The notes under the pieces: model-generated
Told to the model about the DNA's origin: nothing
What the model saw: the letters and a program-made list of their open reading frames with translations, nothing else
Database searches by the model: none
NCBI GenBank assembly: GCA_050084985.1
Contig: JBITNC010000001.1
Span: 53,754,001-53,818,000, forward strand
From: Nageia nagi
Taxonomy: Eukaryota; Plantae; Pinophyta
Length of the DNA: 64,000 nucleotides
Direction of reading: 5' to 3'
In this document: positions 1 through 64,000 of the stretch, piece after piece
Layout: each line of letters begins with the position of its first letter
Numbering within the stretch: position 1 is the stretch's first letter
Translations under genes and position numbers: made by a program

Positions 1-2649
1 ATGCGAGAAGGTAAACTAATTTGCTATCATTCTGAAAAGTTTAGTGGGGCTATTTTGAATTATCCTACTTATGATAAGGAAATGTATGCATTGGTTCAAG
101 CTATTAAAAAGTGGAAACATTACTTAAGGGGAAAAGAACCAATCATTCATACTGATCATCAATCATTAAAGTATTTGTAAACTTAATCAAAACTACACCA
201 AACTAGACATTATATATGGATGAGTTTTTTGCAACAATTTCTTCTAGTGATCAAGTATAAGAAAGGAACACAAAATAAAATTATTGACATGCTTTCTAGA
301 CCACTTGTAACTATAGATTCCATGCAATTAGAGGCATGTAGTACTAATTATGGCCAATAGTGACATGCAAATAGGGTCTAGTGAGTTCCCTCTTAATGCT
401 AAAATATCTTCCCTTTTTGTCTGAATCATTTTCAAAGGCATATGTGTAGGATCCAGACTTCAGAGAGGTGTATGAGTAGTTGTATTCATCTAGTTCTAAG
501 TATGAAGCTTTATATGAATTTGATTTGCAAAATGGACTTCTTTATCATTTAATGCATTATGTGTCCTTGTAGTTGAAAGGATTGGAATGATTAGAGAACC
601 ACATGCTTCAAAGATTGCAGGACATTTTGGGGTTGGAAAGACATTGTACAATTTACAAAGATATGTATATTGGTCAAAGATGCATGATAAAGTTTCCAAG
701 TACATAAAGGGGTGTTCTTTATGTTGCACTAGCAAGCCAAGTAATAGGACATTGGATTTGTATCAGCCACTTCTAGTACCTTCACATCCATGGGAGTGTA
801 TCTCAATGGATTTTATGGGAGGATTGCCTATGACTAAGAAGGTTCATGACTATTTATTTGTTATTATGGATATATTTAGTAAGATGTGTGTTTTGATTCC
901 ATGTAAAAAGACTATAATAGAATAAGATGCTGCAAATTTATTCTTTTCTCATGTTTGGGTTCATTTTGGATTGCCTAATTACATTATTTCATATAGAGAT
1001 AGTAGATTTTTGGGCATGTTTTGGACATGTTTATGGGAAAATATGGATAAAAAGTTGAATAGGAGTACTGCCTTTCATTCTCAAATGGATGGAAAAATTG
1101 AGGTGGTGAATAGGATAGTAGTTCAACTCTTGAGGGGCTATTGTGGCAAACATCCTAAGTCTTGGGATGAACATCTTCAATATATTCAACATGCATATAA
1201 TAGGGCAATTCATTCTTCCATTAATAAGATTCCTTTTGAGACTTGTTTTGGTTATTTACCACCTTCATCTTTTGATTGTGTGTTTGGGTAGCAAAAGGAT
1301 GAAGAGGATTCACTTGAGAAAGAGGAAAAGCAAGCTAAAATTTTGTTGAAATATTAGTCAAATTCATTTGAAAGTCCAAGAGCAACTTGAGACAAGCCAA
1401 GCCAAGTACAAGATGAGATATGATAAACATAGAGTTGACCATACATTTCATGTGGGAGACCATGCTTGTTGCATCTTAGTAAGGAGAGGTTGTAAGGACC
1501 AACCAAGAAGTTGAAACCTATAAGGTATGGACCATTTGAGATTATGGAGCAAGTAAGTGAGAATGCATTTAAATTGAACCTTCCAAAATATATGAACATT
1601 TATTCAGTTGTGAATGTTGATCATTTGGAATTATATGAGCCATCTATATTGACTAAATATGAGTAGGTTCAAATCAAATTTTCCTATCTATTAATGACTT
1701 AGCTCCTAACACTATGGATGAACTCAAGGAGGATTCCATATTACAAAGGAAGGTTTGTGTTACAAGGAGAGGTGAGAGAAAGCTGTGGTTGGTTGGATTA
1801 AAAGGATAGAAGCCTACTAAATCCAAGTGGATGGATAGGTCTAGATTTAGGGTGTTGTATCCTCATTTATGCATTTATGGGACCAAATGCTTCTCCATTA
1901 GGGAAGTGTGATCCGAATTGGATCATGTGTCAGGTTATCTTTTTAGGAGCAATACTCATTCCAGAGTTATATGTGCTTAGAGATAAAATGAAGAACTAAA
2001 TTTGGATTTTTTTGGCATTTAATTTTATGCTACAAGTGGCATGCAAAAATCTAAATCTAGGTCACTAGCGACATGCAATTTGATGAGTCAGTAGTGGGAT
2101 TCGAAGGGACATTGACGTGTTGGGTAGCAAAACTATTTCATATTCCATAATCAATGTCAAGAAGGCATTTCTAAGGTAATTTGAGGCTTATTAAAAGTAA
2201 TTACACCCCCTTTGAATTCTCAATGAATGGGAGTTTTGAGAGTTTGTAGATTTTGGGATTGTAGGATTTGAAGGAAGGCCAAGAGTCATTACAAAGTTTT
2301 GTAGTTTTGAGATTGTATTTTTTCTCTTACTATAGAAGATTATAGTAATTATAGGAGATTATATTTCCATTATTTTGATGGGATTTCTCTATGCATTTAA
2401 TATTGTAATTTCTATAGACAATGAGAAGAGAAGGCTCCAATTCCATGCTAGATTAGCCCACATTATGTGAACCAGGGTAAATCATTATGTTGATCTTGTT
2501 ATGTGTTTGATATTGATAGTTTATGATTTATATTATGCAATTGTCAAATTTATATGCAATTATGTATGATATCATAATAGTTAACTATTTTCATTTGAAT
2601 TTGTAAGTGAGGATCCAAGTATGCTATAAGCATCGATGATTACAGATCA
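1..2649 (+). mobile_element. Ty3/gypsy (chromovirus-type) LTR retrotransposon, 3' part: RNase H, integrase, PPT, 3' LTR; degenerate
   Basis: Nt 1 onward reads [42 protein letters not shown] (RNase H). The integrase shows HFGVGKT...CSLC, WECISMDF, TAFHSQMDGKIEVVNR and RYGPFEI. The purine tract AGGGAAG (~1900-1906) precedes TGATC. Confidence 0.93.
1909..2649 (+). repeat. 3' LTR (~740 bp) of the first gypsy element
   Basis: Starts TGATC after the PPT and ends GATTACAGATCA. Internal and terminal motifs recur in reverse complement at 17564-17740. Another element's protease region resumes right after it. Confidence 0.8.
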
Positions 2650-5600
2650 TCTTGGAACCCTAATAATATCTATTTCTATTGGTACCATTCAAATTATTAA
2701 TGTTATAATTGATTTAGTAATAGCTATTAATGTTATGAAATATGAAATATCAAATAAGTTGGATATACAAGATATTTCTAATGGGTCTATAGCTAGGCCT
2801 ATAGGAATGGTAGAAGATGTGCCTATTGTAGTATGATACTAGGAGTATACAATTGATTTTCTCATTTTGCAACCTAAGACATCTCATTTAGGATATCCAT
2901 TAATATTGGGTAGACCATGGTTGGCCATTGTAGTAGCTTTCATAGATTTTTTATTAGGGTATATGACCATCTTAGATGGGTCAAAATATAAGAAGCTCTC
3001 TTTTGATCCTCTTGCATAGCCTTCTCTACCTTTTTTATGGAATCTTTGGATTAACCACCATGAAGAACAAGATTTTTTTGCTAATCTGATACCATACTTA
3101 GTTAAAGAACATGTGGAGGAACTTAAAGTAAATTCTAATTTTATACATATAGATGCCCAAGATGATGAGCAATCTTACACATCAATTCAGGAAGCTATTT
3201 TTCGTGTATCGCATACTAAGCATACTCATTTACTATCTTTGTTTTGGTCTCCTTTAGTCATAATATTCCTATAGAAATATTTATAGAGAAAGAGTCAAGA
3301 TGTATTCAGTATTTACTTCCACATCGATGTCTCTTGAATTCTTTAGTTAAACCAATCACACAATTGAACTCCATAAAGAAGGAGAAAAATAATTAGAAGT
3401 TCAACTAGGTAGGACTTTGAATATCAATAGTTGGTTGACTAATGAATAGGAACAACAATTGTAGAATGTGTTACAAGCTCTTATATAGGCTTTTGCTTGG
3501 GACTATATTGATGTGGAAGGAATTCATCATTCCATATGCACTCATCACATCTATATGGATGATTATCAACTTGTCAACCAGCCTCCTTAGAGAATAAATC
3601 CTACTTTGAGGGATATTGTTAATACTAAGATTGAAAATCTGTTAGAAGTGGCATTCATTTACCCAATATCTAATAGTTAGTGGGTATCACCTTTGGTAAT
3701 TATTTCCAAGAAAAATGGGAGGGTATGTATAGATTATCATGAGCTCAATAAAGCTACTCATAGGGATCATTTTCCATTACCCTTTATTGATCAGGTTTTA
3801 GATAGTTTGGTAGGTAAAAAGTATTTCTCTTTTCTTGATGGATTTAATGGGTACAATTAGATTATAATTGTAGAAGAAGACCAAGAGAAAATAATGTTTA
3901 CTTATCTTTGGGAACATTTGCTTACAAGTGCCTTTTGGACTCTGCAATGTACCAACTACATTTTAGCATGTTGTATTGGCTTATCTTTTCAAATCTGACC
4001 AATGAATGCATGGAGGTTTATATGGATGATTTCATAGCCTATGGAGATAGTTTTGAAGGTCTTAGCTCATTTGAGACTCATAATTTATCTTTGAGTCATG
4101 AAAAATGCTTTATGATGACATAGGAAGGAGTTATTTTAGGACTTTATGTCTCTACACAAGGGATCAAAGTTGATCCACATAAGATTGAGATCATCAAAAA
4201 TTTATCATAACCTGAGAATCAAACTGATGTACATAGTTTCCTTGGTTATGCAGGATATTACAAGTAGTTTATTGTTAATTTAGTAAGATAGTTGTCCCAT
4301 TGTTTACATTGATAACTAAGAATATTATTTTTAAATGGATACCAAAATATGAGATTACTTTTAATTAGTTTAAAGAGACTCATGACAACCCTAGTATTAA
4401 GAGGTCCAAACTGGAAGCTTCCATTTCATATTCATATTGATGCTTATAACAATGCTATTGGGGTTGTTCTAGGATAGGAGATGAAGATAAATCACATTAT
4501 GTTATATAATACATTAGCAAAAATCTTATTATTGCAAAGAGAAACTACACTACTAGTGAGTAGGAATTTTTAGTTGTGGTGGATGCTATAAACAAGTTCT
4601 ACCATTACATCCAATTACCAAGTCTTTGTTCACATCTGATCATGCTGCAATTCACTATCTCATGAATAAAACTATGACTAATCATGCTACAATTTGCTAT
4701 CTCATGAATATAACTATGATAAGTGTAAGAATAATTAGATGGTTATTGCTCCTCTAGGAATTTAATGTCACCATACTTGATAAACCTAGTAAAGCAAACA
4801 TGGTGGCTGGTTATCTTTCTAGACTTATTGTGGGATAGGATAATGAACTTGTTGAAGATACTTTTCCAGATGAGCACTTTTTTGCTATATTAGTAAATAC
4901 ACCTTGGTTTACTAATTTTTGCTAATTATTAGGCCATAGGAAGAATTCCTCCTAAATTCACTACCAAGGAGAGAAAGAAGTTGATTACACAAGCATGTCT
5001 TACAAATGGTTGAATGGTTTTCTATTTAAAGGGGACCTAATAATGTTTTACATAGGTATGTTAAAGATGATGAATTATTTGATATTATTAGAGCTTGTCA
5101 TGATGAACCAAGGGATGGAATTAATCCATAGATTGTACAATCCATAAGGTTTTAGGGTTGGTTACTTTTGGCCAAATTTTCATAGAGATGTAAGATGATA
5201 TATTATACAATATGATTAATATCAATGAGTTTGGTAAACCTACTACTACAACAAAGATGTCGTTAAAACCACAAGTTATGGTGGAACCCTTCAAATAATG
5301 GGGTTTGGATTTTGTTGGACCCATTGACCCACCTTCCCAAGGTAAGCACCACATTTTAGTTAGCATGATTATGTTATTAAGTGGGTGGAAGTGTGTGCTT
5401 TACCATAGGCTAAGGAGGAAAGAGTTGCTAAATTTTTTACAACAACATCATGTAATGATTTGGAGCCCCTAGAAGTGTGGTTTCTTATAAAGGTCCATAA
5501 TTCATGTCTAAAATGATTCATCATTTTATGAGTTTACCATATCTAACATAAAAAGACTTCCCCCTATCATCCACAAGCCAATGGACATGTGGAAGCACCA

Positions 5601-6145
5601 ATTCCAAATTAGAGAATATCCTAACCAACGTGATTGCTACTCATCAAAGGAATTAGGTAGCAAGACTTCTGAAGTAGTATGGTACTATAACATCACTTGG
5701 ATATCCATAACTAGTTTCACCCTATAGAGTTGGTATTTGGAAAGAAACCTATTCTACCAATTGAATTTGAGCTCTAGATGACTTGCATAACTACTAAGGT
5801 TGGCATTAACTTATCACAAGCATAACAGATGGGAATTGAACATTATTTGAAATTAATGCATTAGATGAATATCAACTTGAAGCATTACATAACATAGAAC
5901 TTATACAAAAATAGTGCAAGCTATGGTATGATATGCATATCAAGTCTAGATAATTTCAAGTTGGAGAGTGGGCATTATTATATGATTAGTGATATCAAGA
6001 ACACAAAGGTAAACTCAGAACCTAATGGTTAGGATATCACCAAATTTAACAGGTCTTTCAAAATGGTATAGTTTGACTCATTCCTATTCATAATTTGAGT
6101 TAAGTAATGTTAGTCAATGGCCATCATTTGAAGATCTATCATATG
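2650..6145 (+). pseudogene. Athila-like pol pseudogene (protease, RT, RNase H, integrase)
   Basis: Motifs: ILGRPWL; WVSPLV; RDHFPLPFIDQVL; FLDGFNGY; EVYMDDF; RNYTTSE.EF; WGLDFVGPI; PYHPQANG; NGHHLKIY. Many stops and frameshifts. Confidence 0.92.
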
Positions 6146-7536
6146 CCAATGATAAATTTAGAATTTATCAAATAGGTGATACAACATGATCTTCATATGC
6201 TCATTGCAAACAAAGATGCATTTCTATTGAAGGAGGATATTTTATCCTCCTTAAATAGACAAACTTGATCATCTTTTGAATTTTCATTAATAAAATTGGT
6301 TCTTTGAACCAAAATAGAACATGGGTGAAAACATGTTCCATTTGCATTCATTGAATAAAAACCAAGAAATTGACATTCAAGTGGTTGAAAACCAGGGTAA
6401 TAGGTAGTCATGATTTGTATTTCATTAAAAAAAATCATACTAGCAATACTTTGAATGAAAACTAAGAAACTAGCATTCAAGTGGATGAAAACCAAGATAA
6501 TTGGTCATCATGAAGGTACAAATTGGTTTTTTCGATAGTTCCATGGGTGAAAACTAGTTTTGACATCGACTATTACTTCAATTTTGTCATTCCTCAAAGC
6601 CAATCCCTGCTCATATTTCAGGTATGCATTTCTATAGTTTCATATTAATATTCATATTACCTAAATACTAGTGTTATATGTCTATACTTAGGTAGTTTAT
6701 ATCATTTGGGAACTTTCCATTTGCCTTCCTCCATATCGAACTTGTAGCTTTTGCATGCGATATGCAAATATTCAAGTGTGGGGGAAAGTTCATACATGGT
6801 TTGGAAAGAAAGTATTTCCAATAGAGATTGAAAAATAAGAAGAATGGTTTATCATTTTAAGATTGATCCTACTATTACAATGATGATTGATAAATGAAAT
6901 AGCAGTTTGTACTAAAGAACATAAATGCTCATTCTAGTGTGCATTTGATTATCGATTGTGTTGCATTATTACAATTTTCTGATATTATAATTTGTGTTGC
7001 ATTACCAATTATAGCTTACATTGAATTACTTTCTACTTCCTTGAAGTAGCATTTCATTGAAGGATTTCTCTTACATTGTATACTCACATGGTGCGACAAT
7101 CATGATTCCAAAGACCAACTTCAATGCAAATTCATTTTAGCATGAATTCATCTCAATGTAAACATTAAAAAAATGAAAAAAATTCAATGTAAATTTATTT
7201 CTATGCACAAAAAAAAAAACTTTAGTGCACACGATGAATTTACATGTCAACCTATCAACGTTCATGGATGCAATATTTAAAGGAACCTAATGCACACTTT
7301 AGCGTATGATGACTTCAGTGCATGTTACCATATACCACACATGGCCACTTAACAATGATAAGGTTAAATGATGTTGACACATACCTATCACCCACCTAGT
7401 TGACACATATCCTCCTCTATTTTTTAAAAAGTGGACATGGTAATAATGATGGCTATTATGGGAGGTATTATTGATACTTTTGGAAATCCCTTTTGGATGC
7501 CTACTTGATAGGTGATCCTACTAACATCCAAATGAC

Positions 7537-8273
7537 ATGAAGTGGTGCCAAAAACACTTGGGAACCTCTTTCTATTGAAGAACTTGATGATAACTAGGAA
7601 GTTGTTGCATATTTCCAGCAGATGAGATGGATGACTTTATATGCAATTTTGAGGCTATGATATCACTATGGTAGAAAATTTACCATGATTTTGTGTAATG
7701 ATATTATAGCCATTATTTTAAAGGATACCCATTCCTATGTCTATCTACATCCTTAATCACATTTTTAGCATTCCAAAAATCGATGAGGTAGTTAGAGGAA
7801 GAGCCTGAATTCTTGAACTATTATCCCAATTCCATCCTTATGGGGAACAACATGCATAAATTATACAAGGGAAGTAATATCATTTGAGGAGTGGATAGAA
7901 CAACCCTCCCTAGACCTTGGGATTGTATAGCTAAGTGGGTTATGCATTATTTCATATATGACAAAAATTATGTAGCTACTATAGGTAACACCTCAAGATA
8001 CTATCATACTTATGAAATGGGAACAAGTATAGAGTAAACCTCCTATAATTTATTTTCCAAAGCTTGAAGCATATGGTAGAAGTGCATCAATGCTTCAATT
8101 TAATACTTCAACACCATAGGTTAATAACCCTAATCTATAAGGAGACTATCTTGGCCTTAGAGAATGGAGCAAAAACATGGGGTTTAATTACTAGAATTGA
8201 AGTTATACCTAGGGCACAAATGAAACCTAAACTTATAGAAGATGAAGGGTCAATGAAGAAGAGATTCCACTAG
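7537..8273 (+). pseudogene. Accessory ORF 1 of the Athila-like element (env position, function unknown), degenerate
   Basis: Reads SGAKNTWEPLSIEELDDN*EVVAYFQQMRW...GYD...GVDRTTLPRPWDCIAKWVMHYF...HLKILSYL...RVNL...SLKHM...HHRLITLIY across frameshifts. The same motif order occurs at 51.9-52.5 kb. Confidence 0.7.
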
Positions 8274-9529
8274 TAGAGAATTTTAGGAGCTAAATGCTGA
8301 AGAGCCATTGGCTTCTATGATGCCAAGGGATGAAGAAAATTTGAGGTATCTAGAAGGCAGCTCTTTAGTACCTATGGTTGAAGAAGTCCAGGGCCATAAA
8401 CCATTTTAGGAAGGAAGGAAAGAGGCACTATTGATTGGTATAGTGTAACCTCAAAGGGTTTGGTCTAGTTGTGTTCTCCACTTCCTGCAATAGTAGGTTC
8501 CTTGAGAGAGCAGAAGGTGGTGGGAATGTGCTCGTGATTGATTTTCTACTCAATCTTCATATTATAGGCCAATTCCTATCTATTATGAAGGTTTAAAGTA
8601 ATAGGAAAGAAATAGAAAGGTAAAGAGTTACAAGAAAGATATAAACAAATGAAGTAAAACTATAATTAAGAAATATACAACTCAACATTATAGCACAGGT
8701 AGCAATTCATAGATAAGATGAAGAATAGAAAGCTAGCTTACCCCTGGGTCTCACAATCACAATACATAGCCATAATTTTAAGAAAACATATCACATATAA
8801 TATCCATAAAAGCAATAACAACCACTTGTTGCAGGAGGGTAAAGCATTGTCTATTTGTATTATCATATGTGAAAGTATCTTACAAATCTAGGCAAATTTG
8901 CTAAAATGTTTGATCTTTTAATTTCTAACAATTTACCATTTATACATCTTTCTCCATTGTTGGGTGGTTGTATCTCATTAATATACATAATTACATATCT
9001 TGAATGTGGTTAGCAAAGAAAACTATTCACAATAAATACTACAACTATGTTAGATTACATAGTGAACAAGTACCAATAGCATGACTATCTAGGAATTTAT
9101 AATTTTTGAATAGTCATGTCCATAGAGCCATAATCCTTCTGACATGTCACTAATTGCTCCTTCTTAAAACTTGTAGTTGATTGAAAATGGCATTGTAGTT
9201 GATTGAATAAGTACTTATTTATAATTTGATAAGTACGATCTAGTACTATGCTCTATCGATACCTATCTACTTCTCTACAACTATTGATGATCCATAATAT
9301 AGTTATGAATGAACAGAGTAATAGGGATTTGTAAATAATATATCAACTTAATTCAAGAAGGAATTACCACTATTATGTGGAAATGAGTTGGATTCAACAC
9401 ATTAATAGGGCCTCAGGTTCAAACACTTAAGATCAAGTGGAGCTGGGTGTTACTTCTCTCCCATTACTCTTTCCTCGTTTGGTGGATCTTATTTCCTTTT
9501 TCTAGGATTTATTGATCTCTTCCAAGACC

Positions 9530-9880
9530 TATTGATTTTTTCCAAAAACTATGACATCATCGCTCAAAATTGGCAAGCTCTATTTGATATCTTCATGAAT
9601 CTTCACCTGCCATTACTTATTTTATGACATGTTGATTTTTACCAAAAATTATGATGTCATCACTTGAAATCAATAGGCTCTATTTGATATCTTCATGAAT
9701 CTTCACCTCCATTACTTATTTTGGGACCTTTGATTTTTGCCAAAAACTATGACATCACTTAAAATTGATGGGCTCTATTTGATATCTTCATAACTTCCCA
9801 CATTACTTATTTAGGACCTACTAAGTTTTACCTAAAAATATGATGTCATCCTTAAAATTGATAGGCTCTATTTGATATCT
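9530..9880. repeat. Tandem repeat, ~95-100 bp unit, ~3.5 copies
   Basis: The unit ttgattttt.ccaaaaactatgacatca...ggctctatttgatatcttcatgaatcttcacc..cattacttattt recurs at about 9531, 9630, 9728 and 9821. Confidence 0.9.
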
Positions 9881-9886
9881 TGGACC

Positions 9887-9985
9887 TGTATTTACACAAC
9901 TCTCAAACACTTTGTATTTACATAACTCCTAAACACTTTTATTTACATAACTCCTATACACTTTGTATTTACACAACTCCTAGAC
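9887..9985. repeat. Tandem repeat, ~25-26 bp unit, 4 copies
   Basis: tgtatttaca(c/t)aactcctaaacactt repeated head to tail. Confidence 0.9.
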
Positions 9986-10329
9986 AATTTGTTAAGAATT
10001 TTACAAGGTAAGATATATAAGACAAAGACTTGCTTATATAATAGCTAAATTATATATACAACAGTTGGTTGCTAATAACTCTCAAAATTCTTCAGATTAA
10101 GGGCTTATAGTAAATTTGTATTTTATGTCAAAGGGAATAGAATTAGTACAGAAAGAATTTGTGAAAAGAATGATAATGCATTACCCTAATTAAGTGTGAT
10201 TTTGAAGGAATACAGGCACCAAGAGAAGAACATCAAGAAGAAAAGCATAAGGATTCATTGGTTCTAGGGTTTCTTTGGCACCATTAAAAGTCAAAGAAAC
10301 TCCAAGTTCATCTACCCTAATTAATGAAA

Positions 10330-12135
10330 AAGAATAGAAATATCATAAATGACTATAGGAGACTCAAGGAGTCAAGGTAAATGATGTGGGACTAGAAACA
10401 TAAGTCCCTAAAACTTAATTATGAAGGGACAAGCACACAAAGGTGAGTTCAAACCCTTTATCCCCAATTTGTGAAGAAATCTCAATTCATGAAGAGAATT
10501 TATAAGGGATAAACTAGGGGAAATGGTAGATATATAACTCAAATGAACCAGGTAAGAACATCATAAGAATAATTTTAGAAGCCCCCATATCCTGATGTTC
10601 TAGAGGAAAATATGCTTGTACAAACACAACTAGACTAGTTAATGGGATGAAATAAGGAGTTAAAGGGATTGAATGCTTAGTTGCAAAAGGAGTTGGAGAA
10701 AAATGAAAAGAAAATCATGGAGCTTTGTAACACTAAAGGAGTCATTGAAAAAAGAATTAAATAAAAGGTAACTAAAATAGAACTAGAGAAGCTAGGTCAA
10801 AACCCTAACCTTGATGAAGCAATGGAACAACTAGTAGAAGCTTAGGAAAAATAATAAATGGCTAAACCATCACTAGAAGATCAAGTAAATTATTCTAAAT
10901 ATTTGTTTGATCAAAATATTAAGTTATTTAAGGAAATTGTAAAGAGAATTATTGAATCAGAATTAGAAGATAGTGTAAAGAAAATTAATCAAATGGAGGA
11001 GGAAATGGAATGGTTGAAAATAGAACTTATGGACACCCAAGCAAAAAATAGAAAACTGAGATAGCAAGAAGATAAGTTGATTAGAGAATTGAAATAAGCT
11101 TATATGTAGCTAAAATTTGAGTCTAAAAATTAAGGAAGGTAGAGCATCTATCTTGACTAGTGTTCCATCATTACCTCATTGAAGAAGTAAGGCATAAAGT
11201 AGAAAAGGAAAGGTATGAAATGGAAGTAAGTATAGCAAGGAAGGACATTTAGATTGCATGTGAGTATCTAAAAATCTATCTCAAACTAAGGTTCCCTCCA
11301 AGATGTATATTTTATATCAAAAACAAAGATACTTCTCCTGGTAGCTACAATGGATAAAGAATCAACAACCCTAGTTTCTCTAGAATCCAAGTGAATTTGT
11401 ACAATCATACATGGAATTTCTAAAGAGGATAAAAACTTCCTCTTTGAACTATTTGTACATGGATTCATGATAAGTGAAGAAACCACTTTCTTCCCTAATA
11501 TATTTATTGAAGTACAACTCAAAGCATTTATGTCTATTTTGGTAAATCAAATTAAGTGGTATCTTAAACTTCAACATTTTCAACAAAAAGAAATCATTAA
11601 TGAATTCCTTGTGAGAATGGAGGATGTTCAACATATAATATTCATACTTTGTTCATACCAATACCTCATTAGCCTCTAATTAAACATACATACATGCATA
11701 CCATGCAAAACTACCTCCAAGAGTGTAAGTCAAAAAATGAAAAATATTTTCCTAATGCATTATCAGGATGTCAGATGAGATACAGTTACATAAAAGGAAG
11801 CATAATAAAATAGAAGTCATTTTCCTATGAACTTAAATGGAGTGAGAAAAGGGCCTTCATAATCATCAACATTATAGAGAAAATTTTCTTAAATGGATTG
11901 AGATGCGATTCATACCATCATCAATTATTTATCTGGCAACATTTTGGTTTGAGGAGGAAGAACAAGATCCCTTAAATTTGAAAAATGAAGGCAAGAGGTT
12001 ACTAGATACATGGAAGTGTAGCACCCATACCACTACCACAAAGAGCTCCAAACCTAGGATATGAGTGGTGCATCAGACTAGCCATTGAGCCTTATGATCT
12101 TAGTAGCAAATTGGAAAGACATTTGGGAAATAGTT
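10330..12135 (+). pseudogene. Accessory ORF 2 (or continuation) of the Athila-like element, with a coiled-coil-like region; degenerate
   Basis: E/K-rich heptad-like ORF pieces (10858-11064, ...VKKINQMEEEMEWLKIELMDTQAKNRKLR) and a purine-rich coding bias up to the second PPT. Confidence 0.5.
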
Positions 12136-12183
12136 AAGAAGTTCTATTGTTGTAGGAGAAACAAGGTTCAAGTGTGAGGGAAA

Positions 12184-13799
12184 TGATGAGATAAACTATT
12201 ACTCCCAATTTTGATATAAATGGCTATTGTATAGATATTTTGGTACTATGAATGAATGGCTTAATGTGTTTATTTTTCTTAACTAAATAGAAATATATGC
12301 TTGATAAGTGTTTAGTGTTTACTATGTTATGATGAATATTTTTTTATTTTTTTATTCCAAATACTACTAAATTACTTACAAATGAATTTCATTGAAATTT
12401 TAGTGTATTTCTCTAAGCTGTTGCATTAAAAAACTTCAATGCAATAGTTAGAGTAATTACACTGATGAAATTCTAGTTGTGTGATAGAATAAAAGGGGTG
12501 CATATATACACTTGCACTCAGTCATGTGTTGATTGTATTCAATATGCACTGCAATCATGTGTGCATTGCATTATGTGTGCAATGTAGTCATGTGTGTGCT
12601 ACAATCATGTGTACATTATAATCATGTGTGCACTATAGTCATGTATGCACTGCAATCATGTGTGTGCTACAATCATGTGTGCAATGTAGTTAGTATGCGT
12701 TCTAGTCATATGTGCATTGTAGTAACACACATGTTGAAGTGAGGATGATTTAAAAAGTGAATTAAGGAAAGTGAGAGGAGATATTTCAAGATGTCAACAT
12801 GGCCTTGTTAATAATCATGAAGGGAGAAGATTCAGATAATACACTACATGTGTCTTATGGTCCCCAAGACACGTGGAACTTTTTGATATCACTACGATTG
12901 AAAGAATGAGTCAAATGAGCTGATAAAGAGTATTTAGTGCATAACCTTAACATGTATTGAAAGATATATCTTAAGGATTCAAGAGTAACAAAGAGGCTTA
13001 ATCGAGATCTTTCTAATAGAGACATGAAAAAAGAACAACTATCTATAAGAAGAATGTTATCCTTATTTAGGAGATTAGAACTACCTAGGTATCAAATTGG
13101 TTAGAAATAGAATAGATCTCAATTTGATTTGATTGTAATAAAATTTGCTCCCATATTTTGTAACAAAGAACATTAAAAATAGAAGGAAGTTTAGCAAAAA
13201 GTAAATATAAGAGATACCTCTCTTTTTCAAAGGGGGTTGGTTGTTCTATAAGAAGAATTATTGTATTTTTTGATTTAAAGTATTATTAAATAAATCAAGT
13301 AGTTCATTTAAGTTTGGTATTTTAAGGGAACTCTATTGGTAACATAAGGGCCCACTTTACTAAAAGTGTCTATTTGTTTTTGTTTATGTTCTTGTGTGTG
13401 AATTTATTATAGTATATAGAAGTTGTGAGTGTGATTTCATTTACAATAAATGGTATTTTAAGTAGCAACAATAAAAATAAAAACCCAAAATAGTAGAATA
13501 ATTATTACTTTCATCTTTCCTTCCAATACATTTATTTATTGTATGCATTGGTTATAATATTTAAACTGGAATAGGGTTGTTTACCACATATATCCATAGA
13601 ACACTACCCAGATTTGATAATGTAATGAAGGTTCAATGCGGTTTTCTCAAATCTAATGAGAGGTAGTAAAAACTTCTTAAGTATTGGAATAAGATCTCTG
13701 AGCTAATTGGTCCCTTCATAATAATAGGTGAGATGTTCATTAGAGAGGGAGGTTAGTGAAAAACTTGGGAAAATCAAGAAACCTATATTTTACACAACA
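12184..13799 (+). repeat. 3' LTR (~1.6 kb) of the Athila-like element
   Basis: TGATG follows the PPT immediately. The end CAACA at 13795-13799 falls exactly where the minus-strand integrase of the next element is truncated. Confidence 0.7.
12510..12730. repeat. Minisatellite, ~17-19 bp unit (tgtgcactgcaatcatg-like), inside the LTR
   Basis: About a dozen degenerate head-to-tail copies are visible. Confidence 0.85.
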
Positions 13800-16700
13800 C
13801 TTTTCTTCTTTTCTAATACTATATCATCATGCAAAACACTCATATGCTCAAGGGCTAAATCATGAGCTAATGAAAAATAATCCCTACATCTTTTGAAACC
13901 AAATCTTGTTCGTACAACTTTAAATTATCACTATTCACAACAAAATATATCTACATATAGGGTGGAAGGTCTAACTGAAATGCATTTTTACCATCTTGTA
14001 CAATAATAGTGAAAGGTCCATACCTTATCAGTTTCAACTTTTTCCCTTTTTTATTATTGCCTTTCCTTGCTGAGGTTAAGCCATACCTTATATCCAACCT
14101 AAAATTGGTGATCCACTCTATGATGATCATGCCTTTTCTTGTAATTGGATTGATCTTCTCCAACTATCCCTTAACCTTTTGATAAATCAACTTTATCCTC
14201 TCAATGAAACTCTTAGCTCGCTCCTCTTCATTATGAAGAACTACATCTACATTAGTAAATAAAGTAAAAGTAACAACGAAAGGTGATTTTGTCAAATAGC
14301 CAAAACATGTCTCAAAAAAAGATTTATTAATAGAATAATGTATAGCCCAATTATATGCATGTTGTATATAATTCAAATGTTCATCCCAAGTCTTAGTATG
14401 CTTACCATAATAACCTCATAAAAGATACATCATTTTCGCATTTACCACTTCTATCTTCCCATTTTTTATGGATTCAATGTTGTACTCCTTTAACTTAGTG
14501 TCCATCCTTTCCTACAAATATGTCCAAAATCTCCCAAGAAACTTGAAATCTCTATGAAAATAATTGAAGTAGGAAGGCCAAAATGAACTCACACATAAGT
14601 GAACAAAATATTAGTTGCTTCCTATCTTGTCATATTCTTTACATGGAATCAAAATACATATTTTTACTGGATCAATCCACAACCACATATAAATAATCAT
14701 ATCCACTATTGGATATAGGAAAACCTCCAACAAAATCCATGGAAATGCTTTCCTATGGTTGTGTAGGAACTAACAATGGTATGTAGAGTTCAAGCTTTCT
14801 ATTACTTGGTTTGCTAACACTATGTAACATACAACCTCTAATATACATGGATACATTTTCTTTCATTTTATGCCAGTAACAATATCTTTGCAAATTGGCA
14901 AGAGTTTTTCCAACACCAAAATATCTTGAAATACAAGAAGTGTGACCTTCCTTAATAAGATCATTTCTCTCACCAATAGGAATACAAAGCTTTCCTAAAT
15001 GAAAAAGTAATCCATCATGCACATGAAATTCAATGTTTTCATTTTCATCACCATGACTCGATCTATGATAGATATCTTGAAAATTAGGATATCAACATAT
15101 TATTCTTTATAACCTTCATGCATCAAAGAAATATTTTGCAGGATTATACCAACTGTTGCAATTGGAGGTCTAGAAAACATATCAATAATCTTATTTTGTG
15201 AAACTCTTTTATACTTAATTTGCCAAATGAAATTGTTACAAAAATCCCATCTAACAAAAATATCGAGATTGTTACAATTTAGATTATGATTGACTATATT
15301 GTAAGGGTTGATGATTTGTATGTACTATTATCTCTTTACCCACCAAATAATATTTCCACTTTTTAACACTTTGAACTAATGCAAATAATTATTTATCATA
15401 AGGGGGATAGTTTCTTACCACATTGTTGAACATCTTAGAGTGATAACATATTGGATGTCTATCTCCTAACAAAATAGCACCCATAGCATAATCACTTGCA
15501 TTAGTTTCTATCTAAAATTATTGTTGAAAATTACAAAAAGTAAGAACTAGAGCATTACTAATTTTTCTTTTCAGTAAATCAAAATCATGTTGTTATTTTC
15601 CTCCCCACTAAAATCCATGATTCTTCCTTATAATGGCATGGAGTGGAGAAGTAATAAAAGAAAAATTAGCAATGAACTTGTGAAGATATTGCACTACTCC
15701 AAGAAAACTCCTTATTTTTATCACATTAGTGGGCCTGGGCCATTGCACAATAGCCTTTACTTTGGAAGGATCTATCCTCAGTTGGCCTCCACAAACAATA
15801 TGACCCAAATAGATTAAACTTTTACTAACAAACTCACACTTAGAAATTTTCAAAAAGAGTTTAGCTCCCTTAATACTTTAAACACTTTATGATTGTGAAT
15901 CACATGACCATTCCAATCATTACTATAATTAAGAATATCATCTAGATATACAATAACAAAATCATCAAGAAAAGACCTTAAAACTTCATTCATCACTCTC
16001 ATGAAAGTATCAAGTGCATTGCATAAATCAGATGGTAGAATGTCAATATAATTCAATATTAGAAGTGCTACATCTTGATGCAATTGAATCTCATGCTAAA
16101 TATCTCTTTTAGGTGGAAGTTCTTTAGGTTCTTAAAACAAATCCTGAAATTCAAAAATTTCCTCTTTTACTTCTTCTTTATAGTGAGGATCACATCCATC
16201 AAGATTTTTTATAATCTCCACTTCATTTTGATACCTCACCATTGCAAGTGCAAACTTCTATCATGCATTAATAAACCTATTTTCTTATCCTATGTTGATC
16301 AAAGAAACATTCTTTGCCTTATTTTTATGAGCTTTAATCATGTATTCAATCCTATACTTAAAAAATCTATATTTATTTTCCTTTCTATAAAACAAAGCAT
16401 CTCTATCATATAGATATGGACTTCTTAGCACAATCCCACAAATTTCCAAAGGAAAAACATCAAGTAAGACCTCATCTATGAAATCCATATTGATTGCAAA
16501 GCTCAAATGGCATTGATGAGTAACTTGTAATTTTTCTTACAATGAGTACATTGATCTTTAGATTTTTCTTTTTGAACAGTGGAAGTGGTTTTTCCCTTCA
16601 TTTTTCCCTTTCCTTTATTCTTTTCATAATTATTATTAGAAATATTTTTCTTATTCCATTCTCTTACAAATTTACCCCTTTCTTCTAATTGTGGCTTGTA

Positions 16701-18386
16701 CACAAACATGATCCAATTCAGTTGGATTGAACATCAACAATGTATGCTTCAAATAATTGTGCAAACCACCTATATACTTAATAAGAGTATCTTGTATATT
16801 GAGATGAATAACTACAATAATATCTCTTTTTCAAAATTATATAGTGTAATCTTGCATACTCCATACTTTGCCTTGGTGAAAACTTTGCTATTCCATAACT
16901 TCCTTTTTCCGATAGCTCAATGGATAAAACTACTCTTGTAGCAGTTATGTAAAATGATCCCAAGTATATATGGAATCCTTAAGACTCTCATTTGTTGATT
17001 GAATATGAATTTCCCATAAAATAAGTGTTGAATGACCCATATTTATGGTTTCTAATTGGATTTTATCTTCATCATTAATAATATTCTAAATTCTATAATA
17101 AACTTCAATTTGTTTTATACAATAATCCAAATTTTTGACATTTACTTCATCATTAAACATAGGAAAATCAAATTTAAATTCTAATTTTAAAGGGAAACTT
17201 ATTATAGGAATTTAATGTCTCTTAGTATTGAATTATTACCTCCACTTGTTTTAGATTCATATTTCTTAGCCTGATGTTCTTAAAAAGATTGGAATTACAA
17301 AGACATTTTCTGGAACATAGTTGTAAGATCCAAAAGTTGCTTTTCAATATTGGCTCCACCTTTAGAAGTCATGGTTTCTTTCTCTTTTTTCTTTCTTATC
17401 CAAATTCTAGAATAATTTTTGAATCTCTTTCCATAATATCTCCTTCTCCCTTATTTCTTTGTGATCTAGTAATCATGCAATAATAATTCCAAAATACCCA
17501 ACAATAAACTATAATAATAGAGTCTAATTCCCAAGAAAATAACTTTGATCTGATACCAAAATATGATCTGTAATTAGAAGGATTAAAATTAATTTATCTC
17601 TTATTGGAATCACTTCACACTCAACTTAATTACTAAGATGATTTGAAACTTAAATGTGGCAAAACCAAAGAAAAAACACACCAAAAGAGACACCATAATT
17701 TACCCTAGTTCACGTAGTGTGGGCTACATCTAGCAACAAAATATCTCTTAATAAGTGAATGTTAAAATGATGTATAATGGCTTCAAAAAACTTCAATATT
17801 CCTTCTCATAATTGCACAAAACCACAGCTCTAAAATAACTTAGAAATCTCTCTCCAAACTCTCTATAATACTCATCCTCGAATACCTCCAACTTGCCTCT
17901 TTATACAATAAATGTAGAGGCCAATTTTGGAGGGTTTTAAAAACTAGAAGGTTACAATAAAAATACTATTTTTAGGTACATAATATGCTTATCTAGATAT
18001 GGTCCAAATTTGGGCTCAAATGGTTAAGCCAATCTCCAAATATTAGCTTTGAAAGCTTAAAAAACTCGCTCTCTAGAAATACAAGCTTTGAAAATAAACT
18101 CAACCAAATAATAGGCCTTTCAAAACCCCTCAAATAAATTACAATACCTTTTAAACCATGTAAAAACATGCAAATCCACATAAATTAGATAGATCCAATA
18201 ATTTTGTGCCACTTGGCAGCATGCAAACAGTAGTTAACCCCTATTAATTGGTGGACTGACATCATCAATAGTTTGAGGTTGGCAGTCTAGTGGTGTCACA
18301 TGGCTCATCGATGGTTGGTGGTCACTAGATGGAAGTTAAGCAATCTCTCCACCATATGAGTGAATGGTTAGGGTAGATGATGATCA
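13800..18386 (-). mobile_element. Ty3/gypsy element related to the element at 1-2649: 5' LTR, PBS, gag, protease, partly deleted RT, RNase H, integrase
   Basis: ORFs read FVIVYLDDIL, RSFLGVVQY, YFGVGKTLANLQRY, YIQHAYN and LIRYGPFTI. LTR motifs are shared with 1909-2649. The outer LTR end is approximate. Confidence 0.88.
17547..17558 (-). promoter_or_regulatory. Primer-binding site (tRNA-iMet type)
   Basis: The reverse complement TGGTATCAGATC lies a few nt inside the LTR end (...TTACAGATCA at 17564). Confidence 0.85.
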
Positions 18387-18660
18387 CCTCCCATTCTTAC
18401 ATGTTGGGATCCCTTAACACCATGGTGACATCCAAGTTGGTAGGTTAGACCCGCCCATATCCCACATCGACATCCTAATCATTTTTGGATCCAAATTTTA
18501 TATATACTCTTATTGCATTATTCCTTGGATGAATCATTATACATGCATTTTTTACCACCTTGATCATGTAGGATATCATGAGGGTGATTTGAACTTCATT
18601 TTTGAAATACCCATAAAATCTAAATTGGGCATGTAGTTGTGTCTAATTAGTTATTGTAAA

Positions 18661-18832
18661 TTAAATATTTTAGTTTTGAATTCCCTAATAGACATGTGTA
18701 CAAAATGTGGAAGAATAGATAAGGCCCAAGAATTGTTTAACAATATCATGATGCAAACATATTTTCATGGTATGCAATGACTATAGGATACACATAAAAT
18801 GGGTTTTATGAAAAATAACCTAGAGACCTTTA
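18661..18832 (+). pseudogene. Isolated PLS-class PPR fragment (S motif and start of P motif)
   Basis: Reads VLNSLIDMCTKCGRIDKAQELFNN / DANIFSWYAMTIGYT*NGF...LETF, matching the consensus NALIDMYAKCG.I..A..LF..M...DV.SWNAMI.GY.QNG. Confidence 0.85.
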
Positions 18833-19299
18833 TTCCATAATCATAATAATTACTTGCAAGATATATAAAAGAATACTTGTTGGATGCTCTCCATAATGGC
18901 CTTTTCTATGCTCTTCTCAACCCCCTCAATTCGGCTCTACTCTTTGCAAAAAATTGGAATTGGTCCAATGCTTTAACCCCCTTGAATCAAAATGATATAA
19001 GTTAAGTGCTTACCCCCTCAGTTGTTCTTCTCAAAAAACTTAAAATATTACAAGTACTTTCCAAATTTACCCATGTGGGATTTTATTATTTTTTATTCTT
19101 GACATTAAGGGGCAATTTTTACCCATCTCCTTATGATTTAGGGGGCATTTAAAAACCACCCCTATAACTACAACAAAAATCTAAAAATGAGATGGTTAAA
19201 AATTATCACACCAAAAAAGTCTCAAATCACTCACCTCCAAATCCCATTTTTAGTCTAGTGATCCCTTATAAAATTTTGATAATGTTAAGTCAATATTAA

Positions 19300-22200
19300 A
19301 AGCACACATAAAATTTTAGTGGTTTGAAAAGAGTCCAACCCTTCATATGCCCTAGGTACTCAATCTCACCTTATCCAAAAGAATATTTTGAACACTTGGC
19401 ATATAATTAGTTATCTTGTAGAACTTGTAAATTTTGATCTAGGTGGGCCAAATGGTCCTCCCAATTCTTTTTATAGACAAAAATATCATGAAATATATAA
19501 TGGCCTTCATGTATGCAAAAGGCTATTTTGGGAATATCTTCTTCTCTGAGTCAATTTGATGATACCCTAATCATAGATCATAAACTCATTCTTGGTAATC
19601 GTAGTTTATCATATTCTTGGTAAAATTACATGATTGCCAGACTCTTAATTTTCAAGAAATATTAATCCAAGAAATTGTAGATACACTTCTCAATAATAGA
19701 ACATGGAAAACTAGTAACAAATAAATATGATAGGCCTTATAAATCATGTAGTTCTTCCAAAATTTCATAATGATAGGAATGGAAAATTTATCCTTTACTA
19801 TGATTTTGTTGAGAGCTTGAAAGTCAATTCACATTTATCGTGAAACATTCTTTTTTTAACCAATAAGACTATGAAAGAGTAAGGACTTACACTTGGTTAA
19901 ATAATTCCCTATTTTCATCATTTTTATACTAATTTCTTGATTTCATTCTTCTACAAATAATAATAGTGATAAGATTAAATGATTGATAGTCAACTTCCAT
20001 GGAAATGTTGTATAACATGATCTTAAGGGAAATTTTAAGGTAGCCCTTTTGGTTCTTTATAAAATCCTTCATGGTATGCCAAAATTTATTATATTTCTTC
20101 AATTCACCTTATGTCTTCTCAATTGGTTGAAATGAAAATAATTATGCAACCATCCCTTTTCCTCCTTTCCAAAGAAGCTTCTACATATGGTGGGAACTAA
20201 TTATCTATGAAGGGCTTGAGTGTGGTTCCTTAAGGGTATATTTCTATCCTTGAACCATGAATTCCATTCATAACTCAATAAAATACCACAAGATAGGTCA
20301 TAATGTCTACAACCATTGAGCTCCAAGGATCACATCACATCCTCCCAATATAAGGGTATACATGTCACTCTTTAAATTATAATTTCCTATGGTTAGTTTG
20401 ACATTATGATATTTCCCTTTACATTGAATCTTTCTTCCATTACCAATTATTACTTCAAAGCTATTTTGAGGTTTTATATAGCAATTAGCCTATTTTGCCA
20501 CACTCAAGTCAATGAAATTATTTGTACTCCCTAAATCAATAATCATAATGAGATTTTATCACTTGAATTATCCTTAACATTTCATAGTTTACGAAGAAGT
20601 AAATCCTAAAAGTGCATTGAAAGAAATTTTTGGAGTATCTTTATTAGGGTTACTAGGTTCATATGATACTTCATATACTAATACCTCATCCTCATCAACT
20701 ATTGAGTCACCAAGAATATCTACACTCAATAAATATAACTTTGTATTACACATATATGATTTGGACTATATTTTTCACTATAAATATAATAAATACCCTT
20801 CTCTCTTTGATCTTTCATTTACTCTAGGTTAAGTTGTTTAACTTGCAATGGTCGATTATGTTTTAGATCAGGTTGAGAAAATTATGATCTTCCAAATCGT
20901 TACTTCCCCTATCGATGCTAAGTATCGAACTTATTTTTGGCCAATTTAGCTAGTCCAACACTTCAATAATGGTGTTAGGATTGCATATCTGCACTTCCAC
21001 TCTAATTTATTCTTTCAACCCACTATGAAGTAACTATTGAAAAAGGATTCATCTAATCCATCAATGTGGTTTGAAAGTTTCTCAAACTAAGTTTGATATT
21101 TCTTCATGGATGTAGTTCTGCAAATTTTTGTTAAAGCTCTATAAAAATATTTAAAAACACTTGGGCCAAATCTATCAAATTAATGTTTGGTAAATTCCCC
21201 CAAGTAATGATTTCATTTATCTTTTCAAATCATTGGTACCATTGGATGGATTCATTCTCTAGATGGAATGATGTAATATTAACCTTCTATGCCTTAGGAA
21301 TCTGATTCAATAGAAATATTATTACACCTAATGAATCCAACTTGTTGGTTCATCACCATCAAATTTTAGAAAATATAACTTGTTTTTTATTGGAATAATG
21401 AATACTTGTTGATGACCATGGTGCATTTGGTATGATTTTCCTGTAGACTAATAAGAACTTGAATATGATATGTTTAGAGACTATGTTCCCACATTTGATA
21501 GTATTACTTGTTGGACTAATTTTAGGTTCTTACTCAATGTGTTATATTTGGCATCCAGTCATGTTATTCTTATCTCCATATTATTGAAGGTATTTTTGGA
21601 GTTAACTTGACTCAACATATCACTAATTTATTTAACCTCATGGGATAATTTTTCTAAGTCTTGAGATCTTCTTTTGTCACCCATCTAAAAAAATAGTACT
21701 ATATACAAAAATAGTTTGCTTGAAAAGTTGATTGCAATGGGTTAGGTATCAAAATGATGATTTTTGAAGTTTTGAACTCTTTTTTTTTTAAATTATTACC
21801 AAAGATAAAGAAATTGCTCTCATTTTTTGGTAATTCTTCATGGTTTAGGAGGTATTAGTCTCTTAAGTTTTTACTTTTTCTAAAAACTATTATTTATAGC
21901 ATGCAAAAAGAGGGTTCCTAAAAATGAATGATTTCATAATACTAATAGATCCAACATAGTCTAAAACCCTACACCCAATATACCAAAAGGATTGGCTCAT
22001 CTCATAAAAGGGTATCACAATATGGTCTCAAAATTTAACAAATTTTTGAAAACAATTAGTAGAGTTTCATTTTAAAAATAAAAAATCTAGGGTTTTAACT
22101 CATTTAAGTTCATAAAAAAAAATCTAATTTTCAAATCGCCCATAGGTAGCCAAAAATGAAGCTTTGATATTAATTTTTAGGAATCTAGAAGATCTAAAAG

Positions 22201-22700
22201 GAGATTTATCTAAAATAGAAACAAAATATGGAATAAAAATAGTTCATAAATTAATAGAATTTATATCCAAGTATTATGATTCAGAATTAAAGAAAGTAAC
22301 ATAATAAGATAACTTTACTAAATCATAATATAAGTTATAGGTTGCTTCAAGGGGCCTTCCTCATTATAACTCAAAAGATAAATATTTCTCCAAGATGTTA
22401 TCTCTACTCCTCTTACACATATTTATAGTGATATTATCCTAATCTTAATTGGGGATTCATTACAAAATGATAATTTACCTTATAAAAATATGATGATTCA
22501 TGTTACAAAGTGATACAAGTTGATAATTAACTAGCTACTAATAACAATTAAATGTTAGGATAGGGGATCCTAACATAATACCTACAATCAAAACAAGAAA
22601 TATGATGGTTCACATTGCAAGCTAATACAAGTGGATAATTAATTAACTACTACTAATAATTAAATTTCAAGATAGGGGATCCTAACGTACTACTTACAAT
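19300..22700 (-). mobile_element. Chromovirus-type (Reina/Tekay-like) gypsy remnant: LTR, degenerate PBS, gag, protease, RT; 3' truncated
   Basis: Minus strand reads KLYFLKFDGDEPTSWI (gag, ~21350), IIDLGSTNNFID (protease, ~20530), DL*LGYHQI and EIEYLGH (RT). A PBS-like TAATATCAAAGC sits at 22161-22172. Confidence 0.8.
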
Positions 22701-22702
22701 CA
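22510..22702. repeat. Direct duplication of ~78 bp (period ~113 bp) in an LTR-like region
   Basis: atacaagt.gataattaa...gataggggatcctaac.ta.tac.tacaatca occurs twice. Confidence 0.75.
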
Positions 22703-23869
22703 TTGTTTGTTGGTTGAGTTGGTCATGTTGTGATCCTATGTCATAGAGTGTCCCATGTTCAAATTCCACAAACAATGATACAATGTACTCCTTACATTCA
22801 TCCCATAGACCACTCTTGTTCTCTTGTAGATGTTAATAAAATTTATTTCTTTCTCTACTACTCCATGCAACCCTCTCTTGGCATGAAATGTATAGCACTT
22901 GAAATGAGATACCCATTTTCTCCTCGAGGTTCATGCCACCCTCCCAAGTAGCCAATAAGCTATCTTAGAAGCCTTCAGAAGAGTTCAAGTTCTTTGGAGA
23001 TCTAAAAATGCTATGATCATTCCAACATTCCCTATGAATTCTTACCAAAAATAAATATTCCTTAATTAATTGTAATTTTTCAATTCATCCAATAGCATAC
23101 ATTGAAACTAATTAAAAAATCCATATGTAATAACCTTAAATCATGGATTTTCTTGCAAAAAGTATACTAAATGATGATTAGAGAGCTTGGAGGTTTGCAC
23201 ACTTGACAAAATAATCTCACTTTTCAAGATGAGCTATGCAAAATCATTTAGCTCTATTAATTCAAAATTATCAATTAAATATTTAAAATATCCATGTCTT
23301 TTGCTTTAAATAACATACATACATTTAATTACCATTTTGAAATGCTCAACCAATCATGATACCCTCTTCATAGCCAATGATAATTCTTGATTTCTTTAAA
23401 ATAGAAATAAAATATTAATGTAATTAGTGTTCCTTTATGTCATGATTTAACTAACTATAATCCAAATATTCTCATTAGAGGAAAGTGATGACTTGACATT
23501 CTTGCCAATTTAATAATACAAAAGCACATTTAAATTTAGAATGGTCACCCACTTTCTATGGCTCTTCATTTAAAATATAAATACAATATCTTGTTTCCTC
23601 ACTTAGCATGATTTCAAATCAATTATTATTTTATTGTGTTTATTTTCTCCCACCTTGCCTTCATAGCCTTGGTGGCTTTTTAAATAATTTCTAAAATGTG
23701 ACCTAATATAATACATAATACCACTCCTAATAATATTATTAATAACCCTTTCATAATTATTAATATTATTAATATGGGGCTCATTCTAATTAAATGACCT
23801 TATTATGGTTTATCTAACATTATCTTAATAGAGACCATATTCATTTAATTTCTTTGAAGCATTAATAAT

Positions 23870-26800
23870 TTATTTCAACCCAAGAGAACTCTCCTACTCA
23901 TAGCATTAGCTACTTGATTTCTTTTACTTAATTTGTGCTTGAGTATGAAGGTATAACTAGTAAGTATTCAACCCATTTAGTTTTCATTGTGCTCAATTTT
24001 CTTTGGTTTTTAAGATATTACAATGTTTGATGGTCAATATACAAAATAAGTTCCTTGGGCAATAAATAATACCTACAATACTTCAATGCTTAGACTATGG
24101 CATAAAGTTCTTGTCCTACACAAAGTATTTTTATTTATCCTAATTTAACTTCTAGTTGAATTATGCAATTGATTTTTCTTCTTGACTAAGAATGATACTA
24201 ATTTCCTTACCAATAGCATCATAATCTACTTGATATACTTTTTTAAATTCTAGATTTCTCAATATTGGTTGTTCAATCATCTTATTCTTCAATAATTTGA
24301 AACTATTTTCAACCTCTTTAGCCCACATAAAAATTCCCTTTTTAATACAAGAATTTAAAGGTTCACATATAGTATTGAAATCCTTGATGAATTTCCTATA
24401 AAATTTTGCTAATTCACTGAAGCTTCTAACTTTTATAGTACATCTTAGGCTAGGCGAATCTTTGATGGCAACTACCTTTGTTGGGTCCATATTTAACCCA
24501 TATTTAGATAAATCAAGTTTGACTTGAATAATGAATATTTATTCAAGTTTAATAATTATTTTTATTATCATATTTTTTCTAAGATTACCCTCAAATAGTG
24601 CATATGATCTTCATACTAAGATATCATCAAGGTAAATAACTACAAACTTATTGAGGAATGGTTTCAACACTTTCTTCATCAATATCATGAAAGCGTTTGG
24701 TGCATTGGTTCTAATGGCACAACCAACCACTTATAAAGACTATGCTTTTTCTAATATCTAGTATTCTACTCATATCCTTCTCTAATTCTAATTTGGTGAT
24801 ACCCACTCTTGAAATATATTTTGTAAAAGAAATTGGAATCACACAAATTATCTTATAGATCATCCATTCTTAGGATAGGGGATCTATACTTGATAGTAAT
24901 CATGTTGATTTCTCTTAAATCCATCCACATTCTCCACTCCCCATCTTTCTTTGGATTTAAAATAATAATTACAATACAAGGGATCAAAATCTCTCTTATT
25001 AATACTCTTTTGAGTAAATCCTTACATTTCTTATTCAATTCTATTATTCCCATAGGATCCATCCTATGGGGTGTTTGACTTGGCAAATTTGCTCCTAGAA
25101 TAAGGTCCATATTGTAAGAAATCCTTCTCATTCATGTTAAAGCAACTGACATATTTCCATCTACCATAATGCCTTCATAATATTTTAAAATCATTACAAT
25201 CTCTTAAAGTATAATCTCTTTTTTTTATTGTTCCTTAGGAAAAATTGCATAGCACACATGTGCTGCTTTTCTCTCAGTATGAAATTATTTATCTTCCAAT
25301 TGCACTAGTCAACTCCTAACTTCAACATTGGCACACTTTAATGGTTTAATCAAATACTTATATCCATTCTTGATCACTATAATGTGATTCTTACACCCAT
25401 CATATATTATGCTCTTATCATACTATCATGGCCTTTCTAGCAGTAGATGACATGCATACATTAGAATGATATCATGCCACACTTGATCTATATATCCCAT
25501 CATTCAAAAGGATACTTTACGATGTTGGTTCACCAAAACTTGTTGATTCTTGTCCAACCATGAGACTTTTTATGATTTTGCATGTGCAATAGTTTGTAGT
25601 GATAACTTCTCTACCATGTATATTGATATCAAATTATCTTTTCTACCACCATCCATAATAACATCATAAAACTTATCACCAATTTTTTCTTCATTCAAAA
25701 ATATATCTTTCCTTTCCAACAATCCATCATTCTTTTTGTACATCATGAATACCCTCCATATCATAAATTGTTTACCCTCACCATAAGTAGTTCCATAGTT
25801 ATACTTTGCTTCATTACTCTCTTCACCTTCAATAACATTGACTCGATTCTCAACCTTATTGCTTGCTTTACACTTAGTCTACTTGTGACCTTCCTTACCA
25901 CAATTATAGCATGTGCCTTTAAATTTAGAGTTCCTCTCTTATTCTTTATCAAACTTTCCTTTACCTTCTCTAGAATTGTACTTCCCTTTGGATTTTCTTT
26001 AATCATAACCATTATTATTTTGATTATTCTTACTACTACTTTTTGTCTTCCCCTTTTCTTTAGATAATTGGGTAAACTTTGTATTAAATTTTTCTTCAAC
26101 CTTAATAATGTACATATAGGCATATTATATTATTTTAATATGTAGTATAGTTAGTTTATCCTAAATTAAACTTTTCAATCTATTTATGTACCTAGCTATG
26201 ATGACTGAACTTGGCTCATAGTTATCAACACTAATGGATTATCTTTAAAATTCTTATGTGTAACCTTGACATTGACTTCCTTTAGCTTCAGGTTCTCCAC
26301 CTTATTAAAGAGAAATAAGTTGTAATATTTTGGCAAAAAATTCTTCTTCAATTATTTTATGATGTTTTCCCATGAATTTTTCTTCACCTTATCATCAATA
26401 ACTCTTTGCTTTTGGATTTGGTAAAACCATAATGAAATATGGTGTTTCAACTTGGTCATATCTATCTTTAATTTGTTGGACTCTTCTAGGTTTTCTATAT
26501 CATTAAAGAAGTTCTCCATTTTTAAGATCTAATCCATCAATTCTTCAAGATTTAGGCTATCATTGTAAATAGGTAAGTTAAACTTTAGCTTACTTCCTAA
26601 TCTTGAAAGTTCTATTAAAACCTTTCTCAGGATAATATATCCATCTTCGTTTAATGATGATGATGAAGAGTTAATCTCCACTTTTGATATATTCAATTCT
26701 TCTATTAGAGCTCTATGCATCCTTGTAGCCTCGACAACTAGCAAGCATACTTGAATATTTTGTAATATATGCAGTATTTCATTATTATTTGCTACATCTC

Positions 26801-26900
26801 CTTATCTTGGGTGAACTCATTTTCCTCCTCTCAATCTTCCTCCTATATCTCCTTGAGTAGGATAGGTATATTTTTGGATAGGAGGATTCTTCTTTATGCA
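23870..26900 (-). mobile_element. CRM-like Ty3/gypsy remnant (gag, protease, RT, RNase H); no integrase or LTR seen
   Basis: Reads KFNLPIYNDSLNLEELMD (gag), DVIMDGGRKDNLIS (protease), MDLILGANLP...KKDGEWRMWMDLREINMITIKYRSPILRMDDL (RT) and DYDAIGKEISIILSQE (RNase H). Confidence 0.85.
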
Positions 26901-27454
26901 CATGGTTCTTGCTCAACATTTAACATTGTTCTTATTGGTAATATTACTCCTTTGAGTATAATTCCTTCATAAAACAATAATAAAGGCACACTTTTGCATA
27001 AATGCCTTTCCTCAATAGGCTTATAGCTTATTATAAAAAAATTAACATTATAGTCTTCAAGGGATATATAGATATATAAAATACCATTTTATTTATCATA
27101 CATTTCTATAATACCTGATTTCAACAAATGAAAATAGACTTTGAAGGAAGTCTCTCTTGGTGTCGATAAGGTAATGCTACTTGAAGCACCCTTTTGAAAA
27201 CCACTCCATGATTTGGTTTGGTCCTTTATAACTATTTTGTAGTCATCCTAATCAAAGTGTAGAAATTAGTGGATAGCAAAACCAACCTACCTTAAACTTT
27301 TGGTCCACCTATCCTCCTCCATGAATAGAATGACTTGAAGACCTATTTCCTCACAACACCTCTAGGAATTGAACCAAGATTTCTAAAGGATATGATATCC
27401 TCTAATTTTAAATATTGTATTTTTTTGGTTATGCCCACCCCTCAAATATTGTAT

Positions 27455-27627
27455 TCTTTTATCCTTTTGAAAGATAATACAAGCATGGATGATACTAGCA
27501 GAGTTATGCAACTCAACTCATTTGAATATTTAGAGCCTTTTACAGCTAACTCTTTTATGCTTTTGAAAGACAATACTAGCATGGATGATACTAGCAGAGT
27601 TATGCAACTCAACTCATTTGAATATTT
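27455..27627. repeat. Near-perfect direct duplication, period 96 bp
   Basis: ttttgaaaga.aatac.agcatggatgatactagcagagttatgcaactcaactcatttgaatattt at 27465 and 27561. Confidence 0.92.
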
Positions 27628-29670
27628 TTTTATCTTGGAATGTAAGAGGGATGATAGACCTAGTCGAATGTCATGTAGTTTAGAATGAGTTACAATTGTG
27701 TTCATGCCTTTATGGGTGTCCTAATTTTTCTTTTTCTATAAGAAGTGAAAGCTTCATATTTCACTTTGCAATTTGCATACTCTACAATTTTTCCTACTAT
27801 CCAAATGTATTACACTAACCACCTACATGGCAGTGGGGGAGCTATTATTTTGATTGATATGAAGTAAAAAAAGATAATTTTATTACATTGGATACTAACC
27901 CATATCAACATGCAATCTAGGTTTTGCTCCAAGTAGATGGGGTGTCTTTTGGAATTATTAATATTTATGCCTCCATTGAGGCTCAAGATAGATGTACACT
28001 TTGGAAGTAGTGTAAATTTTCTTTACTCCTTTTGTGTGGTTGATGTATGGGGACTTCAACATGGTTGAGAAATCGATAGATAAGTTGAGTCATAAACCCA
28101 ACAAGTGGACCTCTATAGAATGACATGCTTGGTACATTATGAAAAATAAATTGGATTTTTTCAATCCCAACTCATGTTTATTTGTTGGATATTTTCTTGA
28201 ATACTTATGGTACATGTGATCTAATTTTCAAGTGGGTAAGGCAAGAGTGCTTAAATTTTTTAATCATTCCATGCTATAAGACCAATAAGAGATCTCTTTT
28301 TCCAAAAGAATTCCAATGGCTCCTTTTATGTAAACCATTCCTAGAATGACTACCTCAAATCACCTCCCTATTATGTTCATAGTTATAGCATTTTCTCTCC
28401 CCCAAAGGAAATTTAAATCCCATATTTTTTTTAATATCTCCTTCCTCCAACATAAGCTTCTTTTTTTCAAATCCATCATGTTTAGAATATAGTTCCTCAA
28501 ACCAAAGGAGAAGATGGTTGGATTGAATGGTGGAATCATGCCATATTATACACTACTACTCTTTTGTGCAATATGGGGAAGAAGTTTTCTTAGCTCTATT
28601 ATTTCTCTAACTTAGCTCTTTGTGAGGAGATATCCAGAGCCTCTTTGTAGTTGGAATCTAACCCCTTTGATGAAAGCATTCAATCCCACTTGGCTCTGAC
28701 TCAGCATGAGCTTAAATTTCATAAATGTGTGAAGCTAAAGGTCCATAACTGAAAGCTCACTTGCATTGGCTTAAGACTGGGGATAGAGTTTCTAAAGAAT
28801 TTTTTCAATACCTTTGACCCTATTAACATTCCACTCAATTTCAAGCCATTAAATATAATGGGGTTTGACTTACTTATTTACCTGATATTACTAATGCTTT
28901 CACTCAACATTACACTTAGGATTTTTCTTCTCAACAACCTTCTCTAGAAAGAGAACATGCCCTTCATATTTATAAAGATATGGTTCCTATTCAACTTTTA
29001 GAGGAATATCAAAGGGATTGTGATTCTCTTTTAACCCTAAATATCTCAAGAATACTATGTCTCATATGATAAATTCTAAATCTCCCAGCTTGGATGGTTT
29101 TCCTTGTTAATTTTATAAATCTTGTTAGGGAGTTATTGTAATCATCTTCTTCTTATTTATAAGGAATCCCTCTAGAAAGGCTCTTTGGGTCCCTAATCAA
29201 TAAAGACAATATCAAGTTCATGCCATACCCTGAGCTGATTACCAATTGGCATCCCATTACCCTTATTAATGTTAGTTACAAGATCATTACCAAGGCTTTA
29301 ACCTTAAAACTAAGACCCATCCTCTCCAAAGTTATTAGACTAGAGAATATTGGCTTCATTCAAGGGAGATACATTCTATACAATGTTTTTGGCAGTTTGG
29401 GAAGGTATGGAATGGGTCAAGATTTCCAACCAATGAACCCTTTTCATTAAAATTAATTTCAAAAAAGCATATGAAATAATTGAGTGGGTTTTCATTTTCA
29501 CAATTTTAAAAATCATTGTTTTGGGCCTCTCTATCTCTTTTGTTTGTATGTTGTTTCAATATTCCTTAGATGTTCTTTCTCTTAATAAATTTCAAACTGA
29601 AGCAATTGGGATTCATAGACCAGTTAGATAGGGATGTTCTCTAGCCCCTTCCTTGTATACCATAACACAC
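27620..29670 (+). mobile_element. L1/LINE ORF2 remnant (APE endonuclease and RT), 3' truncated
   Basis: Motifs: SWNVRG (~27633); NIYAS; GDFNMVE; SP.LDGFP; NWHPITLINVSYKII; GFIQGRYI; VR*GCSLAPSLY. Confidence 0.88.
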
Positions 29671-29689
29671 ATGGTTGGGTAGTAGACTC

Positions 29690-31620
29690 AACATGGGATA
29701 TTTGAAAGTTCTTGGTGTACTACATTCATGCATTTTTCATATGAAGAAATGTGATAAAAAAGTGAATAATATGTTTTGTTTTGTTACTCTGAATAAATTA
29801 AAGCATATAGATTTTATAACCCCAATCAAAACGTATATTATACCACATGATGTAAAATTTGACAAAAGGGATGTATGGAAGGTGTGCAATCTGATAAAGG
29901 AACAAGTGTATAATCATTTTAATACATTAACACTTCTTGAAATAACATTAGTTCCATTGCTAATAACCTAACATCATCTCCAATAACTCCAAATGCAAGT
30001 ATAAGTTCAACATCAACTCCAAGTAATGTAAAAATTATAGGTGAAATTTATCAAAGAATTGTCAAACAAAAGAGTATAAATCAATTTGTTAATTCAATAT
30101 CATTTTCTCAAATTCATATTGAACCTATGTGTTATGATGTTATAAAGCATACAATTTAGAATGATGCAATGGAAGATAAAACAATGGTAACTGTAAAGAA
30201 TGAAACTTGGGTGTTGGTTGAAATTCCAAAATATAAGGAAGTGATAAGAGTAGAATGCATATATAAAAATAAGTAAAAAATTGACAACACCATTGAAACA
30301 CACAAGGCAAGGCTTACTATCATGGAAATTTCTTAAAGGTATATGGAATAGACTACAAAGATACATTATCACTATTTGGTCAATAAGATATAATTAGAAT
30401 AGTTTTAGCTCTAGAAAATCATCATAAGTGACCAATCCAACAATTGAATATAAATTTAATATCCTTAAATATTTCATGTTGTAGGAAATGTATGTTCAAT
30501 GCCCACATAGGTTCGTAATAAAAAGGAAAATAATATCATGTTTATAAATTATTATATGGTTTCAAACAAGCTACTAGACCTTAGTATCTAAGAATTGGTA
30601 ATCATTTCCAACAATGTGGGTTTACTAGAAGACAATGTAAACCAATATGATATATGCAAAATTATACTCATAAAATTTTGATTATTTATCTTTATGTTGA
30701 TGACTTGATTTTCATAGGTAGCAATTCCAACACAATAGATGAAGTCAAAGCAAGGAATGATGAAAGAAATTGAGATTATCGATTCAAGTATAATGTTTTA
30801 TTTTCTTAGCATGGAGGTATATCAATTTATTATTCATATCTTCATTTGTCGAAGCAAAGTATGCCTAGGATATATTAAGAATATTCAAAATAGATAAGTG
30901 TAAGAAGGTGGCAACCCTAGTGGCACAAGACAAAATGATACACGACCAAGATGAAAGAAATAATATTGATAAGATTTTATTTTTACAAATTGGTATATAG
31001 TAGATGTATCTTACTACTATTAGGCATAATATTACTTTTATTGTGAGTTTTATTTTTTGATTCATGGAAAAACCTCATAGCAATCATATGAAAGCAATGA
31101 AAATTATAGATACTTTGTTGTATCAAATACATACTAGATTATGACATTTACTATATAATAACTAAAAGTTTGGAGTTAGCTAAAAAAAGAATTATTTAGA
31201 TTGGTTCAATTCAAGAGATGAATAGAAGTCAACTTTGAGATATTATTTTCATCAAAGAAGCAATAATTATTTCTCTTTCTATAATAGAAGCAAAGTATAT
31301 GGTAGCAACTTCAACATATTTTCAAGTATTTTGGTTATGAATAATGTTGGAATATTTATAGAAAGTCAATTCTCTTAATAGTATGCATTGTGATAGCTCT
31401 AGTATTATTCAAATAATCAATAATCTTATCAATCATGTATGAATGAACTATATGGATATTAGACATCATTTCATTAGAGTTTTGATTTAACAAGGAATAT
31501 ATAGTTCTATATAACATAGAATCAATTGGTAGATAATTTATGGAATCTTTTCTTGGATATAATTTGACTTATTACAATGATAGTTAGGATCGAGATCATT
31601 TTATATTATGGGGAATAATA
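29690..31620 (+). mobile_element. Ty1/copia remnant (integrase tail, RT, RNase H, PPT), highly decayed
   Basis: Motifs: NETWVLVEIP; YGFKQATR; LYVDDLIFIG; MDIRHHFIR. A GGGGAA tract lies at ~31609. Confidence 0.85.
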
Positions 31621-31785
31621 TTAGCAATTGTAATATTTTAATCATCCAATTAGTAACATTTCTAAATATAAATTATAATAAATTATAGATAATAATATTT
31701 AGTAAAATTTTATATTATCGAGAAGAATATTAGCAATTGTAATATTTTAATCATGCATTTAAGTAACATCTATAAATATAAATAA
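31598..31785. repeat. Direct duplication (~108 bp period) of the copia PPT/LTR-start junction
   Basis: ttttatattat.g.gaa.aatattagcaattgtaatattttaatcat.ca.t.agtaacat occurs twice. Confidence 0.75.
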
Positions 31786-33129
31786 CAAGTGAATTTATTT
31801 TTATATAATCAAATTATAGATGATATATCTTTACATATTAGAATATTATATGAGTTGTAGCTTAGTATGTACCAATGCAAGTTTAGTAGTGTTATAAAAG
31901 CTAAAGTAAAGGTCCTCCAACAAAGGAATTTATGTAAGGAAGAATTTATGAATAAAGTTTTACTATTATGCAACCCATTTTTTATTATTTATTTTTTTAA
32001 AACATATTATATTACATTAATATAAAAACTATTTCATAAAAAAATAATATGGGTGGAATAATTATACCTCCAAAAATCTATATAAAGTCCATATAGCCAT
32101 CACGACATGCCATCAACATACAAAAGTTAGAAAGTAATTATCATAAGCATAAATAAATAAATAAGTAAATTAATTCAAATGAATCAATGCATCTCGATCA
32201 TAATCATTGACAACCCTGGAGAATCATCTCCCTAACCAAATTTTGTTATTTTATTTTTTGCCTTAACAATCCTAATATAAGTGGTGGCATGATTATCAAA
32301 TTCACCATCCCATACCAAATGCAATATCCAAGGTCTTAACTAATACAATACACTTAGTGTAATTCATGGCGACAAGAAAACCAAGCAAAGCCTGAGAACT
32401 TTATTATGGATAAGCTTATAGATCCATAACATGTTATACATGAGGATGGGGTGGTGATAGACATTACTTGCATGGTGTATACTAATCATACTACCATTAG
32501 TAGTAGCAACTAGGAGATCTAGACCTCTCAAGAGAATCGAACTCACTATGTACTATGCATTTCCCCAATGATATAGGAGGGTTTACAAGTGTGCCACTTG
32601 CATAGTAACTTTATTTTCTTAATAATGCTAAAAGTAAGAGTAGCATAACCTAGTGAGAAAAAAATATTATTACATGCTTTTAAAGAAGAAAAATAATCCA
32701 ACATGAAATTAGTTCCAAATATTGACATGGAAGGTGGGAAGATGAGGAGAGTCTCCAAGAAGAATTTGTTTCTATGATAAACATTGAATTTTAAAGGATG
32801 CAAAAAAAGGAGAAAATTCAATTCCATTCATATTATTCTTTGATGCAAAACTAGAGAGTATGAATAATATTCTCTTATAAGTGGTAATGGAGATAAAGAG
32901 GATTAGGGATTGCCTAAATGTTTGAGTCAAGTTGCCTAAAGGCAAATACTTAAAAAGAATTAGTCAAGTGGTCGCAACTTTGTTGGGTTCTAGATAGGGA
33001 TCCTAGATAGTTTCAAAGCACATAATTAAAACTTGAACAAATGAGTGAATGTTCCATCTTTTATTTAGCATGTTAAGAATGGGAATATAGGGAGAGAGCC
33101 ATGAATAGCTTAATTAAATGAAAAGATTG

Positions 33130-33600
33130 TAAAAAATGACTATTTTAAAAAGTGTAACAAAGGTGAATATAATCAAAACATATTTTAAGTTTTTTGCAAG
33201 GAGCAAGGTATTTTAATGCTTAATCACCATATTTAGATAGATTTACTAAGCAGTGAATAATAAATTAGCAAGGATGGCATGAGCATAATTATATTAAAGG
33301 AATTGGAATTCAAATTTTGATTTGAAGCAATAAATAAACCCATGGATTTGCAAAATAGATCACTAGTATCATCCTTAATTGGGAAAAACCCTTATAAAGT
33401 TTGGTATGGCTTTAAGCCAATAATCAAATATTTGATCATTTTTGTTATATCTTAATTATATATGATTATAAATAATTCAAATGCTAAAATTAAAAATTAT
33501 ATATTAGTGGATACTATGATGAAGATAAAGGATATTGATTACTTGAATATAAGATCAAAAATTAAATGGTAAGTAAAAACATTATATTTTTTGAAACAAC
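33130..33600 (+). mobile_element. Ty1/copia integrase remnant
   Basis: Reads NKGEY...FCKEQGI; F*FEAIN; LQNRS; GKNPYKVWYGFKP; LVDTM/GY. Confidence 0.65.
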
Positions 33601-35940
33601 ACCTTTGGATGTTGATCAAATTAGAAATAAGATAGGAAGAATAAAGAAACAAAAATAAGATAAAGAAAATACAATATACAAACAAATATTTTATCCATTT
33701 CTTTGAAATGAAATTATGCATAAGGATAATGTTTTTAACACAAGAAGTTTATTAACATGAAGAAAATGCTCCACCTTAACATACAATTCAGATATACTGT
33801 ATAATCCTCTCAAATAACTCGACTCTCTTAGGATTTAATGGAAAAAATCAAAATATTCATCACTTGTCTCTCTTTGCTTTATGGATGTAAGCTATAGGGA
33901 CCTAATTTGAGACACTATCGTTAGTCTCGTATTGAAAGGTTTTAGTCAATATGGTCTCAAGATTCATTCGAACCAAAACATTTATCCTCATTCATTATCC
34001 TAGTTGAATTTTATGCATATCCCTATGGCTCTTAGAATATTCCAATTATAATTCTACTTAATATAATTCATCATATGATATCAAAAACTCATAACTCGAA
34101 GAGATTCCCTCTCTTAGCTCTTAAATCCTTAAATGCAACTTGCAAGTAAAGGAATTCGTTGGTGTTAACACTCATAGGCTACTTCTCTCATGTGATTCAT
34201 AGGACTAGATATCAAGAAACTTTGTCCCTCTAAACTCTCAAACATGACCTCTAATCCACATATTAGAGATACTAATAAAAGAATCGGGAAAGAAATATAC
34301 TCAACTTAATTGAGGTCAACTTGGATTGAACTAAAAAAATCACTTTCATAAAACTCTTACATTATCTTCAAGTTTAAATGAGATTGTAGAATGATATTAT
34401 TATCATCCATAATTATAATAAACTACACATATCACATGGTCTAATATTCCCTCTTAGTTAGATAAAGGTTTGTTACACCATATTTTTATTGAGTTAAACC
34501 ACCACATCCTTAGATACCAATGTATATGTAGATTATGCAATATGGAACCAAAGTTTGAGGGGCATTTCATATTCATTTATCCCATGTACTATGAAATTTG
34601 AGATCAATCCATTGCTTATTCAAAGGTTGCCCATATTTTGAAATCATGAATAAATTAAAAAATCAAAAATGCATCACACTATATATCTAAGAAGCCATCC
34701 ACCTCAAATATAGCTTAAACATTGGTAGATATTGTAGCATAACCAAATCCAAATTATCATGTCTTTTTTCAATTGTGATAAGCTATGAATTGAAAGTATA
34801 ATATGACTCCTAAACCCTTATAAGGACTACTCATCGATGCATTACTACTAAACCCACTACAATTACTCCCTCTTATTGAAAAATCATGAGCTTTTCAACC
34901 TTGAATATTGGGAGAGCTCCTTGATTATTTATATCTAGACTTTTATTGTTTCAATTTGACCTATTGGATTTGGCACTATAAAGACCCCTTGTTGGTTTTT
35001 TTCTCTATTTACTTCTCACTCTTACACATTGGAATCCTTTTAAGCACTCCCTTATTCTTCTTATAAGTAATTTTGTATAGTCCCATGACCTTTTTTTTAT
35101 CACACATGGACATTGATATCAAAATTTTAAATTCCATCCTCCTCCAAATTCTCATTGATAATTAAAAATATATGAGGTTTGACTATTTAATAAGAAAATG
35201 AACTCAATTAGATAGAGTTTAGAGGAAAAAATGAATAGATGTAAAAGGTTAAAAATAAAATTAAAAAAAGCCATCAATCATGTTTTATGGCTAATGTCTC
35301 TAATAAACTCCATCATTTTATTGATCATGCAAAGGTGAAAGAATGATAAGATATATTATAAATAAATATAATATCATCATAACAAATTGCACATGGCACT
35401 AGACCAAAAATGCCCTTTGTACTTTCAAAGGGTTTTAAACCCGCCATTAAAAGTACTTTTGGAGGGGGTTTATACTTACCACCAAATATCTGCTATTTAC
35501 TATATGTATATATAGACTCAAATAATTATAGACCTATGCAGACATTTTATATAGAGTCATCATATTGAACTATTTTTCAAGACTCCTGTATAATTGCAAA
35601 GTGAGGAGAAGGAGAGGGAGGTGAAGAATCATGAAAGGAGAAAGAATTTAAGGATTTCTCATTAAAAGTAGTTCAATAAGATGAATCTATAGTAATAAAA
35701 ATAAGGCTTTCACAAATATTGCATCAATATGCAAAGCAATTACATTCACTTGATAATTATGATATCAACAATCAACAATATTATCTATTTGTAGAAATAT
35801 TTAATATCAAATATTTTTGAAAATATGAAATAAAACCAAGTTTACATGAATTATATAATAAAGTGGATTTTTGAAATCCTTATAGATCAAACTTTTCACT
35901 TATATTATTAAGAAATTCCAATAAATAAATCTAGATAATA

Positions 35941-36150
35941 ATCAATCCAAGTACATTTAGGTGTCTTCTTGATTCCTCCATCTTTCATCGATGTTCTTAC
36001 TCATTAAACATCATCCCAACTACCCACTTAAGCATAAATAATTGAAAAAAGAACATAATATGGAGTATATTTAGGCTTCAACAAAAAAAAGATTATTACC
36101 ACTAATTCCCCTATTCCTACATAATTATGTGATGTACAAGTACCAAGAAA
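35941..36150 (-). pseudogene. PPR E1/E2 domain fragment, copy 1
   Basis: Reads FLGTCTSHNYVGIGELV...LKPKYTPYYVLFSIIYA*VGSWDDV**VRTSMKDGGIKKTPKCTWID. Confidence 0.88.
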
Positions 36151-36862
36151 ATATCTTTCCCATGGAATTCCTTGATATATCTTCCATGTCAAGCTTGCTT
36201 GGTAGAAGTATCTTGAGAATTTATTTGTAAGAAATATAATTATGTAAGATTAATTTGAGCTTTTATTGAATATGCCATGCACATAAACAATCAACATAAT
36301 AGACATTGATGAAAGAAAAGCCACAAGTAATATTTGTTGTAACAAGCTACACACCTCATCATCCTCATAGTCCTTATCAATAAAATCACCTCTCCCATGT
36401 CCATCAAAAAGTTCATCATAGTCAAGTCACTCATATCATCACATACTCCATATTTAAATGTTATCGTTCAATTCTTTTTTGTGTCATCAATATGAATATG
36501 ATTCCCACAAACATGTCACAATAAAAATATTAGAATATGTTCATTTACAAATAAAAGTAAACCCACTAAACAATAACCCAAAAATTCATAAGGACATTAT
36601 TATAACAATGGCTTCCACACTTTTTCACATATCCTATTTCATTTAGCTGGAAAATAAGCAAACAAGATCTTTTAGTTAAATGGGAAAAAAATATTGTTAA
36701 ATATAACATTTCACCAAAAGTAACAAACCATACATCTACTTTTCTAGATATCATACTCAGCTCTAAATGATTATTTATTTAATACATGTAATAAATAATA
36801 TATGAATAACCCTTCAGCATAAACATACAAATAAGATACAAATCATACACCTAGTTTTCTAG

Positions 36863-37070
36863 ATCCCAGTTACCCACTTCAGTATAAAAACTTGAAAGAA
36901 GAACATAAGATGGAGCATATTTAGGCTCCAACAAAAAAAGAATTATTGCCACAAATTTCCCTACTCTTATGTGCTCTAAAAGCACCAAACAGATGCATCC
37001 ACACATCTAATTCAGGTTTTATGGGTATCTTGGCATTGAAAATTAAAGCTTCCTCGAGATAGCTTGCACA
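36863..37070 (-). pseudogene. PPR S2/E1/E2 fragment, copy 2
   Basis: Reads ASYLEEALIFNAKIPIKPELDVWMHLFGAFRAHK...VGKFVAIILFLLEPKYAPSYVLLSSFYTEVGNWD. Confidence 0.9.
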
Positions 37071-37403
37071 AAAACCAAATTTACATGAATCATATAATAA
37101 AATTAATTTTTGAATGCCTTATAAACTAGGCTTTTCACTTCTATCTTTAAAGAATTCTAATAATGAAATTTGGACAATAATTTTTTGTAGTTAAATATAC
37201 AAAATACGGTCTAATTCCATCAAGAATATACATAAGTAGTTATGTTCACTTCATAATATGATGTCAACAGTCAACAACATTATCTATTTATTTGAATATT
37301 TAATAACACTTTTTTTAAAATGAAATAAAATATAGTTACCTTTCTACTTAAAAGCATGCACCATGTCATTGTGAAAGACTCTTAGATCTTGCATTACTTT
37401 GTA

Positions 37404-37435
37404 TCAGTGATAATCTCCAAAAGAACATTCTCTTA
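37404..37435 (-). pseudogene. DYW-domain terminal fragment
   Basis: Reads ECSFGDYH*, followed by the same downstream sequence as the copy at 53763. Confidence 0.65.
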
Positions 37436-37639
37436 CATCAATGTACATAGTGAGTTTCATTCACTTGACACTATGTTGTCAGTAATCAACAACATTGTTT
37501 GTTTGTATATATATTTAATAATAACACCTTTAGAAAAAATGAAATGAAACATGGTTTTCTTTCTACTTGAAAGCATGCACCATGTCATTGTGCAACTTTA
37601 GATCTTGCATAATTACTTTGCATCATCAATCCATAAAAA

Positions 37640-38300
37640 GGGTTGTCCCATGGCTCTCCCAAGCTCGGATCTTCCACGCTTGAACTCAAGTGCTTGCAAA
37701 GATTTCTCAAACAACAATGTGGATAAGACATAATAAAATTTCATCAAGAAGAAAACTCTTTACTTAGTGACATAAAAACTTACAAAAGAAATCAATGCGA
37801 TCTATTTTCATATCTACGCAGATGACACTCTCTTTCCTCTTCATGCAAATTGCCACCTTTACACTAAGCAATCTTCACCAAGATAAAGAGAAAGTAACTC
37901 CTTTGAGATCCTTCTATATAGAATGGTCAGGCTCAAATATTCATCACCACCTCCTCCTGAGAATGACATGGGGTGCATCTTATTATCTCCCATGGTACTT
38001 CCTCTTGAAGCCTACATTGTGGATATCTGCCACCTAATGAAATAATCCCCTTAATGGAGTTTTATTACAATTGCCTCTTCATGAGGTCTTAAAGCTCCCC
38101 ACATGGGAGGATATATTAAACTAAGAGATCTTACAAATTTGCCTCTATGAGGACTTTTAATAAAATCTCCCCTCATGGGAGGATCTCCTAAACTAGAGAT
38201 CTTCTACTCCCTATGGGAGGATCCCTATAAGACTAGAGATGTTTTACAAATGCTAAGGGCCTATTATTTATAGCTTCTAAAATAGCGTTTGCACTAATGG
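37640..38300 (-). repeat. LTR-like segment with a TATA box and a short palindromic repeat array
   Basis: Minus strand has GCTATAAATA (~38265-38274) followed by CCCTTAGCATTTGTAAA. Repeated CTCCC-n-GGGAG units occur at 38044-38240. Boundaries were not resolved. Confidence 0.4.
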
Positions 38301-39165
38301 TAGTCTCTTTGGTAGCTCCACCATTATGCAAGGTCAATATTTAAATGGAATTACAAATACTTGACTCCAAAATAATAATATCTCAACTATACCTTGTCTC
38401 TCCCCTAATAAATGGTTTCAAGTGATTATGAACAAATGGCATTTTTTTAATATCCCAAACTATAGACACACCCAATATATTTAAATGTGGTGGCTAAATC
38501 CCACGTACTCTATTTGACCTTCATTGAAAACTCCATGTGCATATTGAAATGGATAAACTCCTTTAAATAGGCAGCTATATAAATGTAACGGTCGATTTTA
38601 ATGTGAAGTAGGCAAGGGAGATCGCCATGTAACCATGTTGTGCAGGTCCACCTCACATATACCATAGAGAAGAGGGGGCGAAATCAAATAAAATAGGTGG
38701 CTATTAAAATAGAAGGGATCGCATTAAAGAAAGGCATATGCACTTAGAAAGAGGGAGGGCAGCCCTGAAGAGATTGGTGACTAATCCTCCAGTCCAATGA
38801 TATTTCCCAACCTTTTGACTGGTGCACGCAGCTCCACCTCGTCATCTGCCATGTCATTCATACGCGAGTCCCGCTTTAGCCCTTGCCGTTAACCTCCACA
38901 CTTCTGACTATGTATCTTGTGATGTGCACATTGCTGACTGGGACGTTGATTCATCCGACTATGCACCTTGTGGGTCCCATTAGAAATATTTTAATTTTTC
39001 CAAAACTTCAAACTTGAATAGCTTCCACAAATGGTGTCTGTTTTGCATGTCGTTCGAATCATTGAAGAGCTGACAAAGAGGTATTGGACATGGGATAGCA
39101 AAATACATCTTCTAAGATACTTCCCAATTTTGAGCTTTTTTATTTATACAAAATTTCATTTTCAA

Positions 39166-39255
39166 TCAATTTTCACAAGAACATTATTCAGGTTTGAAAT
39201 GATAGAATCGGTTTGCATCCCTCACAACAATGCCCTCTCCAACAACAACCTAAAA
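39166..39255 (-). pseudogene. DYW-domain C-terminal fragment
   Basis: Reads VVVGEGIVVRDANRFYHFKPE*CSCEN (consensus REIVVRDANRFHHFK.G.CSCGDYW). Confidence 0.9.
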
Positions 39256-39824
39256 ATATGCCATGGATTTTTTAATAAGAAACTCATTTATGTTACGTGC
39301 CTAGCAGGAAACCAAAATTTACATGAATTATATAATAAAATAGAATTTTGAAAGCTTTATAGATCAAACTTTTCACTTCTATCATTAAAGAATTTCAATA
39401 GTCAAATGTGGACAATAATTTTTAGTACTTAAATATACAAAACATGGTCTGATTCCACCCAAAAAATTATCTTGGTATGCTTATCCATGGACAGTACAAA
39501 ATCTTCATCAACCTAAAGAATTCAAATAATCAAAGCAATGACATGATATTTTTTTAACTAAAGAATTTTATACTTATCATTTCTATCACTAAAGAATTCA
39601 AATTATCAAATTTGGACAATAATTTTTAGCAATTAAATATGGAAAATATGATCTAACTCCATCCAAAAAATTCTTGGTAAATTTTTATCCATGGACATTG
39701 CAAAAATATGCATCAACCTATAAAGAATTTAATCCTAGATGGATAATGCAAATAGAGGCACAAGGTAATATAATGAATCCAAAAAAATGACTACACAAAA
39801 TGATAAAGAAAAGAAAAAGTGCAA

Positions 39825-39866
39825 GAAAAGAATGTACCCTTTTATCAACTTTAATCCAACTACATC
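39825..39866 (-). pseudogene. PPR E2/E+ junction fragment separated from 53122-53360 by the L1 insertion
   Basis: Reads (G)CSWIKVDKRVHSF. Confidence 0.85.
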
Positions 39867-39949
39867 GAAGAGCGAAGATGAACCTAGAATTTGAATTGGC
39901 ATGGGCAAGAAAGGTGTAGAATGGCTATGGCATAGGTTCATAAAGAGGT

Positions 39950-41329
39950 TTGGGCAAGAAAATGAGTATTGGGCAAGGTGCAAGAGCTGATATGGGGGAT
40001 CGAGGATCGAGTTCTAGCAATAGGCAAGAGGAACATTCTCTAAATACCGAACAAAGAACATTTGCACAAGCGGTAAGCGACGTGTTTGCAAAGGAGAACC
40101 CACCTTTGGTAAGTTCTTTCCACATGGTTGTTGAAAATGGAAAGTTGGTCGTACCCCGAAAGTGATTAAATACATGAATAGGGAGGTGTCTTCAAATCTT
40201 GTAGGGAAAGTCTCAGGGTCGTGATCTAACATGGACTCCATTAAACAATGGCCATGGCTAGGTTGAAACCACTTGGAATGATGGATTTATCAATTATGCC
40301 CAATGGGTTTTTTATGATTAAATTTATGGTAGAAGAAGATAAAGAAAGAATTTTAAATAGAGGACCATGGTTACTAGGCAACAGGATGCTATTTATGAGG
40401 ACTTGAGGCCCCAACTTCAACCTAAAAACTCAAAGCATAAACCATGCAGTAATTTGGATCAAGTTACCCCAGTTACCTTTTTACCTTTGGTATGAAGATG
40501 TGCTCAAGGCCATAGGAAATGGAATAGGGAAGTTTGTAGTTATTAATACAGCTACTCACTTGAGGAGTAGATTGGTGAACACACAAATTAGCATCAATAT
40601 TGATTTGGATGACCCGTTAAAGGAATCCTTGGATATCGAGATGGAGTATGGCACTAGGAAATAGATATTCGAGTGTGAAAATCCTTCAATGATATGTGAA
40701 GAATGTAAGAAAAGATGCCACTTATCAAATGCATGTCTGATGAAACATAAGAAGCTATTTCCAAGAAAAGAATGGAGGAAAAGGTCGAGGGAGGATCTGG
40801 AGCAGAATCCAAATAACAATACCTCCAACATGGGGAAATAAGAGAGAGAAGGAGGGTGTAATACTAGTAAAAAGAGGACTACACTAGTAGAAAATGCAAT
40901 GACCTCCAGAGAGCAAGAAATGGTGGTTTGGCAAGAGCGGTGGAAGTGGAAATAGAGAAAGGAGACGAGAATATCTCTAAATCTAATCCAACAAAGATAA
41001 AAGGAGAATATAATCAGGGAATAGGAAATCCAAACGCAAAGGATCCCTTAGCCAATGTGTTGTAGATTAAGGTGGTTCCAACCACTCAATGGGGAGACAT
41101 GAAAGAAAAGGAGGAAGAGATTCAAGAGGAGATAGCTTTGGAGAACCCAAATTATATAGAGGAGGAAGAAGGAGATTGCAAGGATGAGCTCCTTGAGACC
41201 CCTATAAGGAAAACCCATAGCAAAATGAGGGCTTTGGTGGATGTAGGTAAGAAGAAATTTGTGGGAAGACCTTCTCATGCTTCTCAAAGGAAATCTAAGA
41301 TAGAGAAGGTGATGACAAAGGGAACCTAA
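39950..41329 (+). pseudogene. L1 ORF1 (DUF4283/RRM-like region and zinc knuckle), degenerate
   Basis: Motifs: TFAQAV; LVGKV; NGFFMIKF...ILNRGPW; IWIKLPQLP; IGNGIG; CEECKKRCHLSNAC. Confidence 0.88.
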
Positions 41330-41381
41330 TAGTACTAGAGTTAGTATTGTATGGGAAGAAGACTACCCTGAAGGGTGGATA

Positions 41382-44300
41382 ATGAAAGTCCTATATTGGA
41401 ATGTGAGGGGTCTCAATACCCTTGTAAGGCATAAAACCTTAACAACATTGAGAAAATACTTAAAACTGGATATGGTGCTAATCCAGGAAACTAAGGTAGT
41501 TGAAGAAAATATCCCCATAGTTCATAAGAGCATCTGGTGTGATCTTGGGCTAGTGGCCCAACCTTTGAGAGGCTTAGTTGGAGGTTTATTTTATTTATGG
41601 AATGTAAATAAGTTGGAAGGAAGAGAGATTACAAGTAATGATAAATTTTTTTTGATGCTATTGAGGGATTTGGATTCCAAATTTGAATGGATGATAAATA
41701 ATGTTTATGCTCCCACAACGGTGGTTGGAAGTGCAACCTATGGAGAGATCTCAATGATTTCAAAGCTACTCATGTTGATGTATCATGGGTTCTAGCAGCA
41801 GATTTCAATTGCACCTTGCTTCCCTCTAATCAAAAATGAGGAAATGAGTTATTTACTAATCATATGGGTGAATTTGTGCTTTTCTTTTATGTAATAGACT
41901 GATGGATGTGAAGTTAAAGAAAGGAAAGTTTACTTAGAGAAATAGGAGACTCAGGGATAAGTTGATTCAATCCAAATTAGACAGGTTCTTCCTATCCTAA
42001 GAAGTAATAGAACTCTTTATGGATGTGGTATGATTTCCTTCCCAAGAATAGGGTTAGATCATAATCCAATCTTGTTGGAATTAGGGGAAAAAATGATGAT
42101 CTTTGGCCACCCTTTCCATTTTGAAAAGATGTAGCTGATGGATGGGTCATTGGAAGAATTGATAAAACTATGGTGGATGAAATCTTTTTTAGGGAATAAG
42201 TTGACTCAATACGTAAAGGAGATTTGATTCTTGAAAGGGAATTTGAAAATTTGAAACAAGGAAGTGCTGAGAAACATCTTTGTCAAAAAAGAAGAATTAC
42301 AACAAAACCTATTGGCTCTAGAAGAGAGAATAGTGAACTCAAGTTAAAACAACTAGATTAGATCCCAAGAGAAAGATTGGCTATGTGAATGGAAAGGATT
42401 TTTTGGCAAAGGAGGAAAGCTATTGGAGACATAAATCTAGGGTGAAATGGTTAAAGGAGGTAGATCACAATACCAAGTTCTTCCATATTTCAACCTTGAG
42501 GCATAGGAGTCATATTAAGATTAGAGAGATTGTCAAGGCGAATGGCTCAACCACATGAGATAAATGGCATATTAGAGGGGAGGTAGTGTTCTTCTTTATG
42601 GCCTTGATTGGTCAAGAGGACCATTGGGACTCTAAGACTACAAAGCATCTATTGCAAAATATCCTAAAGAACCTCTCAAATGATATGAATAACTATCTTT
42701 GCAATCCCTTCTCTAAAGAGGAAATCAAAAGAGTGGTCTTCAATCTAAATGGAGACAAATCCCCAAGCCTGGATGGCTTCCTAATGACTTTCTTTCAAAT
42801 ATTTTGGTACATAGCGGGTAAGGAGGTAGTAGAGGTAGTGCAAGAGGTGCAAGCTCTAAAAAGTGTGCTAAGGTACATAAATTCTATATTCATGGTATTA
42901 ATCCCCAAGATAGGTGGTGCAAAGTCTTTTGGAGACTTCAGAATGATAAGCCTCTGCAACACTTTGTATAAGATCTTTTTGAAGATCGTAGCTAATAGAT
43001 TAAATAGTATCCTCCCGTTTATCATATAATAACACCATAGGATCTTTATCAAAGGTAGGTAGATTCTAAATGGCATTATCTCTATTCATGAACTGATCCA
43101 TGCCACTATTAGTGCTTGTAAAAAAGGAATGTTCTTGAAGTTGGATATGAATAAGGCCTATGATTGGGTCTCTTGGAGGTTCTTGTTAGAGGTTTTAAGA
43201 AGCTACATGTTTGCAAAAGATTGGGTTACTCGTATTTAGGCCTAAATTTCCCCAGTAATATTTTCAATGTTGGTGAATGGATCTATAGCAAGCTACTTTC
43301 CCAGTAAGTGGTGCTTAAGAAAAGGAGATCCTCTCTCCCCTTACCTCTTCATCATTCTTATAGAATATTTAGGAAGAGCTTTCTTTGGAGCTTTAAGGGA
43401 CAAACAAATTGAAGGTATTATTTTAGCTTCAACATTTTCATTGATCATCTTTTAGCAATTTGTTGATTATACCATTGTATCCACTAGGTCCTCTCTTCCC
43501 CAAGCCAGGGTCATTAAAGGTATATTAGAAGATTATGAGAAGGAATCTCAATAAAAGGTAAATTTTGGTAAAAGTAAACTAGTCTTTATCAACACTCCTA
43601 TAGCTTTATAGTTTGCTGTGGCTAGATTTTTTGATGTGGAATTGAGGATTTTCCAGCTACATACTTAAGAATACCTCTTTTTAAAGGGAGAATTAAAGAG
43701 GAGTATTGGAACCTGAAGCTAGATAGAATAGCCAAGAAATTAGTAACATGGAAAGGGGCCCTCTTAAGTCCTCCTTAAATTAAATCTTCAAAGTATCCCA
43801 ATCCATTTGCTATTTGTGTTTAAAATATGAGGCATGGTAGGCATGAAGATCGAGCAAATCTAGAAAACCTTTCTTTGGGGAGGGGTTAAGGAGAGGAAAA
43901 GAATCTATCTTATGTCCTAGGGAAAATGTTGCCTATCTAAAAGCAAAGGAGGGTTGGGGTTGAGAAATGTGAATCTGATGAATAAATCTCTAAAGGGTAA
44001 GCTAGGCTAGAAACTTACAAAGGAGGAAGATGTCCCTTGGGTTAAGATTTTAAAGGAAAAATACCTCAAGGAGTCATCATTATTGGAGGAACTTGGAACC
44101 TTGACATGGTCATACTTTTGAAATAAAATCCAAATTCTAAGGGATTGGTTGAGAAATGCAAGAAGATGGAAGATTGGAAATGGGATGCAAGTTCGCTTTT
44201 GGGATGATCCATGGTTGATTAAAATCCCTTTGAGCCAAAGCCCTCGCTTTGGAGGTCTTAGAAGATTCCTTGAACCACACTTTGGTAGCTTGGTGAGAGA

Positions 44301-44594
44301 TTACCTTTAGAGAGGGAAAGGAAGGAAAGTGTGGGAATTTTTTATTTGTGAGGTTCCAAGGGAGTTGCAAAGAAATTTAAAGGAACTAGACCTCCTCTTG
44401 AAAGCTTATATGTTAGCAGTATGGAAGGATCAGGATGAATTTGCCTAGTTCAAGGAGAAGAGTGGTGAGTACTTAGTGAGATTAGGGTATGATTTCATAA
44501 GGCCGAAAGGAGGGGTTTGGGATTGAGCAAAGAAGGTATGGAACAAACATCTCATTCCCAAAGTAAATATGTTTTGCTAGATGGTTATGCATAA
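41382..44594 (+). pseudogene. L1 ORF2, N-terminal part (APE, RT, start of zf-RVT)
   Basis: Motifs: MKVLYWNVRGLN; IQETK; NVYAP; SKLDRF; KSPSLDGF; FRMISLCNTLYKI; KLDMNKAYD; LRKGDPLSPYLF; QFVDY. Confidence 0.95.
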
Positions 44595-44880
44595 TGTTAA
44601 AGTATTAAATTCACTTAGGAGTGTTTTATCTATTTCCTAGGCATTCTTACTTCTAGCTAGTTTGTTGTGGCGATAACCACTTCTTTGTCACTTTGTGCAT
44701 TTTACCTTCACGCATGTTTGGCATGTTGTTGTACATTAGCTAGTATTTTTCTTATTTATTTGGGCTCCATTCTCATTATGTATTGAGATCAGTTTGAGGA
44801 TTTCATCTTCTCTCTCGTTCTTGTGGTGCTCTTGCATTTTCCTTTTTGGGTGTTATTTGCTCTTCTTGTAAATCTTTGCA
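44595..44880 (+). repeat. Copia 5' LTR (286 bp)
   Basis: About 89% identical to 50246-50530 by manual alignment. Confidence 0.97.
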
Positions 44881-44892
44881 TGGTACCAGAGC
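44881..44892 (+). promoter_or_regulatory. Primer-binding site (tRNA-iMet type)
   Basis: TGGTACCAGAGC directly after the LTR. Confidence 0.9.
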
Positions 44893-46128
44893 TGGTTGGA
44901 TTCTTGCAGACATCTGGACTTCTTCTCTGAAGCTTTCTCAAATTTGATCCTTTTTCTGGGTTGTGCAATTTCTCTAGTTGCACTCCCTCTTTCTCTTCTT
45001 AGTTTGAGATCATCTAGCCTCCTTTTGAGCCCTCGATATTTTTACTACTCGTGAGGCCCCCTCTTCTCTTTAAGGGCTTCTATCCATGGCCTGCATCCCA
45101 CATCGGGTATTCTACGCACCTCTAATTCTGCAGTACTCACGTACAGATCTCACGCCCACCGTGGGCTCTCTCTCTCGCTTACATTGTGGACGACTTGGTA
45201 GCTGGGGATTCTCCAGCTCATGGCTACGGTTTAGAGCTTCATCATTCGACCCTCTGTGTGCAGACCTGCGCATCATTTTTTGAGGATCTGCTTAGCAACA
45301 TTTTTTTATGGGTGCATTGTTCTATTTTATGGTTGCTTACGTGAACTTCGGCCTTTATTCCCAGCGTTATTTGCTGTTCAACTTTTCACACCTGCATGCA
45401 CACTGCTATGTGGCTCTCTCCCCACTGGCATGGTCTATCTCTTAGCCTCCATATCTGTAAATGTTGCCTTCTCTGGCTTTACAGCTTTCTCGCGACCTCC
45501 CTCCTGCTCATCGTCTGCCTTTTTGCGTGGTGTTTTCACTGGCGTGGATCTCTCTTGGCTCCTGTTGCAGATTGTGGCTACCTCTTCAGCCTCGAGTGCG
45601 GTCATCCTTCTGCTATTCGTGGCCTTCTGTTGAACCTTCGAGCATCGCTATGTTGGCCCTTCTCTACGAATTTGTGGTTGTTGTCAGTATAGTTGTCCTT
45701 CTATTGATCGTGGTCTTGTGGGCATTGGCGTTGTGGGAGAATTGTGGCCTGGACTCATTCTCTTCCTCGACGCTGCAAAATATTTTTTTTGGTGTGTCTA
45801 TAGTTTTATGAAGTTAAAATTTATTTAATTTTAAATTGAATAAATGTTTAATTCCCCTATAGTTTAAAACGACCATTTAATTGATTTTTGGAGGCATACG
45901 GATTTAATACCGTATCTTGGGCAAACAAACTTGTATTGGAGTCCCATTTTTTGTGTTGGAAAGTTCAAGATGAGATCTTTTCAACCATTTGCATTGTAAA
46001 CCTTGACCGTGAGTTTTTTGGATGGTCATTTGAAAGTAAATAAAATTTGCGTGGGGTCTTCTTGGTGTCGAGTGCAGATTTTGCATCTCCCTTGTTGCTT
46101 GGTTCCTTGGATTATTTCATGTTTTGAG

Positions 46129-49100
46129 ATGGAGCATTCATCATTTAAAATTAAACCTCTCACACCTCATAACTATCACATTTGGAAACCATGGATGTTG
46201 ACAGTATTAGCACAAAGAGGACTAAACATGCTCATTAAGAAGCAAAAATTCACATTCAAATCAAACTATAAAACTTGGTCATTCACAAAGGTAACCAATG
46301 AAGCATTTGGGCAAATAAAATCAAATGTTAGTGAGAGTTTGTGGTTTCATCTTGATAGCATAACTACACCACATGGAGCATGGGATAAATTAGAGTTTTG
46401 TTTGGTAATGTTGACATAATGAGGGTCATGCAAATTGATGTCCAATTTACTACTTTGTCTCTTGATGACTATCCCACCATGGTTGATTATCTCACTAAAT
46501 TTAAGGAGTTGTACACACAATTGTTGGGTAGTGGTAAAAAGAAGAAATAGGATGAATGCATTTATTTGATTTTATTAAAATTGAAGGTCCCATTCCATTT
46601 ATTTTCTTCTACATTTTTCTTTACAAAGGATGCTATGGGTGATAAATTCATAATGCCTAAGTTAGAATAATTTTATGAGTGTCTTATAAGGGAAGAGACC
46701 AAAATTTCAACTCTTGAGGCATCTTCATCTTCATCTAAGGCATTGATAGCATCCAAAGGTAAAGGTAAGCCCAAGCCTAAGCCTAAGCCCACTACACCAT
46801 AGCCAACTCCAAAAGCCCCTGACTCCAAATCCACTCTAGAGAAAGAGAAGCCTACTTTTTCTTATTGTAGGAAGCTTGGACTTGTCATTAAAAAATGTTA
46901 TAAAAAGATGAGAGATGATAAAAAGAAAGCAAAAATATGAAACTTCTCATGTATTATGAAAGGCTTTGAATGCTCGTGGGAAGGAACATTCTATTTCAGA
47001 TAGTTGGGTTATGGATTTAGGTGCCTCTCATCACATGACTCGATCCAGAGAGTATTTTCCATCTCTTTGTTCTACTTATACTTCTATTATTGCAGTTGAT
47101 AATTCCTCTCACATTTATGTGAAGGGGAAAGGGGACATTCCTATTGTAGGTGGTCACATCCTTGATGTGATTTTGGTCCTTGATCTCTCTTCCAACCTTC
47201 TTTTGGTGTATCAAGTCTATAATACTAGTGGTGGGAGGATTGTTTTATTCACACTTGATAATTTTGAGATTCATAGTTTGCAAGAGCCATAGTCACTTTT
47301 TGTATGAGGTGATGTTGATCATTCCTTAGGGCTATATTAGTTTAAGGGATTTGATGATGTCAATTCAAGTACTAGGTTAGTTTCCCTCACATATTTTATG
47401 AGTAGAATTTGGCATGAGAGGTTTGGGCACCTCAACTATAAATATTTGCAGGAGTTGCATTCTCATGATATGGTTACTGGTTTGCCTAAGGTGTCTTGTT
47501 ATAATAGTGTTTTCCCTAGCTATGCCCTTGGGAAACAACATCAAGACCCTTTTCCTAAAGTTAAAGCTAATCATACATCTTCTCTCTTAGAGTTGGTGCA
47601 TAGTGAATTGATGATCTTCCCACACCCATCCTTCATTGGAGCTCAGTATGCACTATCTTTCATTGATGATTTCTTGATATGTACTTGGGTGTATTTTCTC
47701 AAGTATAGGAGTGATGTCTTTTCTCATTTCAAAGTCTTCAAGGCTTTGGTTGAGAATTAGTCTTCCAGTTGCATCAAGAAGCTTCATATAGATAATGGAG
47801 GGAGTACTTTAGCATAGATTTTTCAAAGTTCCTTGAGATGCATGGTATAATTCATTAGCATTGAGTTCCTCATACCCTATAGTATAATGGAGTTGCAAAA
47901 AGCAAGAACAAAACACTGAAGGAGATGGCTAGTTGTATGATGCATTCTCCATACTTGCCTTCTATATTTTGGGCTAAGGTAATTAATTATGTAAACTATA
48001 TTTAGAATGGCACACCTCATTAGGCACTTGATCATATGTCTCTTGAAGAGGCTTGGAGTGGAACCAAGCCAGATGTGTCTCATTTTAGAGTGTTTGGTAT
48101 TCATTCTTGGGCCTTCATTATGAATAGCAAGTGTAAGGCCTTGGAAAAGAAGAGCAAGCCTCTCATATTTGTTGGCTATAGGGAGTATATGAAGGCATAT
48201 TAACTAATTGATCCTAATACCCATGATCTTTTCTTCCACACTTATGTTCAATTTGATGAGTGCCTTCCTAATTCTCCCTCTTCATATCCTTCCTTGGTAT
48301 TACCTAACTCCTATGACACATCTTCTGAGGTCTTCCATGGGGAGGATATCCCTAAGGTTATTTCTCCCATAGTAACTCTTGATCCTCCTACACTTGTAGT
48401 TGCTACTACTTCTCCTGTTGATGTTGCATCTTCTTCCATTATTGGTAATCACATGCCCAAATGGGCTTGCTCTACACTTAAGGATATAATACCTTTCATC
48501 TAGGATCTCCCTCCTTCCCTCTGATATTCCATCAATTCCAATCTAGTTGATCAAGCAAATTCAAGTGATCCACATATTTTTTTAGAGGCTCATGGAATAC
48601 CATAGTGGGATGATGCCATGGTGGTTGAGTATTCTTCCTTACTAAAGAATAATACTTGGGAGCTTGTTTCTCTTCCCCATGGGAGGAAGTTGGTTTGATG
48701 TAAATGGGTGTATCAAACCAAGTATGTAGCTGATGGTTCCATTGAAAAGTATATGGCTCATCTTGTTGCCAAGGGGTTCTCACATGTTTAGGGAATTGAC
48801 TACTTTGAGACCTTTTCTATTATGGCCAAGATGGATTCAATTTGCCTTATACATACTCTTACTACTTCTTGGGGATGGTTGGTTTTTTAGATGGATGTGA
48901 AGAGCACCTTTTTACATGGTGATTTTCATGAGGCAATCTATATGGATCAACTTGTTAGTTTTATTTAGGATTCCTCACTTGTTTGTAGACTTATAAAATC
49001 TCTCTATGAGAAGATGGATTCTTTTCTCATCTCCATTGATTTTGTATATTTTTCCTCTGACCCTACTATCTATATCTGGAACAATGAGCAAATACCATTA

Positions 49101-50040
49101 TTGTGGTATTGTATGTTGATGATCTTCTCATCGGAACCTCCCAATCTTATATTCAAATAGTTAAACAGGCTCTCTCTTAGATATTTGAGATGGTAGATAT
49201 TTGACTTTCCCATTACTTTATTGGTTTTCAGGTGATAGAGATAGATTCAAGGACTTCCATATATTAGTAAAAGTATGCCTTGGATCTTCTTAAGCAATTT
49301 AGGATGGTGGATTGTAATCCTTCTTTGACACCTTTTCAGAGTGGGCTGACTTTGACTTCCACTTGCACTTCACCACTGTGTGATGCTACTTTATATTGCC
49401 AATTGGTTAGGAGTTTTCTATATCTCACTTATACTTGACCAGATATTTCATATGTAGTTGGCTTGTTTCTTGGTTTGCATAGACCCCTCATGAGTCTCAT
49501 TGGTAGATAGCTAAGAGGATTCTTTGATATGTGAGAGGTACTACCCACTTCAATCTGCATTATACAAGAGGTGATCCATTGTTGAGTGGATATACAGATT
49601 TTGATTGGGTTGGTTCTTCTAATGATCATTGTTCCACTTTTGGCTATGTATTTTATCTTGGTATTTATCCCATTTCTTGGTCATGCAAGAATCAATAGGC
49701 TATTACACTATCATTTACTGAGGTAGAGTATAGAGCAATTATTTATGTGATTCAGGAGGCACTTTGGCTTTGATAGTTGTTGGAGTTTGGCTATTCCCAT
49801 TCCCAGATCATAGTTATTTAGTGTGATATTCAGAGTGTAATTCATATTTTATGTAATCTTGTTGAGAATTAGCACACCAAACATATTAAGGTTCACATGT
49901 ACTTCATCTATCAACATATTTAGGATAGCATTCTTAGCTTGGAGTACATTCTTATAGAGCAATAGACTATAGACATCTTCACTAAATCCTTTGCATTACC
50001 TCATTTCCTTGAGTTTCATGGATTGCTTGGGGTGAAGGAA
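46129..50040 (+). pseudogene. Copia gag-pol pseudogene
   Basis: Motifs: LTPHNYHIWK; WVMDLGASHHMT; WHERFGHLN; LELVHSEL; DNGG; NNTWELV; MDVKSTFLHG; LYVDDLL; GYTDFDW; TKHIKVHMYF; DIFTKSF. Confidence 0.95.
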
Positions 50041-50245
50041 GTTTTTCTTGGGGGGTGTTGATGAGGACATCTTCCTCTCCATCCTCCCTTTTCTACTGTG
50101 AGATGGTTTTTTTCCCATGTGGTTTTTTCATCATCTTTTAGCGTATTCTTTACACATATTATACATGAATGCATAATCAAGCCTTTATTGTCAAGACTCA
50201 TTTCTGTGGATGTGCCACTTTATCCCCTTGTTCACTTAAGGGGGG

Positions 50246-50530
50246 TGTTAGAGTATTAAGTTCCCTTAGGAGTATTTTATCTATTTCCTAGGTATTCTTA
50301 TTTCTAGCTAGTCTATTGTGGTGATAACTACTTCTTTACACTTTATGCATTTTACCTTCATGCATGGTTGGCATGTTGTTGTACATTAGCTTGTATTTTC
50401 CCTATTTATTTGGGCTCCATTCTCATTCCTTATTGAGATCAATTTGAGGATTTCAACTTCTCTCTCATTCTTGTGGTGCTCTTGCATTTTCCTTTTTGTA
50501 TGTGATTTGCTCTTCTTGCAAATCTCCACA
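50246..50530 (+). repeat. Copia 3' LTR (285 bp), preceded by the PPT AAGGGGGG
   Basis: PPT at 50238-50245; TGTTA...CCACA ends; followed by the TSD. Confidence 0.97.
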
Positions 50531-51415
50531 CATAATAGGATTCTCTCATTAAATAATCTAAAGAGAATATGTTTTTCCTTCCTAAGTAGATTCCCCATAT
50601 ATAAGAATGAAGAGGAAGATGTGAATCACCTTTTTCTACATTTCCCTTATGTGAAAGAAATTTGGTCTAAGTTGTTTGATTCCTTCACGTGTAAATGGGT
50701 GACCCCTAGGAAGATAACTCTCCTTTGTTTACAATGGGAACCTCCAATGGAAAGTAGGAGACTAAAAGAGTTGTGGTGAATTAGTTTATCACATGTGTTA
50801 TGGGGCATTTGGAAGGAAAGGAATGCATGAATCTTCAAAGAAAAGAAGTCAAGCGAGTTGGAAGTCTAGACTAAGGCAAAAAGTCTAATTATGGACAATT
50901 TCAATATAGTCCACTTTAAGGATGATTGGAAGTCTATGAAGTAAGTAGCTATCTTAGCTGAGTGGGGAACCAATCCATATTTAGGTGCAATAAATAACAA
51001 CCCAAGGAGTAAGTGCCATTGGGAACCTCCTCTTGAGGGATTTTTTAAATTAAATTTTGATGGGACTTCTAAAAGAAACCTAGGTAAGGCAAGTATGGAG
51101 GTGTAATTTAGGACTATAAAGGATACATTATTCTAATCTATGCTTACTTGATTGTTCATAAATCAAGCTATTTTATAGAGGCAAAAGCAGTTCACAAGGG
51201 GTAGAGATTGTTGTAGAAAGGGACCTCTTTCCCTTAATGATAGAAGATGATTCTAAAACCATCATTGACCACTTGAAGGGAGTCTCAAGGTTGAGTTAGA
51301 ATATTAAGACTCTCATAAAATATTGAAAAAGAATGGTGGAAGATAAATTTATTATCTCTATGTCCTATGTTTTTTGAGAAGCTAATCACCTTGCAGATGG
51401 GTTCAAAAATGTGGG
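50531..51415 (+). pseudogene. L1 ORF2 C-terminal part (zf-RVT and RNase H)
   Basis: Motifs: HNRILSLNNL; EEDVNHLFLHF; WGIWKERNA; WEPPLEGFFKLNFDGTSK; IEDDSKTII; EANHLAD. Confidence 0.9.
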
Positions 51416-51879
51416 AATTTACAACAATAAGGGATAGATCTAGAAATTATCCCTACCCTTGTATGTTCAAAATCTTTGTATTAATAATTAATTCTATCAA
51501 AAGAATGCAAGGATTTGCTTGGCCCCCTAGGCAGTGGTATAGTGCTATATTGAAAATGTTAGGGAAGTGGATGGGAGAGACCACTATATTTACATGGGAA
51601 GAAGTGAGCTAGCAAAAAAACATGAGTGAGGTTGTCACTTCTCAAAGTCCCATACTCAAATTTGGCATTAAATTTGGAGAGGTACTTTGGATATTATACT
51701 TTAAGGTCTCTCACATGAGGGAGGTGATAGAGCTAGAAGGTGATTCAAGAAATGATGCATGCAAAATCATTGATTGCAAATCTAAGGGGTGGGAGGCCTA
51801 GGTTTGATTTATCACCATTAATTGACTCAAAATTTACAAAGCACATGCAAAGAGCCTTGGTGTTAATGATAGAATTCAA

Positions 51880-52800
51880 GACAAGGGGAGGAAACAAAGG
51901 GCACAAGGACTTCCATCTAGATCTGACAAAGCTCCTTGTAAGTGATTATGTCTAGGAAGTATTGAAGAAGGTGGGATATTGGAACGTTTTGGAGCTTTTT
52001 GAGGGTTATGATGTCAAAGTCTTCCATAAAATGGTGAAAAGCTAGGTGGAGGGATGTGTAATGGTGGGGGCCTTTTCATTTGAAATCTCCATGGTGATCT
52101 TGGTATAAATATTTAGTTTAGCAGATGAAGGTCTAAAGATCACAATGGACAAATGCTTGTAATAGACAAAGCTTAATTTTTTCTCTTCCTTGAAGATAAT
52201 TGGTTGGAATGGGAAATACATCCTAAGAGAATAATTTCCTCAACCATGGTCGAAGGTAGATGGTATAATTATTAATTACTTCACCCTAGATACATAGATG
52301 AAATAGGTGCATGGATACCATTTGGTGATCCTGAACCATATCTGATGGTGAAAGAGGGTCAACATTTGTTATTTTATGTTAAAATAATTAGAGAAACTAT
52401 TGGAACACTTTCATAATGGGAGAACAAAATTTACCTTGCATTAAGGGCTCTTTCTACTCATTTCTAAATTCATGGCCAAAAAATAGGGTTGGATGGGGGA
52501 CTCTGATGATCTCATGCAAATAATCAAGAAACCTAAGTGTGGAACTCTTATATGGAATCAAAAACATAAGAAACAAGCTAAAGGAGGGATTGCATCTCAT
52601 AGAGGAGGAGCAAGGGGGTGGTGAAGGAGGACTATGAGGACTTTAATGAAGTGATACCTCCAACATCTCTAGTAGTCAAGCAAGGATCTATGAAGAAGGT
52701 AAGGATGACACATGGGGTGTTGTTGAAGGATATTGGAGCCATTAAAGAAGCTCTCTTGGTAGGATTGAACAACATCATCATGATGGTCAATAAGCTCTAG
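51880..52800 (+). pseudogene. Extra ORF (ORF3) in the L1 3' region, homologous to Athila accessory ORF 1
   Basis: One frame (51880-52485) interrupted only by stops reads GGNKGHK...EVLKKVGYWNVLELFEGYD...FPQPWSKVDGIIINYFTLD...VHGYHLVILNHI...RVNICYFML...LH*GLFLLI. The extension to 52800 is tentative. Confidence 0.72.
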
Positions 52801-53121
52801 CAACATGTTTACAACGAGTTAGATGTGTAGTGTCAGGTGTTGTTTATGTTGTGGCTATGTGTTTTGACCCAAAAGTGTAGTGGGTGTGGTAGTGTTATAT
52901 CTTGGAATATGTTTATTTCATTATTTATTTTGGCCTAGAATGGCATAGGGTAATGTGGCCTTGTTCTATGCATTGTTGTAGGGTGCTAGAAGACATAATA
53001 GGTGTTTTTTCCAACTAGTGGATTTTTTTGTAAGGTCCTAAAATGAAGTTGAATATCACAAGGCACATGTAAAAATTTTTATTAGTTCCCTTTAAAAACC
53101 ATCACTAATATAAAAAAAAAA

Positions 53122-53360
53122 AATCTAACTACATCCAAGTGTCTTCTTGATTCCTCTATCTTTCATCAATGTTCTTAATCTTTGAACATCATCCGAGTTG
53201 CCCACTTCAACATAAATATTTGAAAGAACATAATATGGAGCATATTTAGGCTATAATAAAAAAAAGGATCTAAAAGTACCAAGTAGACATATACACACAC
53301 CCAATTCAGATTTTATGGGCATCTTGGCAATGAAAATAAAATCTTCCTCAAGATAGCCTA
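53122..53360 (-). pseudogene. PPR S2/E1/E2 fragment, copy 3 (the L1 target)
   Basis: Reads GYLEEDFIFIAKMPIKSELGVCICLLGTFRS...PKYAPYYVLSNIYVEVGNSDDVQRLRTLMKDRGIKKTLGCS*I. Confidence 0.92.
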
Positions 53361-54130
53361 GATGATATACCAAATTTGCATGAATTATGTAATACAATTG
53401 ATCTTTGAAAGCCTTATAAACCAGCCTTTTCACTTCTATCATTAAAAAATTCTAATAATTAAATATAAACAATAATTTATAGTAGTTAAATATATAAAAT
53501 ATGGTCTAATTCCACCCAAACTATTATTAGTATGGTTATTTATGGATAGTTAAAAGTTGCATCAATCGACAACATTATCTATTTGTATAGCAGTTGCATT
53601 CACTTGACAATATGATGTTAACAATCAACAACATTGTCTATTTGTACAAATCTTTAATAACAACACTTTTTGAAAAAAATAAATAAATAATATTTTTGTT
53701 TCTACCTGAAAGCTTGCACCATGTCATTGGGCAAGACTCTTTAGATATTTCATTACTTTGCATCAATAATTATCTCTACAAGAACATTCTCCATGTTTGA
53801 AATGATGAAATTGGTTTACATCCATCACAATAATGTCCCTTACAACAACCTAGAAATATGTCATGAATTTTTTTTATAAGAAACTCATTTATGTTATGTG
53901 CCCAATAGGCAAATCAAATTTACATTAATTATATAATAAAGCAAATTTTTAAAAGCCTTATAGACCACAATTTTTGCTTCTAACATTAAAGAAGTAAAAT
54001 AATTAAATGTGAATAACAATATTAAGTAGTTAAATATATGGAACATGGTCTGATTCCACCCAAAAAATATCTAAGTAGTTAAATATACAATAATTTTAAG
54101 TAGTTAAATATACAAAACATGGTCTATATG
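53361..54130 (-). repeat. Modular mosaic repeat (right part)
   Basis: Same AT-rich modules as 35740-39720. Confidence 0.85.
53763..53858 (-). pseudogene. DYW-domain C-terminal fragment
   Basis: Reads VVVRDIIVMDVNQFHHFKHGECSCRDNY*. Confidence 0.9.
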
Positions 54131-54714
54131 AAAATGTTGAATATCAATTTAGCTTGACTCATATATAGCCATGCTCATCAAATTTATACTATAGTACAAA
54201 TAATAAAAGTTGGATTATTGTTGCTAATCCATTTCTCACATGATTGAAGCTTCAAGAACTAATACATCTAGAGCTAGTGAAGAATTTTATGCAACAATTC
54301 AAAAACTAAGTTTTTATTTGTTATTTTATTAGCAATGATATTGCTTAGTATCAACAAGATTCTTGGCCAAATATAATAGTAGTTCAAGGTAGAAAGGTAA
54401 TTATAATGGGCAGGAAAAGTTGGAAATCAATTTTATACATTTTATAAGAAATATATAGGGAAGTACACATATAACATGTATATATCATATCTAATAATTC
54501 ATTATTCAAACATCAATGCTTCAGTTTATATACTTGTTCCATCCTAGAGCATAAAAACTAGAATTAAATTAATGCTAGTTATATCAATGATCTAAACAAT
54601 CATAAGCATATGATCCTCCCAATTGTCCAAAAGCTTGAAGTAGCCAAAACCATACCTCATCAAATTGTATAATGGTATTATCAAACATATACTACACTTT
54701 GTTACATCATTATA

Positions 54715-54960
54715 TACATTCAATCAAAAACCATTTTCAACTACTCTTTAATGGATGTCCATACCTTCTTCTAAAGCTCCCATGATGGCACATGCTCAAA
54801 GAATATTGGCAAAGATTGTAGAGTTTGGATTTACTCCTAGCAACTGTATTTTCTTAAAAAGTCTTTAAGGCCTTCTCAAAAAACCTATTTTTTGCATAGC
54901 CTTTGATCATTGCATTCCATGAGATTGCATTTCAATGAGACATTTTGTTAAACAATTCAC
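54715..54960 (-). pseudogene. PLS-class PPR fragment (P and L motifs)
   Basis: Reads ELFNKMSH*NAISWNAMIKGYAKNRFFEKALKTF / KIQLLGVNPNSTIFANIL*ACAIMGALEEGMDIH*RVVENGF. Confidence 0.92.
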
Positions 54961-55063
54961 AAATAAAATAAATATACCTCTACTATAGATTGTGCTTTAA
55001 CTTCAAAGAAAACACAATCAACTAATAATATATATGGATTCAAAGAGAGCAAATTAACATAAT

Positions 55064-55326
55064 AACACTTGATTCTACTTAATCATGAGTGTTTGATCCA
55101 TAAGGCTCTATCAATGTATCAAACATAACTCATTTTCACAGGAGAGTAGCATTTCTTTCTAGGATTTTAATGATACACTATTTATTTCATGGGTGGGAAA
55201 GAACACTCGAGTCTACTTAATCATGAGTGTTTGATCCCTGAGGCTCTATCAATGTATCAAACATAACTCATTTTCACATGAGAGTAGCATTTCTTCCTAG
55301 GATTTTAATGATAAACTATTTATTTC
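55064..55326. repeat. Near-identical tandem duplication, period 138 bp
   Basis: aacact.ga.tctacttaatcatgagtgtttgatcc...ggattttaatgata.actatttatttc at 55064 and 55202. Confidence 0.95.
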
Positions 55327-58300
55327 CCTCATTATTCCATGCAACTAGGAACTATAGTGTTTATCATCAATGGTTGCAAGAAGTTAGGTTGCTACCAAAA
55401 GAATACAGTGCTAGATCATAATAATCAAGCCAGTAGATAATGCATTTTTAATAAGCTATAGTCCTAGAAGAATGTAGTTAATGAAAAATAAAAAGGATTA
55501 TGATTGAAATAGTACAATAGCTCAAAGACATCAAGTTCTCATACCTTGGTGCTGATTATACTTGTTCACTATGTAATCTAACATAGTTTTAATCATAATT
55601 ATACATTTGTAGATGGTCTCTTTTGCTATTCTTAGTCAAGTAGAGTATTTAAGTATATTAATGGTAGAAACTCACCCAATCATAGATGTAAATATACAAA
55701 TAGTGGACTATTGTAAGTCCAAAAGGTTGGATATTCTAGCAAATTTGCCCAAGTCTATAAGATGCTTTCGTATGTGATAATGCGAATTGATAATGCTTTT
55801 CCTTTTGCAACATGTGGCTATCTGTTACACTTTTTGAATATTATGTATGAAATGTTATCTTAAGTTGTGGCTATGTATTGTGATTACAAGACCCCAAGGG
55901 TAAGATAATTTACTATTCTTAATCTTGGCTATGGATTGTTGCTTATGCTATAATGCCTAGGCTATGTAGTATTAATTCAATTTTTAGTTTAATGTGTTCA
56001 TCTCTTTCTTTTTCTCTTAACCCTTTTATCTCTTTTCTATTACTTTTAACCTTTAAAATAGATATTAACTAGCCTAAAACCCAAAGATTGAGTAGAAAAT
56101 AAACACCAATGTGTCTCCCACCACCCTTTGCTCTTTTAAGGACCCTACTATTGTGAGCAATGGATAACATGACCAGACCAAACCCTTGAAGTTACATTAT
56201 ATCGATCAATAGTAGAAAATTCTATTTTTAGCATGCTCAATGAGACATAAGATAAATTTCATATTTAGTGGGCATAAATAGGCCAGATACTTGTGTCTGG
56301 TTAGCTATCACTTTATGCATTAAAATATTATAAGTTTTTTGTTACCTTATTGGTAACTTTGCTGACAACCAATCAATATTTTGAGCCTTGGAACCTCTAG
56401 AATGTAGAATTACTAGAAGTAGTACCAAAAATTATCATATATAGCCTAGATTTCAAGAGCTATCAGTTCCTCATAGGAGGACTAGGCAAAAGATTTCTTA
56501 GATTTTATCCCCTCAAATTCCTCTAAGGGTTGTTCCATTATAAGCCATATTTGATTCTACCCCAAAAACTCCTTACCCTAATATAAAGATCCAAGCATGG
56601 CTCAACCTACTCATGTTAATTTTCCTACTTAGAATAATGGCCATCCATTGGTAGTTACTACTAACTCACCAGCTATTCCTCAAGTAGCTTTCAAAGTTTT
56701 TCCCAAGTATGATGGATCTGGTAAAACACCATATGATCCTTCTTAAGATGTTTCTCTTTTGGTTTCAATCTCTGATATCACTAATGAAATGGTGATGACT
56801 AGATTGCTATCGCATTCCTTTGAAGGTAAAGTAGTTGAATGGTTCAAAACTCTTCCCCTTCAATCTATAAATACATGGGGGGAGCTATGTCAAGCTTTGA
56901 TCAAAATATTTATTATTGATGGTGATGATAGTACCCTCCTAATCCTTATAGCATGTATCAAAAGACACCCTCATTATTCTATTGATGATTTTAATATCAA
57001 ATTTGAGAAAACATGGAAATTTATTCTAGTAAGGATTAGACCAACAAATGCACAAGCTCTAGTATATTATAGGAAGGCCTTCATCTCTTATCTTAATATG
57101 CTTATTATTATGTTGGAAGATACCTTCCATGATATTTACCAAATAGCTAAAACCTCTAAGCATACTTTGGTATCTTCTGAAAAGATGCAACCAAGAACCA
57201 TTATGTCTTTGTTTCCTAATCTACCTCCTAAACAACTTCCATAAATTTCTCATCCTAGAGTGTTAGCCTTGCCACTTACTCCTAAATCTATTTTTAGAAT
57301 CAAGTACTAGTAGTACCTACTTTTGTATCTATAAGTACAAATATTTATTCTAAATCTCAAGAGGAAGATAGAATAAGGCAATTGGAGGTGACTATTAGGA
57401 ATCTTACCAATAATATCACTCTACAAGAAAGGTAGAATCAAGGTTTTAATTATAGAAGATATGATAATTAGTATCAACCTAGATTTTAGCCTAAGAATAA
57501 CCCACCAAAATAGCCTAATGATCCTAACAAAATTAACAATGTAGTTATGGTAAGTCTTGCAAAGAGTGATGCTTTGGGTATTACAAAATGGTGCCCTCCA
57601 TGTTCAGCTCCTCATTTCTCAAACTCATGTGTCATCTATCAACACCAATATTTGGGCTTACATTTAAATTAAATGGTGGAAACTATATCAGATCACACTA
57701 TTAACCTTAATATGATTAATTTTTAGCTTCTAGGCTATGCTAAACAATAAGCCCAATTGTGTACAAACTAGAGCCTCATCTTCAGCGACCTTGTAATAGC
57801 CCCAAGTCACTTAGCAAAATCAATAGGTAATTCCAATGCAACCTAAACTAAAAAGAGATAAGGCTCCTATGATCCCACCATAAAATCAAGAAAACCAACT
57901 TCTCACACATCTAGGTCATATTTATTAGGACCCAGGTAATACTACCTCTATAGTAGTAAATCCTACTGCAACTAGAAAAGAAGTCCTAAAGAAGGAGAGG
58001 CCTCATCCATTAAGATATCTTTTTATTATTGATCATCATAAGGACAAGGCTACTTAACAATATAGAACACATAAACTAGAAAAAATAAGTAATTTTGTCC
58101 CATATGCTCCATACAACATTATGAAAGAACTAAAGAAAACACCTTCTAAAATGGTCATGTTTGATGCATAAGGATTCCAAGTCAAATGGACCTTTTGCAA
58201 GAGGCTTTGAAGTTAAAAAATAGTAATAAAAGGGTAAATTAGGGTAATGTTATCTTTGCAATATTTAATAATGTCCCTCCAACTCCTATAGGTATAAGAA

Positions 58301-58910
58301 GATCTCTACATTTTTTATCTTTATCTTAAATTAGAAGGTTGAGTAGTTGATAACTGCATGATAGATATCGAAGTTGCTATTACCATAATTTTCAAAGCAA
58401 TTGCAAATGAATAAATTATATATTACTATATGCATTGATGGTGTCATACAATTGGATTCCTCTTCTGTAGATGTTATTGGTAGTGTTAAAGGAGTTTCAA
58501 TAACTCTTAATGCATTCCTTGATATTTGTGTCATTCAAGATATTATTATTATTGATCTTCCACCTCTATTTGGAATATGTTTATCCAAAGAGTTCACTAC
58601 CAAATTGGAAGGGTACCTAGCTTTATATTATACACATCTTTTACTTCTCTTCCAAAATAAACAAGTCAAGATTGTAAATGAGGAAATCAAGAGTGTTCAT
58701 CTTAAGAAGATCATAGAGCTAAATTATATGAATGGAATTGAATGTGTAGAAGTGTTTGAAAGGGATACACTTAAAGAAACATTATTAACAATTGAAATTT
58801 TTTTAGCAAATGACCTAAATTATCAAGTCATAGACATTGGTATGGGAAATGATTATTTATATGAAAATATGCAACCAATTTCAATCACAACTGAAAGGGA
58901 GGTTGAGATA

Positions 58911-59275
58911 TGGATAATGTACTTTTATGAGGTAAGATGTAAACATGGATGTAGAGTTGGTGTTGTTTTTAAATCACCAAAAGGACATATGAGAAAATTA
59001 TCATTCAAATTCATATGGATTTGAACAAATAATGATGTTGAATATAAAGCCCTTTATTTAAGGTTATTTAAAGAAATTAGTATGGGTATCAGATGTCTAA
59101 TTGTGCATGGTGATTCTGAACTAGTCATAAAGTAAGTTAAAAACTAGATTAGTGCAAAATATCACTATCTAAATACCTATAGGAATAGAGTATGGGATTT
59201 GCTTGAGTCATTCTTGGATATTAATTTTATATCTATTCCTAGGAGGTACAATCAAGTGGATGATGCACTTGCTAG
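58911..59275 (+). pseudogene. Additional (archaeal-type) RNase H domain between protease and RT
   Basis: Reads WIMYF...GVVFKSP...TNNDVEYKAL...VHGDSELVI...IPRRYNQVDDALA. Confidence 0.88.
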
Positions 59276-62200
59276 AAAAGAGGCATGTTATAATCATGTT
59301 CATCACAAAAGAGGATGCTTTGGAGTTAAAGTTCAATGTAGGCCATCAGTGCCTGATGCTACAAACTTCAAATAGGTGTTTGATTATGATAAGCATATTA
59401 TGAATTTCCTATTGGATGAAACAATAGGTCATACCTTTGGTATTTAAGAATTATTTAACTATTTTCAATATTCAAATGTAATTAAACTCATAAATAATTT
59501 CATACCAAAAAGTTTACTCTCTTTTGAAAGATTGTTTGATTTAGAAGATGTTCAAAAGGCCAAATCCTTAGCTATCCAAAAGGAGGGTAATATTCAGCTA
59601 AAAATAGAACTTAGGAAGTATATAAAAGTTGGATCAGAGTGCTCTAAAAAAGAAAAAGGGATCATGTTTTAGATCTATCATAATTTTTCAAAAACAATTA
59701 CTTAGATTTATGAATGATCTGAAGACATATGACAAAGATGTGATCCAACACAACATTGAGCTTGAACTAGAAGCCAAACCATATAGGAAAAAATAAAGGA
59801 TCATTAACCCAAAAATAGAAGAATCTATGAAACAAAAATTGATTAAACTACTTGATTCAAAAATTATCTATCCAATCAAATATTCTTCTTGGTTGCCAAT
59901 CTAATCCTAGTTAGAAAGACGAGTGGAAAGATCATATTATGTGTAGATTTTAGAAACATGAACCAAGTGTCTCTTAAAGATAATTATCCTCTTCCTCCCA
60001 TGGAACAAATCCTACATATAGTAGCTAGAGCTTGCTACATTTCTATGATTTATGGCTATTTAGGATTCAATCATATTTGGGTAAAGGATAAGGACCAGTA
60101 CAAAACTACATTCATAACCAAATGGGGGACATTTGCTTTTTAGAGGATGCCTTTCAATCCTTCTAATGTAGGAGCTATTTTTTAAAGAGCCATGGACCAT
60201 GCATTTGACTATCTAATAAATAAAATTATCCTAATTTACTTATATGATATCACACTATTTTCTAAATGTAGAAAGGATCACCTAGAACATCTTAGACAAG
60301 TTTTTAAAAAATGTATAGAGTTTGGCATTTCAATCAATTCCAAAAATTCTATTTTTATGGTTAATCAAAGGAAATTACTTGGACATATTATCTCAAAAAA
60401 ATGATTAGGAATTGATCTAGATAGAGTAAAAGCTATTGAAGCATTACCACTCCCTTCTAATAAGAAATCCTCGCAATCTTTCCTTGGTCAAATCAATTTT
60501 TTAAAAAACTTTATCAATGATTTTTTAGAAATTGTATCTCTAATCACTACAATGTTGAAGAAAGATGTATTTTCTTGGTTAGAAAAAGAAAAACAATTTT
60601 CTTGGTTAGAAAAGAAAAAAAAATTTCTTTAGGATAAAAAAAGGCTATAACATAAGCTCCTATATTGAAAAACCTAGATTGTTCAAAAGATTTCATTATG
60701 TATAAGTATGGAGCAGAGAAAAGTATTGTTGCAATTCTAGCACAAAAGCATTACTAGAAAGAGGAACATTCAATTGCCTTTCATAGCCAAATGTTGCACC
60801 AACATTAAAAAAGTTATTCATTTATTGAGAAGCAAGTGTTTTTCATAATAAAAGGACTTAAGAAATTTAAGCATTATGTGTCTCATAATAAGATTCGTGT
60901 ATATACTATTCACCCTGATGTGAGAAATATGTCATACAAAGAGAATTAGGTGAAGGAAAAGTTGGATTTATTACCAAAATAATGGAATATAATGTATAAA
61001 TTAAACTAACCAAGCTTATTAGGGGTAGGGCTATCTATGAAAATATACTAGAAGCTTCACACATGATTGTTGTTATAGAGAATGAACAGCATCTTAATGA
61101 AGAAGGTGATTGGATAAAATAAATTATTTTTTATTTTTAAATAGGTAAATATCCTAAATATTTGGATATATTTCAAAGAATGAGATTCATACTATAGGAT
61201 TTGAATTTTGTGATGATAGATGACCATCTTTATAGGAAGAACTTTGATCAAACCCTATTGAGATGTGTAACTCATGATGAAGCTTGGAGAATATTACATG
61301 AACTTCATTATGGATTCTCTAGAAGATATTATAGTGGTCCAACTACAATAGCAAAAGTACTTCAATAAGGGCATTATTGGCCTACCATATTTTAGGATTC
61401 ATTCAATATAAACCAAGTGTGTGACAAATGTAGCAGATATGTGGAAAAAACGAGACAAGTTGTTATGCCTCTTAAGCCCATGATGGCTGAGTAACCCTTC
61501 CAACAATGGTGTATGGACTTCATTGGTGTTATAAACCCAAATTCCTTAGCATACCATAATTTTATCTTGATTACTATCAATTATTTTACAATATGGTGAG
61601 AAGTTATACCATGTAAAAATATAGATTAAGAGGCAGTGATGGTAATGATCAAAGAATAATCACTCTCTTTGGTATCCCATAGACTATTGTGTTAGACAAT
61701 GATCATGCATTCATTAGAGCTAATTTATCATACTTTATTATTTAGTATGAGATATACTACTTATTTTTTTCAAATTACTACCCACAGGGGAATGGACTAG
61801 TTGATTCAACAAATAAGAACCTAGCTCAAATTATCAAAAGAATAATTGAAGGGAATCCCATATAGTGGCATACATAGTTGAACTATCCATTATGGGTAGA
61901 CAAAATTAGTATCAATTTAGCTATCAAAACATCCCCTTATGTATTAGTATATGGTAAAAGACTAGTATTGTCAATTTATTTTGAATTACCTACATTAAAA
62001 ATTCTACAATAATTGGAAGACTATGACTTTGAACCACTACAAGTAAGGTTTAATCAGATCTTTAAGTTGGAATAAGATCTAAACAAAGCATATGAATCCT
62101 TCTAGCACCACCAATGGATAGTTGAGAAATGATTTGACAAGACGTCTTCCTAGGTAAAGTTTGAAATAGGAGATATTGTCCTCAAATGGGATGAGAAAAG

Positions 62201-62923
62201 AGCAAAGCCTGAGAGATATCATAAATTTGATTCTCTATGGAGTAGGCACTATATCATCACTCAAGCTATGTAAAATAATGCATTCAAAATACAAGATGTC
62301 ACTTCATTTTAGGAACTATCTATCCCAGTAAACGAGATCTATTTGAAATATTACCAAGTGATAGGGTGATTCCATAACAACCACTAAAAATTATATAGTT
62401 TATAAAATATATGTGTGTGTGTGTGTTTTTGTACATTCTTGTAGCCTAAACACATTGCCCAAGGAGGTAGATATCCATTAATGCAAACCATTAATTAGGC
62501 ATGGCATGTAATTACAACTTGCTTACTTGGCATAAATTGTCTAATCAAAAGGAAAACATTTAAGAAAAAGATTTCCTTGGATTTTCCATCATCCACACCT
62601 TATCTCCAAGTATGAATTCAACATGATCCAATTAATTCATTCCCACCTATCACCCACCATGCCATACTGAATGTGAGTCCTGATAGTCCTTGGAAATTAA
62701 TTACTATTAATGGACATGTCAACCATAAACCCTAGGCAAATAAAATATGCTCTCTCACCCTAATATTCTTTACTTAGTGAATTTACAAGCACAAATATTT
62801 GAGATGACTTGAACTTAGAGCATATAGAGCAATTGAATGAGAAGAAAGGAGTTGTAGAGTTTCACATAGCAAGGTTTCAAGCTCTCAATGCAAACTCATT
62901 CCATAAAGAAGATTGTAGACACC

Positions 62924-64000
62924 ATGATGGAAACCAAGCCACCAGCTGAGAGTGAGCATGAGGAGGTAGAAACTAATCTCACTGCAATTCAACATGAATA
63001 TTTAGAGAATGCTCTTGGCATCAACTGGACAAAAATGGGAATGATTAATCACATGGATACCTAGTGTGCTAATCCCATGTAGATCCTATTGTAGCACCTA
63101 AAGCCTAAGGTTATGGGTACAAAATATCTCTTGCTAAATCTAAGAGAGATGTAATGATTGATCAGGGCCTAGCCTATTATGTGCCCTATGATTCATTCAC
63201 CTATCTTGAGTTGTTATAACTATTACACTCAAGCATAGCCAATAAGGTTATGAAATAAAAGTTTTCAAAGACTAGCAACAAGATGGGAAATTTGGATCAA
63301 AACCTAAGTTGGTGTAAGATTATTCTCCTGATTCTATTGTACAAGCCTTCATATTCCCAATTGATTGGACCTTTCATGTAAAGAAGTAGATTGATTTAAA
63401 GTGTGAAAGGGATGATTTCTATAAGAACAATGCATAAATATTAAACTAAATTGATGAATATATGAGGGGAAAACCACAAAGCTCTTGTAGAGCTATGACA
63501 TCACCTCATTTAATAAGGAGAGAGATAGAAAGGTCTACAATAATTGGTGGTCATTCTTAGAAAGAAGACCCAAATTGAATCATATGAATCCATGATGAGG
63601 ATGCCTTACAATATCATAAAAGTACACATCTATTATGACTTCCTTGCCTTTATTTCAAATGAGATGAGATGAAATATTTTCAAAATTGAGAAAACTAATT
63701 TTTGACATTATTCTTATCTATGGTGGATCCTATTCCATAAAAATCTTGAAACATTTGTGGAAGGACTTCAAATTGAACTTGCTAACCTACCCATTGGATT
63801 GCTCTAATTGATTTAAGGTTTCTTATATTAACCAAGCTACATAGTTCATACTATGAGTTAATGGACAAATTCTATGCATCGATGGTGGAGATCCTAATAG
63901 GGAAGCCACCCAAAAAACTATGCTAGACCACCATATGGGAACTTCAAGGAGGAAATAAGGTTGGTGATTAGTATTTGTTGAAATCTTAGACTGTAATCAT
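62924..64000 (+). pseudogene. Accessory ORF downstream of TatII pol, degenerate, function unknown
   Basis: Coding-like tract MMETKPPAESEHEEVE...DQGLAYYVPYDSFTYLELL...DYSPDSIVQAFIFP after a ~550 bp spacer. Confidence 0.45.

Follow-up and report, generated by a model that had tools for sequence, protein, structure and literature searches.

A third open reading frame in an L1 element of Nageia nagi, with a probable VANC-like core fold and a possible role against host silencing

Plant L1 retrotransposons are described with two ORFs in passages of PMC9033089 and PMC5203782. A 64,000-nucleotide stretch of the Nageia nagi genome (the window; 32% GC, AT-rich, strongly CpG-depleted repeat DNA) raises the question of whether such an element bears a third gene and, if so, what that gene might do. 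A preliminary description had placed a third ORF (ORF3) between the RNase H and the poly-A of an L1 element, and had likened it to the accessory ORF of an Athila LTR element in the same window. The placement is borne out by the L1 domains, the target-site duplications (TSDs), empty sites and homologous intact proteins; the likeness holds in part.

Pfam scans of the window frames, translated with X at stops, find the L1 domains in the order DUF4283, RVT_1, zf-RVT and RVT_3 (Table 1). The TSD reads AATC(C/T)AACTACATC, its 3' copy following the poly-A, and contigs of sequencing run X1 join both L1 flanks directly, representing empty sites; because the TSD pair, the poly-A and these contigs bound the element, the stretch 51880-52800 lies inside the L1. 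The N-terminal APE endonuclease region, without a Pfam match, was judged by eye in the first part of ORF2, and the ORF2 start motif at 41382 is presumably that of an APE endonuclease. A Ty1/copia insertion splits the zf-RVT, so the L1 is older than this nested element, whose LTRs are ~90% identical. The L1 target site belongs to a dispersed repeat family (35700-37600, 39160-39850 and 53120-54130) with several other copies in the window. With its DUF4283 ORF1, RT/zf-RVT/RNase H ORF2, poly-A and TSD, the element resembles RNase H-bearing plant L1s as given in passages of PMC9033089 and PMC5203782 (the latter citing Smyshlyaev et al. 2013), but a conserved sense ORF of at least 300 codons follows the RNase H, so that a definition of plant L1s by two ORFs only fails here. 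In the titles, abstract openings and passages searched, no plant L1 is described with a third ORF.

Table 1. Features of the L1 element and of the Athila-type element in the window
Feature	Positions	Strand	Basis
L1 5' TSD	39853..39866	+	13/14 bases match 53122-53135; empty-site joints, run X1
L1 LINE body, decayed, Copia-interrupted	39867..53121	+	domains, TSD, empty sites
ORF1 DUF4283 domain	40272..40574	+	Pfam E 5e-22
ORF2 first part: endonuclease region (by eye), RT, zf-RVT start	41382..44594	+	RVT_1 E 1e-19; ATG 41382
Nested Ty1/copia element	44595..50530	+	CATAA target duplication; LTRs ~90% identical
ORF2 last part: zf-RVT and RNase H (RVT_3)	50536..51420	+	Pfam E 9.5e-5 and 0.008; colinear with L001
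Spacer between RNase H and ORF3, stop-poor frame	51505..51800	+	4 stops in 148 codons over 51421-51865; weak upstream motif in relatives
ORF3 core domain, ~210 codons, one frame	51845..52495	+	255 bits to family HMM; hhalign 98.8%
ORF3 charged linker and helical tail, past one frameshift	52496..52800	+	P0007 alignment to 52669; coiled coil by eye
3' UTR and poly-A	52801..53121	+	codon periodicity absent (p 0.99); poly-A directly seen
L1 3' TSD	53122..53135	+	pairs with 39853-39866
Ty3/gypsy pol, non-chromovirus, Athila type	2900..6100	+	RVT_1 E 0.005, RT_RNaseH E 7e-7
Accessory ORF, frameshifted, 1.4 kb downstream of Athila-type pol	7537..8144	+	significant part 7888-8141

Stop codons occupy 12 of the 206 codons of the ORF3 frame (51866-52483); the other two frames have 22/205 and 11/205, and stretches of ORF2 9/406, 9/274 and 4/183. 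Codon periodicity is present in the ORF3 region (p = 4e-4). By itself the stop count says little about ORF3 as a gene; what identifies it as one is that intact proteins are homologous to it. An initial homologue search confirmed one of 63 candidates (P0003, 67% identical), a profile search among 1.84 billion representatives gave 36 matches at E<=1e-3, and a wider profile identified 100 family members among 2036 candidates. Against a family HMM built from 23 member segments, with the window sequence excluded, the window ORF3 scores 255 bits, and hhalign pairs it with the P0043 subfamily at 98.8% over 190 columns. Five of the ten members looked up are Ginkgo gene models, which in itself makes a gymnosperm source likely. 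The Ginkgo models P0016 and P0025 carry two copies of the domain each, and the Ginkgo model P0038, in which it is fused with a PPR-DYW protein, is probably a chimera of the annotation.

The frame of ~200 codons without a frameshift that had been reported earlier is correct for the core; it begins upstream of 51880, however, where a Met lies at 51845 or 51866 and the in-frame alignment of relatives starts at 51782. A helical tail that ends at 52800 follows after a frameshift near 52600-52620. P0007 aligns with the window ORF3 across this frameshift into the tail, to 52669. The 646-aa P0140, with its core, charged low-complexity linker and helical tail, likely represents the full design of the ORF3 protein, and the window tail, judged by eye, is likely a coiled coil. 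Pfam has zero matches in the window ORF3 and Athila-side frames, and a 48-row ORF3 profile has none at E<=1 among PDB sequences. In scans for DNA flanking ORF3-family genes, none of the pattern matches was confirmed in viral contigs (0/79, 0/227 and 0/38) or prokaryote genomes (0/67 and 0/46).

A corresponding scan of metagenomes confirmed at least one of 586 pattern matches, contig L001, in which a zf-RVT (E = 1e-4), an RVT_3 (1.3e-4), a spacer and an ORF3-family ORF follow one another, colinear with the window L1 (tblastx sum E = 5e-16). ORF3 is thus linked to L1 at two loci. The two ORFs are 28% identical (41/147), and a 26-row tree puts them in different starred subfamilies; because the gene order is the same, the layout is either old or has arisen twice. 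Within run X1, 57 contigs fall on 51000-53125, 48 of them <90% alike, and together they cover RNase H, spacer, core and tail; since none of the pieces listed bridges RNase H to ORF3 and 51426-51638 is without cover, these paralogues do not show the linkage. Among the core variants listed in a small, selected sample of the paralogues, 9 of 16 are synonymous where 26% would be expected (p = 0.009). Very probably, ORF3 is an integral and old L1 gene.

The other carrier of the family in the window has an RT motif, in the pol at 2900-6100, that we take to be of the Athila lineage. Pfam gives this pol neither an RVT_3 (archaeal RNase H) nor a chromodomain match, and it therefore fits Athila by criteria given in passages of PMC6317226. 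Pairwise tblastn and blastn between the L1 ORF3 and the Athila-side ORF fall short of significance, although the latter ranks first among non-self sites in tblastn (E = 0.30-0.66). The plain family HMM finds two colinear pieces of 10 and 5 bits, and frameshift-aware alignment yields 43.6 bits, against <=24.5 in those of 220 tiles that touch neither ORF. Four profiles score 38.6, 40.7, 17.2 and 40.6 bits, with maxima of 23.8, 21.5, 21.0 and 22.1 over 150 shuffles each; the shuffles permuted 2-base blocks, which approximates dinucleotide shuffling, and the gap and frameshift penalties were our choice. The P0043-type profile, one of the four, fails to detect the Athila-side ORF. Significance is confined to the C-terminal half (7888-8141); depending on the profile, between 1 and 60 of 150 shuffles equal or exceed the score of the N-terminal half. 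The ordered motif match of the preliminary description stands as to order, with eight L1 motifs in one frame (51887-52445), but the eight Athila motifs spread over three frames and the N-terminal ones are weak. Its proposal of one family shared across LTR and non-LTR elements survives for distant relatives and overstated their closeness, only 21 of 72 residues being identical; any sharing between L1 and Athila is for the same reason ancient. By sequence, the Athila-side ORF is a distant member of the ORF3 family rather than a recent donor (branch 2.56), and LTR and non-LTR retroelements probably exchanged the module in the distant past.

Three other accounts of these ORFs were weighed. It is quite doubtful that the Athila-side match arose by chance or that the ORF is foreign to the Athila element: the pairwise E of 0.3-0.7, the one profile that misses and a 5' LTR beyond the window, which leaves the element bounds undrawn, would fit this, but the site is the best non-self one in four analyses and colinear across a frameshift, scores well above tile and shuffle controls, and lies in sense after pol and before a purine-rich motif and TG (12170-12185). 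Equally at the low end, and lower still in our estimate, is the suggestion that ORF3 is a functionless passenger, LTR-element DNA brought in once or twice by 3' transduction. The window ORF3 does have more stops than ORF2, and the linkage, known for few family members, extends to two loci only; yet ORFs this divergent occupy the same position in two L1s, the paralogues show a synonymous excess, and as a donor the Athila ORF of the window would be far too remote. The one-off alternative to an L1 gene, a transduction in recent times out of the local Athila family, is rejected on the low identity and long branch, as well as on the L001 layout and the existence of paralogues. Slightly less improbable is an ORF2 that once extended C-terminally past the RNase H and was broken by decay. 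The spacer frame at 51505-51800 is stop-poor, relatives continue in frame upstream to 51782, and a motif weakly similar to that of the L001 spacer lies upstream of, and in frame with, the core in six database proteins (P0060, P0061, P0078, P0086, P0102 and P0115); the spacer frame is possibly a small ORF, an ORF3 leader or an ORF2 tail. Against an extension, RVT_3 occurs in none of the relatives scanned, P0140 is a long frame without RNase H, and upstream extensions vary between relatives; none of 3835 candidates (1039-2965 aa) is a longer protein with the ORF3 domain, which is weak evidence on fusion with ORF2.

If ORF3 is an L1 gene, what does it encode? An envelope protein is rejected on the absence of a conserved transmembrane helix, as had been argued earlier on other grounds: the 19-residue hydropathy maximum is <1.4 in seven of ten intact relatives. 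Of the other three, two share with the window copy a high value that coincides with a predicted beta-hairpin and the next helix, and that of the third (P0047) lies outside the core. Because LINEs form no particles, an envelope role also falls away for the wider family that a conserved third L1 gene shares with the Athila extra ORFs. For a relative, the predicted core fold resembles VANC21 residues 314-528 over ~170 residues at 10-12% identity; the ORF3 core (~200 residues) probably has a VANC-like fold, and the earlier speculation about VANC acquires a model-based structural lead. A second model (P0007, pLDDT 55) gave just short helical-hairpin matches, and a viral fold library gave no match at E<=0.001. 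Pfam similarity falls short of the curated cut-offs: Transposase_32 (PF20167) and ATHILA (PF03078) match one of 48 family members (E = 0.0043) and none of 21 in another set, P0140 reaching 13.9 bits where the cut-off is 45, and DUF1985, DUF287 and PMD match none of the members scanned; the carrier of ORF3 is an L1 rather than a VANDAL MuDR.

Passages on the comparison proteins describe VANC21 as binding a 9-base motif massed in the non-coding parts of its element and removing methylation (PMC5735166), its DUF1985 domain as resembling the PMD of MAIN/MAIL, proteins that oppose Polycomb silencing (10.1101/2024.09.27.615353; PMC13547354), and VANC and the Athila domain as modelled coiled-coil pentamers (PMC13547354). 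ORF3 shares with VANC21 (PDB 9LNJ/9LNK) and MAIN/MAIL a predicted core fold and the plan of core, variable linker and helical tail, and with VANC21 the status of a transposon-encoded accessory protein, but it resides on a retrotransposon rather than a MuDR element, at 10-12% identity, with neither DUF1985/PMD matches nor motif arrays in the L1. The Athila 3' extra ORF (PF03078, PF20167; passages of PMC6317226 and PMC11728184), of which the sunflower version with Transposase_32 likeness is predicted to be nuclear (PMC11728184), is likewise a sense ORF downstream of an RT gene; the two are connected by a weak likeness in Pfam and Atlas and by the homologue beside Athila-type pol in the window, whereas ORF3 is below Pfam cut-offs and on a non-LTR element. 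Precedent for one accessory family on unrelated retroelement classes comes from animals: ORF3 types of bdelloid rotifers occur on LTR and Penelope-like elements, although those are esterase and exonuclease enzymes of another fold (PMC5408684). Nowhere in the passages of these comparison papers is ATHILA/Transposase_32 connected with VANC by its fold, and the origin of extra ORFs in LTR elements is given as unknown in a passage of PMC7264820.

We favour, with a probability of about 0.55, the reading that the product of the third L1 gene is an accessory protein with the VANC/PMD/ATHILA fold, binds DNA or chromatin in the nucleus and would let the element withstand silencing by the host. Since the predicted fold of a relative resembles that of the anti-silencing factor VANC21, ORF3 would likely help the L1 evade silencing, a function for which we put the odds at about even. 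Its production from L1 RNA would rely on re-initiation or on an internal promoter within the spacer. In the predicted protein, the VANC21-like core is followed by a low-complexity linker, charged and with basic patches, and by a helical tail that is likely a coiled coil. This protein would enter the nucleus, oligomerise by its tail and bind the DNA or chromatin of its own element, and this binding would lower methylation or Polycomb silencing, so that copies stay transcribed. Other nuclear roles are possible because the L1 shows no VANC-type motif array, just two-copy repeats in 39860-40000 and 51400-53125, in a copy that is old and heavily mutated. A selected L1 gene with a VANC-like fold and another job, such as directing insertion towards chromatin or repeats, bringing the RNP into the nucleus or binding RNA, is a less likely but serious alternative: the sequence evidence fits it equally well, the window L1 inserted in a dispersed repeat, and the fold does not fix the function because PMD-fold host proteins counter Polycomb and not DNA methylation. 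Against it, both characterised fold carriers, VANC and MAIN/MAIL, oppose silencing.

For Athila extra ORFs, which are without known function, the VANC21 fold match provides a concrete functional hypothesis. If the counter-silencing reading is true, retrotransposons in the giant and heavily methylated genomes of gymnosperms bear a dedicated counter-silencing gene, and the ORF3 family offers new chromatin modifiers with sequence specificity. Only tentatively can this be widened to gymnosperm L1s that encode their own VANC-type anti-silencing factor, to one VANC/PMD/ATHILA-fold superfamily arming the three large transposon classes of plants (MuDR DNA transposons, Ty3/gypsy and LINE elements), and to the long-debated 'env-like' Athila ORF as chromatin counter-defence instead of an envelope.

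The Athila-type element (2900-13300) has its 5' end outside the window, and its candidate 3' LTR, from 12184, has no partner within it. Decayed, charged coiled-coil-like coding remnants precede this LTR at 10200-11700; they may represent either a second accessory ORF or the tail of the one described above. Tandem arrays with ~100-bp and 17-bp units occupy non-coding parts of the element (6346-6513, 9512-9881 and 12516-12721), and would be candidate target arrays if the analogy with VANC holds. A ~1 kb segment at 8427-9464 (- strand) is 69-71% like 55189-56213 in reverse, and is likely an LTR of the 55189-62300 family inserted into the Athila 3' region. The Ty3/gypsy element at 55189-62300 has an RVT_3 RNase H (E = 1.4e-9) upstream of its RT, the TatI/TatII arrangement according to a passage of PMC6317226, and the frameshift-aware window scan gives no ORF3-family match downstream of it. 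Further Ty3/gypsy pol fragments, at 1-1700 (+) and 13900-15400 (-), are 67-73% alike, the former with an SH3_Tf2-1 integrase tail.
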